Source of the DNA: Trueperaceae bacterium
GTDB taxonomy: Bacteria; Deinococcota; Deinococci; Deinococcales; Trueperaceae
Assembly: GCA_965215565.1 (NCBI GenBank)
Contig: CBDCDZ010000004.1
Location: 2,944,001-3,008,000 of the forward strand
Length of the DNA stretch: 64,000 nucleotides
Direction: 5' to 3'
The position numbers and the translations under genes were made by a program. Positions 1 through 64,000 of this stretch are shown here, one piece after another. Below the pieces are notes generated by a model. The model was not told the origin of the DNA. It saw only the letters and a list, made by a program, of their open reading frames with translations, and searched no databases. Every line of letters begins with the position of its first letter. Positions within the stretch are counted from its first letter, which is position 1.

Positions 1-16
1 TATTTTGGAACTGCTA
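1..16 (+). repeat. 3' end of a dispersed palindromic repeat (copy A, cut by window edge)
   Basis: TATTTTGGAACTGCTA matches the end of the copy at 8782-8913. Confidence 0.65.
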
Positions 17-106
17 CTGAGATGCTGCTCTTCCGCCCTAATGATAAAGCCCGCCACACAAGATGAAACACCTTGCCTATTTGCTCGCTTGCGGTATGCT
101 GCGCGG

Positions 107-1573
107 ATGAAATTCGCTCACCAGATCGCGCAAGAGGTTCGTGACGGGCGGGTCAGCGCGGAAGAGGTTGTAGACGAGGCGCTCTCAAGAGCTGAGCGCG
201 TGCAAGGCTCTCTCAATGCGTTTCTAACGGTTGCTCGTGACACGGCGCTCCAGAAGGCTCGAGCCCTAGACCAAAAGATCGTATCAGGTGAAACGCTCGG
301 ACCCCTTGCGGGCGTTCCTATCGCTGTTAAGGACAACATCTGCACGGCTGGGATTCGCACGACGGCGGGGTCCAAAAGTCTGGAAACTTTTGTGCCGCCT
401 TATAGCGCGACGGTGGTGGCGCGGCTCGAGGCGGCGGGCGCGATCGTCATCGCGAAGACCAACCTGGATGAATTTGGGATGGGGGGCTCGAGCGAAAATT
501 CGGCGTACGGGGCGATGAGGAACCCTTGGGACCCGTCGAGGGTCCCCGGCGGCTCTTCGGGCGGCTCCGCCATCGCCGTTTCAGCGGGCGTCGTGCCGCT
601 CGCGCTCGGCACAGATACGGGCGGCTCGGTGCGTCAGCCGGCAGCGTACACGGGGCTCATCGGCTTCAAACCGACGTATGGACGGCTGTCTCGCTACGGC
701 GTGGTGGCGTTCGCGAGTTCGCTCGATCAGATCGGGGTGCTGTGCCGCTCGTCTCAAGACCTAGCACTGACGATGGACGCGGCGAGCGGGCATGACCCCT
801 GCGACGCGACGAGCTTGGAGGCTGCGCCTGCATTTGTGAAGGGACTCGAGGCGCAAACCTCTTTAGAGGAACTCCGTATCGGCATCATTCAGGAGCTGTC
901 GGGGGAGGGCAACAGCGAGGGGATACGAGCGGCGTTAGCGCGCACCGCCGAGACGCTGACCTCTTTGGGTGCAACCGTCGGCGACGCCTCCATCCCCAAC
1001 GCGCAGCACGGCGTCGCTGCGTACTACCTCGTCGGACCCGCCGAGGCGTCCGCAAACCTAGCCCGCTTCGACGCGATGCTCTACAGCGCGCGTTCTGGCG
1101 AGAACCGCCTAGGTCAAGCCGAGGTCATGATGCGCTCGCGCGGCGAGTCCTTCGGACCCGAGGTGCGCCGCCGCATCCTGATGGGAACCTACGCGCTGTC
1201 AGCCGGTTATTACGACGCCTACTACGGTAAGGCGCTCAAGGTGCGCCAGCTCATCGCGGACGATTTCGCTCGCGCTTTTGGGGACTTCGATCTGCTTATG
1301 ACGCCGACGACGCCGAGCACCGCTTACGAGTTAGGCAAGAAGTCGGACGACCCGCTTGCCATGTACCTAGACGACATCGACACGGTCTTAGCGAATTTGG
1401 TGGGCGTCGGCGCGGTCAGTGTTCCTGCTGGCACAGTGGACGGTCTGCCTTGCGGCGTGCAGCTTTTTGCGCCGACACTGCACGATGAGAAGCTCGTGGC
1501 GGTGGTGGGAAGGCTCGAGCGCGCCGCTGACCGGTCCCTCGCACCCGTCGCGCCTGACTACGCCTCAGACTAA
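107..1573 (+). CDS. gatA: Asp-tRNA(Asn)/Glu-tRNA(Gln) amidotransferase subunit A
   Basis: Amidase signature GGSSGGS, GTDTGGSVRQPA, GPEVRRRILMGTYALSAGYYDAYY. ATG at 107 chosen because TATGCT lies 6 nt upstream. Confidence 0.97.
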   Translation: MKFAHQIAQEVRDGRVSAEEVVDEALSRAERVQGSLNAFLTVARDTALQKARALDQKIVSGETLGPLAGVPIAVKDNICTAGIRTTAGSKSLETFVPPYSATVVARLEAAGAIVIAKTNLDEFGMGGSSENSAYGAMRNPWDPSRVPGGSSGGSAIAVSAGVVPLALGTDTGGSVRQPAAYTGLIGFKPTYGRLSRYGVVAFASSLDQIGVLCRSSQDLALTMDAASGHDPCDATSLEAAPAFVKGLEAQTSLEELRIGIIQELSGEGNSEGIRAALARTAETLTSLGATVGDASIPNAQHGVAAYYLVGPAEASANLARFDAMLYSARSGENRLGQAEVMMRSRGESFGPEVRRRILMGTYALSAGYYDAYYGKALKVRQLIADDFARAFGDFDLLMTPTTPSTAYELGKKSDDPLAMYLDDIDTVLANLVGVGAVSVPAGTVDGLPCGVQLFAPTLHDEKLVAVVGRLERAADRSLAPVAPDYASD

Positions 1574-1819
1574 CCCCAGCCGCGCCGCCTTGACAACCGC
1601 CGCCGTCCGCCCCCGCACCCAGAGCTTACCGTAGATGCGGGTGAGGTGGGTGCTCACGGTGCGCGGTGAAATCTCGAGCAGCTTGGCCACGCGCTTGTTC
1701 GTCAGGCCCTCGGCGATGAGCCTGAGGACCTCTTGCTCGCGCGAAGTCAAGCTTTCGAGCGGCAGTGAAAAGGAAATAGGGGCGCGGGGGTAGAGGGTTT
1801 CGGACACGGGCTGAATCAT
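1565..1819 (-). CDS. Stand-alone LuxR/GerE-type HTH regulator (84 aa)
   Basis: LTSREQEVLRLIAEGLTNKRVAKLLEISPRTVSTHL; AAGGAG RBS before the ATG at 1819. Confidence 0.85.
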   Translation of the reverse strand: MIQPVSETLYPRAPISFSLPLESLTSREQEVLRLIAEGLTNKRVAKLLEISPRTVSTHLTRIYGKLWVRGRTAAVVKAARLGLV

Positions 1820-1949
1820 GCTTAGCTCCTTTGCGAGAACGTCGAGCGTCTGATGGGACGTGTCTAAGCGTAGCGAACCCAAGCCACTTTCACATCTGTC
1901 AATCAACTTACGTAGCTCCTCACAGACGCAAAAAAGGCGGGCTACGTAG

Positions 1950-2125
1950 GATGACGTAGAGGGGTTTACGTCACCGAAAGGGAGCGGTTTTAGGTCTCGG
2001 AAATAACCTCTTGGGTTCAAGCAGTCCCGCACCTGACAGGCGAGGTTGCGGCGACTCCCGGCTCGTCCGTGTCGTCTAATCCCAAATCTCTGAGGGCCGG
2101 TAAACGGTTTTTGCTAGCGGCGAAA
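1950..2125 (+). ncRNA. Candidate structured RNA, 6S (ssrS)-like rod
   Basis: Nested pairings: GGGAGCGGTTT/AAACGGTTTTT, GGTCTCGG/CTGAGGGCC, TTGGGTT/AATCCCAA, and apical AGTCCCGCACCT...AGGTTGCGGCGACT. G-U wobbles favour the + strand. No credible ORF. Confidence 0.4.
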
Positions 2126-2252
2126 ATTCTGTAGATTATGTCTAAGCTAGTCGAATAGCAGGGTGAGCCGCCTTGTGGCCGTTAGCTCCGCTAGGTCAAG
2201 CCGCTAATGCACAAGCGCGAGGCGCTGCCGCTCATGAGCCGCTGCGAGAAAT

Positions 2253-3182
2253 GTGGGTACGACTATGCACGACTTTCCTTATCTCACTCCCTACGTCAAC
2301 GAGATTTTCAGCCGTGAGAAGACGCGCTGGGACTACCGCTTTCTCCGCCCCGTTCTCATCGTGCTGTACTTCTTCTTACGCCTCGTCCTCGTGCCCTTTA
2401 AGTTCGTTTTTCACCGCAACGCCTGGGGCTTTGAGGACGGGCTCATCGACCGCGTGATTGCGTTCGGCATCGAGCGGTTTGCGGCGCGCGACGCGCTCGA
2501 GCTGCTCATCCGCCACGTGCAGATCGAGCCCCTGCTCTACCGCTACGTGCTCTCGGGGACGCCCGAGCGTATAGATGGGGTGGGCGAGCGGCTCAAAGGT
2601 ATCGATGGGGACTTCAGCGTCAACTCCGTTCAAGACGTCGTCGCCCACGGGCTCACCATCTGCCACGACGACCTCTCGTACGAGGTGATGGCGCGCTTCG
2701 ACAAGGGGGCGTTTTTAGAGAACCTCGAGTTCTACCGGAACAGCCGCCCCGAGAGCCTCGAGCAGTTTGGTAGGGGAGTGCTGGCGCAAAACCGCCAGCA
2801 CTCTCTACAGATTTTTGGGTGCACCAACGTGGTCATCTTCATCGTCATCACGATTTCGCTCTTCGGTGACCTCAAGACCGTGATCCGCGCCCTCAACTCC
2901 TTTCAGTCCGACGCCTTGCTGCTCTGGTGCCTCAAACACATCTGCGCGGAAGATGAGCGGGCGATGATCGACCTCGACTTCTACTTGCAGCCCAACAACC
3001 GCAGCCACTACAACAACAGCCCCTTTCTGTCCGACCCGAATGCGTACCTCTATAATCACATCGCTTTCGACGAGTTCGCTTACGAACTCCTCCGCAAGCA
3101 GTCGGGCGCACCGGTGGAGGCCGGTAAGGTGGAGGCTGTTGAGATGAGGGTTGGCGCTCAAAACCAGTTGGGCGTAGGATGA
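2253..3182 (+). CDS. Hypothetical membrane-associated protein, first gene of the ketosynthase operon
   Basis: 309-aa ORF with two hydrophobic segments; stop overlaps the next ATG (ATGA). Alternative start at 2265. Confidence 0.75.
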   Translation: MGTTMHDFPYLTPYVNEIFSREKTRWDYRFLRPVLIVLYFFLRLVLVPFKFVFHRNAWGFEDGLIDRVIAFGIERFAARDALELLIRHVQIEPLLYRYVLSGTPERIDGVGERLKGIDGDFSVNSVQDVVAHGLTICHDDLSYEVMARFDKGAFLENLEFYRNSRPESLEQFGRGVLAQNRQHSLQIFGCTNVVIFIVITISLFGDLKTVIRALNSFQSDALLLWCLKHICAEDERAMIDLDFYLQPNNRSHYNNSPFLSDPNAYLYNHIAFDEFAYELLRKQSGAPVEAGKVEAVEMRVGAQNQLGVG

Positions 3183-4264
3183 GCGGCTGCTACATCACCA
3201 GCACGGGCGCTTATCTGCCCGGCGACGCGGTGGACAACCACAACTTGGCGAAGTACTTGGGCAAGACGCTGGGCGAGGGGCGCGTCAAGGAGAAGATTCT
3301 CGCGGTCAACGGCATCGAGACGCGGCACTACGCCCTGGACGAGCAGCAGAACCCGACGCATTCCCTCTACGAACTTGCGGCGGCGGCGCTGGAAGCCTGC
3401 TTACCTCGTGGGAGGGCGCAGCACGTTGACTACCTGTCGGCGGGTACGACGCACGCGCCGCTGCTCGCACCCGGTCTTTCCTCGCTCGTGCACGACGAAC
3501 TGAGCAAACGAGGTACCCTAACACACCCTTTAGAGATCACCTCCAACTCGGGCATCTGCTCCTCGGGCGCGCAGGCTTTAGTCAACGCGAGCCGCGCCGT
3601 GAAAGCGGGCGAGGCGCAAGCGGCGCTCTGCGTCGGCGTCGAGCAACCTTCGGTGGGGCTCCGCGCGAAGGCGTTCCGCCCTACGTACGACCTCTTAGCG
3701 ATGTTAAAAGACCTCCGAACGTCCAAGTGGTTCATGTCCACCTTCCTCCGTTTCATGCTGTCCGATGGCGCAGGTGCGTGCCTGCTCGAGCCTCAGCCGA
3801 GCGAGGAGGGACGTTCGCTCAGGGTGGACTGGACCTATTCGCGCTCCTTTGCGAACGAAGCGCCGCTCTGTATGCAGCTCCCGAGCGAGCCGCCACTTAC
3901 GCTGCGCCAAGACGTCACCGCGCTGTCGCAGTACATGGCACCGCTCTCGAAACGGCTGCTCGAGGACGCCCTTAGCAGCCGTAACGCGCACCTCAGCGAC
4001 TACGCCGTCGTTTTGCCCCACATGTCCTCGTACTACTTCGAGCCCTCTGTTAAACAGATCATGAACGAGCTGTCGCCGGAGCGAGAGGTGCCCTACTGGA
4101 CGAACCTTAGGACTGCAGGCAACACCGGCGCAGCCAGCATCTACGTGATGCTCGACGAATACCTCAGAACCCACCCGGTAGAGGTGGGGGAGCGGCTGCT
4201 GCTCTTCGTCCCCGAGTCGGGTCAGTTCAACTACGTGCTCGTCAGCCTGACGGTGGCTTCGTGA
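3179..4264 (+). CDS. StlD/DarB-like beta-ketoacyl synthase (KAS III superfamily)
   Basis: Cys-His-Asn triad motifs NSGICSSG, LPHMSSYYF, GNTGAAS; also FLRFMLSDGAGA and VPESGQF. Confidence 0.85.
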   Translation: MSGCYITSTGAYLPGDAVDNHNLAKYLGKTLGEGRVKEKILAVNGIETRHYALDEQQNPTHSLYELAAAALEACLPRGRAQHVDYLSAGTTHAPLLAPGLSSLVHDELSKRGTLTHPLEITSNSGICSSGAQALVNASRAVKAGEAQAALCVGVEQPSVGLRAKAFRPTYDLLAMLKDLRTSKWFMSTFLRFMLSDGAGACLLEPQPSEEGRSLRVDWTYSRSFANEAPLCMQLPSEPPLTLRQDVTALSQYMAPLSKRLLEDALSSRNAHLSDYAVVLPHMSSYYFEPSVKQIMNELSPEREVPYWTNLRTAGNTGAASIYVMLDEYLRTHPVEVGERLLLFVPESGQFNYVLVSLTVAS

Positions 4265-4271
4265 GGTCCGT

Positions 4272-5846
4272 GTGAACATCGCCATCGTGGGGGCGGGCAG
4301 CAGCGGTCTCGTCACGCTGAAAACGCTGCTGGACACCTACCCGGCGGCGAACGTGGTCTGTTTCGAAAAGAGCGACGCTGTGCGCGGCTGTTGGGGCGAT
4401 CAGCGAGCGGACTTCGTCTCGACGTCGACGAAGTACACCACGCAGTTCTCCTGTTTTCGCAAGTGGCCCCTAGAGGAAGACGCGCAAAAGCGGTTCGGGG
4501 AGTTCTACCGCGGCGCTGAATTCGGCGACTACCTGGACGCCTTCGCGACTCATTTCGGGCTCAGGGCGCACATTCGCTTCGGGGTCACGTTGGAGCGCTT
4601 GGAGCGCACCGGCGACACGTGGACGCTCTCTCTGAGCGAAAACGGCGAAAAGACGCGCCGGCAGTTCGGCGCGGTCTTTCTCTGCACGGGGCTCGTCAAC
4701 CAGAAGCTGCCGCTCGAGTCCCCTCACGTCCCCCTCGCGCAGAGTCCCGAAAGGGTCCGAAATTCTACTGTCGTCGTCGTGGGTGGCGGCGAGTCCGCCA
4801 CCGACATCGCCAACTATCTCGCCAAGCCGGAGCACGGCAACACCGTCTTCCTCTCGCTGCGTTCGGGCGTGCGGGTGAGCCCCCGCTACCACCCGATCAG
4901 GGGCGTGCCCTCGGATTTCTTACGCAACAGGCTGCTGCTCTCTTTTAGCAAGCGGACCCGCAACCGCGTAGGCGAGCGCTTCGTCACCTTCCGCATCCGT
5001 TTCGAGCGGCTTCTGGCGCGGTGGTTTCCGCATGGAGCAGGCAACGCCACCGAACAGGCGAAGAGGTTGCGAAAAGCGTGGGACCTCAAGCTCAAGGCGA
5101 GGGCGAAAGGGGAGCTGTTCAACGTCTTTCATAATAAGAGCGACGATTTTCTGAACGCGGTAGAGGAGGGGCGGCTGAGCATCGTCGGCCCGCCGACAGA
5201 CCTGAGCTGGGATACGTACTTCGACTTCGACAAGACCACCACGCTGCGCGTCTCCCCCGATGTGCTAGTGCCCTCGGCGGGGTACTGTTCTCGCTTGTCG
5301 GAACTGTCTGGCGGTGCCCTCCACCTCAAAGATTTCTATCACGGCTGCGTCCATACGAGCCTGAGCAACCTCTTCCTCATCGGGTTCGCGCGCCCCGTTA
5401 TCGGCAACATCCCGTCGATCAGCGAGATGCAAGCGCGCTACGCCGTCGGCGTCTTGTCAGGTCAGTACCGCGTCCCAGAGGACGTAAAAAGGCGACATGG
5501 CGAAGCTTGGCGCTCCCTGTGCGAGGAATACAGCGCGCTCAACACGGATAACGTCTACCCAGTAGAGCAGTTCCCCTACTGCGACGTGTTGGCGAGAGAG
5601 ATGGGGGTGCTGCCGTCACTGCGCAACCTCCGCTCTTTCCCCCTCTGGTTGAAAATTAAGCTCGTCCCGGCGAGTACGGCGCACTACGTGGATGAGTATT
5701 TTGACGCGCAGATGCTCGAGCGGCAAAAGGTTTACACGCCTCTCGTGCTCGCCCTCCTCATGCTGGCGGCTCGCCCTCTGGCGCGGCTCGCACAATTTGT
5801 AAGGCGGCTCAAACCGGAACCCCCGGCGGCACAGCGCTCTAAATAG
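4272..5846 (+). CDS. Flavin-containing monooxygenase-like protein
   Basis: Two Rossmann motifs (IVGAGSSG; VVGGGESATDIA), LFLIGFARP, SEMQARY, hydrophobic C-terminus. Confidence 0.85.
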   Translation: MNIAIVGAGSSGLVTLKTLLDTYPAANVVCFEKSDAVRGCWGDQRADFVSTSTKYTTQFSCFRKWPLEEDAQKRFGEFYRGAEFGDYLDAFATHFGLRAHIRFGVTLERLERTGDTWTLSLSENGEKTRRQFGAVFLCTGLVNQKLPLESPHVPLAQSPERVRNSTVVVVGGGESATDIANYLAKPEHGNTVFLSLRSGVRVSPRYHPIRGVPSDFLRNRLLLSFSKRTRNRVGERFVTFRIRFERLLARWFPHGAGNATEQAKRLRKAWDLKLKARAKGELFNVFHNKSDDFLNAVEEGRLSIVGPPTDLSWDTYFDFDKTTTLRVSPDVLVPSAGYCSRLSELSGGALHLKDFYHGCVHTSLSNLFLIGFARPVIGNIPSISEMQARYAVGVLSGQYRVPEDVKRRHGEAWRSLCEEYSALNTDNVYPVEQFPYCDVLAREMGVLPSLRNLRSFPLWLKIKLVPASTAHYVDEYFDAQMLERQKVYTPLVLALLMLAARPLARLAQFVRRLKPEPPAAQRSK

Positions 5847-6195
5847 CGAGGCGCGCAAGCGTCTCCTGATACAGTGCGCGAGTCACCCTAAAAAGTTGTA
5901 TGAGTAGTTGGAATTACAATTCACGACGAATTCTCAGAAGGGCGTCCTCATCGGCTTTTCAGCGACGTACAAGTAGAAGTTAAAAACTGAAAAACGCAAG
6001 GTTATACGACTTTTAGGGGTATCTCCAGTGCGCGCTCGTCTTGCTAAATACCGCTCCGACTTGCTATAGTCTCCTCATCAAACGATAGTAGGCAACGGGG
6101 AACGGCAGCCATTTTTTCGTGTGACACTCAGCCGAGAGCGTCGCGCCGTCTGTCACCTCTTCTGGACCTACCGCCGTTTCGAGAGAAAGAGGTGA

Positions 6196-7491
6196 ATGAT
6201 GAGGTTGCTGTTAGCGCTTTTTTCCTTGAGTTTAGTTGTCGGGACGGTGCAGGCGCAGACGACGATTCGCTTTTCGGGGGGCGCGTCAGGTCCGGGGCTC
6301 GAGACCGAGCGCCAGCTCGCTCAGATGTACATGGAGCAAAACCCGGACGTTACGGTGGAGGTGCTGCCCGGTCCAGACTCTTCGGACGAGCGTTTTTCCC
6401 TATATCTTCAGCTCTTCGAGGCGCAGTCTGCCGATTTCGACGTGTTGCAGCTCGACATCATCTGGCCCGGTCAGCTCGCTGAGCACTTGGTGGACTTAAA
6501 CCAGTACGGCGACATTCAGAGTTCGACGGGCGAGTTTTTCCCGGCGATTGTCGAAGCGAACACGGTGGATGAGAAGCTCACCGCCATCCCTTGGTTTACC
6601 GACGCGGGCATCTTATATTACCGCACGGACCTCTTAGAGGAGTACGGTTTTGACGGTCCGCCCGAAACTTGGACCGAGTTAGAGGAGATGGCGACGACTA
6701 TCCAAGAGGGTGAGCGCCAGGAGAACCAGGACTTCAGCGCCTTCGTGTGGCAGGGTCAATCTTACGAGGGGCTCACCTGTGACGCGCTGGAGTGGATCAA
6801 CTCGGCGGGCGGTGGGCAGATCATCAGCCCCGAGCAGGTTATCACGGTCTTCAACCCTAACGCGGTGGAGATGATCAGCCGCGCTGCGAGCTGGGTCGGC
6901 AACATCTCGCCCACAGGTGTGACGGGCTTTGCTGAGGAGGACGCCCGCAACTTCTTCCAGGCGGGCAACGCCGCCTTTATGCGCAACTGGCCCTACGCCT
7001 ACAGCATCATGAACGCTGAGGACAGCCCCATTTCGGGCAACTTCGATGTGGTGCCGCTTCCCCACACCGAAGGTAACGACTCCGCCGCCGCGTTGGGCGG
7101 CTGGAACTTGGGCGTGTCGCGCTACAGCCAAAACCCCGAAGTCGCCGCCGACGTCGCCGCTTTTTTCGCCTCACCCGAAGCGCAGAAACTCCGCGCGATT
7201 GAGGGCAGCTTCATCCCAACGCGCCCCGCGCTATTCGAAGACCAAGAGGTCTTAGAGGCGCAGCCCTTCTTCGGACGCCTTTTAGATGTCTTTACGGGCG
7301 CGGTGGCGCGTCCCTCTGCGCCGACGGGCGATCAGTACAACGAGGTCTCGAGAGCCTTTTACACCGCCGTTCACAACGTGCTTACAGGCGAAGAAAACGC
7401 GGAAGTCGCGCTGGAAATTCTCTCGCTCGACCTTCAAGACATCACCGGCTTCGAAACGGGCGAGCCGCAGACGCAGACTTCGGCGCAGTAG
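6196..7491 (+). CDS. Sugar ABC transporter substrate-binding protein (trehalose/maltose type)
   Basis: Signal peptide; PWFTDAGILYYRTDLL, YEGLTCD, FMRNWPYA. Confidence 0.9.
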   Translation: MMRLLLALFSLSLVVGTVQAQTTIRFSGGASGPGLETERQLAQMYMEQNPDVTVEVLPGPDSSDERFSLYLQLFEAQSADFDVLQLDIIWPGQLAEHLVDLNQYGDIQSSTGEFFPAIVEANTVDEKLTAIPWFTDAGILYYRTDLLEEYGFDGPPETWTELEEMATTIQEGERQENQDFSAFVWQGQSYEGLTCDALEWINSAGGGQIISPEQVITVFNPNAVEMISRAASWVGNISPTGVTGFAEEDARNFFQAGNAAFMRNWPYAYSIMNAEDSPISGNFDVVPLPHTEGNDSAAALGGWNLGVSRYSQNPEVAADVAAFFASPEAQKLRAIEGSFIPTRPALFEDQEVLEAQPFFGRLLDVFTGAVARPSAPTGDQYNEVSRAFYTAVHNVLTGEENAEVALEILSLDLQDITGFETGEPQTQTSAQ

Positions 7492-7529
7492 CGCCTGGGT
7501 CAGACGCCCCCAACCTGCTATCCTGAGCC

Positions 7530-8492
7530 ATGAAAGCGATCCTCGTTCAGTCTGACCACTCGCTCGCCTGGCAAGAGACCCAAACGCCCGCGCCCCGCCC
7601 TGGTGAGGTGCTCATCGAGGTGCGGGCGGCGGGCGTCAACCGCGCTGACCTAGCGCAGCGTTCGGGCAACTATCCGCCGCCGCCAGGTGCGTCCGAGATT
7701 TTAGGTTTAGAAGTCGCGGGCGAAATCGCCGAGCTTGGCAGTAACGTCGCGAATTGGAATGTGGGAGACCGCGTCTGCGTCCTGCTCACGGGCGGCGGCT
7801 ACGCCGAACGGGTCACGGCTCCCGCCTCCCTGCTCATGCCGATTCCTAATGGCTGGAGTTTCGAAGAAGCCGGGGGGACGCCCGAGGTATTTTTCACAGC
7901 GTTTTTGAACCTCTTCCTCGAGGGCAATTTGCAAGGAGGCGAGACCGCCCTTATCCACGGCGGCGCGAGCGGCGTTGGCACGGCGGGCGTCCAACTCGCA
8001 AAAGCGGCAGGCTGCCGCGTCTTTACAACGGCGGGTACCGACGAAAAGGTGGAGGTCTGTTCAAAGCTAGGCGCAGACTTAGCGATAAACTACCGCGAAG
8101 AGGATTTTGCCGAGCGCGTCAAAGAGGTGGCGGAAGGCGTAGACGTCGTGCTCGATATGGTGGGCGCGGACTACTTAGCGCGCAACATCGCGCTGCTCAA
8201 CCTGAACGGACGCTTGGTTTTTATCGCCACGTTGAGCGGCAAAGAAGCTAACATCGACATCCGCAAGCTGATGGGCAAACGCCTCACGCTTAAAGGTTCG
8301 ACGCTGCGCAGCCGCCCGCTGGAGGAAAAGGTGCATATCAAAGAGAGGTTCATCGCGCAGTTCTGGTCCAAATTGGAAGCAGGCGAGATCAAGCCTGTCA
8401 TCCACGAAGTCTTCGATATTCAAGACGCAGAAAAAGCTCACGATGTGATGCGCGCAAATAGAAATATCGGCAAGCTGATTTTGAAGATATAA
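7530..8492 (+). CDS. NAD(P)H-quinone oxidoreductase, PIG3/zeta-crystallin family
   Basis: GVNRADL, YPPPPGASEILGLE, HGGASGVG, GSTLRSR. Confidence 0.93.
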   Translation: MKAILVQSDHSLAWQETQTPAPRPGEVLIEVRAAGVNRADLAQRSGNYPPPPGASEILGLEVAGEIAELGSNVANWNVGDRVCVLLTGGGYAERVTAPASLLMPIPNGWSFEEAGGTPEVFFTAFLNLFLEGNLQGGETALIHGGASGVGTAGVQLAKAAGCRVFTTAGTDEKVEVCSKLGADLAINYREEDFAERVKEVAEGVDVVLDMVGADYLARNIALLNLNGRLVFIATLSGKEANIDIRKLMGKRLTLKGSTLRSRPLEEKVHIKERFIAQFWSKLEAGEIKPVIHEVFDIQDAEKAHDVMRANRNIGKLILKI

Positions 8493-8508
8493 GAGGTGGA
8501 GTTGTGCC

Positions 8509-8612
8509 GCGCAGGTCTCATCACATAATGTGCGAGTTGAGACGTTGCCTTGTCCGCTAAGGACGTTTGTGACCAGATGAAGTCCAGCTAGCCTAACGGC
8601 TGAGACCTGCTA
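8509..8612 (-). repeat. Dispersed palindromic MITE-like repeat (copy B)
   Basis: GCAGGTCTCA...TGAGACCTGCTA ends; internal AATGTGCG matches the CGCACATT core of other copies. Confidence 0.65.
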
Positions 8613-8781
8613 TAAAGAACTTTGAGAGGGGTCTCCGCCGGGGGGGTAGCGGGGTAGCGGAGATGCCACCCTCAAAGCTGTGACAAGTATACACGATTTA
8701 GTCTCGCTTGACTACCCTTTTTGTGGCAGAACCATGAACATCGTTTCATCAACCTCGGCAGATGTGCTCGAACGTATAAAA

Positions 8782-8913
8782 TAGCAGGCATCATCTGGTT
8801 TGAGTGCGCGAAGCGATGCGAAGCAACACTCTCACTTTGGAGAGCGGTGTCCAGCACGCACATTCAGAGATGATACCTGCGCTCAACTGTCTCAGTATAT
8901 TTTGGAACTGCTG
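8782..8913 (+). repeat. Dispersed palindromic MITE-like repeat (copy C)
   Basis: TAGCAGGCATCATCTGGTTTGAG...AGCACGCACATT...GATGATACCTGC...CTCAGTATATTTTGGAACTGCT. Confidence 0.8.
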
Positions 8914-8996
8914 AAAGTAGGTTGTTTAAGGAGTTGTTTGAGAAGCGCACTGTATTTTTCGGTTCTCGCCTCCCCCGAGCCGCTATACTACGCAGT

Positions 8997-9722
8997 GTGC
9001 CCGTAATTCGCCCCTTTAGCCTCCTAGCTGACGTTTATGACGCCATCATGGACGATATTCATTACGAAGGCTGGACCGACTTTATTCTGCGTGAGGCTGA
9101 ACGAGTCGGTTGGCGCGGTCATAAGGTCTTGGATTTGGGCTGCGGCACGGGCAACTCGGCGTTTCCTTTTTTCTCGAGGGACTTTCACGTCACTGGGCTC
9201 GACGCCTCACCCGAGATGCTCCGCGTCGCCCGAGAGAAGCTGCCGCCCGTGCGCTTTGTAGAGGGCGACTTCACCTCTTTCGAGTTTGATGAGACGTTTG
9301 ACCTCGTAATTTCAGTTTTTGACTCGCTGAACAATTTGCTCGAGCCCCGCGACCTCTTACGCACCGCCGAGTGCGTCTACGCGCACCTTGCGCCGGGCGG
9401 TCTTTTTATCTTCGACGTAAACACCACGGTCGGCTTGCGCGACCTCTGGGAGAGTGGGCGCGCCGAAGGGTGGGTGGACGGCGTGCACTACAGTTGGGAC
9501 CACGCCTTCGACGAAGCTACAGGCATCGGTACTGTGACGGCGTTCTGCGAGCGGAACGGACGCGCCTTTGTCGAGGTGCATGTCGAGCGCGCGTACGACC
9601 CGCCAGAGCTTAGGGAGTTGCTTGCGCAAGCGGGATTTGGAGAGGTTAAAGTCATAACCTATCCGACGGGCAAGCCAGCAGACGAGGACGAGGAGCGGGT
9701 GTGGGTGGTGGCAAAGAGGTGA
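8997..9722 (+). CDS. Class I SAM-dependent methyltransferase
   Basis: VLDLGCGTG, GLDASPEML, FDSLNNL, LAPGGLFIFD. GTG at 8997 follows TATACT; the ORF track starts at 8922. Confidence 0.9.
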   Translation: MPVIRPFSLLADVYDAIMDDIHYEGWTDFILREAERVGWRGHKVLDLGCGTGNSAFPFFSRDFHVTGLDASPEMLRVAREKLPPVRFVEGDFTSFEFDETFDLVISVFDSLNNLLEPRDLLRTAECVYAHLAPGGLFIFDVNTTVGLRDLWESGRAEGWVDGVHYSWDHAFDEATGIGTVTAFCERNGRAFVEVHVERAYDPPELRELLAQAGFGEVKVITYPTGKPADEDEERVWVVAKR

Positions 9723-9881
9723 TTTTGGAGTATAGACCAAACTGATTTTTAGAAGTGATACGGTTTCCGGTTAAAAACGTTTCGTATTTAACTCGGGTGG
9801 AAAAGAGGCGAAGCACGCAGTGTTTTCCGGTTACAAAGTTTCCCATCCCGGAGGGAAACTTCGTAACGGAGTTTATGCAGT

Positions 9882-10006
9882 TAGCAAGTATCACCTTTTA
9901 ACGTACGTGTTGAATGATGTTCTTAAAAGTGAGGGCGTGCCTAATGGCGTACTTCGTCTCGGAAGGCCCGAGCTTGCAGAGCACTCAAACCAGAGGATAC
10001 CTGCTA
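9882..10006 (-). repeat. Dispersed palindromic MITE-like repeat (copy G)
   Basis: Ends GCACTCAAACCAGAGGATACCTGCTA, the reverse complement of the start of copy C; begins TAGCAAGTATCA. Confidence 0.75.
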
Positions 10007-10012
10007 ACTAAA

Positions 10013-10044
10013 AGAACCACCTTGCCTTCAAACAGGGTGGTTCT
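10013..10044 (-). terminator. Probable intrinsic terminator of the aminotransferase gene
   Basis: AGAACCAC...GTGGTTCT stem with a T-run on the minus strand. Confidence 0.55.
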
Positions 10045-10088
10045 AAATCATCCGATACGAATTTGTGACTAAACGTTAAGTATCCAGT

Positions 10089-11300
10089 TCAGCGTGTGGC
10101 GTACGTCATGACTTTCTCAACCGCATCACAGGTGTCGAACATGTCCTGCTCCGAGAGCGTCGGGTGAACGAGGAACATGAGGGACGTTTCGCCCAACTCT
10201 CTAGCGACGGGTAGAGGTCTGGCTGGTCCCAGACTCGCCTCCACAAAGGCTTTCTCGAGGTAAATCTCGCTGCAACTGCCGCTGAAGCAAGGGACGCCCT
10301 CGTTACTGATCGCTTGCATGACGTGATCGCGGTTCCAGCCTGCGCGGAGCCTTTCGGGGCGCACAAAGACGTAGTATTTGTAGTAAGCGTGACCCGCCTC
10401 TTGAGGCGGACAGGTAACGCGGAGCGCGTCTATAGAGGAGAAACGCTCGGTGAGGATAGCCGCGTGACGCTTACGCGCCTCGTGCCAAGCCGGAAGCTTG
10501 CGCAGTTGCAACCTGCCGATGGCGGACTGCATCTCCGTGAGCCGCCAATTCGTGCCGAAAGACTCGTGTAGCCAGCGGAACCCTGGAGGATGATCACGGT
10601 TGTAGACGGCGTCATAGCTTTTGCCGTGATCCTTAAACGACCACGCCTTCTCCCAGATGTCTTTGTCGTTCGTCGTGAGCAGGCCGCCTTCGCCACCCGT
10701 CGTCATGATTTTGTCTTGGCAGAAAGAGAACGCGGCGACGTCACCGAGTGAACCGACCGGACGCCCCTTGTAGGTTGCACCGTGCGCCTGAGCGCAGTCT
10801 TCAATCACCTTGACGCCGCGCTCTTGCGCGAGCGCCATAATCGCGTCCATATCGCAGGGCCAACCTGCTAAGTGAACAGCGATAATCGCTTTGGTTCGGG
10901 GGGTGAGGACCGCTCCGATGGTCTCCGCGGTGATGTTTTGGCTGTCGGGGTCAACGTCAGCGATGACAGGCGTCGCGCCCCTCATCACAGCGGCGCTCGC
11001 CGAAGCGATAAAGGTGCGGCTTGTCGTGATGACCTCGTCGCCAGGACCGACGCCTAAGGCGTAGAGCGCCAGCTCGAGCGCAACAGTACCATTCGCAAGT
11101 GCGATGGCGTAGTTGCAGCCCGTATAGTCGGCAAATTCTTGCTCCAGAAGTCGTCCTTGTTCGCCCGTCCAATAATTCACTTGGCCCGAGCGCATAACCT
11201 CTAAAACCGCGTTCGTCTCATCCTCTTCAAAGTAGGGCCACGGCGCAAAGGGCGCTGTCCGTATAGGAAGTTCTTTTTTGAGCGTTGCAGTGTTTAACAT
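10089..11300 (-). CDS. DegT/DnrJ/EryC1/StrS family PLP-dependent sugar aminotransferase
   Basis: NGTVALELAL, IEDCAQAHGA, FSFCQDKIMTTGGEGG. Confidence 0.95.
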   Translation of the reverse strand: MLNTATLKKELPIRTAPFAPWPYFEEDETNAVLEVMRSGQVNYWTGEQGRLLEQEFADYTGCNYAIALANGTVALELALYALGVGPGDEVITTSRTFIASASAAVMRGATPVIADVDPDSQNITAETIGAVLTPRTKAIIAVHLAGWPCDMDAIMALAQERGVKVIEDCAQAHGATYKGRPVGSLGDVAAFSFCQDKIMTTGGEGGLLTTNDKDIWEKAWSFKDHGKSYDAVYNRDHPPGFRWLHESFGTNWRLTEMQSAIGRLQLRKLPAWHEARKRHAAILTERFSSIDALRVTCPPQEAGHAYYKYYVFVRPERLRAGWNRDHVMQAISNEGVPCFSGSCSEIYLEKAFVEASLGPARPLPVARELGETSLMFLVHPTLSEQDMFDTCDAVEKVMTYATR

Positions 11301-11813
11301 GATCGTGACCCCTTACGAAGCAGTTCTATGACGTAGTGTGCGTTGCGCTGGTCCCTTGGCTCAGATTCGTCAAGCTCGAATGACCACAAATCAAGTCTTT
11401 AGCGCGTGACCCTGATTTATATACTATCAATTTATAGCATTTTAAGAGATTCGACTGTGACATATAGGGTGTCTCGGGCGCAAAGCTTTAACCTTTCCTT
11501 CACTAAGCTTCTCGATACGCAGCCGCACCTCATAAACCGTGCACGTTATGATAGCAGTCACCCGACCCTTACACTATTTAAGGTACCACACCTCATTGTG
11601 ATAAGTCTGTGTGAACGGGTGCGTCCAAGTTTTAGGGGAGGCGTATAAAAGTTTGGTACAAGCGACAAAAATAGGATGCGGAACTGTACGTAGGAAGATT
11701 CATCAATCTCCCTACGTAACTTGCGAAAGCGACGCTTTGTCCGCTTAGAGTGTCCCTTCGTCGGACAAGAGCGTCCCATGCGTCAGCCTTGTGGTGACGG
11801 GTGTCGGCGGCAT

Positions 11814-12299
11814 CTATGGCGCAGTTGCCGCAGCCGCAAGGTTGCTGAGCGCGTTCGAGACCGCCCCCAACTGCTCGTCCACACCTGTCAGAGCGTGCCG
11901 TTCTGCGAGGTATTGCGGATCGTTGTACGCGGCGTACACGTTGCCCGCTTCGTCCTCGTAAATGAGCATCTTTTGGGGGAGGTCGATCGCAACGGTGCGT
12001 CTCGACTGCATGAGCGGCGTGCCGACGTTCGGGTTGCCGAAGATGACCAAGCGGGTGGGGGGCAGCTCGAGCCCCGCATCCTGGGCGTTCGCACTGTGGT
12101 CCACCACCGCCACTGTGATAAGCCCATTCTCTTCTAAGGCAGTTTCCAAGTTGGCGAGCGTCTCCTCGACGCTGTAGGCGCTCTGAACGGTGACGAGCCC
12201 CTCGACGTCACCTGCTACCGAGCCCCCCGTCGCTTCACCACCTGTCTGCGCCAGCGCGAAAGGGAAAAGTGACACAGCGAAGATAAACAGATACTTCAT
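11814..12299 (-). CDS. Secreted DUF302-like protein
   Basis: Signal peptide; VDHSANA, VIFGNP..GTPLMQ, IDLPQK; GGAGG RBS. Confidence 0.85.
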   Translation of the reverse strand: MKYLFIFAVSLFPFALAQTGGEATGGSVAGDVEGLVTVQSAYSVEETLANLETALEENGLITVAVVDHSANAQDAGLELPPTRLVIFGNPNVGTPLMQSRRTVAIDLPQKMLIYEDEAGNVYAAYNDPQYLAERHALTGVDEQLGAVSNALSNLAAAATAP

Positions 12300-12375
12300 C
12301 TTAAACCTCCAAAGTTTGAGTCTCTGCTAATGTAGCAGACTCGAGCTTAGAGGCGTGTCAATCTCGAACTTGACC

Positions 12376-12534
12376 TCAGCGCCCTAAGCGGTTAGCGACG
12401 CTCATAATGCCGATGCCCACCATGATGATGATCCCGACGACAATCCAAGAGGTGGGCACGCCGAGCAGATTCGCGCCGAGCGCCAAGCCGACGACGAGGA
12501 TAAAGTAGCCGATAAGATAGATGCTTGTTGACAT
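12376..12534 (-). CDS. Small two-TM membrane protein (52 aa; not in ORF track)
   Basis: Translated by hand: MSTSIYLIGYFILVVGLALGANLLGVPTSWIVVGIIIMVGIGIMSVANRLGR; GGGAGG RBS upstream. Confidence 0.7.
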   Translation of the reverse strand: MSTSIYLIGYFILVVGLALGANLLGVPTSWIVVGIIIMVGIGIMSVANRLGR

Positions 12535-12665
12535 AGTGAATCGCCCTCCCGTATAGACTTTAGCCTAACCCGCGCCCGGGCTCGAGCAAACGACAATTTT
12601 TACCGCGCGGGCTCGAGGGTTGTGGCAGCGCTTCTCCGTAGAGACGGGTTTGAAACCAGCCTCTA

Positions 12666-12730
12666 TAGCAGGTATCATCTGGTTTGAGCCAATCTCCGGT
12701 GATGATACCTGCGTGATTCAAGCTCAGTAC
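12666..12730 (+). repeat. Dispersed palindromic repeat, internally shortened (copy D)
   Basis: TAGCAGGTATCATCTGGTTTGAG...GATGATACCTGCG...CTCAGTA. Confidence 0.75.
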
Positions 12731-12787
12731 TTCTGATAATCGCTCTACACCACGTCGCATTCCACTACATCTGTATTCCGCACCGCT

Positions 12788-13137
12788 AATGCTCCTTTAC
12801 TCATACCTAAGCGCCTCGATGGGGCTCAAGTTCGCCGCGCGGTTCGCAGGCCACACGCCAAAAATCACGCCCGTCGCCACGCTCACCAAAAAGGCGAGGA
12901 TGATGGTCCAGGGGCTGATCACGACCTCTTCCAAAAAGGGCACGAGCGCGACGATGAGGTACAATGCTCCTTTACTCATACCTAAGCGCCTCGATGGGGC
13001 TCAAGTTCGCCGCGCGGTTCGCAGGCCACACGCCAAAAATCACGCCCGTCGCCACGCTCACCAAAAAGGCGAGGATGATGGTCCAGGGGCTGATCACGAC
13101 CTCTTCCAAAAAGGGCACGAGCGCGACGATGAGGTAC
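12788..13137. repeat. Tandem duplication, 2 x 175 bp, of the 3' end of the ABC permease gene
   Basis: 12788-12962 is repeated at 12963-13137; the ORF track shows identical peptide starts at 12789 and 12964. Confidence 0.95.
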
Positions 13138-14168
13138 AAGCTCCCCACCGCCAGCACGAGACCAATCACACCACCTACAACAGTTAAAACGATGGCTTCA
13201 ATCAAAAACTGCTGCAAAATCGTGTTCTTCTTCGCGCCGAGCGCTTTGCGCAGTCCGATTTCCCGCGTCCTTTCCGTCACCGAGACGAGCATGATGTTTA
13301 AGATACCGATACCGCCTACCAAGAGGCTCACCGCGCCGATGCCGCCCAAAACGGCTTGCAGAATCACGGTGATGGTGTTGAACAACCCCAACGCGCCCTC
13401 GATGGTCTGAATACTGTAGGTGTCCGCGTCCCGCCGCCGGTCCAAAATCGAGCGGACTTGCTGCTCGATGTCGGCGGCGTTGCGGTCGAGCGAAATGGTG
13501 ATGGGCAAGAACTCGTATTCACCGCGCTCGACGGAGGGGTAGTTGACGTAGAGCGTCTCTAAAGGAATATCGCCGCTCGTGTCGTTCGCGAAGCTGCCCA
13601 AGGTACCGCTGATACGCTCCTTGACGCCGATAACCGTGTAGAAGCTGCGCGAGCCGTCCACGGTAACGCTGATCTCTTTGCCGATAGGGTCTATGCCGTT
13701 CTCAAAAAACGCCTCGCCCGCGTCTGCCGAGAGGACGATGACGGGCGCGGCGCGTCTCGCTTCGGTGGCGCTGAAGTAGCGCCCTCTGGCAAGTTCTAGG
13801 CTGCGGTCCACCTCTACAGCGTTGGGCGTCGTGCCGTTGACCGTTAAAGAGGTTTCCTCGTTCCCGTAGCGCCCGACGCCGAAGACGCCCTGCGTCTGCA
13901 AGATGTCGATGGGGAGCCGCGAGAGCGCCTCGATATCGTCGTCCGTTAAGGGTTCGGCTTGCGGATTGTCCTGGTCCACCACGACAAAGAGCGACTGTGA
14001 CCCAAAACTTTGCAGTTCACTCGTGATGCCCGCCGTCGCAATCGCGCCCATGCTGATCGTTGTGGTGACGGCGAAGACGCCGATGACGACACCTAGCAGC
14101 GTCAAGACCGAGCGGAGGCGGTTGCCTTGGAGGGCTTCGAAGGCGGTGCGGATGTTTTCTAAGAGCAT
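12972..14168 (-). CDS. MacB/FtsX-family ABC permease
   Basis: [49 protein letters not shown]. Confidence 0.95.
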
Positions 14169-14304
14169 GGGTGGCGTTCCCAGTGGTGTCTAAAGCGTGT
14201 TGGGCGAACGTGCGGAGGAATAGAGAAGGCGGAAGGGAAAAGGGCGAAGTTTGAAATGAACCTTCTGTCTTCTTTATTCTGCCTTTCCCCTTCTACCCTA
14301 TGCC

Positions 14305-15105
14305 TCACGGAATCTCCCCTGTAAAGACTGCCTGCCGCCGGTTCTCCACCTCTTCCACACGCTCGACTTTGCCGTCCAAAATCCGCACGATGACCTCGCA
14401 GTGCTCCGCCACCTCTTGCTCGTGCGTGACCATCACGACAGTGCGCCCTTCAGCGTGGAGTTCGCTGAAGAGCCCTAAGATTTCCTCGCCTGTCTTGCTG
14501 TCGAGGTTGCCCGTTGGCTCGTCCGCTAAGAGGATGTCGGGGTCGGTGGCTAAGGCGCGGGCGATGGCGACACGCTGCTTTTGCCCGCCGGAGAGCTGGT
14601 TCGGGCGGTGGTCTAGGCGGTCGCCTAACCCGACGCGGCTGAGGGCTTGCCTGGCGGCTAGGGTGCGCTGGCTGGCAGAGGTGCCCCGGTACATGAGCGG
14701 CAGCGCGACGTTTTGCAGCGCGTTTGCCCTAGGCAAGAGGTTGTACGCCTGGAAGATGAAGCCGATGCGCTGGTTGCGGATGGTCGAGAGTTCGTCTTCG
14801 GACAAATCCGAGACCTCTTGCTTCGCGAGGCGGTACGAGCCGCTCGAGGGCGTATCCAGGCAACCCAGAATCTGCAAAAGCGTGGACTTACCCGAGCCCG
14901 ACGGTCCCATGACGGCGGCGTACTGACCTCTCGGGATGGTGAGGTCTAAGCCGCGCAGGGCGTGGACCTCTAAACCGCCCTCGAGCGTATAGATTTTGCG
15001 CAAGTCCTTCGCCTCGATAACGTTGTCCGTACTGTCCGTTTTGGCTGGGTTCGGCTCGCGGCGCGAGGACGCTGCCCCACCACCTGAAACAACGACGCCG
15101 CTCAC
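14305..15105 (-). CDS. ABC ATP-binding protein (MacB/LolD type)
   Basis: [32 protein letters not shown]. Confidence 0.95.
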
Positions 15106-16505
15106 TGCGCGTCCTCCAACGGGTCGTACTGCACCGCGCCTTCGTCTTCGATCTCTTCTAAGTTCGTGAGCGCGATGAGGTCGCCTTCAGCTAGATTATC
15201 GCTCTGCGCCGCTGCAACCGTCGCGTTGCTATCCAGTACGTCGATGACTACACGCCGCGCCGTCCCTTGACCCTCTTCGCTCTGGTTGACCTTGTACACA
15301 TAGCGCTCGCCTTCGTCCTCGCTGATGGCTTCTAGGGGGATGAGCAGCGCGTCCTCGAGGCGGTTGACGTCCACGCGGGCGGTCACCGTGTAGCCGGGGC
15401 GGATGAGCCCCCGCGCCAAGAGGTCGCTCGTCTCGTCGGCGAACTCGAGCCGGGCGACGACTTGGGCGGTGCCTTGCCCCGTGCTCTGCCCCGCCACTTC
15501 GTCGCGTGTGGCAACGGGGTTGACGCGCACGACGGTGGCGGGGATGCGACTTTCGGGATCGGCGTCGGGGGCGATGGTGGCGGCTTGACCGCGTTGCAGC
15601 TCCAACGCCCGGTTTTCGTCAAAACGCGCTTCGACGAAGAGCGACGAAGTGTCCACCATCTGGATACCCCCTTGACCCGCCGTTACTTGATCGCCCGCGT
15701 CAAAGTCGATGCGGCTGACCGTGCCCGCGAAGGGCGCGGTGAGTTGCGCCTCGTCCAGTTGCGACTGCAAGTTGGCGACGCCGGTTTCTAACGATGCCAC
15801 GTTCGCCAAGCTGCTCGCGCGCTGCGCGGCGGCGAGCTGGTCGAAGTTGCCCTGCCGCGACTCGGCGGATTGAAGGGCGATCTGCGCCTGACTCACGGCG
15901 CGTTCTGCCTGGGCGACGGCGTCTCTGTCAGCCTGAAGTTCGTTAGAAGAGACTGCCCCCGTCTCCGCTAAGCGCTCCGTTGTGGCGAGTTTTTGCTGCG
16001 CGTTGCGCAGGGTTTGCTCGGCGTTGGCGAGAGTGTCTTGGGCGCTAGCGGTGCCGCTCGAGGCGTCCAGCCTGTCCGCCTCCTGCTGCGCCGTCACGCG
16101 CTGCGCTTCCGCCCTAGCACTTTGGAGGTTGGCTTGGCTCGAGGCCAAGTCGCGCTCCAGCGCCGCCGTATCCAAGCGGGCGAGCACCGCGCCCGCTTCC
16201 ACTTCGTCCCCTTCGGAGACGTTAAGTTCCGCCGCCGTGCCCGCTGTTCCTGCAATTGTGCCAAAGGTGAGCGTGCGCGTCTGCGCCGCTTCGACGGTGC
16301 CCGTGCCCGACACGTCGCGCACGAACGCGCCCCGCTCTACGCGCTCGACGAGGGTGCGCTGACCTGCTTCTCCACGGTCACGCCCTAAGAAGAACCATAT
16401 GCCCGCCGCTGCCACCGCAATGAGGGTAATCACGATGAGCCAGCGTCCCCAGCGGCGAGGTTTCGAGGTTGTGTCTTCGGTGGATGTACTTACCGCGTCT
16501 GCCAT
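15102..16505 (-). CDS. Efflux periplasmic adaptor (MacA/HlyD family)
   Basis: N-terminal TM, lipoyl half-motifs (VSEGDEVEAG; APFAGTV), long coiled coil. Confidence 0.9.
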   Translation of the reverse strand: MADAVSTSTEDTTSKPRRWGRWLIVITLIAVAAAGIWFFLGRDRGEAGQRTLVERVERGAFVRDVSGTGTVEAAQTRTLTFGTIAGTAGTAAELNVSEGDEVEAGAVLARLDTAALERDLASSQANLQSARAEAQRVTAQQEADRLDASSGTASAQDTLANAEQTLRNAQQKLATTERLAETGAVSSNELQADRDAVAQAERAVSQAQIALQSAESRQGNFDQLAAAQRASSLANVASLETGVANLQSQLDEAQLTAPFAGTVSRIDFDAGDQVTAGQGGIQMVDTSSLFVEARFDENRALELQRGQAATIAPDADPESRIPATVVRVNPVATRDEVAGQSTGQGTAQVVARLEFADETSDLLARGLIRPGYTVTARVDVNRLEDALLIPLEAISEDEGERYVYKVNQSEEGQGTARRVVIDVLDSNATVAAAQSDNLAEGDLIALTNLEEIEDEGAVQYDPLEDAQ

Positions 16506-16541
16506 CGTTCGTCCTTCTTCACCTGACTACTTTCTACACGA

Positions 16542-17606
16542 CTACTCACTTTGCACCTCACTCACGCTTCCCTGTGCAACTAACTCTAGCTGCGTCACCG
16601 CCTCGGAAAGTGCGTACTGCGCACTTCGCAGCGCCGCCGCGCTCTCCGCAACACTTCGCTCCGATTCGGCGAGCGCCAGACGGGACACGTCGCCCGCCTC
16701 GAAGCGGAGCCTTTGCGCCTCTAACTCATCTTCTGCACTTCGCAACGCTGCCTGAGCGTTCTGAAACGCATCTCGAGCAGCTAGCGCCGCGTTGTACGCG
16801 CCGCGCACCGAGAGGTTTAAGCTGCGGCGCAACTCGCGGCGCTGCGTCCGGGCGCTCACGAGCGCGTCCTGTGCCGCTTCGATGTCGCGTTGGGGGCTGT
16901 AGGCACTGTCGGCTAGCTCGAGCCTCTCCTGTGCCACCTCGACCGCTTGCTCTGCGCGTTGCAGCGCCGCGTTCTTGCCCAAACGCCCCAAGACCTCTTC
17001 TAAGGGTGGGATGGGCGGCGGCGCGAAAGGCGCAAGGAGCCGCAACTCATCAACCTCCCGCCCTAGCAAGCTCGCCAACTCGCCGTACGCGAATGTCCGC
17101 CTCTGCTCGGCGCTCGCCACCTCGCGCTCGGCGGCGGAGAGGTCATTCTGGGCGCGGGACAGCTCGAGCTGTCCGAGTTGCCCCGCTTCGAAGCGAATCT
17201 GCGCCGCTTGCGCTGTCGTCTGGGCGATGTCACGTCGCGCCCTCGCGAGGTCTAAAGCGTCGTCCGCTTCTAAAGCGTTGAAGTAGAGACCCGCAGCGTC
17301 TCGCTCCGCTGCTAACCGCGCCGAGGTCAGGTCAGCGCGCTCACTCGCCACCCGCTGCTCCGCCTCCAAGCGCGACAAACGCAAGGCGAGCGGGTCTCCC
17401 TCGGTGCGCCTTAGCTCGCGCTCGGCAGCCGCTAAATCGGCGCGCGACGTGATCACGCCGGCGTCCAGTTCGGGAGCAATCTCCGTCACGTCCACCAAAC
17501 TCAGCGCCTGCGCCGCATTCGCGGATGAGGTCTGCGCCGCTGCAAATCCGGGCACGCTTATAGGGGATATCAGCAATACGAGCACAGCAACCGTCTCATT
17601 CAGCAT
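16542..17606 (-). CDS. TolC-family outer membrane efflux protein
   Basis: Signal peptide, Ala-rich helices, two RFEAG repeats; operon context. Confidence 0.8.
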   Translation of the reverse strand: MLNETVAVLVLLISPISVPGFAAAQTSSANAAQALSLVDVTEIAPELDAGVITSRADLAAAERELRRTEGDPLALRLSRLEAEQRVASERADLTSARLAAERDAAGLYFNALEADDALDLARARRDIAQTTAQAAQIRFEAGQLGQLELSRAQNDLSAAEREVASAEQRRTFAYGELASLLGREVDELRLLAPFAPPPIPPLEEVLGRLGKNAALQRAEQAVEVAQERLELADSAYSPQRDIEAAQDALVSARTQRRELRRSLNLSVRGAYNAALAARDAFQNAQAALRSAEDELEAQRLRFEAGDVSRLALAESERSVAESAAALRSAQYALSEAVTQLELVAQGSVSEVQSE

Positions 17607-17625
17607 GGCTCACAATTATGCGACG

Positions 17626-18264
17626 TCATGATGAAGAAGGCGCGAAGATAAACGAGCCGACTGCAAAGCTGACCGCCACCATCCCGACGAGAAACGTCGC
17701 CCGAATTGCCCCCTGCTGGCTCGCCGTTTCACGCACACCCAGAAAGATGAGGACGATCCACCAGAGCGTACCCAAGTAGCCGATGAGCTGCCCGGCGCGC
17801 CCGGCGACGCTCGAGCTAATCTCTTGCTGCACCCGCGCGTTCGCCGCTTCAAAGGCTTGCGCGTCGCTCACGTCCACGTTGACGGGCGTCACCTCGATGG
17901 GAAACGCGACGACGATAACGAGCAAAAGGGCGTTGAGCAGAAGCTGCGGCGCGAGCGCGTAACCCGCTACCGCCCAAGGTTTCGCCTCCATCCCCGCGCC
18001 GACGCGCACCAAAAGCCCGTAGAAGAGCCACGTGATAAAGGGGGTGAAGAAGCCCGCAACTGCCGTGATGATCGGCGTCAGCGCGGCGAAGGGTGCAGTA
18101 GCGAGCGCCTCTTGAAAGGGTAGCCCGAGAAAGTAGCTCGCCACCGCCGACACGAGCGACACCAGCAGCACGGTCCAAACCACGCCGTTTACCTTCTTGC
18201 CTTCTGCCGAATCACGAAAGAAGCTGACCGGGCGCGCAATTACGCTGAAAAGCGCGTCAAGCAT
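17626..18264 (-). CDS. Yip1-family membrane protein
   Basis: N-terminal 'IARPVSFF', about 5 TM segments, upstream of the TolC/MacAB genes. Confidence 0.75.
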   Translation of the reverse strand: MLDALFSVIARPVSFFRDSAEGKKVNGVVWTVLLVSLVSAVASYFLGLPFQEALATAPFAALTPIITAVAGFFTPFITWLFYGLLVRVGAGMEAKPWAVAGYALAPQLLLNALLLVIVVAFPIEVTPVNVDVSDAQAFEAANARVQQEISSSVAGRAGQLIGYLGTLWWIVLIFLGVRETASQQGAIRATFLVGMVAVSFAVGSFIFAPSSS

Positions 18265-18716
18265 CGTTCACCCGAGCTGAATAGGTCCAAATAAGTGCGT
18301 CCATACCTCTTAGTATAGGGCGTTAGAGAGGTGCACAAGGGAGTTTTCGCGACGGACGAACTGTAGGAGAGTTGGCACGGCGTCTGAGCCGCGCCGCCGG
18401 TAGATGAGGTCGACAAGAAGCAGCAGCAAAACATAAAAAAGCCCCGCTCCGAGTAAACGTAAGACGTTGCGAGAGAGGTTGCTAAGAAGTAGAGAGCGGG
18501 GTACCACGCTTCAAGTGGGTGCGTAGGAAGGTGTTAAAGCGTGTTGTAGAGAGGTACGCAAAGGAGAAGAGATTGGATGCATCCTCCAAACGGTGTAACA
18601 CGCTTTGTGTGCGTAGCAACGCAAAAGCCGTGAGAGACGTAAATTAGCTTACACGCACGCACAAAATGGAACGCCTTCTCCTCTAAAAATATCCACCCTT
18701 TAGACCGCCTTTACCC

Positions 18717-19712
18717 TTAAGTCAGCGCCCGACCCAACTCGAGCCCCGACAGATACGCCGCCTCCACCTTCGCCCCGCCGCACCAGTCGCCGCAGAAGAG
18801 GAGCGAGTCGTCCTCTTTCAGATAGCGTTCCCCGTAGGGCTCCGTCACCATCGAATAGCGCCAGCGCTGTATGTCCGTCCAGTTGGGCTGGGCGAGCCAA
18901 TTGCCTAATACTGTTGCCGCTGCGAGCATCATTTCTTTAATGAACTCTTGACTGTCTTCTAAATGCTCGGCTGAAAAATCGGGGCTGCCGTTGATGACGA
19001 GCACCGTCTCGCCACCCTCAGCACCTCGTTTGCTGCTATTACGGACGACGATTGCGAGCGTCCGGGAAACCTCTTCATCTTTGACCATGACGCCGCGCCA
19101 CGAGAGGTCACGCTTTGGATACCCCGCCATCAGCGTCCAGCAAGGCGCAAACTTAACCTCTTGCAGCGCGTTCGTTGTTTCCGAGGACAGTTCAGCGTCG
19201 CGGCATAGCTCTAAAACTTGGGGAGCAGGGACGTTGACTAAAACGCGCTCGGCGTCCAACGTTTCGCCCGTGGTCAGCTCGAGCCGCCATCCCCCATTAC
19301 CTCTTATCAAGCGTTCGACTCTGGTTTCGGTACGTATCTCGAGTTCCTCCCCCAACAACTTGCCTATCTTGTTCATCCCGTCAGGAAAGATATAGCGCGG
19401 GTGCCCATCCGAAGGAGCCTCTAACCCCTCGCTCGTCAGCGCGTGAAAGCCCTCTGCCCAGACCGCCGCGTGTTTTTGCCCTAACCACCTATCCACCTGA
19501 GCCTGAAAGCGCTCGTCCCGAACGGTGAAGTACTGCGCGCCGTGGTCCACTCTGTGCTCTACTCCGTGAGGATACAACCTGCGCGTGGCGGCGCGCCCAC
19601 CCAAGCCGCGACTCTTCTCTAAAACGAGAACCTCTTGACCCGCTCGCTTCAGAGCCCTCGCCGCCGTCAACCCTGCGATGCCCGCGCCAATCACGACCGT
19701 TTTGAATTCCAT
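18717..19712 (-). CDS. Renalase-like NAD(P)/FAD-dependent oxidoreductase
   Basis: GAGIAG, EKSRGLGGR, DHGAQYFT, RWRYS, CGDWCGG..VEAAYLSG. Confidence 0.92.
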   Translation of the reverse strand: MEFKTVVIGAGIAGLTAARALKRAGQEVLVLEKSRGLGGRAATRRLYPHGVEHRVDHGAQYFTVRDERFQAQVDRWLGQKHAAVWAEGFHALTSEGLEAPSDGHPRYIFPDGMNKIGKLLGEELEIRTETRVERLIRGNGGWRLELTTGETLDAERVLVNVPAPQVLELCRDAELSSETTNALQEVKFAPCWTLMAGYPKRDLSWRGVMVKDEEVSRTLAIVVRNSSKRGAEGGETVLVINGSPDFSAEHLEDSQEFIKEMMLAAATVLGNWLAQPNWTDIQRWRYSMVTEPYGERYLKEDDSLLFCGDWCGGAKVEAAYLSGLELGRALT

Positions 19713-19875
19713 ACGTTCAGTATGACGCGGATAGAAGGGCGGAACTGCGTCGCGCCACTTGATGACGACGCTTCATAAAGTCGTAGGAGTGTGTCTCGAG
19801 CGTTCTACTAAAAGCAATGAGTTGTAAGCAATCCAGTCAAGCTGGTTACGCAGTCTCCCGCAGGGAACGAACGGT

Positions 19876-19909
19876 GAGCAATGAGTCTAAAGGGTTTCAC
19901 TCATTGCTC
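19876..19909. repeat. REP-like hairpin built from AGCAA(T/C)G heptamers
   Basis: GAGCAATGAGT-N12-ACTCATTGCTC. Confidence 0.7.
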
Positions 19910-20808
19910 GTTACTCGCTCCTCTTTATTAGCCGCCTCTGAGCGCACCGCATACTCAGCAGGTTTTATCCCCGAGCCGAAGCGCCGCCCGTACACCTGGG
20001 TAAACTCCGCGCCGAAAAGCAGAATCTGCGCCGAGTAGTAAATCCAGAGGAGGAGGACGACTAAGGAGCCCGCTGCGCCATATGTGGAGGCTGCTGAACT
20101 CGTGCCGATATAGTAGCTAATTAAGAACTTACCGAGCGAAAAGAGTAGAGAGGTCACGAGCGCTCCTACCCACACGTCGCGCCAGGCGACCTGAACATCG
20201 GGCAGGTACTTGAAGATCATCGCGAAGAGAAGCGTGATGACGGCGGTGGAGAGGGCGAAGTTCATCACTTGCCAGAAAGTTTCTTCGCCAGGGAGCAGAA
20301 GTAGATTGCTGAAATAGTTGTTGACCACGTTGAGTGCGGCGCTCAGCAGCAGCGAGACAAGGAGCAAAAAGCCGATGACCAAAACCATCCCGAGCGAGAG
20401 GACGCGCGTTCTGAGCATGTTCATGATGCCTGCCGACGGGTCCGGCTTCACGCCCCACACCCTGTTGAGCGCGTTTTGGAGCTGCGCGAAAAGCCCCGTC
20501 GCCCCGAAGATAAGGAGCGCCACGCCGATCACTGTCGCGAGAATGCCCGAGCCCGACTGCGCGGTGTTTTGGAGGAGCGTCCCCAGCACCCCCGCTACAT
20601 CGCTCCCCACCGCCGCCGCCACCTGATCTAAAAGCGCTTGCTGCGCCTCTCCTTGCCCAAACACGAGCCCTGCCACCGCCACGACGATGATGAGCGTAGG
20701 CGCAAGTGCGAAGATGGTGTAATAGGCGAGCGCCGCCGCCAAGACTGTCGCCTGGTCTTGGTTCCACTCGGTGACGGTCTGACTGAGTAAGTTCCAGATG
20801 GTTTTCAT
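19897..20808 (-). CDS. YihY/virulence factor BrkB family membrane protein (copy 1)
   Basis: AAALAYYTIFALAP, YGAAGSLVVLLLWIYYSAQILLFGAEF. Confidence 0.93.
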   Translation of the reverse strand: MKTIWNLLSQTVTEWNQDQATVLAAALAYYTIFALAPTLIIVVAVAGLVFGQGEAQQALLDQVAAAVGSDVAGVLGTLLQNTAQSGSGILATVIGVALLIFGATGLFAQLQNALNRVWGVKPDPSAGIMNMLRTRVLSLGMVLVIGFLLLVSLLLSAALNVVNNYFSNLLLLPGEETFWQVMNFALSTAVITLLFAMIFKYLPDVQVAWRDVWVGALVTSLLFSLGKFLISYYIGTSSAASTYGAAGSLVVLLLWIYYSAQILLFGAEFTQVYGRRFGSGIKPAEYAVRSEAANKEERVTSNE

Positions 20809-20862
20809 AGGTTGATTATGCCCTGCGAAATGACGTGGTTAGGTCTCGAGGGCGGTTTTTAA

Positions 20863-20937
20863 GAGCAATGAGTTCAAAGCAACGAGCAATGAGTGAAAGG
20901 CTTTAGACTCATTGCTCGTTGCTCGTTGCTCATTGCT
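20863..20937. repeat. REP-like heptamer hairpin (second copy, opposite orientation)
   Basis: GAGCAATGAGT-N12-ACTCATTGCTC with flanking CGTTGCT/CATTGCT heptamers. Confidence 0.7.
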
Positions 20938-20943
20938 GCCTTT

Positions 20944-21819
20944 TTACGCTTCACTTGGGCGCATCGCGTGCTCATCCGGCTCAATGCCCGAGCCGAAGCG
21001 CCGCCCGTAAACCTGTGTGAACTCCGCGCCGAAGAGCAAGATTTGCGCAGAGTAGTAAATCCAGAGGAGCAACACGATCAAGGAGCCCGCCGCGCCGTAC
21101 GTCGAAGCAGTTGAGCTGCTGCTGATGTAAAAGCTGATGGCGAACCTGCCGAGTCCGAACAGCAGCGCGGTCACGAACGCGCCCACCCACACGTCACCCC
21201 ACGCCACCTTCACGTCAGGCAGGTATTTGAAGATCAGCGCAAACAGCAGCGCGATGACAAAGAGCGAGAGGGCGAAATTGAGAATCTGCCAGAGGACCGC
21301 CCCGCCCGGCAGGTTGCTGCTCAAAAAACCGCCGAACGCATTGAGGAGCGAGCTGAGCACGAGCGAAACGAGCAACAAAAAGCCGATAACGAGCACCAGA
21401 CCGAGCGCCGTCGCCCGGATTTTCACCATGTGCAAGATGCCCGTGTCGGGCTTCGGCTCGACTTCCCAAATTTGGTTCAAAGCGCTCTGAAGCTGCGCAA
21501 AGACGCCCGTCGCGCCCACCGCCAGCGTCGCGAAACCGATGATGGTGGCGATGATGCCCGAGCTTTGCCCACCCTGGTTGCTGATCATCGTCTGCACAAT
21601 GCCCGCCGCCTGCGGCCCGACGGTCTGCTCGATCTGGCTTAGAAGCGTCTGCTGCGCTTCCGCTCCGCTAAAGACGAGGCTCGCAATCGAGATGACGAGC
21701 ACGAGCAGCGGCGCGAGCGCGAAGATCGTGTAGTACGCGAGCGCGGCGGCGAGCATCGACGCCTTGTCGTCGCTCCACTCCGACGCAGTCTGGGTGAGTA
21801 AGTTCCAAGTTGCTTTCAC
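20944..21819 (-). CDS. YihY/virulence factor BrkB family membrane protein (copy 2)
   Basis: Same motifs as the neighbouring paralog. Confidence 0.93.
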   Translation of the reverse strand: MKATWNLLTQTASEWSDDKASMLAAALAYYTIFALAPLLVLVISIASLVFSGAEAQQTLLSQIEQTVGPQAAGIVQTMISNQGGQSSGIIATIIGFATLAVGATGVFAQLQSALNQIWEVEPKPDTGILHMVKIRATALGLVLVIGFLLLVSLVLSSLLNAFGGFLSSNLPGGAVLWQILNFALSLFVIALLFALIFKYLPDVKVAWGDVWVGAFVTALLFGLGRFAISFYISSSSTASTYGAAGSLIVLLLWIYYSAQILLFGAEFTQVYGRRFGSGIEPDEHAMRPSEA

Positions 21820-21895
21820 GTATGACCCCCTTGTTCTTGGTGATGTTGTAGGCGATGTAACTCTTCAGTTCGAATATTGAGTGTGACTAAACACA

Positions 21896-22008
21896 TAGCA
21901 GGTATCATCTGGTTTGAGACAGTCTTCACTACACGAAGTAAACGTCTAGCACGCACATTTGACGATGATACCTGCGACATTCTGTCTCAGTGTATCGTGG
22001 AACTGCTG
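21896..22008 (+). repeat. Dispersed palindromic MITE-like repeat (copy E)
   Basis: TAGCAGGTATCATCTGGTTTGAG...AGCACGCACATT...GATGATACCTGCG...CTGTCTCAGTGTATCGTGGAACTGCT. Confidence 0.8.
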
Positions 22009-22094
22009 ACACATCCTCATGTTTATCGAAGCAAACTTCGTTTAGAAACACTAGGGGCGAGCACACAAGCTGAATCTCTCGTTCTTAATACTAG

Positions 22095-22562
22095 TCATGG
22101 CTGCAAGTTGCTAGGCGACACCGCCACCTCGAAGCGGCTCAGCAACTCGGTGGCTACGTTGCTCAGATTTTCCTTCCAGACGTCGCCATTCTCGAAGCGC
22201 ACGGCGTAGACAAAAGGGACGCTCGAGAACAGCTCATCCGCCCGCGTTTCCACAAAACTGTTTGTGAGCGCCGCACTTTCCCCTGGCGCTAGCGTGCTCA
22301 AGTCATCCGTCCAACGCACGTACTGCACCGCGATCACGTCGTTAAAGGCGTCGACCATTACCACACCTACCGCCACTCCTACAACTCGGTTTTCGCTCGT
22401 GTTCGTCATAGTGGCTGCAACTTCGACGCTGACCTCGCTCGTCGTTACAGAGAAAGCCTCGAGTCTGGCGGGAGCGCTCTGCGTGAGGGGCAAGACCTCT
22501 TGCGCCGCCGCGCCGCTCCACAGCCCGAGGGAGAGCAGTGCGAGGAGTATCCGCTCACTCAT
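22095..22562 (-). CDS. Secreted hypothetical protein
   Basis: Signal peptide (AAA-Q), beta-rich; overlaps the upstream stop codon. Confidence 0.7.
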   Translation of the reverse strand: MSERILLALLSLGLWSGAAAQEVLPLTQSAPARLEAFSVTTSEVSVEVAATMTNTSENRVVGVAVGVVMVDAFNDVIAVQYVRWTDDLSTLAPGESAALTNSFVETRADELFSSVPFVYAVRFENGDVWKENLSNVATELLSRFEVAVSPSNLQP

Positions 22563-23619
22563 CGTTAACCTCTTCGTTGTCGTCGACCTCGTCGTCGGGC
22601 GGCGCGTCCTTGTCGCTCTCTCTCCACACCTCGTCCCAGGTCCAGCCGTCCTTTTCCACGAGGGCCAGGAGCAGCTTGCGCCGCTCTTCGAACTGTTTGA
22701 TCATCTCTTGAAACTCCGCGTCGTCGACGGTCTGCAAGCCGTGTTCGCGCAGCGCGCTAGCCGACGGAACCTCCGGCGCTTCCTCGGCGGCGTTCATAAA
22801 AGCGACCTCGAGCGTCTCCAGGTACTCGCTGATGGTCTGCTGCAGAGGGAACATCTTCCGCGCGTTATCCTCGCATTTACCCGTCAATCCGTGCTCCAAG
22901 TAGCCCAGGGCTTGGTCGAGCGAGGCGATTTGCAAAGATGACGAGGTGCTGCGGCTGGTTGAGTGAAAGTAGTGGACGATGGGGTACGCCAGGTGCTGCT
23001 GGCTGGAGGTGCCGATCATCTCCATGAGGCTCGTCAGGTGTTCGGTCAGGTCGCTGCAATCCTCGCCGTCCCAGGAGCGCTTCAAGATATCGAAGGGCGA
23101 TTTGCCGAGGCTCGAGATGTAGAGCGCCATCGCCCGGTCCTGCACCGCCGCCGAGATGACTGAGAGTAGGTAGGTGATTGCTAAGGTCGCCAAAAAGAAG
23201 CCCGTCGAGGAGGCGACGACGGTGAGCACTTGCCACAGCGCCCCCTGCGGTTTGTAGTCACCTAAACCTAATGTGATAAGCGTATAGCCCGTGAAGTAGA
23301 GCCGCGCCCAAGGGTCAGCGGGCGTCCCGACCGGGCTCTCCACGACGGCGGGTAAGCTGGCGCTAAAGATCAGCGTCCAGCCGATGAGGAGCAGCACGCC
23401 CCAGGAGACGACCACACTGAGCAGCACCACCACGCTCATCCTCGAGAGCACCTGGTGCGACTTCGTGTAGCGGTGTAGCTGCAACGCGCCCCGCCATACG
23501 AAGCTGGAAATTCGCCCCGAAAAGATACCGCCGCCGCGCGGCAAGAGGGTGTTTTGGATGACGTCTAGTAGCGTGACGAGCACGATGACGATGCCTAAAA
23601 TACCTAATAAAATCTGCAT
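22555..23619 (-). CDS. Potassium channel family (Ion_trans_2-like) protein
   Basis: Pore helix/filter LYFTGYTLITLGLGD between TM segments; HLAYPIVHYFH. Confidence 0.8.
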   Translation of the reverse strand: MQILLGILGIVIVLVTLLDVIQNTLLPRGGGIFSGRISSFVWRGALQLHRYTKSHQVLSRMSVVVLLSVVVSWGVLLLIGWTLIFSASLPAVVESPVGTPADPWARLYFTGYTLITLGLGDYKPQGALWQVLTVVASSTGFFLATLAITYLLSVISAAVQDRAMALYISSLGKSPFDILKRSWDGEDCSDLTEHLTSLMEMIGTSSQQHLAYPIVHYFHSTSRSTSSSLQIASLDQALGYLEHGLTGKCEDNARKMFPLQQTISEYLETLEVAFMNAAEEAPEVPSASALREHGLQTVDDAEFQEMIKQFEERRKLLLALVEKDGWTWDEVWRESDKDAPPDDEVDDNEEVNDE

Positions 23620-23633
23620 AATCCTCTTTTCAC

Positions 23634-24911
23634 CTATTCTGGCAGCTCTAGGAGTTCCACGTTGATGAGCGGGGTGAAGTCGGAGAACTCCGCTTGCAAG
23701 CGTTGCACAACCCTCTTCTCGAGCTGCGTCTCCAGCACCTCATTCTCACCCGCTACGCCTGAACGCCGCTGCGCGTAAACCACGCCCAAGAGGGTCTCTT
23801 GACCGGGAATGTTCGAGCGTGTGAAGCTGGCACTGGTATTGATCGCGCGAGCCACATCGCCTGAGTCTACCGCTTGTCCCATCTGATAGGCGACGCGCTG
23901 GGCTAAGCTCGAGCGCACCAAGTCGGGCGAGCTGCTAAGTTGAAGCGTAAAGAGTGCGCCAACCGCTAAAGCAGAAACGCCCAAGTTGACAGGAAAGAGG
24001 GAGCGGTTGCCCCGCTCGAAGTAGGGCTCCTCCACCGAGATTTCGAAAAGCCGAAAGACGAGCGAACCCGCCAGGTTGATGCCGAAAAGCTGCAGCGTCA
24101 CGACGAAAAGTCCGCCCAGGACCATCTCCCAGCGCCCGAGCGCTAGCGCCATCCCCATCACGGCGGTGGGCGGCGCGAGCGACGCCGCGACGAGCATCCC
24201 CACCGCCGCGCCCGAGACCAAGCTGCTGTTGTCCGACTGCATGAGGCTTAGCGCCCCCGCGCCGCCCGCGATGAGCGGCAGAAGCACCGCCAGCGTAGAG
24301 ACCGAACTGATGTCCACCATCTGGCTCGTGACGGCCTGCTGTCCGAAGATGAGGCTCAAAAGCGCCGCCGCGCCCGCAATGATGAAAAGAGCAATCACGT
24401 AGCGCAGCAAGCTCCGCCGAAAGAGGTGCAGGTCGCCCCTCGCTGTCGCTAGCGCCGTGTTCGTAGCGGGTCCGGCTAGGGGTGCGATCAGCATAGCGGA
24501 AACGAGCAGGTATGTCGTATTGGTGTAGAGCCCAATCCAAGCGACTACGGCAGCGGTCACCGCGTAGCCGATAAAGCCCGTCCACGCGCCAATGCTCTGC
24601 AAGCCTGACAGAAAGACCTCGATGGGGCTGAGCGGCTGGATGTCTAAGACTTGCTGCGCGGCTCTGCCTGTAGGCGGGTGGAGGGGCAAAATGCCACTTG
24701 GCTGCAAGACGACGTGCAGGTTCGCAACCGACTTGAGTTCGCGCATGAGCCCTTCGACTTCGCGGTTGGAGACGTAGACGAAGACGAGGTCTAAGTCGAG
24801 CCCGCCCTTTTTCGCCTCGAGTACGCTCAAGTTCACCCCGCCGCGCTCCTCCGCCGCCGCAATCACTCGCTCGCCCTCACCTCTCGGCACGCGGAAGATG
24901 AGTTGCCTCAT
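23634..24911 (-). CDS. DUF389-like integral membrane protein
   Basis: SAMLIAPLAGP, GAAVGMLVAASLAPP, multiple TM segments. Confidence 0.8.
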   Translation of the reverse strand: MRQLIFRVPRGEGERVIAAAEERGGVNLSVLEAKKGGLDLDLVFVYVSNREVEGLMRELKSVANLHVVLQPSGILPLHPPTGRAAQQVLDIQPLSPIEVFLSGLQSIGAWTGFIGYAVTAAVVAWIGLYTNTTYLLVSAMLIAPLAGPATNTALATARGDLHLFRRSLLRYVIALFIIAGAAALLSLIFGQQAVTSQMVDISSVSTLAVLLPLIAGGAGALSLMQSDNSSLVSGAAVGMLVAASLAPPTAVMGMALALGRWEMVLGGLFVVTLQLFGINLAGSLVFRLFEISVEEPYFERGNRSLFPVNLGVSALAVGALFTLQLSSSPDLVRSSLAQRVAYQMGQAVDSGDVARAINTSASFTRSNIPGQETLLGVVYAQRRSGVAGENEVLETQLEKRVVQRLQAEFSDFTPLINVELLELPE

Positions 24912-25083
24912 GTAAGGGCGCGTCTAAGCGTGCGTTTGGTCGTTGTCTGTTCGCTCGATGTTGAACTGGTTGACGTCCTAACCCCAATTCTTCTCGCTTC
25001 TCCAAGTATCAAGCCCCACCCCTTTGCCTTTCCAGTCTCTCACGCTAAAAGCGAGACGTCAACGCCAAAAAGTTTGCAAAGAT

Positions 25084-25638
25084 TCATTTGACTACGCTGC
25101 TGCAGACGTGAGAAGAGGTTGACGAACTTGTCAACCTCTCGAGAAAACCACAGCTTAAAACTTTAGAACTGTAAGATGAATCTCTTTGACGGCTAGGGCG
25201 CTCTGAACTTCCTAAAAAGGTCTCGACGAGGCTGTACCCTTTGGGACTCTCTCCGGCCGTCTCGATAGTGAGGTCTTGCAAGGGTTCCGGGAGGCTGCCC
25301 GTCGTGAAGGATTCGGTGATGGAGCGCGCTTCGGTGTCCGCGCCGCTCACATGGGCGGTGATGTCGTAAGTCGTTTCGGGTAGCAGTCCGAGCACGGCGA
25401 TCTCTTGCGTACCCTCTTCAACCGGATAGGCGGGCGTTTCGCCCGCTGGCTCGCCCTCGGTTTCGTAGCGCACCGTCACCTCCGCGCCCTCAGAAGCGCC
25501 GAGCACCTCGAGCGAGATAAGCGCCGAGAGGACGCTGTGGGGGTTTTCGCGCACCTCGAGTGGCGACACGGTCTGCGCGCCGCCGAACTCTCCAACAATA
25601 AAAAGCAGCAAGACGCCGTAGAGATGAAGTTTTTTCAT
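25084..25638 (-). pseudogene. Truncated arylsulfotransferase-like gene (signal peptide plus N-terminal Ig-like domain only)
   Basis: NPHSVLSA...AVLGLLPETTY...FTTGSLP, then a Ser-rich low-GC tail and an early stop. Confidence 0.55.
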
Positions 25639-25699
25639 TTCTTCTCCTTCTACCCCGCCTGTCAGATTTTTTATTCCTGCTTAGAGGAGAGCTTATCTA

Positions 25700-25857
25700 T
25701 AGCAGTTCCAAGACATACTGAGACGGATGAGTGCAGACATCATCTCAGAATGTGCGTGCTGTAAGATGTTCTCAAAAGTGAGAGTGTTTCAAACCACCAT
25801 CGCTGCGCGAGTACTAACGTGAACCGAGCTTTGTGAGACAGACTTTGATACCTGCTA
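25700..25857 (-). repeat. Dispersed palindromic MITE-like repeat (copy F, both ends intact)
   Basis: TAGCAGTTCCAAGACATACTGAGAC...AATGTGCGTGCT...GATACCTGCTA. Confidence 0.8.
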
Positions 25858-25878
25858 CTAGTCTTGCTGTAACAAAAA

Positions 25879-25907
25879 TGAGAGAGGCGGACTAGCCGCC
25901 TCTCTCA
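25879..25907 (-). terminator. Intrinsic terminator after the yqaE-like gene
   Basis: TGAGAGAGGCGG-N5-CCGCCTCTCTCA with a T-run on the minus strand. Confidence 0.8.
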
Positions 25908-25926
25908 CACTTGCCTTCGTTTTTAT

Positions 25927-26085
25927 CTACTTTCTAGCAATGACCCAGACCGCGTGGACGATGCCGGGTACGAAGCCCAGAAGCGTCAGCAGAATGTTGA
26001 TCCAGAAGTGCTTACCCAAGCCAACCTCTAAGAAAACACCTAGAGGCGGTAGGATGATTGCGAAGATAATCTTGATGAGGTCCAT
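25927..26085 (-). CDS. yqaE: YqaE/Pmp3 family small membrane protein (52 aa; not in ORF track)
   Basis: Translated by hand: MDLIKIIFAIILPPLGVFLEVGLGKHFWINILLTLLGFVPGIVHAVWVIARK. Confidence 0.92.
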   Translation of the reverse strand: MDLIKIIFAIILPPLGVFLEVGLGKHFWINILLTLLGFVPGIVHAVWVIARK

Positions 26086-26089
26086 AGGA

Positions 26090-27100
26090 CTAGCTTACCC
26101 TATGTGCGTCCCTTTCGTCCTTGGGGCTACCGAACGCGCTACCCGCCGCCGCGACACCCGCCCCTACGAGCAAGACGAAGAACGCGGTGATCGCGGCTGT
26201 GCCTACAGCGTTCGCGGCATTTTGAGCGAACTGCGAAGCCTGCTGCTGCGCCTGGTCAAGCTGCTGCTGCGCATTTTGCGAGAACTGATTCACCTGCGTG
26301 CGAATCTCTTGATCGCTCAGTTCGGAGCGCCGCGCCAGGATATTGGTGAATTCCTCTCGCGCCGCTGGCGAGGTCAGTTGTTCGCCCGACTGAACGCGGT
26401 TCACAGCAGCCCGAACGAGCTGCTGGCTCGCCTGCCCGGGGTTCTGTACGCCCGCCCTGGTGAAGAGGTCTTGCGCCTCCTGCTGGACGTTGTTGAGACC
26501 GGGAATCTGATTGAGTGCGTTGGTGATACCTTGAGGCGAGTTGGGCGCTGCGCTCGCCGCGCTGCTGATGCCTGACGTCGCCGCGCTGAATGCGGAACCA
26601 ACCGTGCTCGTCACACCGCTCAGCACGGAGCCAATTACCGTCGTACTCAGATAGAACGTGAACAGCGTCAGCACCGCCCAGGTAAGGATGCCGTGCATGA
26701 GCCCCGGAAAGGTGCGCGGCGTGCCCGCGAGTTTGCCCGCAACGTAGCCGCCCAAAAAAAGCCCGACTAAGTTACTTATAACTGTAGCGACGAGCGTACC
26801 GATAGGCAGACCGCCGAACGGATTCTGCTCGCTTGCCGGGTTGATCGTCGAAATACCAATGCCGTAAAAGAGCAAGTTAAGCAGAACAATCGTAAGGAGC
26901 GCGGTTAGAACGCCTGCAAAGACAGCGCCCCACGAGATACGCCTGACGGGTCTGCCGTCATGGTCATTTCTGTCGTAGTTGTCTCTAACCGTGCGGTCCC
27001 TATCAACGACGCGGTCTCGGTCGTAGGTTCTGTCCCTATCTGTGCCGCGCGAATCGGATTCGACAACGACGCGCTCGTCGGTTCTTTTATTGTCTGCCAT
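26090..27100 (-). CDS. Membrane protein with RISWGAVFAG motif and Gln-rich helical loop
   Basis: About 4 TM segments, DR-rich N-terminus, AGGAG RBS. Confidence 0.8.
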   Translation of the reverse strand: MADNKRTDERVVVESDSRGTDRDRTYDRDRVVDRDRTVRDNYDRNDHDGRPVRRISWGAVFAGVLTALLTIVLLNLLFYGIGISTINPASEQNPFGGLPIGTLVATVISNLVGLFLGGYVAGKLAGTPRTFPGLMHGILTWAVLTLFTFYLSTTVIGSVLSGVTSTVGSAFSAATSGISSAASAAPNSPQGITNALNQIPGLNNVQQEAQDLFTRAGVQNPGQASQQLVRAAVNRVQSGEQLTSPAAREEFTNILARRSELSDQEIRTQVNQFSQNAQQQLDQAQQQASQFAQNAANAVGTAAITAFFVLLVGAGVAAAGSAFGSPKDERDAHRVS

Positions 27101-27144
27101 AAAGTTCTCCTAAACTTTGGGTTCTCGTTTTCTAAGTCAGATGA

Positions 27145-27172
27145 AGAGCTGGAGAAGCGTTTCTCCAGCTCT
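27145..27172. terminator. Intergenic hairpin
   Basis: AGAGCTGGAGAA-N4-TTCTCCAGCTCT. Confidence 0.5.
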
Positions 27173-27189
27173 GGTGTTCGCAAAGGTGT

Positions 27190-28191
27190 TTAGCGGCCGC
27201 GAGTTTGGTTGTACGAGTAGCGGATGGAGTCGCGGTAGTTGTCCCAGGAGCCTTCGTTACGCTTCTCCCAGTCGCGGCGCAAGTCGTCCTCGACCTCATT
27301 AAACTCGCGACCTTCATAGCGTGAGTCGTTCGCAGACGTGTAGCCGTAGCGGTAGGCGGGCTCAGCTTGCTCGTAGGTGCCGTCGTCCGCCGAAGCGTTT
27401 CCAAAGTGCTCTCTAAAGTCCGAATCATACGAACGGAAGTCGTCGTCGCGGTTTCTGTCCGCGCCGACCTCTTCAACGTCTACCTCGGTGCGGCGCACGG
27501 TGTCGCGGATCGTCTCGGTATGCTCGGTGACCTCTTTACCGACGCGAATCTCCTCGGTGACGCGCGTCTCCTTATCCACCACCGCCTCTTCGTCGGTCTC
27601 GGTCACTTCGATGGTGCGCTCTTGAAACAAATCACCGTCCGCGCTGCTGACTTTGCGGTCGACGCGCTCGCGCTCCACGTTGACCTCTTCGTCGCGCAAG
27701 GTCACGTCTTCGGAGACCTCTTCTTCGACAACGCGGCTACGTACGCGCACGCCGCCGCGCTCGACGCGGCGCTTACCGACGCGCAGCCGCTCCTCGGCAA
27801 CTTCGATGGTGTCGTCATCTGTCGTGCTCGAGCCCGTCGTGCGCGTATCGGCGCTCAGGTTAGCGTCTCTATCAATGTTGTCGTCGAAGTCGCGCCTGTC
27901 TTCGTAACCACCTTCGCCCGCGTAGCGGTTCATGATGTCGACGGCTTTGTCCGTGTCGCTGTCGTCCGCTCGGACGCTCACTAAGACGCCACCGTCGCGC
28001 AGCCCTTCGACGTAGTAGTCGGCGTCGTCTTTAGGAATGCCCTCATTGGTAAGCTCTTCGTGCAAGCCCGAAGCGTCGCTCTCACGGTGCATGTCGATGG
28101 TGCTGCGGCTAAAACCGTTGTCAGTTAAGTCGTCGATCACACGCTCGGCGGTGCTCGTATCGCTGTAAAGCCCAATCACTGTATTTGCCAT
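27190..28191 (-). CDS. YsnF/AvaK (DUF2382) general stress protein
   Basis: EERLRVGKRRVERGGVRV, TLRDEEVNVER, VDKETRVTEEIRVGK, EPAYRYGY. Confidence 0.88.
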   Translation of the reverse strand: MANTVIGLYSDTSTAERVIDDLTDNGFSRSTIDMHRESDASGLHEELTNEGIPKDDADYYVEGLRDGGVLVSVRADDSDTDKAVDIMNRYAGEGGYEDRRDFDDNIDRDANLSADTRTTGSSTTDDDTIEVAEERLRVGKRRVERGGVRVRSRVVEEEVSEDVTLRDEEVNVERERVDRKVSSADGDLFQERTIEVTETDEEAVVDKETRVTEEIRVGKEVTEHTETIRDTVRRTEVDVEEVGADRNRDDDFRSYDSDFREHFGNASADDGTYEQAEPAYRYGYTSANDSRYEGREFNEVEDDLRRDWEKRNEGSWDNYRDSIRYSYNQTRGR

Positions 28192-28260
28192 GCTGTCTCC
28201 TTCAAGTAACTGCAGGTTGGTGTGTAAATTGGTGTGTATCTATCTGTGTTATTTCGTCTT

Positions 28261-28884
28261 CTACTCGCTTTCGGTGTGTCTCACCCCCTCATTGGGTTCC
28301 AAGCGCTCGACGGCGGCGCTCTCGCGGCGCAGCGTCACGCGCTGCGGCTCCCGCCTCTCTACGCGCTGCTTGGTCACGTGTAACTCCTCGGTAAGCACGA
28401 GGCGCTTCTCCACAACGAGCACCTCTTCGTAGAGCGGGATAATAGTTGTATCGCCTTCGGAGCGGATGGGCTCAGGCGCGTCCACAACTCTGTCCACTCG
28501 GACGCGCTGCACGTCAACTTCTTCACTAAAGAGCGGCTCGTCGACGACTCGCTCCTCTTCGTGAACCTCTTTCGTGACGCGCACCGTGGCTCCGTCCACC
28601 TTGCGCTTATGCACCCTCAGTTGCTCTTCAGCAACGGGAATCACTGTCTTGTTTAGGGACTCACGCGAGCTGTCCAAACCAGGTGGCGCGTCGGCTGAAG
28701 CCTCTAACTCGCTGAGCTTGAGCAGCAAGTAGTAGTCGCCGGTATGTTGCTTGACGAGCGCGTCCTCGGGCAAAGAGAATGTCTGACCGTCCTCTAAACG
28801 GATAAACTGCTGCCCCTCGCGCTGCGAGAGCAGTTCCGCTCTAGCGCGCCTCCCCTCTAAATCAGTGAGCGTGACGAAATCCAC
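28261..28884 (-). CDS. YsnF/AvaK (DUF2382) domain protein
   Basis: IPVAEEQLRVHKR, EEVLVVEKRLVLTEELHV, VTLRRE. Confidence 0.88.
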   Translation of the reverse strand: MDFVTLTDLEGRRARAELLSQREGQQFIRLEDGQTFSLPEDALVKQHTGDYYLLLKLSELEASADAPPGLDSSRESLNKTVIPVAEEQLRVHKRKVDGATVRVTKEVHEEERVVDEPLFSEEVDVQRVRVDRVVDAPEPIRSEGDTTIIPLYEEVLVVEKRLVLTEELHVTKQRVERREPQRVTLRRESAAVERLEPNEGVRHTESE

Positions 28885-28912
28885 GCTGCCCCCTTTCGCG
28901 TTAGAAGTAGCG

Positions 28913-29080
28913 CTAAAAGATGAGGATGAGTGCGATGATCACGACTGCTAGAATGATGAGCCCTATGACCCAGCTCGGAATTCCGCCGCTCTTCTGCTCG
29001 GCGGCGGGCTCGGTAACCGTGCTCGTCTTCGTTGCATCGTCGTAAACGCCCACTTTCGGTTTGTTCGGATCGTCTGCCAT
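28913..29080 (-). CDS. Small protein with C-terminal TM anchor (55 aa)
   Basis: MADDPNKPK...WVIGLIILAVVIIALILIF; AGGGGG RBS. Confidence 0.7.
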   Translation of the reverse strand: MADDPNKPKVGVYDDATKTSTVTEPAAEQKSGGIPSWVIGLIILAVVIIALILIF

Positions 29081-29464
29081 GGTGCCCCCTTCGGTTAAGG
29101 CGTACGCTCTTTTGCCCCACGTACTACTTAACGTTTTCCGTGCGAGACCTGCTGCGAAGTTCACCGCGTCTGCTCCGAACTTCGCAGGTCTCGATTTGTC
29201 TAATATGACACAAAGCCGAACAAATGAAGTGTAGGGTTTCATTCGGTAAAAAAAGACTAATTCTAGCTTTTGAAGACTAAATTTATATTATTTCTGCCGA
29301 ATTCAACCACGCTTGTTGGGTAGATTTCAAAAAAATTGTGGTATTGAATAGTACAGTGGGGTCGAGCTAGGGGTTGAACCAGATGGTCCAACCTAGTCCC
29401 TGCACTATCATTTATCTCTACTGCAAATGACCACAACGCTTTTGAGCTAGGGGAGCGATTCACA

Positions 29465-30940
29465 GTGACTCGAGTGCTACCGAACGTACCCAACATATCT
29501 GAGCCCAACATACCTGACGATTCTTACGGCGCGCTCATCGACGGCTTAGGCGAAGGCGTTTTGACGCTCACGCGAGAGGGAACCTTTCACTACGCCAACC
29601 ACGCCGCACTCGCTATGCACGGCGTCAAAGCGTTAGCCGACTTGGGTGGTGACGTCGCGGGCTACCGCGAGAGGTTCCGGCTCATCGACTTGGAGGACGT
29701 CCCGCTGCCCTCGGGCGGCTACCCGGCGGACAAACTTCTGCGCGGGGAGAGTTTGGAAGGGCTCGAGGCCAGCGTCTTCTCGAGCAACTCGGGCGAAGGG
29801 AGAGACTGGGTTCACCTCTACCGGGGCGTTCCGCTGAGCGAAGACCGGACCTACGCCGCCCTTTTCATCCAGAACGTTACCGCTAAACACGACGCTGAGC
29901 GCCGCTTCGAGCGGGCGTTCTCTTCGAACCCTGCGCCCGCTATCATCAGCCGCTTATCCGACTTACGCTACATCAAAGTGGACCGTAGCTTTTTAGAGAT
30001 GACGGGGTTCAAGCGCGAAGAGGTTGTCGGGCGCACCGCGTATGAGTTCGACGCTTTCGCAGGTGCCGAGGACCGCGAACGCCTCCTTGAGCGCTTTCAC
30101 AAGGGCGAAATGATCAAACCCGTCGAGTCCTACCTTACGGCGCAAGACGGCAACAAAAAGTTCGTCATCGTGGGCGGGCAGCCCCTGGAGATCAACGACG
30201 AGCCTTGTATGCTCCTGACATTCACTGACATCGACGAACGTAAGCGCATGGAGAACGCGCTGCGGCAGAGCGAGGAGCGCTTCTCCAAAACATTCAACTC
30301 CGCGCCCGTTGCCGCCGCGCTCAGCTTTTTGGGCGAAGACCGTTTTATGGACGTCAACAACGCCTTTAGGAAGCTCACGGGCTACGGCGACGAGGACGTA
30401 ATGGGTCGCACTGGCGCGGAGCTAGGGCTCTGGTCCAAGAGCAGCGAAGAGGTCATGGCGAAGGCTTTGGAGCAGCGCCGCAGCTACCGCGACGTGGAGA
30501 TCAGCTTCAGCACCAAAAAGGGCGACGAATACACCGTGCAGGTGAGCGCTGAAACGCTCATGGTTGACGAACAGGTGTGCGTGCTGCGCATGTTTCACGA
30601 CGTGTCCGACTGGAAGCGCACCGAGGCGGAACTCATCGACGCCATCGATCAGGTCATGGGCAACTCGAGCTGGTTTAGCACCTCTGTGGTGCAAAGGATC
30701 ATGGACACGCGCGGCAAGGTCTCGTCTGAAGCGAAGACCAAGCTCGCTCAGCTCACCAAGCGTGAGCAGCAGACGTTCACGCTCTCGGCGAGAGGGCTGG
30801 ACAACGACGCCATAGCCGGAGAGCTAAACGTCGCGAAAAACACGGTGCGCAACTACGTGGCGAGCCTGTACAAAAAGCTGGGGGTCCATTCGAGGGCGGA
30901 ACTCATGGTTTGGGCGAAGCGCAACGGAGTAGCGAGTTGA
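29465..30940 (+). CDS. Multi-PAS LuxR-family transcriptional regulator
   Basis: Three PAS-like repeats (YANHAA; FLEMTGFKREEVVGR; FRKLTGY..EDVMGR) and C-terminal LTKREQQ...TVRNYVASLYKKLGV. Confidence 0.9.
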   Translation: MTRVLPNVPNISEPNIPDDSYGALIDGLGEGVLTLTREGTFHYANHAALAMHGVKALADLGGDVAGYRERFRLIDLEDVPLPSGGYPADKLLRGESLEGLEASVFSSNSGEGRDWVHLYRGVPLSEDRTYAALFIQNVTAKHDAERRFERAFSSNPAPAIISRLSDLRYIKVDRSFLEMTGFKREEVVGRTAYEFDAFAGAEDRERLLERFHKGEMIKPVESYLTAQDGNKKFVIVGGQPLEINDEPCMLLTFTDIDERKRMENALRQSEERFSKTFNSAPVAAALSFLGEDRFMDVNNAFRKLTGYGDEDVMGRTGAELGLWSKSSEEVMAKALEQRRSYRDVEISFSTKKGDEYTVQVSAETLMVDEQVCVLRMFHDVSDWKRTEAELIDAIDQVMGNSSWFSTSVVQRIMDTRGKVSSEAKTKLAQLTKREQQTFTLSARGLDNDAIAGELNVAKNTVRNYVASLYKKLGVHSRAELMVWAKRNGVAS

Positions 30941-31008
30941 GCATGTGAGAAGCTGCGTAAAAAGAGCTGAGCAAAAGCTTTTCTATTCGTCCCTTCTAAA
31001 GCCAACAA

Positions 31009-31347
31009 ATGCACGCCCCCACGTTCCGCAACTGCTACCATGAGGTGGTGGACGCCAAACACCCTTTATGGACCTACTTTAGAGAGGTCCGCGCCGCCGT
31101 CAACGCCGCCAATCAGGGGCGCGCCTCACAGCCCTACGCGAGCGGTACCTTCATGGTCTGCGCGCTGGCTGACGACATCGAACTCACCATCTCGGACGTG
31201 TCCGAAGAGGACGCGGTCCTCATCGCCTCAGAACTGGAGGCGATGGGCGTCACGTCGGTTGTGCGCGGCAGCGTGATCTGCTCGCACTGCAAGGGGCGCG
31301 TCCCACAACAAGCGTACTGTGTGCAGTGCCGGGAGAAACTAGGGTAG
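31009..31347 (+). CDS. Hypothetical protein with C-terminal zinc ribbon
   Basis: CSHC...CVQC. Confidence 0.65.
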   Translation: MHAPTFRNCYHEVVDAKHPLWTYFREVRAAVNAANQGRASQPYASGTFMVCALADDIELTISDVSEEDAVLIASELEAMGVTSVVRGSVICSHCKGRVPQQAYCVQCREKLG

Positions 31348-31643
31348 TAGCCAGCATTCGGGAGTCAAAAGGCAGTATGAAGATATCTCTGAATGGTAGT
31401 GACTCTACCTGGAATAACGCCAGGGTCAAAGCAAGGGGTTTCAACCCCTTGTCCATCTTGTAGAGACGGCAGAAGAAAAACACGGCAGCGTTCGACTCAG
31501 AACTATCCTCTAAATACCAACTACTGACTGTCATGATTTTGACAAAAAATCCCTCGAGAGTTCTGTATGCCGCACTCGCTGGTGTATAGTCTGATAACAA
31601 TCATAGAAGCTGAAACGCACATCCTAACCTCTAAAGGAGCGCT

Positions 31644-32492
31644 ATGAACCTCGCCATTATCACCGACTCGACGTGCGACTTGCCCGCCGAAAAACTCAAA
31701 GCTTTAGGCGTGGAGCGCGTGCCGCTCTACGTGAACTTTAAGGGAGGGGTCTTTAAAGACTGGCTCGAGATAGGACCTAAGGAGATCGCCGAGGGTGTCG
31801 AAGGGGGCGCGGACATGCCCACGACGAGCCAACCCTCGCCCCAAGACTTCACGGACGCCTATCAGGAGGCTATCCAGAACGGCGCAGATGAGATTCTTTG
31901 TATCACCATCTCGTCTGCGCTGTCCGGGACGTACCAGTCGGCGAACGTCGCCAAGGAGAGCGTGGACGCGAATGTCCACGTCTTCGACTCGCAAGCGGCG
32001 AGCGTCGGCATCGCCATGCTCGTGCAGCGGGCGGTCACGATGCGCGACGAAGGTAGCGGTATGGACGCCATTATGCGCGAGCTTGAACGCATCCGCGAGC
32101 AGAGCCTCTTGCGCTTCACAGTAGGGAGTTTAGACTTTTTGCAGAAGAACGGGCGCATCGGCGGGGCGCAGGCGCTTTTGGGCGGGCTCCTCAAGATCAA
32201 GCCGATTCTAGGACTCGTTGAGGGGCGCGTCGAACCCGTCGGGCGCGTGCGCGGCGAGAAGAAAGCGCGTTCGGAAATCGTCTCACAGACGCAAGAGTAC
32301 GCGAGCAAAGAGGGTGGCACGCCGGTGGTTTACTTTCTGCATATCCAAGACCTGGAGGCGGCGGGTGAGTTGCAAAAGCAGCTAGAGGCGAGCGGGCTCG
32401 AGTTTCGCAACGCGGGCACCCATGAGATCGGCGCGGTCATCGCCTCGCATGTAGGACCGGGGACGTACGGGGTCTATCTCTACACCGAATAA
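31644..32492 (+). CDS. DegV family fatty-acid-binding protein
   Basis: IITDSTCD, TSQPSP, ISSALSGTY, LQKNGRIG, HVGPG. Confidence 0.95.
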   Translation: MNLAIITDSTCDLPAEKLKALGVERVPLYVNFKGGVFKDWLEIGPKEIAEGVEGGADMPTTSQPSPQDFTDAYQEAIQNGADEILCITISSALSGTYQSANVAKESVDANVHVFDSQAASVGIAMLVQRAVTMRDEGSGMDAIMRELERIREQSLLRFTVGSLDFLQKNGRIGGAQALLGGLLKIKPILGLVEGRVEPVGRVRGEKKARSEIVSQTQEYASKEGGTPVVYFLHIQDLEAAGELQKQLEASGLEFRNAGTHEIGAVIASHVGPGTYGVYLYTE

Positions 32493-32495
32493 ATC

Positions 32496-32532
32496 AATGA
32501 AAGAGCGGGCAGTCACTGCCCGCTCTTTCATT
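32496..32532. terminator. Bidirectional intrinsic terminator
   Basis: AATGAAAGAGCGGGCAG...CTGCCCGCTCTTTCATT between convergent genes. Confidence 0.88.
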
Positions 32533-32539
32533 AAACTTT

Positions 32540-33259
32540 TTACGGCTTGAAGACGCTCTTGCCCTCTTTGAGCGTTACGGTGATAGTGCTGCCCGCTAAG
32601 TCGGGGTCACTAGCCGTAGTGACCTCAAAGGTGACCGTCGCTGTATTAGGTGACGCTTCACCCTCGAGCCGGATAATTTCAATCGCTTTTTTCAGTTTTT
32701 CGTCGGTCTCTTTTTTGACGCCTAGCTCGAGCAAGAGCGCTTTTGCCAACACCACACCGCTCGTCTCATCGTAGGTATAGTCGCAGGAGAGGTTTGTAGG
32801 AGCGCAGTCTGCACCTTTATCGAAGATTAAGTTGCCGTCTAGCGTGCTCATCGTCTCTACGGTGCGCTCCGCTCCGCCTTCGCCGCCCTCGTCAGACAGG
32901 GTGAGCGTTACTGTCATGTCTGTTACGGTGAACTCGCTAGGGTATCCCTCGGGACCAAGAGGCTTTGAGACTGTTGCTTTGGGGGCAAAGCCAATCTCTG
33001 ACTTGATGTAATCGCCTCCGAAGCCGTGCATATTAATATCCTGATCGTCAAAGGTAAACGTTGTCCCTTCCGCGCCCTCAGCCTGAACTGCTAAGTTCGC
33101 AGCGGCGTTTTCACTTAGCGCAATGCTGACCTTTTGGTTATCAATGCCGAAAGGGTCATTGATGGTTTGCTCGCCGATGATGTTGGAGATGAGCCCGCAG
33201 CCGCTTAGCGTGGCGGCGACAGTTAAGGCGGTTAAAGGTTGAATGATTTTAGCGTTCAA
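32540..33259 (-). CDS. Hypothetical lipoprotein
   Basis: Lipobox LSG-C; GGAGG precedes the TTG at 33259 (ORF track start 33289). Confidence 0.75.
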   Translation of the reverse strand: MNAKIIQPLTALTVAATLSGCGLISNIIGEQTINDPFGIDNQKVSIALSENAAANLAVQAEGAEGTTFTFDDQDINMHGFGGDYIKSEIGFAPKATVSKPLGPEGYPSEFTVTDMTVTLTLSDEGGEGGAERTVETMSTLDGNLIFDKGADCAPTNLSCDYTYDETSGVVLAKALLLELGVKKETDEKLKKAIEIIRLEGEASPNTATVTFEVTTASDPDLAGSTITVTLKEGKSVFKP

Positions 33260-33423
33260 GGGAGTACCTCCAGAGGACATTTCGCTCACGGTAGCACCCC
33301 CTTTTCATCCCACTTATGAAGTTTTTTAGCCGCTGTGAAGTCTTTCCTAACCGTTAGAGCGCCCTAGCGCCTCGAGCGACATTTGCACCTCTTAGACGCC
33401 CCTGTACTCCTTATGATGGCGAG

Positions 33424-34287
33424 ATGCTAGCCAAGGTCATCTCCGCCGCTGTATTAGGTGTAGACGCATTCGAAGTGCAGATTGAGGTGGACATCTCGGG
33501 CGGTCTGCCCTGCGTGATGGTGGTGGGCCTGCCCGACGCCGCCGTGCAGGAGTCGCGCGAGCGGGTGCGCTCGGCGATTCGCAACGCGGGCTTGCCCTTT
33601 CCGTCCAGCCGAATCGTCATCAACTTAGCTCCAGCCGACGTGCGCAAAGAGGGTCCAGCCTTTGACTTGCCCATCGCGCTCGCCGTTTTAGCGGCGCAAG
33701 GGGTCATCCCGCAGGAGCGTTTAGAGAGCACCGTCATCAGCGGTGAACTCGCGCTAGACGGCGCGATTCGCCCGCTCAAGGGAGCCATCAACATCAGCCT
33801 CTACGCGGCGCAAGCGAGCTTAGAGCGGGCTATCGTCCCGCCCGAAAACGCCGCTGAAGCCGCTGTCGTGAGTGACGTCGAAGTCTACGCGCCTAAAACC
33901 TTGTTAGAAGCCGTCGAGTTTTTTCAGGGGCGGAGCTTGCTCACACCCACCACGCCCAAAGAGGTCAGCAGCAGTGAGCAGCACCTCGACTTATACGATA
34001 TCAAAGGGCAAGCCGCCGCCAAGCGCGCCTTGGAGATTTCAGCGGCGGGCGCGCACAACCTCCTGATGAGTGGTCCGCCGGGCTCGGGCAAGACGATGTT
34101 GGCGCGGCGTCTGCCGGGTATCTTGCCCGCACTAACCAGAGATGAAGCCATCGAGGTCACGCGCATTCACTCGACAGCGGGAACGCTCAAAGAGCGTGGG
34201 CTCTTGACCAACCCCGTCTTTCGCGCGCCGCACCACACGATTTCGGATGCTGGACTTATCGGCGGCGGTGTGAACCACCACAATTAA
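33424..34287 (+). pseudogene. comM: ComM/YifB Mg-chelatase-like AAA+ ATPase, 5' part only, interrupted by an insertion
   Basis: VGLPDAAVQESRERV, NLAPADVRKEG..FDLPIA, GPPGSGKTM, RAPHHTISDAGLIGGG, then VNHHN-stop. The expected PGE.SLAH/LFLDE half is absent from the window. Confidence 0.93.
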
Positions 34288-34338
34288 CGATATTCTTTCA
34301 CTATTCCCGTTACTGCTTCCACAAACTCTGGTACTGAC
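34269..34338 (+). repeat. Putative transposon end: TGT terminus plus three TnsB-site-like repeats
   Basis: CCACAATTAACGATATT (34278), TCACTATTCCCGTTACT (34298), CCACAAACTCTGGTACT (34319); period 20-21 bp. Confidence 0.55.
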
Positions 34339-34355
34339 TGTAGTATACTCCTCAG

Positions 34356-36254
34356 GTGGCAGTACCACCAATTAAGGCGATTAAGGAACTCAATAAGGAT
34401 AACGATTTTTTATGGCGTGCCCTCATGTTTGGCGAGGCGCATCTTAATTCAGGTCGGTCTACCGAGCCGCTCATCGACGTTTTCTTCGCGCCGTTAAAGG
34501 GAGAGCCCGAGCGACCGGATGAGGAAGGTTGTACGAACTATAAAGCCACGAGGTTAGTGCGCATTGGAGTAGGACAGCTCCCTCGTGTTCACGTCGGGTC
34601 CGTGTGGCGCGATGGCTTACTACGACCCCATCGGTCCCATAGATACTCGACGAAGCGCTTTAATGCACTCTCCATCGCACCGTGGACGACCTCTGTCATC
34701 CCCTTCGGTCAGAAACTAGGGCGATGGTGGAACACGTTCCATCTCGTTGCTGAAGACTATAAACAGAGCAAAGACTGGTCCAAACTATCCCAGACCAACT
34801 GCGTCGCCGTGTCGAGTCGGGGATGCGAACATAAGTTGATCATCCCGGTGGTTGAGCTGATCCGGTTTTATCATATCCAGACGAGCCGCCTCGCCGTGAT
34901 TGTCTTCACGCCCAATATCTATGACCTCAACGACATATGCAACCTGGAAAAAAGCAAGCCCGTCCGCAGGGAGGGTGACTCGGACGCGAACTACATTCAT
35001 ATGGTCCACCTCAGGCAACGGTTTTATAACGCTGACGCCTGGATCATCGCGAGATGGGTGTATTCGGAGTTTGCTAGGCGCAAAGCGCGGCAAATTCACA
35101 CCTCGCTTATGAAAGCCTCGAACGAAGGCCGTCCTACCTTTCCTGAGACTAGCTTTCCCTTCGTAGGTAAAACTGACCTCCGCGTCAGCGGTAGGTGGAT
35201 TAGAGGGGAAGACAGAGTATGGCGCTTTCTGGTCTACCGCATCCTTGAGTGCAGCGGTCCCTGGGAGTTTAGCGACCTCATGGTAGGGCGCGACAACGAC
35301 GGGCGTAGCGACGGGACTCCCGACGACGACAAACCCACAGCTTATCCTGGTGCACAAAAGACACCTCCCAACGAGGTCGACGAAGACGAAGGGGAAATCC
35401 GTAGCGACGAAGACCCCGACGCCAGCGTCGGTGACTTAGAGGTAGAGAGCGTCCTGAACAACTCGAGGTTCACGCCGTTCAAACACAAGGAACTTATCCG
35501 CGCGCCCAAGGAGCCAACGAAATACCGCAGCCGCAAACGTCCGATGCAGCCGGACGACAAACCTAATTGGAGCACAGGACCAGGAACATGGGGCGGAACG
35601 GAAACGAACCCGGTCGTGTTAGGTCCCGGAGGAGACGAAGTTTCTGAGGAGAAAGAAAAGAAAGAGACGGACGTCGAAGAGGGCAACGGTGCCGGTAAAA
35701 GCGAAAGGCAGAGCGTCCCGCCGTTGCCTGTGAGCTTTGAGACTATCGAGGGTGTTCTCAATATGCTAAGCGACAAAGCATACGGCGTTACGTTCAGCTT
35801 CATCGACCCGTATCGGCGCTCAAATCACCTGGACGCGGAAACGCCACAGGGAGAAACGGAGTCTAGTAATACCACCTTTTTCCCGACGGTAGCCGGTGGA
35901 AAAAAGCGCCGCTGGTCTTTCATCAAACGTAACCCAGACGAGATACGCGAAGCGCTTATCGTAAAACTTACGTTGGCAGAAAGGTCTTATTACCTCTTCG
36001 AGATGAGCCGCCGTCCTACAGAGGAAGGAAGGTACACGATGGCGCTTATCCGCAAAGGTGAGGGCGACGTTCTCGGAAGTTATACTCTGGATGCCATTCT
36101 GCAGACGTGCGTGCTAAACAGAGGGGGATGGCTCCAGGACAACGAATTGAGCGAACTGAGCCGACATTACCTGAAACACACCTCTAAGGACTATAAGCAA
36201 TACGCCGATAGGTTTTATAACCTCATGATCGATGAAAGCATGTGGATGGGGTAG
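34356..36254 (+). CDS. tnsE: TnsE-like Tn7 target-selector protein
   Basis: PVVELIRFY resembles the TnsE PQLELARALF motif; L.VSG...FLV..I...SG block; acidic linker; C-terminal domain with the TnsE_C-like pattern (REALIVKL..YYLFE..GGW..LKH..YADR). Recognised by eye. Confidence 0.62.
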   Translation: MAVPPIKAIKELNKDNDFLWRALMFGEAHLNSGRSTEPLIDVFFAPLKGEPERPDEEGCTNYKATRLVRIGVGQLPRVHVGSVWRDGLLRPHRSHRYSTKRFNALSIAPWTTSVIPFGQKLGRWWNTFHLVAEDYKQSKDWSKLSQTNCVAVSSRGCEHKLIIPVVELIRFYHIQTSRLAVIVFTPNIYDLNDICNLEKSKPVRREGDSDANYIHMVHLRQRFYNADAWIIARWVYSEFARRKARQIHTSLMKASNEGRPTFPETSFPFVGKTDLRVSGRWIRGEDRVWRFLVYRILECSGPWEFSDLMVGRDNDGRSDGTPDDDKPTAYPGAQKTPPNEVDEDEGEIRSDEDPDASVGDLEVESVLNNSRFTPFKHKELIRAPKEPTKYRSRKRPMQPDDKPNWSTGPGTWGGTETNPVVLGPGGDEVSEEKEKKETDVEEGNGAGKSERQSVPPLPVSFETIEGVLNMLSDKAYGVTFSFIDPYRRSNHLDAETPQGETESSNTTFFPTVAGGKKRRWSFIKRNPDEIREALIVKLTLAERSYYLFEMSRRPTEEGRYTMALIRKGEGDVLGSYTLDAILQTCVLNRGGWLQDNELSELSRHYLKHTSKDYKQYADRFYNLMIDESMWMG

Positions 36255-36397
36255 CCCCAGACCGTTCGTTTGCTGCGAGATTACTCCGAAAGCTCCTCAG
36301 ACACTGTTAGTGTAGCCCTTGATCGTTCAGTGTGGAAGGGTTGCCCCCTCATATCGCTAACATACTACCCTTTAACTCATTCTCCCGCCAGACGGCT

Positions 36398-37588
36398 TTA
36401 CTCGTTCTCAAACGCAGTCACTTGAGCGTCTTCATCCGAGTCTATAAAGCGATTTGGGGAATCGAATAGAGCGAGATAAGGTGTGAACCGAAATCTTCGA
36501 TGACGTAAGTTCCCAGTAACTTCTTCTAGCACCCCGACTTTGATCAACTCGTTGATGGCTTTGCTAGCTGTGCCGTAGGAACAATCGAGGTAGTCCTGCG
36601 CAATCTGCACACTGATAATAGGCTGTTTGAAAAGTATGTCGAGCAGTCGTGAAGTATTCGCATTATCGCTTAGAACGAGGCGGAAGTCTTCTCTCATATT
36701 GAGTATCGCGCGAGCGGTCTCCGTAGCTTCTTTGCTTACCTCCTTGACTCCTGTGAGGAAGAACTTCAGCCATCCGTGCCAGTCACCGTCGTTACGGATC
36801 GCAGTGAGCCTATCGTAATACTGCGCCCTATGAGCTTTGAGATAATGGCTTAAATAGAGCAGCGGTTTGGCTAATACTTCTCTCTCGCAGAGAAGAAAAG
36901 TGATGAGCAGTCGTCCTACACGACCATTCCCGTCCGCGAAGGGGTGGATAGTTTCGAACTGCGCATGGGCGAGTCCGCATTTGATGAGTAGCGGAAAAGA
37001 GTCTTGACGATGGAGAAACTTCTCGAGATTGTCGAGAGCTTGATGCATTTCGTAGGGTGGAGGTGGAATAAAGTCCGCGCTGGCAAGACCAGCGCCCGGC
37101 GTCCCAATCCAATTTTGTGTTGTCCGGAATTCACCGGGCTGCTTGTTTCTACCCCTGACACCTGAGAGGAGCTTTTCGTGAATCTCTCTGATGAGACGGA
37201 GGCTTAAAGGAAGCTCTTCAAGGCGCTCCAATCCGTAGTTCATCGCGTTGATGTAATTCACGACCTCTTCCACATCCTGCGGATTTTCTGTCCCATCTTC
37301 ATCTACCTCGAAGCGTAGAACGTCTTCTAACGTGCTTTGTGTACCTTCGATCTGCGAACTCAGAACAGCTTCCTGACGCACATACATAGCAACAAACAAG
37401 TTGGGATTTGGCAGCGTCGAGGTTACGCCGTCAAGTCTAGCTAATGCTCTGTCCGCTAGTGAACTGAGTCGACCTATCTCGGAATCCAAATTTATTGCCA
37501 GATCAGGTGGAAGCGGATCAGGTATAAAAGCGGCATATCCAGTTGGTTGTTTCACATATCGCCCGGATTTTGAAATAAGGTTACTCAC
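36398..37588 (-). CDS. Fic family protein (class II, C-terminal wHTH)
   Basis: Fic motif HPFADGNGRVGR; inhibitory motif SSQIEG; AFIPDPLPP N-terminus. Confidence 0.93.
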   Translation of the reverse strand: MSNLISKSGRYVKQPTGYAAFIPDPLPPDLAINLDSEIGRLSSLADRALARLDGVTSTLPNPNLFVAMYVRQEAVLSSQIEGTQSTLEDVLRFEVDEDGTENPQDVEEVVNYINAMNYGLERLEELPLSLRLIREIHEKLLSGVRGRNKQPGEFRTTQNWIGTPGAGLASADFIPPPPYEMHQALDNLEKFLHRQDSFPLLIKCGLAHAQFETIHPFADGNGRVGRLLITFLLCEREVLAKPLLYLSHYLKAHRAQYYDRLTAIRNDGDWHGWLKFFLTGVKEVSKEATETARAILNMREDFRLVLSDNANTSRLLDILFKQPIISVQIAQDYLDCSYGTASKAINELIKVGVLEEVTGNLRHRRFRFTPYLALFDSPNRFIDSDEDAQVTAFENE

Positions 37589-37697
37589 CTTTCCAGTTTA
37601 TCTCAACTTTTTGAAATAAGACATCTTTGACGTTTACCTTATTTCATATTTTCCTTCTTTTGTGAAATAAGTAAGACTTTTATAGGTGCTTATTTCA
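37571..37697. promoter_or_regulatory. Three palindromic sites TGAAATAAG-N17-CTTATTTCA
   Basis: 37571-37605 (right arm TTTATCTCA), 37612-37646, 37663-37697; all have 17-bp spacers. Confidence 0.75.
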
Positions 37698-37770
37698 CGA
37701 CAGTAAAATAATGTTCTGCTTGAATGGTATTTCTAATGATTATTATTATAATCAGTCTTACGATGAGACA

Positions 37771-38022
37771 GTGGGAACTAAGGACCACTTCACTCTCTAC
37801 GAACGAGCGTTCCTGCGGGCAGTAGGCGCACGCATTGAAATGCTCAGGCATCGACGCGGGCTGGGTTTGGAGGACGTCGCTGCCTATACGGTTCATTCAG
37901 CCGAATGGTTAAGCGGGCTCGAGGCAGGTACACAAGAGCCGAGACTCGACGACCTCTTCCAGATCGCCAAAGCTTTGGGCACCAATCCTGGCAGCTTGGT
38001 CAGTGTCGAAGTCAAGCTGTAG
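37771..38022 (+). CDS. XRE-family HTH protein
   Basis: VGARIEMLR..GLGLEDVA...LEAGTQEPRLDDLFQIAKALG. Start uncertain (ORF track 37711). Confidence 0.75.
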   Translation: MGTKDHFTLYERAFLRAVGARIEMLRHRRGLGLEDVAAYTVHSAEWLSGLEAGTQEPRLDDLFQIAKALGTNPGSLVSVEVKL

Positions 38023-38074
38023 AACTCGGTCAGTTCTCATAGAAGGATAGAGCAACCCATGACACGATAGGGGC

Positions 38075-38326
38075 ATGTCGGAACGTGATTACCAACGTCG
38101 TATGGACCCGGAGTATGAGGCTTACCGCCGCAAGGTCGGGCAGAGGATCAAGGAACTGAGGGAGGACATGAATCTCAGCCAGGAGGCGTTCGGGGAAAGG
38201 GCCGGGCTCAACCGTACGCACGTGAGCTACCTGGAGGTTGCCCGGCAGGACCCGTCGCTTTTAACGCTTTTCAAGGTGGCGAAAGTGTTGGGGATGAGTG
38301 TGAGTGAGTTGCTCGAAGTGGACTAG
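38075..38326 (+). CDS. XRE-family HTH protein (controller-protein-like)
   Basis: GQRIKELR...LSQEAFGERAGLNRTHVSYLE...PSLLTLFKVAKVLG. Confidence 0.88.
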   Translation: MSERDYQRRMDPEYEAYRRKVGQRIKELREDMNLSQEAFGERAGLNRTHVSYLEVARQDPSLLTLFKVAKVLGMSVSELLEVD

Positions 38327-38415
38327 CGGCGAAGACGAAAGATTCACTGTCTGTGATTCAGTCGATAGGTAGACTAGGTGCCGCGAAAGATTTTTCAGCA
38401 CCACAGGACTTCGAC

Positions 38416-39228
38416 ATGATCATAGGCAAAGACTCCCCGTTTAGAAGAATTCCCCTCGAGCTTCATCGCAAGCAGAACATGTTCTTTGATGCCATTCGAG
38501 AAACTGTTGTCATAATCGATGTTAATTATCAAAGGCTGAGTAGAAATTTGTTTCACATGTCAGTCGAGCATGACCCAAGCGTACACGGTGGGTATGAGTT
38601 GGGTCTCTACCAAACCTCCACCGCCTTCTCGGACGCCTGGACCGTTATCGACTACACGAATCGCCTCAGAGGGTTGCTGGATAAGTTACCCGTGGCTAAG
38701 ATAAAGCGGTTCCCGCCCAAGCGTGTTTTCCTCGAAGAGACGGCGGACGTTAAACCGCTACGCAACGGTTTCCAACATCTCAACGAGCATATCAGCAAAG
38801 CTCCGGATGTCACGATGCCAGTATTGGGAGAGTTGAGCTGGTTTGCCCTTGCAGATGAAGAGGGTCGCTTCGGCTACTCATGCGTGATGCCCTCAGGTAT
38901 GCTTATTCCTAATCGCGGGTACTATCCGGTCAATCCTGCTGGCGCTACACTGAATGAGCGCGTCAATCTTGTCACGTTGCGGGTGGAAGACAAAGCGGTT
39001 TGTCTCAGCGATACAGTTGTTGCTGTAACTAAGCTCGTGCGGAGCTTCGAGGAACAGCTCGAGCGCCATCTCAACAAGCACTGGAGTAAAGATGAACCGG
39101 GCACATCCTTCGGCACGAATGTCATGGCGGGGATTCCTTTTGCTCGCGTAGATGAATCATGGCTTTTGCTCTTGCCACCAGAAGAGAAGGAAACTTACTC
39201 ACACTTTCCCTCTATACCCCCCGTGTAG
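38416..39228 (+). CDS. Hypothetical protein with HEPN-like Rx4H motif
   Basis: Helical N-terminal half ending in LRNGFQH. Start uncertain (ORF track 38353). Confidence 0.55.
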   Translation: MIIGKDSPFRRIPLELHRKQNMFFDAIRETVVIIDVNYQRLSRNLFHMSVEHDPSVHGGYELGLYQTSTAFSDAWTVIDYTNRLRGLLDKLPVAKIKRFPPKRVFLEETADVKPLRNGFQHLNEHISKAPDVTMPVLGELSWFALADEEGRFGYSCVMPSGMLIPNRGYYPVNPAGATLNERVNLVTLRVEDKAVCLSDTVVAVTKLVRSFEEQLERHLNKHWSKDEPGTSFGTNVMAGIPFARVDESWLLLLPPEEKETYSHFPSIPPV

Positions 39229-40670
39229 CTGTGACTATCCACCAGTACCCCTGAAGCGTCAAAGAGAGATGCTGTATCCCCACTGTTATTCCACACCGCT
39301 CCACCCGAGTTGGGCACGGTGATGATCTCCTCAGCACTCGCCTGGATACTTGGTAGCGCAAAGCTACGGCCACTTTCGTCCTCAATCGTCCACCCTGAGA
39401 AGTCTACAGACGCTAAAGCTTCAACTTGCACATACTCGTTGCCGTTGTCACTACCTGGCGGGTTGTAATATACGCAGACCACACGGGCTTGCCCGGTCGA
39501 CGGGGGTGGCGAGGACTCTGAAGGCGGCGCGGGTTGCACATCCGGCACGTCCTTCTCCGTCATCGCCTCATAGCTGCCATCGGCGAGGGCTGTGATAGTG
39601 ACCGCCCCATCTCGATCCGTCCGGTAGATGGTCGCCCCTACGCCCCTATAGAGGCTCAGTGCCTGCTCCGTAGGGTGTCCGTAAGGGTTATCTTCTCCAA
39701 CCCCTATTACGACTGTCTCCGGCTCCCAGGTCTGCACGCTCTCCAGGGTATCGCCGTTCTTTGACCCGTGGTGAGACGACTTATAGACCTCTACGCCACG
39801 CAGGTACTCAGGCGTATTCTCCAGCCACCACTCGAACTGCTCTCGCTCGGCGTCCCCTGTCAAGGCCGCTTCGAAGTCGCCGAAGTCGAGCACGACCCCT
39901 ATGCTGTTGCTGTTCCTCCCATAGCTCTCTATCAGCGGGGGCGGGATGATCTCTAGGCTCGCGTCACCTAAGCTGATGGTGCGACGGGTAGGCTCGAGCA
40001 CCTGGCTCTCTGCCTCTTCCACCGCCGCGAGCAGGTCGCGGTACACCCCGGTATCCGTACCCAAGCCGTTGTCCATGTAGAAGCGAGGTTTGTAGGCACG
40101 GATGACCGCGTCTAAGCCACCGATGTGGTCAGCATCGGGGTGGGAAGCGATGACGAGGTCGAGCGTTTTGATACCTAAGGCTTGGAGGTAGGGTAAAGCG
40201 TCGTCGTCCCAGCGCCCGCCGTCGTAGAGTACCGCCTGACCTTCTGTGCCAATCAGCAGGACACTGTCTCCTTGACCGACGTCTAGGAAGTGAATTTGAA
40301 TCTCTCCTACGGCTTCAGGTGCGTCGGGCTCCGGCTCGGTGATGGGATTGTTCTCCGGCGTAAACAGCGCACCAACGCTGAGGTCTTGATTCGCCTCTAG
40401 GGTGCAGCTCGAGCTCACCTGACCTTCACAGGCTCCACTCCAACTATTTATGGTATAGCCCGTATTGGGCACCGCCGTGAGTGTGACTGTGCTGACTTCG
40501 TCTAGCTCGAGCGTACAGCTACTGGGGCAGTCAAGGCTAGACTGAGCGGTGACGCGCCCATTGGCAGGTGGCTCGACGCTCAGCGTGTACGTCTCTGCCT
40601 CGGTCGTGGTGGGCTCTGCGCAGCCACTCAAGAAGAGAGAGCCGACCAGGAGCAACCATAGAGGTCTCAC
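39195..40670 (-). CDS. Lipoprotein: beta-repeat domain + ComEC/Rec2-type metallo-beta-lactamase nuclease + lamin-tail-like domain
   Basis: Lipobox LSG-C; FLDVGQGD, SHPDADHIGG, LTGDAE, HHGS, YGHP, YRTDRDG; C-terminal VWNNSGDTA. Confidence 0.88.
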   Translation of the reverse strand: MRPLWLLLVGSLFLSGCAEPTTTEAETYTLSVEPPANGRVTAQSSLDCPSSCTLELDEVSTVTLTAVPNTGYTINSWSGACEGQVSSSCTLEANQDLSVGALFTPENNPITEPEPDAPEAVGEIQIHFLDVGQGDSVLLIGTEGQAVLYDGGRWDDDALPYLQALGIKTLDLVIASHPDADHIGGLDAVIRAYKPRFYMDNGLGTDTGVYRDLLAAVEEAESQVLEPTRRTISLGDASLEIIPPPLIESYGRNSNSIGVVLDFGDFEAALTGDAEREQFEWWLENTPEYLRGVEVYKSSHHGSKNGDTLESVQTWEPETVVIGVGEDNPYGHPTEQALSLYRGVGATIYRTDRDGAVTITALADGSYEAMTEKDVPDVQPAPPSESSPPPSTGQARVVCVYYNPPGSDNGNEYVQVEALASVDFSGWTIEDESGRSFALPSIQASAEEIITVPNSGGAVWNNSGDTASLFDASGVLVDSHSYTGGIEGKCE

Positions 40671-40930
40671 AGCTCGATATCGCCCTTTGGACCTTTAGGC
40701 AAGTGCTCACGGCGTTCTCTAGCTGTCTCTCGTCTTTTGGCTGTTTCAGTGGTGTCGACGGTGAAGCTCACGCGGCTTGCTTTACCCTTGGACACCGCAT
40801 CTACGTTGAGCCCGTCGCCCTCTCGAGCTTCTTCTGGCAGCCATTCGCGAGGTGCGTTGAAGAGTTCGCCGTCAGGTCTTTCTAAGACAGCCCAGCCGTT
40901 GTCTTCGAAGCGTTCGATGATGAAATGCAT
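40667..40930 (-). CDS. DUF3006-like small protein
   Basis: IIERFE..WAVLE, LPEEAREGD; coupled to the MBL gene. Confidence 0.8.
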   Translation of the reverse strand: MHFIIERFEDNGWAVLERPDGELFNAPREWLPEEAREGDGLNVDAVSKGKASRVSFTVDTTETAKRRETARERREHLPKGPKGDIEL

Positions 40931-41063
40931 AGGATTCAGTGTATATGCTTATTCCCCGACACTCAGGAAATTACTAACTTCGCTACTTCTTGTGACTCGG
41001 ATAAGGAAAGCATGTGTAATTGGGCTCTGGTGTGAAAATCTATATATCTCTAATTTTAGCTGA

Positions 41064-41315
41064 ATGCTTAAATGTTCAAACACTCATACTCCCCACATCA
41101 AATCTTGGCGGTGCTCTTTGCCTCTACCTCTGCAAGACGAAAAACTAGCACAAACCCATAAGCTCAAGCTCGCTCAGGGCTGGAAGCGCGTGGCAACTCT
41201 CCTTACTCCTGAGGAACATCGCAATCTCAAGCTGCGAGCAGTAGCAACCGGAGAGGACATGAGCGATATCTTGCGGGGCCTTGTGCTGCGGTATCTCGAG
41301 GAGAAGCCCTCGTGA
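41064..41315 (+). CDS. Small ribbon-helix-helix-like protein (true start probably further downstream)
   Basis: KRVATLLTPEEHRNLKLRAVATGEDMSDILRGLVLRYL; stop overlaps the helicase GTG. Confidence 0.55.
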   Translation: MLKCSNTHTPHIKSWRCSLPLPLQDEKLAQTHKLKLAQGWKRVATLLTPEEHRNLKLRAVATGEDMSDILRGLVLRYLEEKPS

Positions 41316-44254
41316 TTGGCGACATCGCGTCTTCTCTGTCTCAAGAAACGCTCGAAGTCCCCGTGCTTCCGAACGCACGGCAAACCAATTCCGCTCAAGA
41401 GCAAGCTGTCACCACCACTGAAGGACCGCTCCTTATCATCGCCGGACCCGGCTCGGGCAAGACGTTCACGCTCGTCGAACGCATCGTCCATCTGATTACG
41501 GAGAAGGGCGTCGCGCCAGAAGAACTCTTAGTCGTCACCTTCACAGACAAAGCCGCCGCCGAACTCACCACCCGCGTCTCGAACCGCCTCAGCGAGTGTG
41601 GCGTCAAGTTCAACCTTAACGAGATGTACCTAGGCACGTTTCACAGCCTCTGCCTGCGCTGGCTCGAGCGCTACCGCGAATTCACGCGCTTAAAGCGCTC
41701 CTTTACCCTCTTCGACGAGTTCGACCAGCAATACTTCCTCTACAGCAACCTTGCTGCATACGAAACGCTTCCCAACGCCGAGTTGCTCCTCGGCACGTCC
41801 AGACAGAGCCGTTGGTACAAAAGCCGCAACCTCTTAGGCTGGCTCAACACCGTGAGCGAGGAAGCGCTCGATGTCGCTGAGTTGCAGGCGGCACCCGAAG
41901 CTGAGGTGCGCGTCCTCGGTCAGGCGGCGGCGCTCTACTACCAGCAGCTCGAGGAAGCCAATGCGCTCGACTTCTCGACTATTCAGCGCGAGACACTCAA
42001 CCTCCTGCGCACCTATCCCGAGGTCCGAGGCGAAATCCAAGCTCAACTGCGCTACCTCATGGTGGACGAATATCAAGACACCAATACCATCCAAGAGGCG
42101 CTGCTCATGCTCCTGACCGGGGAGGAGGCGAACCTCTGTGTGGTCGGCGACGACGACCAGGGTCTGTACCGCTTCCGAGGCGCGACCATCCGCAACATCC
42201 TGGAGTTCCCGGAGCGCTTTCCCGACAAGAGATGCACCCAGATCAAGCTCGCCACCAACTACCGCTCGCCTCCTGAGGTCATCGACTTCTGTGGCGACTG
42301 GATGCGTGAGCAGGACTGGACCTACGGTGACCTTAGCTTTCGCTACCCTAAACGCACCCAAGCACGTGAGGGTACCTTCCCGGACACGCCGACGGTGGTG
42401 TCAGTCACCGCTGACCTGAAGCGCTGGCATCAGGAGGTCAAAGCCTTCCTGCACGCACTCCGTGACGAGGGACATCTCACCGACTGGAACCAGGTCGCCT
42501 TCTTGTTCCGCTCAGTTAAGAACAAGAAGGTTCGCGCTTTAGCCGACTACCTCGAAGCGGAAGGCATCCCCGTCCACGCGCCCCGCGCCAACCAGTTCTT
42601 TGACCGTGAAGAGATACGCCTCATGTTGGGTGCGCTGATGTTCCTCTTCCCCCAGTTCCCCCACGTCCGAGCGTGGCGCGACGACGTGCAGCTCGATATC
42701 TGGACCTACTACGACGAGCAGTGCGTGCGCCCCTTCGCGGCGGCGCTACGCCAGCCGGAGAATGCTGACTTACTCGCCTGGGCAAGAACCGTTGCCAAGC
42801 GTCACCTTCAGATGAACGAGAACGCCGACTACGGCTTCGCCGGGCTCTTCTACCAACTCCTGCGTTTCCCGCTCTTCAGCCGCTACTTGGACGAAGAGCT
42901 GCTCAAACGCGAAGGGGCGAGCGACACCCGCGCGATGCGCAACCTGGCGGTCTTTTCACAGCTCCTCAACAAGTTTGAGTACCTCCACCACCTCACCATC
43001 CTGACGAAAGACCACCTCGAGAGCAACCTGCGGACCCTCTTCAACCAGTTCCTGCGCTACCTCAAAGACGGCGGCATCGGTGAGTACGAGGGCGACGAGG
43101 CAAAAGCTCCTTCCGGCAGCGTCTCCTTCTTGACCATCCACCAGGCGAAAGGACTCGAGTTTCCGGTCGTCGTCGTTGGCTCGCTCGACGCTGTGCCGCG
43201 TAAGCAGTACAGCGACTTGGACGAGCGCTTAGAGCCCTATCTCTCGCGCCCCCCGTTTGAGCCGCTCCAATACACCAAGTTCTATGATTTCCGGCGGCTC
43301 TACTACACCGCCTTCTCGCGGGCACAAAATCTCCTCGCCCTCGCCTGCCCGATTAAGGTTGGGACCCATCCCTCCCCCTCGAAATACTTCCGAGACCAGG
43401 TCGAAGCGCTCCCAAGCTGGCGTGACACCTCGCTCGAGCACATTCCCTTAGAGACGATCCGAACAGCCAACCTCAAGCACGACTATTCGTTTACCTCGCA
43501 CCTCTCAATCTTCGAGACTTGCGCCGAGCAGTACCGCTTCTTCCGCGAACTCGCGTTCACGCCCGTGCGCACCAATCCCATCCTCTTCGGAACGCTCGTT
43601 CATCAGACCATCGAGGACATCCACAAGACGGTTTTGCGCGGCGAGGAGCAGAGGCTCAGCGAAACGCAGATTCAAGCTTGGTTCGACACGAACTACGCTT
43701 ACTTATCTAAGAAGGAGCGTGTCTACCTCACCTCGCTCATCAAAGGAATCGCGCTCGGTCATGTGATGCGCTACTACGACCGCTACCGGGGCGACTGGCA
43801 GCACGTGCGCGAGGCGGAGGTGGACGTGTCGCTCGTCAAGGACGACTACATCCTCTCGGGCACTATTGACCTCATCCAGGGTGAGAGAGACACGGTTGAG
43901 ATCGTGGATTTCAAGAGCGAGAAGAAGCCGGATGTGAACCACCCCGATGACCGTGACAAGATCGATCGCTACAGGCGGCAGCTTGACGTCTACGCTCACA
44001 TTGTCGAGGTGCGGACCGGGCTCGAGGTCAGTAAGACGCACCTCTACTACACGGGCGTCGAAAACGGCAACCCGCAGATCAGCTTTGACAAAAACACCAA
44101 ACGCCTAGAACGAACCGTAGAGCGCTTCGGCACGATTGTTCAGCGCATCGAAGACAAAGACTTTCGCATTCCCGAGCGCCCTATCAAGCAGTGCGGAGCG
44201 TGCGACATGCGCCACTACTGCGACGCCAAAAACTGGAGATTTTTAGATGATTGA
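41312..44254 (+). CDS. UvrD/REP (SF1) helicase fused to a C-terminal PD-(D/E)xK nuclease with Cys cluster
   Basis: AGPGSGKT, VDEYQD, VGDDDQGLYRFRGA, TIHQAKGLEF; GTIDLI..IVDFKS; C..., CGAC-x5-C. Confidence 0.92.
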   Translation: MIGDIASSLSQETLEVPVLPNARQTNSAQEQAVTTTEGPLLIIAGPGSGKTFTLVERIVHLITEKGVAPEELLVVTFTDKAAAELTTRVSNRLSECGVKFNLNEMYLGTFHSLCLRWLERYREFTRLKRSFTLFDEFDQQYFLYSNLAAYETLPNAELLLGTSRQSRWYKSRNLLGWLNTVSEEALDVAELQAAPEAEVRVLGQAAALYYQQLEEANALDFSTIQRETLNLLRTYPEVRGEIQAQLRYLMVDEYQDTNTIQEALLMLLTGEEANLCVVGDDDQGLYRFRGATIRNILEFPERFPDKRCTQIKLATNYRSPPEVIDFCGDWMREQDWTYGDLSFRYPKRTQAREGTFPDTPTVVSVTADLKRWHQEVKAFLHALRDEGHLTDWNQVAFLFRSVKNKKVRALADYLEAEGIPVHAPRANQFFDREEIRLMLGALMFLFPQFPHVRAWRDDVQLDIWTYYDEQCVRPFAAALRQPENADLLAWARTVAKRHLQMNENADYGFAGLFYQLLRFPLFSRYLDEELLKREGASDTRAMRNLAVFSQLLNKFEYLHHLTILTKDHLESNLRTLFNQFLRYLKDGGIGEYEGDEAKAPSGSVSFLTIHQAKGLEFPVVVVGSLDAVPRKQYSDLDERLEPYLSRPPFEPLQYTKFYDFRRLYYTAFSRAQNLLALACPIKVGTHPSPSKYFRDQVEALPSWRDTSLEHIPLETIRTANLKHDYSFTSHLSIFETCAEQYRFFRELAFTPVRTNPILFGTLVHQTIEDIHKTVLRGEEQRLSETQIQAWFDTNYAYLSKKERVYLTSLIKGIALGHVMRYYDRYRGDWQHVREAEVDVSLVKDDYILSGTIDLIQGERDTVEIVDFKSEKKPDVNHPDDRDKIDRYRRQLDVYAHIVEVRTGLEVSKTHLYYTGVENGNPQISFDKNTKRLERTVERFGTIVQRIEDKDFRIPERPIKQCGACDMRHYCDAKNWRFLDD

Positions 44255-46112
44255 GCAACCTTTGATTCAGAAATACGATGAGCGCGTGGAAGAGATGAAG
44301 TTTGAGCCCATCAAGGGCTATCCGATGCTGAACTGGCGAGGCAAACGACCTTTCACCAGCACCCAGTATTACCCGGCGCAGATCAAAGAGCGGCACGGGG
44401 AGCCGGTAGACGGTTGGATGAACAAGATTTACTGGGGCGACAATCTTCAGGTCATGAGTCACCTACTCAAGGAGTATCGAGGCAAAGTTCAACTTATTTA
44501 TATCGACCCTCCGTTTGATTCAAAGGCTGAATATAGAAAGGCAATATCGCTTTACAAAAAAGATATACGTAATGAGCTGACAGCGTTTGAGGAAAAACAA
44601 TATACAGATATATGGAGTAACGACGAGTATTTGCAGTTTATGTACGAACGTCTTGTTTTAGTTCGTGAATTGATGTCATCCACCGCAACTATATGGGTGC
44701 ACTGTGATTGGAGAAAGTCTGCAAGTCTTAAATTGATGCTTGACGAAGTTTTTGGCAAGTCACAATTTCGAGGACATGTAGTTTGGCGCAGTATGACATC
44801 GAGTGGCTTTAAAGGAAAAACTAGCTTAGGAAAAAGTCACGATGACCTTCTTTACTACTCTAAGAGCGAGTCAGCTTTTACGTACAATCCAGTTTTGATA
44901 CCCTATAGCAAAGAGTATTTAAGTGAGAGATTCAGTAAAATCGACGGAAATGGAAGACGCTTCAAAGATGAAAAAATAGGTACGGCGACTTCTGAAAAAA
45001 CTATAAAGCGTTTAGAAGAAGAAGATCGAATTTATATTACTTCAAATGGTACTAAGCGAGTTAAGCACTTTCTTGATGAAGCAGAGGGCTATCCAGCAGA
45101 TAATATCTGGACAGATATATCCGGTGAAAACTCGCAATCGAGTGAACAGACAGGCTATCCTACCCAGAAACCCGTCGCTCTATTAAAGAGAATAGTATCG
45201 ATGACGTCAAATCCAGGCGACATAGTCTTTGACTGTTTCATGGGCTCCGGTACAGCCCAAACTGTTGCTATGAAGTTGGGACGCCGTTTTTTAGGCGCGG
45301 ATATCAATCTAGGGGCTATTCAAACAACGACTAAGCGTCTTTTGAACGTAGCTGAATTGCTCGAGCCAGCCGAGCAACAATTTATAGCAGAGGAAACGGT
45401 CCCTTCTATCTACTACACTGGGTTCGAAGTTTATAACGTTAATCACTATGACGTGTTTCGTAATCCTCTAGAGGCGCGAGACCTTCTCCTCGAGGCGTTG
45501 GAGATCAATAAGCTCCCTCAGGGTCATCTCTTCGACGGCGAGAAAAACGGGCGCATGGTCAAACTTATGCCGGTCAACCGCATCGCCACCCGCGCCGACC
45601 TGACCGAGTTGATCAGCGGCTTCAACTATAAAGACCTTCAGAAGCGTCAAAATGAACACCCCACCAAGCCTGTCGAGAAGGTCACGCTCATTTGCATGGG
45701 TCATGAGCCCGACCTTGCTGCTCAGCTCAAAACTGAGATGCATCCCTTCGTCTTAGATGTCGAGGTCGTGGATGTGCTACGAGACAAGAAGGAGCTAACC
45801 TTCAAGCGCGATAGTGAAGCGAAGATCAATGTCGAGAACGGCACGCTTAGTATTGAGCGCTTTTACCCTATGAACCTCTTGCAGAAGCTCAGCTTAGAAA
45901 CTGAGAAGGTCGAGGACTGGCGCGAACTGGTCGAGTCGGTGATGATCGACTGGAACTACGACGGCGTGGTGCTCGAGCCCAAGACGGTGGACGTACCTGA
46001 TAAGAACGAGCTGGTAAGGGGTTTCTATCCCATCCCCGAGGACACTGGCACCATCCGTGTCAAGATCACCGACGTGCTCTCCGAGTCTTTAGAGGTGACC
46101 GTCAATGGCTAA
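44247..46112 (+). CDS. mod: Type III RM-like DNA methyltransferase (Mod, beta class)
   Basis: YIDPPF precedes YPTQKP and DCFMGSGT; overlaps both neighbours by 8 bp. Confidence 0.88.
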   Translation: MIEQPLIQKYDERVEEMKFEPIKGYPMLNWRGKRPFTSTQYYPAQIKERHGEPVDGWMNKIYWGDNLQVMSHLLKEYRGKVQLIYIDPPFDSKAEYRKAISLYKKDIRNELTAFEEKQYTDIWSNDEYLQFMYERLVLVRELMSSTATIWVHCDWRKSASLKLMLDEVFGKSQFRGHVVWRSMTSSGFKGKTSLGKSHDDLLYYSKSESAFTYNPVLIPYSKEYLSERFSKIDGNGRRFKDEKIGTATSEKTIKRLEEEDRIYITSNGTKRVKHFLDEAEGYPADNIWTDISGENSQSSEQTGYPTQKPVALLKRIVSMTSNPGDIVFDCFMGSGTAQTVAMKLGRRFLGADINLGAIQTTTKRLLNVAELLEPAEQQFIAEETVPSIYYTGFEVYNVNHYDVFRNPLEARDLLLEALEINKLPQGHLFDGEKNGRMVKLMPVNRIATRADLTELISGFNYKDLQKRQNEHPTKPVEKVTLICMGHEPDLAAQLKTEMHPFVLDVEVVDVLRDKKELTFKRDSEAKINVENGTLSIERFYPMNLLQKLSLETEKVEDWRELVESVMIDWNYDGVVLEPKTVDVPDKNELVRGFYPIPEDTGTIRVKITDVLSESLEVTVNG

Positions 46113-48684
46113 GGCGATGAACCTAGATTTCACCTTCTTTGCCGAGCTACACCGCTTCTACCAAGAGAAACGCGGCATGATCCGTAAGCATTACCGGGAC
46201 TTGACGAAGCGCTTTCTGGATTACAACGACCCCGAGAACGCGGGCGCGTTCTTGCGGACGCCCCAGTTCGAGGCGCTGGAGATGTACGTCTTCCTCAAGG
46301 AGTACCTAGACAACGCTAAGCTCCACGAGGTCTTCCGCGAGTGGGCGGAGTCCGAAGGTCGTTTCGAGGGACGCAGCCCCTACGTCCAGGGACTCTTTGA
46401 GGAGCGCGAAAGCTATGAGCCCGTCTTCAAGCAATTAGAAGACTTCGCCCGCAGCTACCCGAACTACATCTTCGCCCTGACGATGGGCACGGGTAAGACG
46501 ATCCTGATGGCAACGTGCATCTTCTATGAATTCCTGCTCGCCAACAAGTTCCCTAAAGACCCTCGCTACTGCCACAATGCACTGGTATTCGCGCCCGACA
46601 AAACAGTTCTCGGCTCGCTGCGCGAGATTCAGACCTTCGACATGAGCAAAGTCGTGCCGAGCGAGTACCAAGCGTTCCTCGCCTCGCACATCCAGTTCCA
46701 CTACTTAGACGAGGCGGGCACGAGCCTCAACACCCTGGACGGCTCGCGCTTCAACCTAATCGTCTCGAACACGCAGAAGATCATCCTAAAGCGCCAGACG
46801 AAGGAGAAAGGCGGGGCGGACAAGCTTTTCGAGAGCGGCCCAAGCACTTACGAACGCGGCGGGGTGTGGGACGGTCTGAGCGACCTCTACGACTTCTCCC
46901 AGGATGACACCGCGCTGACCTCCAATCAGCGATTCGAGAAGTTGCGCCGCTTGCCACAACTCGGCGTCTACATCGACGAGGCGCACCACGCCTTTGGCAA
47001 CGACCTTGCCAAGGACATGGGTCTCAAGAAGACCAAGACGAGCCTGCGCACGACGGTGGACGAACTCGCCGCTAACTTAGAAGCAAAAGGGTCTTTCGTC
47101 GTCGCCTGCTACAACTTCACCGGCACCCCATACGTCGGCTCGCAGGTGCTGCCCGAGGTGGTCTACGCCTACGGGCTCAACGAGGCGATTCGGCGCAGTT
47201 ATCTCAAGCAAGTGGCGATCAGCGGCTATAGCAACACCAAGAGCGAGGAATTTGTGCAGCTTGCAGTGGACGACTTCGTTAAACGGACCCAGGGGCTCGA
47301 GCCCGAGGGGATGCGCCCCAAGCTCGCCTTCTTCGCTGCCACCATCGACGAACTGACCCAGGACCTCCGCCCGGCGGTGGAAGAAGCTATCGCTAAGCAC
47401 GGCTTCGACCCGAGCACCATCCTCGTCAATGTGGGTGACCCGAAGAAGACCAGCAATGACGACCTGCGCGAGTTCAACCGGCTCGACACGCCCGCCTCGA
47501 CCAAGCAGTTCATCCTGCTCGTCAACAAGGGGCGCGAGGGCTGGAACTGCCGTTCGCTCTTCGGCGTCGCGCTCTTCCGCAAGCCGAAGTCTAAAATCTT
47601 TGTCCTCCAGGCGACCATGCGCTGCCTGCGCAGCATTGGCGAGGTGCAGCACACCGGGCACGTCTACCTCAGCGAGGAGAACTACCAGATTCTGGAGGAC
47701 GAGTTGCAGCAGAACTTCAGGGTCAGCGTCCAAGAGGTTCAGAAGGCGGGCAAAAGCAAGGTGCGCGTGCCCGTCAAGGTGATGCCGCCGCCCGTCAAGC
47801 TCAAGCTCAAGCGGGTGCGCAGGCTCTTCACCATGCGCGACAAGACGCTTTCCGAAGGGATCGACTTCGAACTTCACAAAGCGGACCGCGACAAGTACCG
47901 GCTCATCCGCTCACAGCAGCAGGGGCTCACGCCGGGCGACAAGGGCGTGCAAAAGGAGGACCTATCCCACCTACGGACGCAGTGTACCTTCACCGCGCTG
48001 ACGCTCGTCGCCGAGGTCGCCAAGTACCTTAACCGCTCACCTATCGAACTCGAGGAGCTGCTGGCGTCATCACGTGAAGGTATGACGACGCTACTCAAAG
48101 CCGTCAACGAGTTCAACGAGCTTCTCTACGATTGGGTGATTCCTCGCCTCTTCGGGGAACTCTACGACGTGCGCACCTATACTGATGATGAGCCTTACGA
48201 GGTCGAACTCATCAAGCTGCCGCCCGCACCTAGAGACCACTACCTCGTGTCGGCGGACGAGGAGCTGGTCGCGCTTCGCAGCGATGTCGGTCCTGAGCAG
48301 GCCGAGAAGAGCTTTCACCTGGACACCTACTGTTTTGACTCCAAACCCGAGCGAGACCTCTTCTGGCAGCTCCTCAACAGTGGCAAGATCAAGAAGCTCT
48401 ACTTCACGGGGATGCTGACCCACGGGCAGACCGACTTCTTCGTGCAGTACATTGATCCTGACTCACACGCCATCCGCTCCTATTACCCCGACTTCCTCGT
48501 TCAGAAAGAGGACGGCACGTATGTCATCGTCGAAGTCAAAGGCGATAACAAAATCGACGATCCCGTCGTTTTGGCTAAGCAGCGTTTTGCCGAGCAGATG
48601 GCGGAGGCGAGCGGGATGACCTATCGGATGGTCAAGGGGAGCGACAGTGCATCAGAGGTCGGCTTATCGCAGACGCTCAACTAA
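46105..48684 (+). CDS. res: Type III RM-like restriction subunit (SF2 helicase + PD-(D/E)xK nuclease)
   Basis: MGTGKT, IDEAHH, REGWN, YYPDFLV...IVEVKG. Confidence 0.88.
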   Translation: MAKAMNLDFTFFAELHRFYQEKRGMIRKHYRDLTKRFLDYNDPENAGAFLRTPQFEALEMYVFLKEYLDNAKLHEVFREWAESEGRFEGRSPYVQGLFEERESYEPVFKQLEDFARSYPNYIFALTMGTGKTILMATCIFYEFLLANKFPKDPRYCHNALVFAPDKTVLGSLREIQTFDMSKVVPSEYQAFLASHIQFHYLDEAGTSLNTLDGSRFNLIVSNTQKIILKRQTKEKGGADKLFESGPSTYERGGVWDGLSDLYDFSQDDTALTSNQRFEKLRRLPQLGVYIDEAHHAFGNDLAKDMGLKKTKTSLRTTVDELAANLEAKGSFVVACYNFTGTPYVGSQVLPEVVYAYGLNEAIRRSYLKQVAISGYSNTKSEEFVQLAVDDFVKRTQGLEPEGMRPKLAFFAATIDELTQDLRPAVEEAIAKHGFDPSTILVNVGDPKKTSNDDLREFNRLDTPASTKQFILLVNKGREGWNCRSLFGVALFRKPKSKIFVLQATMRCLRSIGEVQHTGHVYLSEENYQILEDELQQNFRVSVQEVQKAGKSKVRVPVKVMPPPVKLKLKRVRRLFTMRDKTLSEGIDFELHKADRDKYRLIRSQQQGLTPGDKGVQKEDLSHLRTQCTFTALTLVAEVAKYLNRSPIELEELLASSREGMTTLLKAVNEFNELLYDWVIPRLFGELYDVRTYTDDEPYEVELIKLPPAPRDHYLVSADEELVALRSDVGPEQAEKSFHLDTYCFDSKPERDLFWQLLNSGKIKKLYFTGMLTHGQTDFFVQYIDPDSHAIRSYYPDFLVQKEDGTYVIVEVKGDNKIDDPVVLAKQRFAEQMAEASGMTYRMVKGSDSASEVGLSQTLN

Positions 48685-48749
48685 GAAGGACTAAGATTAC
48701 AAGAGCAGAATGGACCATCGACGCTACATTGACGAGATAAGCTAACACC

Positions 48750-50225
48750 ATGAGCGTACAGGTCTACTTCTCTGACTATTTTCAGATCGACCCTGAGGTC
48801 ATAGAAGAATACGGCGCTTTAGACGTTTCACTCATCAACGACCTCCCCCTGTTCATCGATCCGTTCCTCTTGTTCGAGAGTGAAAAGAAAGAATATAAAG
48901 AGCTCCATCAGGAGCTGATTGACTACGTCATCTTTCTCAAAGACGCTGCGCTCAGCGGACCACTGGCAGAAGCCAGATTCAGGTCATGGTTTTACTTCCC
49001 CGAAGTCAAACAAAATTGGCTTGGGTTTAGCAAAAAGGGTAACCAGGGTGCAGGGCTCGGGAAAGATTTTGCGGAAGCGTTAAGTCGAAATCTAAGGGAT
49101 AGGTTTAGCGACTTTGGAGAGGAATCCGTTTCGCAAAGTCCCCACCTCGAGAAGCTCTGCCTCGTCAAAGAAGGGGTCGGGCGCGACAACATCAGCGACC
49201 TTACGGCTAACATCATTAAGCGCTATCTCTTGGAGTATACGCAGACGTTCGCACAACAGCACCTGCGGTCTGACCAGCGCCGCGCGTTTCCTGTGGATAG
49301 GGTGTCTTTTGACTACAACTTGAAGCGTTGGAAACGCGGGCGCTTCGAACTCCCAGTTTTCAACCGCGACTTCGTCCTGCTCACGCCTCGCGATATTCTG
49401 ACGAAAGAAGACACGTGGATTAACCGCACCGACTTGGGTGAATCGTTCGTAGAGATCGCCACCTCACTTCCTAATCCTCAGCTACGACAAGAGCTGAGCG
49501 ACATGCTTATCCAGGCGCTCAGGGCGAACCAAACTGTTTCTAAACGCGATGTGCAAGAGATGGCTACAGACCTAACCCTAAAGTACCCTGAGATTCTCGA
49601 TCACTTCATTCGATGGAAAGAGGAGCACGGGGAGAAGGCGAAGGCGATCAGTGCTGAGCGCGTCGGTGAGGTCGAGGACGTGTTCATTCGTGCAGTCAAA
49701 GGCTTCGTCGAACAGTTAGATAGCGCTACCGAGTTTTACCAAACTAGCGACGCGACCTTCGGTGAAGCGCTGAGAAAAGCACATTTCCTGAAAGACGTGA
49801 TTGAGAACAAAGACGGCTACCGCCTCTTCTACCAAGGTAACAAGCCCATCACAAGAGAGAGCGACCTACAGATTCTCTTTCGCCTCACTTGGGAGGGAAC
49901 CTCCTCCGACGTGAACCGGGAGGTGAACAACGGTCGTGGACCTGCTGATTTCACGGTTTCACGCGGCAGCCGCGATAAAACTGTTGTGGAGTTCAAGCTC
50001 GCCTCCAACAACAAACTGAAACAAAACCTTCAGAACCAGACGAAGATTTACGAACGGGCGAGCAACGCGAAACGCAGTGTCAAGGTGATCGTTTATTTCA
50101 ACAGAGCTGATCTGGCTAAAGTGCAGCGCGTCCTTGAGGACTTGAAGATGGTTGGTGATGAAGGCGTCGTGCTTATTGATGCAACAAGCGATAAACCTTC
50201 CGCTTCGAAAGCAAAGGAGTCGTGA
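48750..50225 (+). CDS. Hypothetical protein with C-terminal restriction-endonuclease-like motif
   Basis: REVNNGRGPADF...VVEFKLA...QTKIY pattern. Confidence 0.65.
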   Translation: MSVQVYFSDYFQIDPEVIEEYGALDVSLINDLPLFIDPFLLFESEKKEYKELHQELIDYVIFLKDAALSGPLAEARFRSWFYFPEVKQNWLGFSKKGNQGAGLGKDFAEALSRNLRDRFSDFGEESVSQSPHLEKLCLVKEGVGRDNISDLTANIIKRYLLEYTQTFAQQHLRSDQRRAFPVDRVSFDYNLKRWKRGRFELPVFNRDFVLLTPRDILTKEDTWINRTDLGESFVEIATSLPNPQLRQELSDMLIQALRANQTVSKRDVQEMATDLTLKYPEILDHFIRWKEEHGEKAKAISAERVGEVEDVFIRAVKGFVEQLDSATEFYQTSDATFGEALRKAHFLKDVIENKDGYRLFYQGNKPITRESDLQILFRLTWEGTSSDVNREVNNGRGPADFTVSRGSRDKTVVEFKLASNNKLKQNLQNQTKIYERASNAKRSVKVIVYFNRADLAKVQRVLEDLKMVGDEGVVLIDATSDKPSASKAKES

Positions 50226-50247
50226 AGCTGTGCTCGCACAGCTTCAC
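50222..50247 (+). terminator. Hairpin closing the RM operon
   Basis: GTGAAGCTGTG-CTCG-CACAGCTTCAC; no U tract. Confidence 0.5.
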
Positions 50248-50315
50248 CTAAGGGGGTGATTCTTCATGTCGCACCTCTATTTGGGTTACATAATACCCCA
50301 ATTTACCCTTTTCGG

Positions 50316-50344
50316 TTGACGCTTTCTCAAAAAAGTCCTATTAT
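50316..50344 (+). promoter_or_regulatory. Sigma70-type promoter (leaderless transcript)
   Basis: TTGACG-N17-TATTAT, 7 nt before the ATG at 50352. Confidence 0.7.
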
Positions 50345-50351
50345 CTAATGT

Positions 50352-51110
50352 ATGAGTGAAAAAGCTACACCTGCTGACTTTCGTAACGCATTTTTTCGTC
50401 GCTACTCTCCAATATGTGCTTCACAAATTGTGAGAGTTCTCGATTACAGTGCTTCGAGAGCTCGTGCACTCTGTGAAACAGAATATCCAACTGGGAACTA
50501 TGGGGTAGCCCAGGGCATAAACCGTTGGCAGCTTGTTGATGAACATCTCCGCAGACAAGCGTTACTTGATGGTGATGTAATTGTAGAGACAAGAGATTTT
50601 GGAGAAGCTAAACTCCTTGATGGTGAAGAAAAGATCAATAGCTTTGTGCTACTCCGATCCAATGAAGTTGGATTAGTTCTTTGCAAAGTAAGACGCAACT
50701 CACCAATGCCAAGCGCATCTTTAGTTCGTAACTACATGACCGCTCTAGGGTTTGCTTCAGAACCTCTATTTCCTATCCCGTACTACCTAGAAGCTAGGTA
50801 CGGAGATAGTATACCTAAGCATGATCTTAAAGCGTTGTTCATAGGCAGATACTGGCTTGACGAAGAAGACGAGGCTCAAGCAACTATTGAGAAGGCCGAT
50901 ATCGTTGTTCTAACTCATGATGGCAAGAGTATATTTGGTCATGTGTGTACTGATCTATATTCTTATGCTGATACAGCTTCAGTTGATACCATGTACGTGC
51001 ATGGTGAAGAGTTGCCTATAGCATTCAGAATTCCTGAACGCGCTCCTGAGACAGAAACAGAAATCCTTCCCATCAATCTGCGTAGCGATGACAATAAGGG
51101 TAAAAATTGA
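50352..51110 (+). CDS. Hypothetical protein, putative toxin partner of the ImmA/IrrE protein
   Basis: 252-aa low-GC ORF ending 1 nt before the HTH-peptidase start. Confidence 0.65.
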   Translation: MSEKATPADFRNAFFRRYSPICASQIVRVLDYSASRARALCETEYPTGNYGVAQGINRWQLVDEHLRRQALLDGDVIVETRDFGEAKLLDGEEKINSFVLLRSNEVGLVLCKVRRNSPMPSASLVRNYMTALGFASEPLFPIPYYLEARYGDSIPKHDLKALFIGRYWLDEEDEAQATIEKADIVVLTHDGKSIFGHVCTDLYSYADTASVDTMYVHGEELPIAFRIPERAPETETEILPINLRSDDNKGKN

Positions 51111-51111
51111 T

Positions 51112-52275
51112 ATGAGCACAGTTATCGAAACAGTCCAGTTCTCTGGCACACGTCTAACAGAAGCACGAGAAGCTATGGGGCTGTATGTAAATAACCTAGC
51201 GGAACTAATAGGTGTGACACGATCTATGGTGTCTGCTTATGAAAGTGGTAAGAAGAAGCCAAGTGAACAAACCTTTGCTCGCATCTGTACTGTTCTCAAC
51301 CAACCTCCAAGATTTTTCTACTATCCTAATCGAGAATTTGAATTTAAGCATGGAGCCGTACACTATAGAGATTTAGTAAAGAACTCTTTGTACTCCCGCG
51401 CTCAAGCCGGTGTGCGACTAAAGTGGTTGATGGAATATTTTTCCATTTTAGAATGCGAGCTAAACTTACCGCTGCTCAACATTCCAGATTTTGAACCGCC
51501 TAGTGACCCGGCGCTTATCACTGATAGTTTCATTGAATGTATTGCCATTGAAACTAGAAAATTTTGGAAATTGGGCGATGCTCCTATTCCGAACTTAGTG
51601 GATACTTTGGAAAGAAATGGTGTAGTTATAGGTCAGATTTGCCTAGATCTACCTGACTTAGATGGCCTCTCTTTCTGGAGCAACACTAGACAACGGCCGT
51701 TTATACTTCTTAACGCGGACAAGGCAACCTGTGTTCGCTCGAGATTCGACTTAGCGCATGAATTGGGCCACATGCTTCTGCATAAAAATATAACGGACGG
51801 AATTGATAAGAAATCACCTATATATCGACGTGCAGAAGAGCAAGCGCATTTATTTGCATCTGCTCTTTTACTACCACGTAGCTCTTGGGTTAGAGACATT
51901 AGAAATCCTAGCAAAGTCACCTTAGGCACATTCAAAACGCTTAAACCGAAGTGGAAAACGTCAATTAAGGCTCAGATAATGCGTTTATTCAAACTGAACT
52001 TGATAGACAAGGACAAGAAGGAGAGCTTGTACAAGCAGTATGGATCTAAACCTTGGGCAAGGAAGGAACCATTTGATGACTTATGGGTACTTGAAAAGCC
52101 CAAACTTTTCATGCAAGCGACCAAAATGCTGGCAGAGCATGGCTTCGGTGCAGATTTTATTGTACAAATGTTTCCGCTGAGGTCAGAGAATTTAAGCGAA
52201 ATCACAGGCTTACCAAAGACGTTTTTCGACAATAGCAACTTACCTATGCAGCTAAACAGCGCTCATGCAAACTAA
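51112..52275 (+). CDS. XRE-HTH + ImmA/IrrE (M78) metallopeptidase
   Basis: RLTEARE...LAELIGVTRSMVSAYESG; RFDLAHELGH; EEQAHLFASALLLP. Confidence 0.92.
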   Translation: MSTVIETVQFSGTRLTEAREAMGLYVNNLAELIGVTRSMVSAYESGKKKPSEQTFARICTVLNQPPRFFYYPNREFEFKHGAVHYRDLVKNSLYSRAQAGVRLKWLMEYFSILECELNLPLLNIPDFEPPSDPALITDSFIECIAIETRKFWKLGDAPIPNLVDTLERNGVVIGQICLDLPDLDGLSFWSNTRQRPFILLNADKATCVRSRFDLAHELGHMLLHKNITDGIDKKSPIYRRAEEQAHLFASALLLPRSSWVRDIRNPSKVTLGTFKTLKPKWKTSIKAQIMRLFKLNLIDKDKKESLYKQYGSKPWARKEPFDDLWVLEKPKLFMQATKMLAEHGFGADFIVQMFPLRSENLSEITGLPKTFFDNSNLPMQLNSAHAN

Positions 52276-52536
52276 ACGCCCCTTTTGTTGTAAGAATATT
52301 CGATTGTCAGGCTTCTGTCACTGCCTCTAAACGCCCAATATGGTCAGCGTCTGGATGAGACGCGATAACGAGGTCTACTTGTTCGACACCGACGCTGCGC
52401 AGATACTCAAGCACTTGGTCGTCTCATCCACCGTTCCTCTTATGATTGCCATACCTATAAGCTAAAGAAACCTGTCTTACAGAACGCTGGCTTGAGACCT
52501 ACTCTTTGCAGCCAGCGTAGTAGTGGCTGACCCCGG

Positions 52537-52836
52537 CTACTCCATCTCGGACTTGAACACCCTCCGACTATCCCGCTCTAGCGACCGCGTTAGCTCCTCT
52601 TCGGTAGGCGTACCCATCAACTCCTCTACAGGCGTCTCCAGGACCGCAGCCAGTTTGAGCAGCGTGTCCAAGGTCGGGTTGAACTTGCTCCGTCCCCCCT
52701 CGAACTCCTGATAGCGCCTCAAGGACATCTCGGAACGCTCAGCTACGTCATCTTGGCGCAGCCTGCGTTTCAGCCGTATCTGCCTAAGCCGCCAGCGAAT
52801 AACCCGTTTGTAAGCGTCGTTGTCATCGTCGGGCAT
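52537..52836 (-). CDS. XRE-family HTH regulator
   Basis: LRQIRLKRRLRQDDVAE...YQEFEGG...NPTLDTLLKLA. Confidence 0.85.
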   Translation of the reverse strand: MPDDDNDAYKRVIRWRLRQIRLKRRLRQDDVAERSEMSLRRYQEFEGGRSKFNPTLDTLLKLAAVLETPVEELMGTPTEEELTRSLERDSRRVFKSEME

Positions 52837-52926
52837 CCGCCCATCATGGCGAGCCCTCCTCCATCTTTGGACGCCCTTATAGTGCGTGTTGTAGAGTAGG
52901 GCAGGTCATAACACATGGGAGGTTTT

Positions 52927-53412
52927 ATGACACGACCTATTCAGTTTTTGGTTTTGTTCATGTTGCTCGTCGGCTGCGCCCCGGTACTCGAGGCTTTGGA
53001 GGGAGAAAGCCAGAGCCAAGCCGAGGTTCTCTGGACCGCCCAAGTCAGCCGCGTCGAGCGTTACGCCGGGCAGTACCAGGGCGAGCAAGGCAGCGCTACC
53101 GTACAGGACGGGCGGGTGCTGGAGCTTGAACTCTCTAACCGGGCCTTTGGTGGCAGTGCTCGCTTTAGCGACAGCAGCCTAGACAGCCCACCTATGCGCA
53201 TCTCTTACAGCGGCGGGGGCTTCTTCGAGGGTCAGGCTACAGCGACCTTCGAGGGTGCAGGCTTCTCGAACTACGTCTTCTTCATAGGAGAGGGGGAGAC
53301 GAACCTAACGGTGGAGAACGGGTTCGTTACGGGTTCCTTGCGCTTCACCGGGTCAGACGATATAGGTCAGGTCATGGATGTCGTAGTCAAGAACATCCGG
53401 GTGCCTTACTGA
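52927..53412 (+). CDS. Hypothetical lipoprotein
   Basis: GGAGG RBS, lipobox LVG-C, beta-rich. Confidence 0.75.
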   Translation: MTRPIQFLVLFMLLVGCAPVLEALEGESQSQAEVLWTAQVSRVERYAGQYQGEQGSATVQDGRVLELELSNRAFGGSARFSDSSLDSPPMRISYSGGGFFEGQATATFEGAGFSNYVFFIGEGETNLTVENGFVTGSLRFTGSDDIGQVMDVVVKNIRVPY

Positions 53413-53483
53413 AGGACGAGAGAAGACAATCTTTCGAGGTCTTTAGGGAACGACAAAACCATTCACCTGTCATGGGAGGACAT

Positions 53484-54176
53484 GTGACCCGACACTCATA
53501 TCTACCGCTGTTTTTTGCGCTCGCTTTATGCTTACTTTTATCTTTTGCCTCTGCCCAACTCGAGCTCACCACCCGTCTCACCCCGTGGCCCCCCGAGGGC
53601 TGGCCCTCGGACGCTGAGGGAGAAGTTCACGCCGTCGCCGTAGCGGACGTCACCGTGGAGGACTACAGCGAGGAGAACCTCACGACTGTGTTCTCCTTCC
53701 CTATAAGCGAAACGGGCGAGGTCACCTACCGCTTGCCTGAAGAGTTACCGAGGAGTGCCAGGCGCTTCTACCAAGACGCGAGCTTGGACGACTTCCAACT
53801 CTGTCCTGAGGTCGCCCCCTCCTTGTCACCGCCGGGTGCCCAGATGGTTTTACTCAAACTCGCCCTCTACGCCGATGGGCAGTTCTGGGGCATTGTAGAC
53901 CTCACTGCCGAGCAGGGCGGTCTCTTCGATTACGAGTTGCGCACTCTACTCGGGCTTCTCTACGCACCTGAGCCCTTTCGGGTGGCGGGCAGCGGCTACT
54001 GTTCAGGCGAGGGGTCGCAGGTGACGACCGACCTGGACTTACAAGCGGGGCTCAATTTACTCGAGGTCTCGGGCTCGGCTAGTTTAGCAGGTGGGGAGAT
54101 GCTTCTCACGACGACTGAAACGTTGGACCTGCCGCAGACGCCAATAGGCATCGGGGTCAGTGGCGGTGCGCCCTAG
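53484..54176 (+). CDS. Secreted hypothetical protein
   Basis: GGAGGA RBS, signal peptide ASA-Q, DLQAGLN motif. Confidence 0.7.
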   Translation: MTRHSYLPLFFALALCLLLSFASAQLELTTRLTPWPPEGWPSDAEGEVHAVAVADVTVEDYSEENLTTVFSFPISETGEVTYRLPEELPRSARRFYQDASLDDFQLCPEVAPSLSPPGAQMVLLKLALYADGQFWGIVDLTAEQGGLFDYELRTLLGLLYAPEPFRVAGSGYCSGEGSQVTTDLDLQAGLNLLEVSGSASLAGGEMLLTTTETLDLPQTPIGIGVSGGAP

Positions 54177-54201
54177 CGCCGCACGCCGAGGGGAAAAGCC
54201 T

Positions 54202-54750
54202 ATGTCGAGTCAGCTTCAGAATCACTTGAGCATCTATGCTGCTTCGGGGCGCGTGAAGGACAATGTCGCTGAACGGTTGAGCAAGCTCGACTTCGACGTG
54301 CCCGTAAGTCTCATCCTCGATGATCGCCCCGGCTACGCTCTGACGGTCTTGAGTGCGCTTGAGCGACCTCAGCCCGTCTTACTCATCACCGCTAACCGTT
54401 CACTGCACTACCTGTTGGACCTACTCGAGTATGAGCCGCAGGGATTGTTGGTTGCATCCACCCTGCCACCCGCTCGAGCCCTAGCTTTCTACCTCTCAAG
54501 GGTTGCTGTCGGCGAGCACTTCTACGAGGGTCCCACACCCAGCAAAACGTCTTTGACGCCGAGAGAACGCGAGGTGCTGCGCCGCACGGTGTACGGGGAG
54601 AGCGTCGACGCTTTAGCCCAATCACTCGGCATCATCCCCTACACGGCAGGAGAGCATCTGCGGCATATCAGGGAGAAGCTCGGGGTCGAGCGCAACGTGG
54701 AACTCGTGCTGGCTTACTTCGCCGGGGACACGGCGCACCTCGCAGTATGA
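54202..54750 (+). CDS. LuxR-family regulator with degenerate receiver-like N-terminus
   Basis: LILDDRPG...; LTPREREVLR...HLRHIREKLGV. Confidence 0.8.
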   Translation: MSSQLQNHLSIYAASGRVKDNVAERLSKLDFDVPVSLILDDRPGYALTVLSALERPQPVLLITANRSLHYLLDLLEYEPQGLLVASTLPPARALAFYLSRVAVGEHFYEGPTPSKTSLTPREREVLRRTVYGESVDALAQSLGIIPYTAGEHLRHIREKLGVERNVELVLAYFAGDTAHLAV

Positions 54751-55061
54751 GCGAGGCGACCCGTAGGAGAAACAAGGCGAATGCACGCGAGTACCGCCTG
54801 GACGAGTTGGAGGACGACTACGACCTTTTGGAGAAGCAGGTCTACCGCATGGCTTGGCGGCAAGAGGAGATCAAGCAGGAACTCAAAGACGCGAGAAAAG
54901 AGACGAAACAGCACTTCGATAACTTAGGTGACCTCCTGCACAGCCGCTTCTTCTGGCTGATGTTCGCGGTTTTAGCAGGACTCTGTGTTCTCGCTGTCTT
55001 AGTCGTCGACTTCCGCATGGACCTAGCACAGGTCTTAGAGACCGTGCTGGACTCGCTATAG
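54747..55061 (+). CDS. Coiled-coil protein with C-terminal TM
   Basis: Heptad-rich N-terminus, FFWLMFAVLAGLCVLAVLVV; ATGA overlap with the upstream gene. Confidence 0.65.
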   Translation: MSEATRRRNKANAREYRLDELEDDYDLLEKQVYRMAWRQEEIKQELKDARKETKQHFDNLGDLLHSRFFWLMFAVLAGLCVLAVLVVDFRMDLAQVLETVLDSL

Positions 55062-55109
55062 CTCTAAAGATGCAGGAAATACACCTATACGGATATAAGA
55101 GAGGAAACC

Positions 55110-56276
55110 ATGATGAAACACAAACACTCGAGTCAACGTCTCGCCCCGACAAATAGGACGCCCAGATTCTCAGAAGGGAGCAAAAAGCCCTTCGCCTCTT
55201 TGGTAAGCCTTCTACTCCTGAGCTTGCTACTTCTAGCCTGTAGCGACACCGCGACCACGCCGACCGAACCACCCACTCAACCTGAGCCGGTCGTTCCTCC
55301 GGGCACCCCTGTAGGCAACTTACAGCTCACGGTAGAAGGTCTACCTGATGGCGCAGACGCCCGCGTCCTGATCGTTGGACCAGAAGACTACAGCGCGACG
55401 GTAACAGGGTCGCAAACCCTGCAGAACCTAAGAACCGGTTCTTACATTCTCGAGGTCGAGAGCATCGAATATAGAGACGCAACGTATAGCGGCGCGTTCG
55501 CGGGGAGCAACCAAACGGAAGTAACGGTGGATGTTACCGAGGACGACACCTCGACTGTAGAGGTGACCTACACCTCAGTCGGCTCGGTCGAAGAGGGCGA
55601 GATAGCCCCAGGTACAGCCAGAGAAGGACTCGTCGCCGAGAACGCCTTCGACGACTACAGCTTCCAGGGCACAGCCAACGTCCCCTTGACCTTCGACTTC
55701 ACGGGGACAGGTGAAGAAAATAGAGGGCAGTACAGCGTTGGTATCTTCGCCGCCGATAATTTAGAAGAGGCCCTCTACAGCAGCTACCGGCTCGGCACCT
55801 ACGGTCGCGCGCCGCTCATCGGCTTCGCCCCTACAGAGGACGGGCAGTATGTGCTGCGCATCCGGGGCGAGGGGGAGGTCGTGGACTACCAGGTCAGGGC
55901 GCAGTACCTGAGCGGACCGCCGGAAGAGAGACAGACGCCTACAGTCATCAACTACGGTGACACCGCCGAGGGTGCGGTTACCTCGGGCTCTTATGACGAG
56001 TACCGCTTCACCGGGACGTTCAACGAGACTATTCTCCTGAGCTTTAGTTACGATGGCGAGGACAGCCGCTACACTGGCAACTGCCGCGTCGAGTTCTACC
56101 GGGTAGGTCAGGAGGAGCCTATAGAGACTTCCCCCTTATATAGCTCCTTCGGCACGCCGCCCGAAATTGACTTCACGCCGCAGGAAGATGGGGACTATCT
56201 CATCAGAGTTGTAGGGGCAGGAAGTCAAGGTAGGAGCTTGGTGAGATATAGCTTTGGGTTAGACCGGTTGGAGTGA
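55110..56276 (+). CDS. Lipoprotein with two PPC-like beta-sandwich repeats
   Basis: Lipobox LLA-C; repeated D.Y.F.GT...F.P.EDG.Y.(L/I)R units. Confidence 0.78.
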   Translation: MMKHKHSSQRLAPTNRTPRFSEGSKKPFASLVSLLLLSLLLLACSDTATTPTEPPTQPEPVVPPGTPVGNLQLTVEGLPDGADARVLIVGPEDYSATVTGSQTLQNLRTGSYILEVESIEYRDATYSGAFAGSNQTEVTVDVTEDDTSTVEVTYTSVGSVEEGEIAPGTAREGLVAENAFDDYSFQGTANVPLTFDFTGTGEENRGQYSVGIFAADNLEEALYSSYRLGTYGRAPLIGFAPTEDGQYVLRIRGEGEVVDYQVRAQYLSGPPEERQTPTVINYGDTAEGAVTSGSYDEYRFTGTFNETILLSFSYDGEDSRYTGNCRVEFYRVGQEEPIETSPLYSSFGTPPEIDFTPQEDGDYLIRVVGAGSQGRSLVRYSFGLDRLE

Positions 56277-56660
56277 GGTGAGCGTCTGAGAGTTTTATGC
56301 GACAAACGCGCGCAACTCACGCATAAGACTATTCGCCGTTACCGCAACCGACATCCTATGAGAACCAACCCTAGATTTCCTCAAAGTGAGTTCTCAAATC
56401 GGCAAGTAAGCCCTCATCTTAGCTCCCAAACTCTTACACGTTTCTTACTTCAGCCCGCTTGCTCATGCTTACTTTTTCACTCTCCGTGGTGTGAAGAAAC
56501 CGCGCTATAGCCGTCGAAAGTCGACATAGCTTCATTTGTAAACCAAGGTTGAACGAGGGTAAATATTCGTGCACCCGTAGATGTACGAGATGCACCGCTA
56601 AAAGTCACTCATGTCTCTATCATGTTCAAGCTGCCCATAGTGGGCCCTTAGAGATAGGAC

Positions 56661-59600
56661 ATGACTATGACTAGAGCTACCCTGCACCCCCGTATGAATC
56701 GCCGCCTCGCCCTCTTCCTCGCCTGGCTATTCCTTTTCAATACTCTCTTCCCGACCGGCTTCGCAGCGGCGCAAATACTGCTCACGGCGAAGCCAGGTCT
56801 GGGCGTCTCGCGTGTACCTCTAAGCGCGATGGCGTTCGACGCGCCCGGCTTCGGCGACCTTGCCGAGGCGATCAACTTAGCGAACGGCAACGTTTACGTC
56901 GCCGTCGACGCTCTCTCGAATAACACGCAGCAGAAGGACACCAGCGACACCATTGGCAAAAGCGGGTGGAACTTTACGCCACGTTTGGAGCTTGAAGAGT
57001 TTCGCGAGAACACACCGAGCAACCTGAATAGACTGACCCTGACGAGCGGCGACGGCAGCATCTCATCCTTTGAGCGCGTTCTGCCGAGCGCGTGTAGCGG
57101 CAGCTATCCAAAGTTCAACTTCAATGATGCGCCGAGCTGGATCAAGCGTTATGACAGCAGCGCACTTCGCTGCAGCCGCAAATTCTATCGCCTCGAGACG
57201 AAACCCGGGCTCAGCTTCGCGGCGAGCTACATCGTGCTCAAGCCTGGCACGGACAGCATTGCGCACTTCTACGCAGCAGACGGCAGCCGCACGACTTTTC
57301 ACAAGGACGGGCGTTTCGCCGACTACACGCAGACGCCCCACCAGCAATACGAAGGCGCAACGCAAAACGACCCCGAGGGAACGAGCGCAGCGAGCCCTAA
57401 AACGGAATTCAAGTACAGGACTTGTATCTCTTGCAACGACGCCTATTACGGGCGGATCGCTTCAGTCACCGACGCCCACGGACGGGTCACAAAGTACGAG
57501 TGGGGAGTCAGACATAGAGCCCACGTGTTGACGGACGTGCATTATCTGCTAAGCGACGGAACGAGCACCTCTAGTGCTGCTCGCTCCATCAGCCTCGAGT
57601 ACACCGGCGAGGTGCCAGGGCAGGTGCTGGTCTCATCGGTCACCTACACGACTTACGACGGTCAAGACGGCGATAATGAGGTCAGCCGAACGATTAGATT
57701 TACCTACCATCCTGACGGCTTCCTCAAGACGACAGTGCGCCCAACTGCTGGCGGTGACCTCACGACCGAGTATGGCTACGACGCCTACTACCGAGTTCGG
57801 TGGGTCGAGCAAACGGGTCAGCCACGGCAAGAATACGACTACTCAGGGACCTCCGAAGATTATGGTGGCACGCTTGTTAAGGTCACTCAAGGAGAAGGTG
57901 AAGGGGCAAAGTACAGCGAGTACCACTTCGACGAAGCGAACAAGTTGCGCAAAAAGTTTGTTAAAGACAGCACCTCGAACGAAGGGGTTGAGAAAGGTGT
58001 CTCGCAGGACGGCACCATCCAAGGTCTCGCGTGGCGCTACGCTTACTATGACAGCGGTAACGTGGGACTCATTGAGGAACCCTCGGGCAAGGTCACTCAC
58101 CTCATCTACGACGAGCGCGGCAACCTGACCCACGAGGCAGTCTACTCGGACCGTAACTACTTTGACCAAGTCTACCGTAAACCTGCTGCCCTCACTATTG
58201 AGCGGACGGGCAACACCTACGGTACGAGGGATGAGTTCTCGCTCACTGTCAAGGTGGAGCGCGACGAACTCGAGAAGGGCATCACCTGGTACCTGGTCAT
58301 GGACAAGAATGGGGGAGAGAAGGAGTACCTACTCGACAGGACGCGGAGCATCTGGTCGGGTAACGAATGGAGCGGAGGTCTCATCCCTGTGGATTCCGAG
58401 GTCACCGAGCGCGGCGATGACTACTACAAAGTTCAAGCTACGTTTAAGATGACTAAATACGGCAGCTCTTTTTACCGCGTTCCAAGACCGGTAAAGCTGC
58501 GCGCGCGGAGCAACCTCGACCCAAGCGAAGCAGCCACTGTGACGCTCACCTACTCACCGCGCATCCGTGAGATCGACCTCACACCAAAGACGAACTTCTT
58601 GATCGTCGCGCCGGATTGCGTCCGCCCACGTAGCGATGTATATTCGAACCCTGAATATCAAACGTGGAGGAATGGCAGGAAGACAACAGTGTCCACATGC
58701 AGCTCGAGCTATTCCATCGTCAAGAGTGTCGACGTCGACGTAGAGAGCTGGGTGAGCAACCCTTCAGCCTACAAGGATGTCACCTATTCCATAACAAAGT
58801 ATTCGTACAAGGGCGTTTCTGGCGTTTCTGCCCCGACGATTGATGCGAAAACCGGCAAGCTCAGTATACCGTGGCACCAGAAGCTTTCGGACCGCGCTAG
58901 CGGAAACACGCCCGATTCCATAACAATCGTGGCAAAGAGCAAGACGGAGACCTGGAAAAAGTCACAAGAGGTAACCATCAACCTCGGCTTTTTCGGCATC
59001 CGCCAGGCGACGCAGGGTAGAGGTCAATGGGACGTGCCAAATCCCAATGACTTAAACTATAAGCGCCAGTATCAGTTCGCGGTTGAGCTTTACAACAGCC
59101 CCTACAAGTACTTGCGGGTCGATTGGTACAGCCCAGTTACTTCGGAGTATGCGGTCAGAGGGTTTGACCACTACGGCGAGAAGCTTCCAGCAGGCTGCTT
59201 CGCCATGAAAAATGCCGGGTTTCTTTGGGAGGCAAAGACCGTTCAGCTCAAGGCGTGGGTCGACCATCCCAAATTCGAGGATGTCTCGGTCAGCGGCAAT
59301 ATCAGAACGATGGCACGCTTTTGGGGCATCGGTGGGGCGGGCAGTGAGACCTGCGGCGGCTACAAGACGGGCAACGGTATTGCGAATAATAGCAGCCTCA
59401 GCCCACAGTCGTACGTAAAACCTATCGCTCCTGAGACATACGACACAATTGAATTTAACGCCGATATCAGCCCAGACTACTTCCGCAGCGAGGAGCTGCG
59501 CCTCTCACCCGAGCCGCGCCCCAACGAGGAGTACAGGACCAGCTACCGCTACGACGGCGACAACCGGCTAGAAGAAGCTACTACGCACGCGCCGGTGGGT

Positions 59601-62600
59601 CTCAACGATGGCTATCTCAGTCACACCTATGAGGACGTGACCGAAGGTGTGAGCTACACCGACTACAGCGTCACTATCGCCGGGCAGACCTTCAAGGCAA
59701 TCCAGAAGGCCGAGCATAGTACTACAGTCGGCAGTACCCAAAAGCGCACGCGTGAGGACGTCTACGCCACTAATGGCTTGCTGCAAAGCAGCACCCTCAA
59801 GTGGGACGGTGAGTGGCGCAAGACCGCCTACACCTACTACGCTTCAGGCGCGCTTGCCCAGCTCGTGCGTCCGAGCAGTGACGGAACAGCCACGCTGTCT
59901 GTTACTCAATATAGCGATCAAGTCAAGAAGGTCGTGACGACGAGTAGCGTGAAGCCGCTCCATAGCGAGTCGGCGGATGAGATCGAGCAGACGTTCGTTT
60001 ATGACCGGCTCGGGCACATCGCCGCCGAGACACTCTCAGGCGTGGTGAGTGAGGTCGACCCCCTGACTTTCGCCGAGCACGCTACCGAGCGCGCCTTTAA
60101 CGGCTTCGGTCAACCTGTTTGGGAGCGGGTCCGCTTAGGCGACGCAGTCGCCAGCGAGCGGGGCTTTGCTTACCACGCTTCGGGCGAACTCCAGAGCGAG
60201 TGGGCAGGCACAAAGCAGAACCTCAGCCTGTATGAGTATCACGCTGATCAGAGCAGCGTAGGACTTTTGAAAGCAATCAAGCGCGGGGTCGCTAGCGTGA
60301 ACGGTGCCCTTACCACCATTCGTCAAGAAGTCGCCTACGGCTACGACGGCTTTCACCGCCTCGCATCTGAGACAAGTAAGGTGGGCGACGAGACCCACAC
60401 CACGAGCTTTGCGTATGACACGCTCGACCGCGTGACCCAGACAACGCTGCCCGACGGCGCAGTGGTCAAAACCTCCTACGACGTTCATGGCGAGGTGGCG
60501 ACGCTCGACGAGCCCTACGTCTTACGCAGCTTCGAGCGCAACGTGATGGGCTACCTCGAGAAGGAGAGCGTCGACGCTAAAGATGGTGAACGCAACGACT
60601 ACATAGTCGAGTACGGTCATGACGCCCTCGGTCGCGTGATCCACATGCTGCCAAGTATCACCGACATCAACCCGAGCGCCAGCGACCGCGCCACGCTCTT
60701 CCGCTACGACAGCGAGGGCAACCTGCGCTGCGAGATCGGTCCGGCGCTGCGCACCGCATCCCACAAACACGCCCTCACCGACGATCGGCGCACCGGTGTG
60801 ACATACACCTACGACGACCTGGGCCGCAAGGTCGAGCAGCGCCAGATGCTCTACGGCGGCGCAGCTAAGGACGGCGGCTGTAACCTAGCCGCCGGGAACC
60901 AAGCAGGTAGCAATCTAGAGCGCGACACCGCGAAGACTACTTACCGCTACGACGGCCTCGGTAACGTAGAGCTTATCGTGGACGCCGAGGGCTACCGCAC
61001 TGAGTCTGCCTACGACGCCGCAGGTCAGGTCTTCCTGTCACGCCGACAGGTCGAGAAAAATAACGATCAATACGCTGAGGTCTGGACTGCCTTCGACGGT
61101 GCTGGCCGACCCATCAAGGTAAAAGACCCCTTGGGCTACACCCGCGAGAGCCATTATGACTCACTCGGCAACGTGCTCGAGGAGGTCAACGAGGCAGGCC
61201 ACCTGGTCAAGCGCTACACCTATACGGCAGACGGACTCCTAGAGACTATCGAAGAGCCCCAGATGACGGACGGCACGCGCGACGACACTCTCTCAATGGT
61301 CGCGACCCAGGTCAACGTCTACGGCCAGCAGCACATGCATCCGACCGCGGTTTACCGCGCCTCGATGGATAAAACCCCGAGTAAGGGCGCGTCGGGTGCG
61401 AGTGGCGGTGTCAGGACGAGCTACGTCTACGACTGGGCTGGTCGCGTGACCGAGACGACTTTGCCAGACGGCGCGACCATCACCCAGAACTACGACCTGC
61501 TCGGCAACGTCACCGAGCTGACGAGCGCCGACGGGTTCACCACCAACTACACCTACGACTACGCGGGTCGCTTGCTGAGCGAGACCAAGCACGCCCGTGA
61601 GGGTAACGCGACGGACGAGGCAGCGGGCCTCGGCGGCGGGCTCACCTCGACTTACACCTACGACACCTTCGGCAACCTCGTCGAAGAGGAGGTGCGGGGG
61701 CTCACCACGACCTACGTCTACAACAGCTTAGGTGAAGTGATAGCCGAATCACGCCCGATGCACGGCGGAGAAAGCGATCTCTACAAGCGCTACGCCTACC
61801 GCTTGGACGGCGCGAAGACCGCTGCCACGAGTTATACTTACGCCGACGACGGGTCGCTCAAAGCGGCTCAGCGCTTCGCCTTGGATAACGGTGTAGGCGG
61901 TCTCACTGCGGGCAGCATCGAGACCTACGGGTTGGACAAGCTAGGCCGCGTGGTAAGCGAACGTACCGAGGGGGTGCGGTCCGAGACTGCCGACGAGGAT
62001 GAGAACGCACCCGACTTCAGTCTCACCGGTAGCGTGCTAGAAAAGCTCGTCACCTACGAGCGCAACGGCTTGGGTCTAGCAACTGCGCGCACCTTGAGCA
62101 ACCAGTCCGCCGCCGATGTCTACGCAGGGTTGCGCGACCCCGAGACGGGCCGCTTCCTCACAATGAGTGGGGGTAGACCGATCGTGGGCTACACCACGCG
62201 CTACGACTACAGCCTGCGCGGGGAGTTGCTCGAGCGGGTCGACGAGATTGCGAACGTCGACGCGGTAGGCAACCCCAGCGGAGGCGTGGAGCAAGCCAAC
62301 CGCTTCACCTACACCTACACATTGACCGGCAAGCAGAAGACCGCCTATCGCGACCTCAGCGTGCGCGTGCTGCGCCTGCAGGGGGAGGACCAGAACTTCG
62401 CGCCGGAGTCCGTTCTGCTAGCCGCGACCCAGGGCACAATTACAAGCAGCTACAACGAGCGCGACCTGCTCAGGCACACCGTGGTCGAGGATCGGGCTAT
62501 AGACGGCAAGGACACGCTCGAGACCACCCCACTCAAGCAGAGCACGACCTATTCCTATTACAAAGACGGCAGTAAGCGCGAGGTCAAGGTCGGCGAGGAC

Positions 62601-64000
62601 ACAGTCACCTATCAGTACGACACGCGCAACCGCGTCGTTTTGGTAAAGGATTCTAACGGAACGACTGCGCCCAGCCGAGCTGGTCACGACGACGCTTCGT
62701 CACAGCGGGTCTTCAAGGGGTCCGGGGCGGCCGAGATAGCGACGGAGTACAATGGCGACGTCGTGACCGAAACAGTCACATGGGATAGCTGCACCTACAC
62801 AGAGACGACTACTTATGCGCTAGAAACCTTCAAGCACATTGAAGAGACGGTCAACACGTGTAATCCGGACAAACCGGAGACTTCCGAAGCGGCAACCTCT
62901 AGCTCGACGACGGTCTATACGCCGGCGGGTCTTGTCGACAAGGTTTACGGTGAGGACAAGTACTACATCAAGCTTCCCTCCAGCGCGACAACCGACTACC
63001 TCTTAGTAACCAACGACTATCAAAACCCGCCCGAAAAGAACCACATGTCGTTGAGTTATAACACCTTCGGCGATGTGGTTGAGCAGGAGCAAGCATCCAC
63101 GTTTTCCCATCCGCCCTACGCTATAGAGTACGAGGTCGACATTCCTTACTATGACGCTGACTGCGATGAAGAAGAGGAAAAGAAGGAAGAGCCCGACTAC
63201 TCTAAGTGCTGGAAGGAACAGTCGGAAACGAGAACGCAGACCATTTCCAATTCAGGCGAAGACAACGTCCGCACAGAGACGTTCGCCTACACAGAAAACG
63301 GCTTTCTACTGTCCGAAGTGGTCGCCAACTCGAACGGTGGTAAGAGTTATACCGAAGGGGAGAAGGAGGTTCACTATAGGCTCGACGCAGTGGGCAACCG
63401 CATCGGAGTGCGCGGCGGTCCCTATGACGGCTACATCAAACGCTACAACGCCGACGGGCAGGTTGCCATGTTCTACCTCTACCAAGACGGCAAGGACGTG
63501 CCCTATAGCAAACGGGGTCAGGGAGCATACAGCGATTTCATCTACGACCCTGCCGGTGAACTGGTTCTCAGCGCAAGCTCGACCATTCATCAGCAAGCGC
63601 AAACGCTATATAACGATCGTCTTAGACGCGACTACAGCAGTACATACACCTCAGAGGGCGACGTGCAACTTCTCCGCAAGCGCTGGGGTTCACAAAAAAT
63701 ATCCAATTTGAACGACGAGGGTTGGGCAGACGAGCGCGAAGTGCGCTGGGACCACACCTTCAGCTTGGCAGATGGCATGTATAGCCAGACCAGATGGAAC
63801 GCCGCCGAACTCTTCGAAGTCACCGCGCCGAGCACGCCGCTAGCCGCACCAACTTCGAGCATCTCCGACCGCTTGGGCGTTGCGCCCGCCGAGGTCGCCG
63901 CGCCGAGTACGGAGTTACCAGACCTCGACACCGGCGACGTGTTAGCGCCGGTGGAAGAAGACGTTCCGACAGACGACGGTACAGTCGTCAACACACAAGC
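56661..64000 (+). CDS. Giant secreted YD/RHS-repeat protein (>2,440 aa, 3' end outside window)
   Basis: Frame from ATG 56661 reads through to the window end (spot-checked; the track lists no stop-terminated ORF in this frame). Signal peptide MNRRLALFLAWLFLFNTLFPTGFAAA, INLANGNV, many YD repeats (YDERGNL, YDRLGHI, YDTLDRV, YDDLGRK, YDWAGRV). Confidence 0.9.
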   Translation, partial: MTMTRATLHPRMNRRLALFLAWLFLFNTLFPTGFAAAQILLTAKPGLGVSRVPLSAMAFDAPGFGDLAEAINLANGNVYVAVDALSNNTQQKDTSDTIGKSGWNFTPRLELEEFRENTPSNLNRLTLTSGDGSISSFERVLPSACSGSYPKFNFNDAPSWIKRYDSSALRCSRKFYRLETKPGLSFAASYIVLKPGTDSIAHFYAADGSRTTFHKDGRFADYTQTPHQQYEGATQNDPEGTSAASPKTEFKYRTCISCNDAYYGRIASVTDAHGRVTKYEWGVRHRAHVLTDVHYLLSDGTSTSSAARSISLEYTGEVPGQVLVSSVTYTTYDGQDGDNEVSRTIRFTYHPDGFLKTTVRPTAGGDLTTEYGYDAYYRVRWVEQTGQPRQEYDYSGTSEDYGGTLVKVTQGEGEGAKYSEYHFDEANKLRKKFVKDSTSNEGVEKGVSQDGTIQGLAWRYAYYDSGNVGLIEEPSGKVTHLIYDERGNLTHEAVYSDRNYFDQVYRKPAALTIERTGNTYGTRDEFSLTVKVERDELEKGITWYLVMDKNGGEKEYLLDRTRSIWSGNEWSGGLIPVDSEVTERGDDYYKVQATFKMTKYGSSFYRVPRPVKLRARSNLDPSEAATVTLTYSPRIREIDLTPKTNFLIVAPDCVRPRSDVYSNPEYQTWRNGRKTTVSTCSSSYSIVKSVDVDVESWVSNPSAYKDVTYSITKYSYKGVSGVSAPTIDAKTGKLSIPWHQKLSDRASGNTPDSITIVAKSKTETWKKSQEVTINLGFFGIRQATQGRGQWDVPNPNDLNYKRQYQFAVELYNSPYKYLRVDWYSPVTSEYAVRGFDHYGEKLPAGCFAMKNAGFLWEAKTVQLKAWVDHPKFEDVSVSGNIRTMARFWGIGGAGSETCGGYKTGNGIANNSSLSPQSYVKPIAPETYDTIEFNADISPDYFRSEELRLSPEPRPNEEYRTSYRYDGDNRLEEATTHAPVGLNDGYLSHTYEDVTEGVSYTDYSVTIAGQTFKAIQKAEHSTTVGSTQKRTREDVYATNGLLQSSTLKWDGEWRKTAYTYYASGALAQLVRPSSDGTATLSVTQYSDQVKKVVTTSSVKPLHSESADEIEQTFVYDRLGHIAAETLSGVVSEVDPLTFAEHATERAFNGFGQPVWERVRLGDAVASERGFAYHASGELQSEWAGTKQNLSLYEYHADQSSVGLLKAIKRGVASVNGALTTIRQEVAYGYDGFHRLASETSKVGDETHTTSFAYDTLDRVTQTTLPDGAVVKTSYDVHGEVATLDEPYVLRSFERNVMGYLEKESVDAKDGERNDYIVEYGHDALGRVIHMLPSITDINPSASDRATLFRYDSEGNLRCEIGPALRTASHKHALTDDRRTGVTYTYDDLGRKVEQRQMLYGGAAKDGGCNLAAGNQAGSNLERDTAKTTYRYDGLGNVELIVDAEGYRTESAYDAAGQVFLSRRQVEKNNDQYAEVWTAFDGAGRPIKVKDPLGYTRESHYDSLGNVLEEVNEAGHLVKRYTYTADGLLETIEEPQMTDGTRDDTLSMVATQVNVYGQQHMHPTAVYRASMDKTPSKGASGASGGVRTSYVYDWAGRVTETTLPDGATITQNYDLLGNVTELTSADGFTTNYTYDYAGRLLSETKHAREGNATDEAAGLGGGLTSTYTYDTFGNLVEEEVRGLTTTYVYNSLGEVIAESRPMHGGESDLYKRYAYRLDGAKTAATSYTYADDGSLKAAQRFALDNGVGGLTAGSIETYGLDKLGRVVSERTEGVRSETADEDENAPDFSLTGSVLEKLVTYERNGLGLATARTLSNQSAADVYAGLRDPETGRFLTMSGGRPIVGYTTRYDYSLRGELLERVDEIANVDAVGNPSGGVEQANRFTYTYTLTGKQKTAYRDLSVRVLRLQGEDQNFAPESVLLAATQGTITSSYNERDLLRHTVVEDRAIDGKDTLETTPLKQSTTYSYYKDGSKREVKVGEDTVTYQYDTRNRVVLVKDSNGTTAPSRAGHDDASSQRVFKGSGAAEIATEYNGDVVTETVTWDSCTYTETTTYALETFKHIEETVNTCNPDKPETSEAATSSSTTVYTPAGLVDKVYGEDKYYIKLPSSATTDYLLVTNDYQNPPEKNHMSLSYNTFGDVVEQEQASTFSHPPYAIEYEVDIPYYDADCDEEEEKKEEPDYSKCWKEQSETRTQTISNSGEDNVRTETFAYTENGFLLSEVVANSNGGKSYTEGEKEVHYRLDAVGNRIGVRGGPYDGYIKRYNADGQVAMFYLYQDGKDVPYSKRGQGAYSDFIYDPAGELVLSASSTIHQQAQTLYNDRLRRDYSSTYTSEGDVQLLRKRWGSQKISNLNDEGWADEREVRWDHTFSLADGMYSQTRWNAAELFEVTAPSTPLAAPTSSISDRLGVAPAEVAAPSTELPDLDTGDVLAPVEEDVPTDDGTVVNTQ

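Follow-up and report, generated by a model that had tools for sequence, protein, structure and literature searches.

An intact Tn6022-like transposon with no detectable TnsF in comM of a Trueperaceae bacterium

Introduction

In Tn7-type transposons, TnsA and TnsB excise the element in a cut-and-paste reaction, TnsC couples the transposase to a selector bound at the target, and the insertion point is set off from that bound target by a more or less constant spacing. TnsE provides a second route, to mobile DNA; in Tn7 itself, TnsD leads to glmS and TnsE to plasmids. The Tn6022/AbaR backbone combines TnsABC, TniQ and TnsF with a distal TnsE.

In Tn6022, TnsF binds the Walker B codons of comM (PMC10293859). 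It is the essential comM selector, a short TniQ being a sign that such a partner is needed, and TnsABC with TniQ but without TnsF gives no efficient comM transposition (PMC10293859, PMC11014353). TnsD-type tails have been proposed as target readers, and TnsF also targets comM on behalf of a tyrosine-recombinase element, Tsy (PMC10293859). Type I-B1 CASTs reach comM and comEC through crRNA att spacers (PMC9881144). Elements of Deinococcus-Thermus have been placed in the Tn5053/Tn6022 clade (bioRxiv 2021.08.23.457393), and neither "Deinococc" nor "Trueper" occurs as a word match in three supplements of PMC10293859, the locus file being covered in part. In the portions of this literature covered here, comM is targeted by TnsF or by crRNA and no TnsF-free, guide-free route was found, with the proviso that figures and supplements may list such elements.

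Results

Insertion in comM

The window (the whole stretch of 64,000 nucleotides that was analysed) is G000:C4:2944001-3008000, from an assembly of 4.49 Mb that is 99.99% complete. The features that define the insertion are the following.

33424..34268, + strand: comM (Mg-chelatase-like helicase) 5' part, codons 1-282; Pfam PF13541 and PF01078 (ChlI/Mg_chelatase), 99% identity to the intact comM of G001
34264..34268, + strand: target-site duplication GGCGG, left copy; 5-base flank overlap on intact G001 comM, empty-site continuation in run X4
34269..64000: in-window portion of the 46,339-bp element, the whole being G000:C4:2978269-3024607
34269..34335, + strand: left end with TGT terminus and putative TnsB sites at 34277-34294, 34297-34314 and 34318-34335; far-end matrix, same registers in a sister element
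G000:C4:3024607: right end (TGA terminus); putative TnsB sites 9, 53, 75 and 106 bases in
G000:C4:3024608-3024612: GGCGG, right copy; 5-base flank overlap against intact G001 comM
G000:C4:3024608 to 3025258, + strand: comM 3' part, beyond the window

A complete, intact TnsA/TnsB/TnsC/TniQ/TnsE transposon related to Tn6022 lies in comM between copies of a 5-bp duplication. Homology to comM ends after ...ISDAGLIGGG at 34268, foreign DNA begins at 34269 as TGTGAACC, and the 3' part of the gene restarts in frame at G000:C4:3024608, 16.6 kb past the window end. When both flanks are placed on the uninterrupted gene of G001, whose ComM protein is 99% identical, they overlap by exactly five bases, GGCGG. 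The element measures 46,339 bp, with a GC content of 0.557 against 0.581 for the chromosome. These results agree with an earlier note on the window, which had named comM as the target, predicted GGCGG (34264-34268) as the duplication and an insert of more than 29.7 kb, and expected the remainder of the gene downstream. Its label of a probable Deinococcota genome is likewise consistent with the results.

Sequence from other runs, X4 and X3 being of other studies, bears on the same junction. A contig of run X4 passes from comM (34126-34268) directly into comM 3' sequence, which is the empty site, and a contig of run X3 carries a diverged left end with tnsE and only 26 comM letters. The X1 and X3 contigs cross the left junction with 26-27 comM letters, below the 31-letter rule, and were not counted as bridging; X1 may come from the source sample, and no RNA run was listed as carrying the sequence. 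The two outcomes that the earlier note had named as fatal to its reading, an integrase att core and a misassembled junction, were not seen: the only integrase domains among the ORFs scanned are the DDE domains of IS3 and TnsB, and matching ends, in-frame resumption of comM and the 5-base flank overlap rule out misassembly. As the target lies inside the gene, the insertion destroys comM.

The far end, TGACAACC..., starts TGA rather than TGT and agrees with the near end in 20 of 26 bases. The earlier note had looked for a terminus of the TGT kind beside GGCGG and the rest of comM; the duplication, the gene remainder and the matching TG...CA ends are all in place, and it is the terminal triplet that differs. 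Its proposal of a Tn7-like end with TnsB-like repeats from about base 9 gains from a matrix built only on four far-end sites, of which that note had no sight; the matrix ranks near-end positions 9, 29 and 50 as its top three, each with a score found at 2e-6 to 7e-6 of chromosome positions. The summed three-site score is reached at 1 of 8,786,912 positions, for a spacing that came from the earlier note's observation and that recurs in the same registers in the sister element. The ends thus appear to be of Tn7 type, TG...CA with putative TnsB-site arrays from near base 9.

Core operon, TnsE and cargo

The genes of the element are arranged as follows.

34356..36254, + strand: tnsE-like gene, 632 aa from the first GTG, distal and on the opposite strand to the core operon; profile match
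36398..52275, no strand assigned: defence-type cargo; Pfam and PADLOC scans
56658..64000 and on to G000:C4:3010050, + strand: large RHS-type cargo protein; open frame, Pfam PT-HINT and EndoU_bacteria
G000:C4:3010455-3019270, beyond the window: IS3, orphan HINT-EndoU, S8 peptidase, secretin
G000:C4:3019345-3020964, - strand: tniQ, 539 aa, core plus predicted winged helix and PD-(D/E)XK fold
G000:C4:3020951-3021889, - strand: tnsC, 312 aa, open frame
G000:C4:3021890-3023788, - strand: tnsB, 632 aa, open frame
G000:C4:3023797-3024495, - strand: tnsA, 232 aa, open frame

The earlier note had seen no tnsA, tnsB, tnsC or tniQ in the window and supposed the core to be at the far end or lost. It lies outside the window, intact, at the far end, where a search turned up tnsA-tnsB-tnsC-tniQ, no TnsF and, among the ORFs scanned, no Cas effector. 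The operon carries the Tn7 core domains (PF08722/PF08721, Mu-transpos_C/rve, PF05621 and PF06527), and its products are 37% (TnsA), 35% (TnsB), 37% (TnsC) and 26% (TniQ) identical to those of A. baumannii Tn6022. One transposition gene does fall in the window. The 632-aa ORF has no Pfam or NCBIfam match; a profile of 23 homologs aligns with A. baumannii Tn6022 TnsE (hhalign probability 94.9%, E 4.8e-8, 266 columns), the match covering the N-terminal half only. By this profile comparison the ORF is a distal TnsE homolog, and a distal tnsE is also the arrangement of Tn6022 (PMC10293859).

The defence-type region holds SoFic, a UvrD helicase-nuclease, a type III-like methylase with a restriction subunit, an RmrA-like HTH-peptidase, a metallo-beta-lactamase-fold surface protein and ORFs of unknown function. 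The RHS-type protein ends in HINT and EndoU nuclease domains, which would be of the interbacterial polymorphic-toxin type.

Absence of TnsF and the tail of TniQ

The A. baumannii TnsF query has no match in the 99.99%-complete genome (tblastn, E < 0.05), nor has a second TnsF query, and an HMM built from the two lineages from which the queries were drawn (A. baumannii and G129) finds nothing at E ≤ 1. As a positive control, the A. baumannii query detects the TnsF of G129 at 4e-43. On the same strand 3' of tniQ there is no plausible partner frame or remnant, the next gene being a lipoprotein on the opposite strand. The ORF at 50352-51110, the best in-element phmmer match (E 0.014), was considered as a hidden TnsF and set aside, as the TnsF HMM did not recover it. 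With no TnsF detectable in the genome, we class the element on its sequence as Tn6022-like and not as a member of Tn6022.

Where the Tn6022 family has a short TniQ adaptor (about 370 aa), the 539-aa protein here has a fused two-domain tail. The fold predicted for this tail (195 aa, pLDDT 92, from 74 sequences) would consist of a MarR-like winged helix (best Z 7.9, rmsd 3.8, 69 aligned) followed by a PD-(D/E)XK nuclease fold (NucS, Z 10.1, rmsd 2.5, 97 aligned). Since no D...(D/E)xK acidic/lysine catalytic set is conserved in the tail alignment, the second domain is probably a dead nuclease. Searches with the tail gave no Pfam match below E 0.001 (and no TnsD Pfam match), no significant match among PDB sequences and no Foldseek match at E ≤ 0.001. 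An Atlas lead for the domain (0.89) falls in a cluster of which 11% carry Replic_Relax, and for the fused tail Atlas gave nothing above 0.78. That the tail is a fragment of TnsF is ruled out (hhalign 0.2%); the long tails of 10 outside TniQs gave 0.5% against TnsF and 0.9% against the G000 tail. The full-length fusion occurs in four other database proteins (55-66% identity), and the tail domain is otherwise mostly a stand-alone protein (115 matches). The three cases checked are all in islands: G202 in one with a serine recombinase, at codon 350 of comM, G210 in one of identical layout (judged by that layout, as the scan covered G202) and G267 in one with a tyrosine integrase.

Comparison with described systems

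In A. baumannii NZ_CP077849.1 the tnsA end adjoins the 3' part of comM, 11 bases before the proline codon of PxPGE. The corresponding distance here is 12 bases, in the same orientation, with the Walker B codons about 56 bases from the duplication on the comM 3' side, which is the tnsA-end side. The element thus shares with the Tn6022/AbaR backbone the comM site to within 1 bp, the orientation and the 5-bp duplication, together with a separate tnsA, a TniB-type TnsC and a tnsE that is remote from the core genes, lying by the left end on the opposite strand. It differs in lacking TnsF, in a TniQ tail unrelated to it, in a right end that starts TGA, and in a cargo of defence and RHS genes where Tn6022 carries drug resistance.

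Like Tn7, the element has a TnsABC core, TnsE and a single large protein of the TniQ family, its TG...CA ends bear TnsB-site arrays (putative here) and it is flanked by a 5-bp duplication, but its target is inside comM and is destroyed, and tnsE stands outside the operon. Type I-B1 CASTs (PMC9881144) share the placement in comM and comEC, whereas here a scan of the main ORFs found no Cas effector, a simple repeat finder no array, and we saw no guide-like match. Tsy (PMC10293859) has the same target gene, but the present element has a DDE transposase, terminal repeats and a duplication, with no TnsF, and no tyrosine recombinase among the ORFs scanned.

A sister element in comEC

The same genome contains a paralog of 52,120 bp (C4:3661479-3713598) that splits comEC. 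Layout and TnsB-site registers are those of the comM element; TnsB is 54% and TniQ, core and tail, 58% identical. Sister tnsA and tniQ are each broken into two frames, and the duplication, judged against intact relatives, is apparently of 4 bases only. The two elements group together in trees of TnsC (98/97), TniQ (100) and TnsB (99). Their target sequences have no evident likeness, and neither element contains a guide-like match.

Relatives within the phylum

TniQ matches were found in 80 of 364 genomes of the phylum (G327 being counted in the denominator only), and the full tail fusion only in G000, twice. A comM survey covered 62 of the 364, chosen for split, weak or missing comM matches, and the genome-wide comEC search covered 10 other genomes. 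Elements at codon 282 of comM are present in G140 and G161 (both junctions), G113 (3' junction) and probably G153, whose contigs break at a shared 5-mer and whose link to its tns contig is by inference. These four have other TniQ architectures, and none has a detectable TnsF (0/4, control positive). A further codon-282 element, in G129, does have a true TnsF, in two frames, with an offset of 11 to the PxPGE proline codon.

Other relatives occupy a second comM site near codon 406 (G087, G081 and G086), split comEC with a GAGGG duplication (G049; two comEC positions are in use among relatives) or adjoin comF (G085). In G072, G051, G058 and G026 the interrupted or neighbouring genes are unrelated ones (three of these named by eye), which counts against a competence-only rule, and several flanks could be assigned to no gene.

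Relatives in other phyla and trees

A TniQ scan of genome contigs confirmed 169 stretches, the best 80 of which were analysed. No TnsF is found within up to 6 kb on each side in any of the best 80 of these 169 nearest-TniQ loci. Sixteen of the best 80 split comM at codons 276-283, in Pseudomonadota, Bacteroidota, Acidobacteriota and Binatota; in 14 the 3' part adjoins the tnsA end, one is seen from the tnsE side, and one (L199) is reversed. Among 13 of the 14, the offset to the PxPGE proline codon is 12 (six), 11 (three), 9 (three) or 17 (one). The genomes of these 16, whose completeness is not given, have no TnsF match either (0/16, control positive). Nine of the 16 comM relatives from the best 80 of 169 have a TniQ of about 340-404 aa, and so no long tail, and seven have one of about 525-556 aa with another tail. 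In eight of the nine with a short TniQ, no long same-strand frame starts within 200 bases of the tniQ stop.

For the remaining 64 of the best 80, some of which end early, no comM, comEC or comF was seen, and 53 flank frames from 42 of these loci are scattered, at approximate flank positions. Metagenome scans for relatives with context and a TnsC-based genome scan found none.

A quick tree of the TniQ core has 93 rows, L172 having been dropped as a probable duplicate; its root is a midpoint, its backbone is unresolved, and 7 changes were counted, without a shuffle control. The comM state occupies deep branches to either side of the root, and a derived clade of 60 rows has the same short core without comM insertion. 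A TnsB tree of 19 rows, with the broken G129 left out and two long branches dropped, rejects the codon-282 elements as one clade (AU p 1.1e-5); this grouping was defined once earlier trees were known. Pairing with A. baumannii TnsB has an AU p of 0.045 against it, on an unresolved backbone.

Discussion

How does an element of this kind find comM? The TniQ core is what the TnsF-negative comM elements share and hence the likeliest reader of the target, while the fused tail domain, absent from all comM relatives, cannot be their shared feature. We give an even chance to the view that, across this wider family, comM is located by the TniQ core itself. The core, possibly with TnsC, would recognize the conserved GGG-x-x-PxPGE...LFLDE-coding stretch of the gene. 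Tails and partners would then be helpers particular to each lineage, contributing affinity for DNA or precision, such as TnsF in Tn6022, the winged-helix/dead-nuclease domain here, and HTH or recombinase-like tails elsewhere. Splitting comM should in turn reduce the host's replacement of the element through natural transformation. The Tn6022 experiments run contrary to the TniQ-core reading, as TniQ without TnsF is insufficient there, and the 60-row clade with a similar core elsewhere and the sister in comEC also count against it. Somewhat short of even, in our judgment, are the chances of a fuller version, in which a family of Tn6022 relatives spanning several phyla finds comM with only four proteins and the selector is a TniQ core of about 340 aa, unaided by a TnsD-type tail, TnsF or a guide RNA. 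TnsF would then have been acquired late by a single lineage, and sister elements would retune the selector among comM, comEC and comF, disabling two of these genes in G000.

Alternatively, the fused tail may itself be the sequence reader, making TniQ a one-piece, TnsD-like selector that arrived at the Tn6022 site by convergence, with tails of their own in other lineages. The retention of the fusion at full length in four other proteins would fit, as would the modelled combination of a MarR-like winged helix with a nuclease fold lacking conserved catalytic residues, the proposal of TnsD-type tails as readers (PMC10293859) and the failure of comM-282 elements to form one TnsB clade. Yet the same tail sits on the sister that went into comEC, nine of the 16 comM relatives among the best 80 of 169 have no long tail, and the domain, being mostly stand-alone and found in integrative elements where checked, may have been captured as a passenger. 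We regard this explanation as unlikely.

Another account, distinctly unlikely in our estimate, is that the insertion was guided by a partner, TnsF or some other, which has since been lost, is supplied in trans or has diverged beyond detection. In its favour, TnsF is indispensable to Tn6022, a TnsF-bearing element uses this site elsewhere in the phylum (G129), and TnsF was sought with queries from two lineages only. Such an account needs loss in all 21 TnsF-negative comM-282 genomes (G000, four in the phylum and 16 outside it) while tnsA to tniQ of the present element stay intact; there is no partner frame or remnant after its tniQ, and the account has to accommodate offsets of 9 to 17, against 11 in both TnsF elements.

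The spread of relatives over comM codons ~282 and 406, two comEC positions, comF and unrelated genes could instead reflect loose insertion, by the TnsE route, a host protein or DNA structure, with copies in competence genes persisting since transformation cannot remove them. Survival alone, however, cannot place 19 measured elements from several phyla within a 9-bp interval of a 1.5-kb gene, almost all of them facing the same way (only L199 is reversed), and this makes loose insertion very improbable. RNA guidance from the element or from host CRISPR machinery, for which crRNA-directed CASTs in comM and comEC (PMC9881144), target switching between sisters and two CRISPR-like arrays in the host could be cited, can almost be dismissed, as a simple repeat finder shows no array in the element, the longest exact match of the target flanks to either element is 12-14 bases, the host arrays hold no near-exact match of at least 18 bases to the comM site, and the ORFs scanned include no Cas effector.

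An intact TnsF-negative element at this site, joined by 20 further genomes that gave no TnsF match, offers a sharp test of whether TniQ alone reads DNA, and possibly a smaller site-specific integration system. The two sisters, which share a chromosome, occupy comM and comEC and have TniQ proteins that are 58% identical, are a natural pair in which to seek the determinants of target choice. Insertions in both genes also accord with the idea that it benefits mobile elements to turn natural transformation off.

Cargo and left junction of the comM element

The 46,339-bp Tn7-like transposon that splits comM in the Trueperaceae genome carries the following toxin-related features:

window 56658-64000 onward and L025:4816-5734: RHS protein of ~3,100 aa with a HINT and EndoU tip, then an IS3 and an orphan HINT-EndoU module

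Together, the RHS-HINT-EndoU protein and the orphan module are an interbacterial toxin array borne as cargo. The last domain of a type III-like restriction subunit (window 46105-48684) is a TnsA-like endonuclease (PF08722, E 4.5e-7); this gene belongs to the cargo and is distinct from the transposon's own tnsA. In sequencing run X1 (window 34101-37397), contig depth falls from ~26–30 in comM to ~11 in the element, and a contig breaks at 34268. The drop and the break are compatible with a mixture of occupied and empty alleles, with depth being no measure of the share of cells carrying either.

Related loci in the same chromosome

Further loci with tns-like genes lie on the same chromosomal contig (C4):

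C4:3661479-3713598 (L056-L058): sister Tn7-like element, splitting comEC
C4:1548901-1557900: third, distant tnsA-tnsB-tnsC-tniQ cluster
C4 ~829200 and ~1896200: two more TnsA/TnsB-like clusters

The comEC sister element is flanked by an apparent 4-bp duplication, GCGC, its tnsA and tniQ are both broken, and the cargo blocks it has in common with the comM element are 78%–86% identical. It also carries, judged by eye, a lanthipeptide synthetase-like gene and an ABC transporter.

Insertion sites in competence genes

Outside the phylum, seven comM-inserted elements (L141, L143, L147, L149, L156, L170, and L199) encode a TniQ with a long tail. In L141, the one case inspected, the tail resembles by eye the catalytic domain of a tyrosine recombinase in degenerate form; as a set, the tails do not match TnsF, the comM target selector of Acinetobacter Tn6022. 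One of the seven, at L199:2474, occupies the same comM position in the opposite orientation.

Within the phylum, codon ~402–408 of comM is a second Tn7-like site (L070-L074; genomes G087, G081, G086, and G038), where three elements have the exact position in common, each with a TniQ bearing an HTH-like tail. A distant Tn7-like operon adjoins a comM broken near codon 50–55 in G167 (L103). In many genomes comM is also interrupted near codons 320 and 345–350 (L127, L128, L136, and L140). Serine recombinases are carried at the codon-350 site of G202, the sole case scanned there, and by an island in comEC of G085; several kinds of element thus converge on the competence genes here, a crowded hot spot.

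Follow-up and report, generated by a model that had tools for sequence, protein, structure and literature searches.

In a Deinococcota genome, a gene for a 632-aa protein begins just inside a putative transposon end that interrupts comM. From the 64,000-nt stretch of DNA analyzed here (the window), the original prediction read this gene as a TnsE-like target selector uncoupled from tnsABCD, and suggested that the pairing of comM with TnsE may define a distinct Tn7 family. The locus raises the question of what this selector does and what brought the element to comM. Plain coordinates below are window positions, and G000:C4 coordinates are positions on contig C4 of the host genome, G000; other G numbers denote genomes of relatives and L numbers denote loci.

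The element in comM and others in the host genome

The element is 46,339 bp long and runs 16.6 kb past the window, with GGCGG on both sides, and the 3′ half of comM resumes at G000:C4:3024608 (Table 1). The tnsA, tnsB, tnsC, and tniQ genes are uninterrupted and run inward from the tnsA-side end, 11–16 kb past the edge of the window; they and the tnsE-like gene belong to one element. The element has the attributes of a Tn7-like transposon, namely tnsA/B/C, tniQ, TG..CA ends with repeated sites, and a 5-bp duplication. The tnsE-like ORF is therefore part of a complete transposon and merely lies outside the tns operon. Its predicted placement at a Tn7-type end in a broken comM was confirmed by the TG end, the phased sites, and the GGCGG duplication. 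The claim that it is uncoupled from tnsABCD held for its position outside the operon and failed where it took tnsABC–tniQ to be missing. comM was intact in both same-genus genomes searched.

Table 1. Features of the comM element, in window positions unless a locus or contig is named.
Feature	Position	Strand	Remarks
comM 5′ half (YifB family)	33424..34268	+	broken in GGG loop after PHH motif
5-bp target-site duplication GGCGG	34264..34268	+	second copy at G000:C4:3024608-3024612, beyond window
tnsE-side transposon end	34269..34335	+	terminal TG, three 15-bp putative TnsB sites (binding predicted)
Putative TnsB sites	34280-34294, 34300-34314, 34321-34335	+	20–21 bp phase
-10 hexamer TATACT	34344..34349	+	6 nt ahead of GTG; likely leaderless promoter
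tnsE-like gene, 632 aa	34356..36254	+	TnsE C-terminal domain (residues 458–628), preceded by an acidic linker and an N-terminal part with a predicted OB fold
Cargo within window	36398..64000		Fic (SoFic-like), HTH regulators, metallo-beta-lactamase-fold lipoprotein, UvrD/PD-(D/E)XK helicase
Cargo within window, continued	36398..64000		type III R-M-like pair, RmrA-like protein, start of 3129-aa RHS-like ORF
tniQ, 539 aa	L001:11346-12965	-	beyond window
tnsC 312 aa, tnsB 658 aa, tnsA 232 aa	to L001:16496	-	beyond window
tnsA-side transposon end	G000:C4:3024607		four similar sites, first also at +12

A 321-nt contig from another study's marine metagenome spans the junction from the comM tail through the transposon end into the start of the gene, with 22 differences. 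In run X1, a comM contig (window 34101-34268) ends exactly at the insertion point, and the depth of about 26–30 falls to 11 within the element; this hints weakly that empty and filled sites coexist in one sample.

The cargo between 36398 and 52275 is of defence type: SoFic, the type III R-M-like pair, a UvrD–nuclease fusion, and RmrA-like and PDC-M36A-like proteins. The region from window position 56661 to G000:C4:3012367 holds the 3129-aa RHS-like ORF and a HINT/EndoU tail, with an IS3-type gene between the two; the RHS label rests on its sequence and on neighboring RHS-repeat and EndoU ORFs.

A second element of the same kind (G000:C4:3661479-3713598, 52 kb) splits comEC with a 4-bp duplication, GCGC. 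Its orientation relative to the gene is opposite, its tnsA, tniQ, and tnsE are frameshifted, and its TniQ is 58% identical to that of the comM element. GC skew did not place the comM and comEC elements on replichores. Near-copies of exported/lipoprotein-like cargo genes occur in both elements (window 53472-56276 and G000:C4:3700709-3703445). In addition, G000:C4:1548889-1558085 (L090) holds a decayed type I-E CAST-like element with tnsA, a broken tnsB, tnsC, a split casA, cas7, cas5, and cas6, and a tniQ-like gene on the other strand. The 32-nt spacer of its two-repeat mini-array matches 24 of 32 bases, its best non-self match on the contig, 36 bp past the element end in a gene that we take from its motif to be ruvC-like.

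Identity and probable promoter of the tnsE-like gene

A structure model of the 632-aa protein, built from 136 sequences, had a mean pLDDT of 88.9. The top seven Foldseek rows were all TnsE C-terminal domains (prob 1.00, E 0.002–0.013). The C-terminal domain aligned with the solved TnsE structure at Z 14.1 (rmsd 2.8, 138 aligned; next row 6.2), with 14% identity to Tn7 TnsE over the aligned domain. The family profile aligned end to end with Tn6022 Orf4/TnsE (hhalign 98.6%, 537 columns), and hmmsearch with this profile recovered Orf4 at E 1e-23 (Z 1000). The Orf4 sequence was taken from an A. baumannii plasmid record, in which we recognized it by its place beside sulP and uspA, presumably the gene order of Tn6022. 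Sequence-profile searches of the ORF itself against Pfam, NCBIfam, and PDB returned nothing useful; Pfam TnsE_C matched 7 of 24 homologues weakly, none above the cut-off, and did not match the ORF itself. The full-length alignment and the modeled fold thus place the ORF in the TnsE family as a distant member, as had been proposed. The N-terminal part reached only Z 4.4–5.4 against PriB/SSB, a weak OB-like signal that fits the account of TnsE N-terminal folds in section 11 of PMC10293859.

The family is large (895 representatives at E up to 0.001), and one named Deinococcus plasmid record contains both TnsE and TnsB homologues. The PVVELIRFY motif, the TATACT hexamer 6 nt from the GTG, and the 632-aa length are all present as claimed. 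PVVELIRFY is a conserved helix start, and P164, E167, R170, and Y172 of this region are at least 90% conserved among the 136 aligned sequences. TnsE proteins bind the beta clamp and 3′-recessed DNA and direct insertion into conjugating plasmids, and PVVELIRFY is the candidate clamp-binding segment here. As for the proposed disordered linker, the acidic linker was found, and low confidence (pLDDT <50) is limited to residues 427–453 and 491–494.

The ORF begins 87 bp inside the element end. In the database, the gene is called from a start 23 codons downstream (609 aa), but homologues align from residue 1–4, which supports the GTG start at 34356. Across the genome, a TANNNT hexamer ends 6 nt ahead of 256 of 6300 candidate starts, compared with 50–81 at each distance from 9 to 20 nt, so the spacing seen here is not due to chance. 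About 30% of ORFs in the host phylum have an adjacent -10 box, according to section 11 of PMC12340547, and the host genome shows the matching peak at 6 nt; the leaderless -10 box of tnsE follows the usual promoter style of its host phylum. Among 14 Deinococcota homologue starts, the box was found at two, both in G000; the paralogous tnsE at G000:C4:3661563 has the same motif 7 nt ahead of its start. A sigma-70 scan requiring a -35 box found no promoter upstream of tnsE, as expected for a -10-only promoter. The predicted leaderless promoter of its own, beside the last putative TnsB site, is probable. Judging from the sequence, its upstream contacts would overlap the third putative TnsB site. 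tnsE would be transcribed separately from the tns operon, and TnsB bound at that third site would dampen the promoter; since the comM half points the same way, its transcription may also read through into tnsE.

Known systems, relatives, and attachment sites

Regarding the suggested new Tn7 family, the layout is already known: comM together with a distal, opposite-strand tnsE has been published for Tn6022, where remote TnsE homologues are encoded close to the left end, in the opposite orientation (PMC10293859, section 11). The proposal of a distinct family is not supported. A passage in a review (PMC11406308) describes TnsE as almost universal among comM-targeting elements, and one in PMC8649781 places some Deinococcus–Thermus elements in the Tn6022 clade. 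Like Tn6022/AbaR, our element has the same gene order, a tnsE of the same protein family in the same distal position, and the same comM loop, orientation, and 5-bp duplication. Unlike Tn6022/AbaR, it has no detected TnsF and is inserted 1 bp off; its tniQ is not short and has no tnsF partner in the operon; its TniQ carries a predicted winged-helix and PD-(D/E)XK extension; its TnsB and TnsC are 36–42% identical and fall outside the TnsF clade; and its host belongs to Deinococcota. With Tn7, it shares TnsA/B/C, TniQ-family and TnsE selectors, and the TnsE C-terminal fold, whereas, in contrast to the tnsABCDE order and glmS target of Tn7, tnsE is outside the operon, TnsC is of TniB type (PF05621), and the target, comM, is disrupted. 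Insertion into competence genes is shared with type I-B1 CASTs and Tsy elements, but neither the crRNA nor the TnsF-like recombinase proteins of those systems were found here. What is new, as far as the papers searched show, is that the known homing factor, TnsF, is missing and that relatives occupy a lipA site described in none of them.

Homologues were detected in 15 of 301 sampled Deinococcota genomes, in 2 of 128 genomes of the host's own family, and in 14 of 125 genomes of a second family; a weak match in G184 and a fragment in G099 are left unassigned. Fourteen of the 15 full-length copies, which were inspected by eye, lie about 200 bp or less from a TG-terminated end, consistent with the proposed association with Tn7-type ends, and the other lies about 0.75 kb in. 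Their targets were comM (6), comEC (2), comF (1), and others (6); target names besides comM, comEC, comF, and lipA are tentative readings of translated motifs, and comF is a weak assignment (E 7e-4, fragment). Within comM, the GGG loop was used in G000, G146, and G274 and a second site in G057, G080, and G130. Matching 5-bp duplications were read for 10 Deinococcota elements. Among side observations, a fragment in G334 sits at the same comF position, comM is cut at codon 48 in G020 (G020:C1:1161335-1164541, fragment), and in G064 (G064:C68:76010-97160) comEC is interrupted by an end of another type.

A wider genome scan used 41 closer homologues and one peptide pattern and yielded 71 loci, a sample that leans to one branch. 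A lipA C-terminal motif lay just upstream in 48 of the 71 loci (within L092–L157, proteobacterial branch; label checked on one locus), and the comM 5′ half lay upstream in four, three of them at the GGG loop. The element end was 32–44 nt from the Y-H codons in 47 of the 48 lipA loci, at or near the last lipA codons, and a 5-bp duplication was present in 10 of 15 checked. The lipA attachment site was not found in the open literature searched, although specialist reviews and some supplements could list such elements; the supplement files of PMC10293859 that were searched do not mention lipA, lipoyl, Deinococc, or Truepera. tnsABC–tniQ converge on tnsE where they lie within 10 kb of it, except in L138, in which tnsE follows tniQ in the operon direction; in L151, tnsE faces tnsC with no tniQ match between them.

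Searches for TnsF were negative across the group. One query found nothing in G000, G146, G274, G342, and G057 (0/5 genomes, with working positive controls), and another found nothing in G368, G467, G340, and G343 (0/4, with a working self control); the weight of absence is limited in G340, G342, G343, G368, and G467, for which completeness is not stated. G341, with locus L133 also at the comM loop, lay outside this search. Likewise, the 632 six-frame ORFs of the two G000 elements contained no match to TnsF, although the same query detects TnsF down to 22–24% identity in other loci. In all, seven genomes with elements at the comM loop yielded no TnsF, and five of the seven elements lie 1 bp from the TnsF-guided site. 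Nor was a TnsF-like gene found behind tniQ in 12 Deinococcota relatives examined, whose TniQ tails differ, or behind the short TniQ (297–391 aa) in the 20 loci inspected for it, of which 18 are lipA insertions. A selector may be too divergent for the TnsF queries or may have been lost after insertion. G040 has an ordinary-looking 309-aa tyrosine recombinase without zinc fingers behind tniQ.

In Acinetobacter (14 elements examined, from 29 matches in 201 genomes), 11 elements had TnsF, nine of them at the GGG loop in one register, 11 nt before the conserved P codon. The other three lacked TnsF, and two of these were at the loop, 1 bp away. Among TnsF-free elements, the register was 12 in G000, G340, G467, and G368, 10 in G274, and 9 in G146; G342, read from the tnsE side, matches G000. 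In trees (FastTree, midpoint root; rows under 250 aa for TnsC, 290 aa for TniQ, and 500 aa for TnsE dropped), TnsF-bearing rows formed their own starred clade, with the TnsC and TniQ of G000 outside it. The lipA rows formed one starred clade in the TniQ tree, together with two unassigned rows, and two groups in the TnsC and TnsE trees. TnsF-free comM rows were ungrouped in every tree (5–6 changes for 6–7 rows, on long branches). These topologies are compatible with target reading by TniQ and with an early origin of comM as a target, but prove neither, and the TnsF-free elements are likely a sister group of Tn6022.

Proposed target selection without TnsF

In Tn7 and Tn6022, TnsE together with TnsABC inserts without sequence preference into replicating or conjugating DNA. 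The Tn6022 TnsE is functional, giving random insertions into F (PMC11014353, sections 15–16), and homing to comM requires TniQ and TnsF and runs without TnsE (PMC11014353, section 16; PMC10293859, section 12). We consider it probable that tnsE of the intact 46-kb element likewise directs a plasmid or replication-fork route and that TniQ finds comM without TnsF. On the tnsE side, TniQ would read conserved coding DNA that lies about 33–47 bp from where the element is inserted, namely the R-x-P-H-H codons of comM and, in the largest branch, the R-S-S-Y-H codons of lipA; TnsE would serve the plasmid route and TniQ the chromosomal site, and the Tn6022 branch would have acquired TnsF later. We give this reading, in which the TnsF-free group is real, lipA is an undescribed attachment site, and homing is by TniQ alone, a somewhat better than even chance. 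In Tn6022, DNA 40–50 bp upstream of the site was needed in an assay without TnsE (PMC10293859, sections 12 and 14). The comEC element is a counterpoint, since its related TniQ shows that this TniQ type is not always found at comM.

The extension of the TniQ of the comM element is predicted to combine a MarR-like winged helix (Z up to 7.8) with a PD-(D/E)XK fold (Z 9.2), from a weak model (mean pLDDT 56) in which only residues 356–536 were interpreted. Atlas matches to it were all under 0.9, and a metagenome scan with a TniQ alignment found one distant locus. The site can be explained without this extension, because the element of G368, complete at 12.6 kb, sits at the same base although its sole candidate selectors are TnsE and a TniQ of 312 aa.

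The comM elements might instead be stranded Tn6022-like elements that reached the loop with a TnsF since lost or acting in trans, leaving TniQ without specificity and the lipA branch with another, unseen partner. The loop and orientation are those of TnsF-guided elements, TnsF-free comM rows are scattered across the trees, and TnsF is essential in Tn6022 (PMC10293859, section 12), whose TniQ without TnsF gave no high-frequency comM insertion (PMC11014353, section 16). However, the register differs from that of TnsF in six of six elements measured on the tnsA side, the TnsF-free elements fall outside the starred TnsF clade, and intact elements such as those of G000, G342, and G368 have no TnsF remnant, so we regard this account as unlikely. 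It is less likely still that homing involves the distal TnsE-like protein, acting by itself or as partner to a short TniQ. TnsE is the only other conserved candidate selector, the conserved target codons lie on the tnsE side in both lipA and comM, and many TniQs have no extension at all. Against this, lipA tracks the TniQ tree better than the TnsE tree, TnsEs at the same comM site are as low as 20–24% identical to this one, and Tn6022 points the other way, with random TnsE insertions and comM homing without TnsE (PMC11014353, section 16). We give similarly little credence to the broader form, in which a widespread TnsF-free group homes to lipA, comM (several sites), comF, and comEC using a short TniQ and an end-encoded TnsE-like specificity partner.

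Insertion could also be untargeted, through the TnsE route, with insertions in competence genes surviving while natural transformation cures the others. The comEC copy in G000 fits this account, as do the nine of 15 Deinococcota elements in comM, comEC, or comF at five different sites, with six elsewhere; it cannot, however, produce the same base position in hosts of three phyla or the narrow spacing at lipA, a gene with no part in competence. It is improbable overall and disfavored for the comM loop. RNA guidance by a CRISPR system in trans appears very remote. G000 has the decayed CAST-like element and two arrays, and type I-B1 CASTs target comM and comEC by spacer, as described in parts of PMC9881144, but no cas gene was found among the element ORFs scanned, and 12 host spacers plus the mini-array spacer gave a best match of 18/32 against four flanks.

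If TniQ does act as the reader, a TniQ of about 310–350 aa finding a conserved gene alone would make Tn7 targeting by protein only possible with a very compact module. The distal-TnsE design extends far beyond Acinetobacter Tn6022, and comM is apparently reachable without TnsF, which suggests that TnsF joined an older TniQ-guided system. Such a module could be useful for studying attachment-site switching (comM to lipA, comF, or comEC), and it could serve site-specific integration in environmental Proteobacteria and in Deinococcota. Under the TnsE-partner reading, no earlier TnsE would have had a part in homing to a specific sequence.

A motif shared by lipA and comM was considered but not established: the lipA weight matrix scored best at 38 nt in four of seven comM flanks, at chance-level scores and in flanks that are homologous. 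L054 (G193:C101:1-7000) carries a CRISPR array and a cas6-like gene beside tnsC–tniQ–tnsE, with no tnsAB in the stretch. In G057, G080, G130, G228, G258, G040, G104, and G088, TniQ is fused to a C-terminal paired helix-turn-helix, which we presume resembles the IS630/Tc1 DNA-binding domain; these TniQs form a single starred clade, to which the elements at the second comM site and at comF belong. Finally, P0169 and P0172 are TniQ relatives without the N-terminal TniQ core that keep the winged-helix/nuclease-fold tail.
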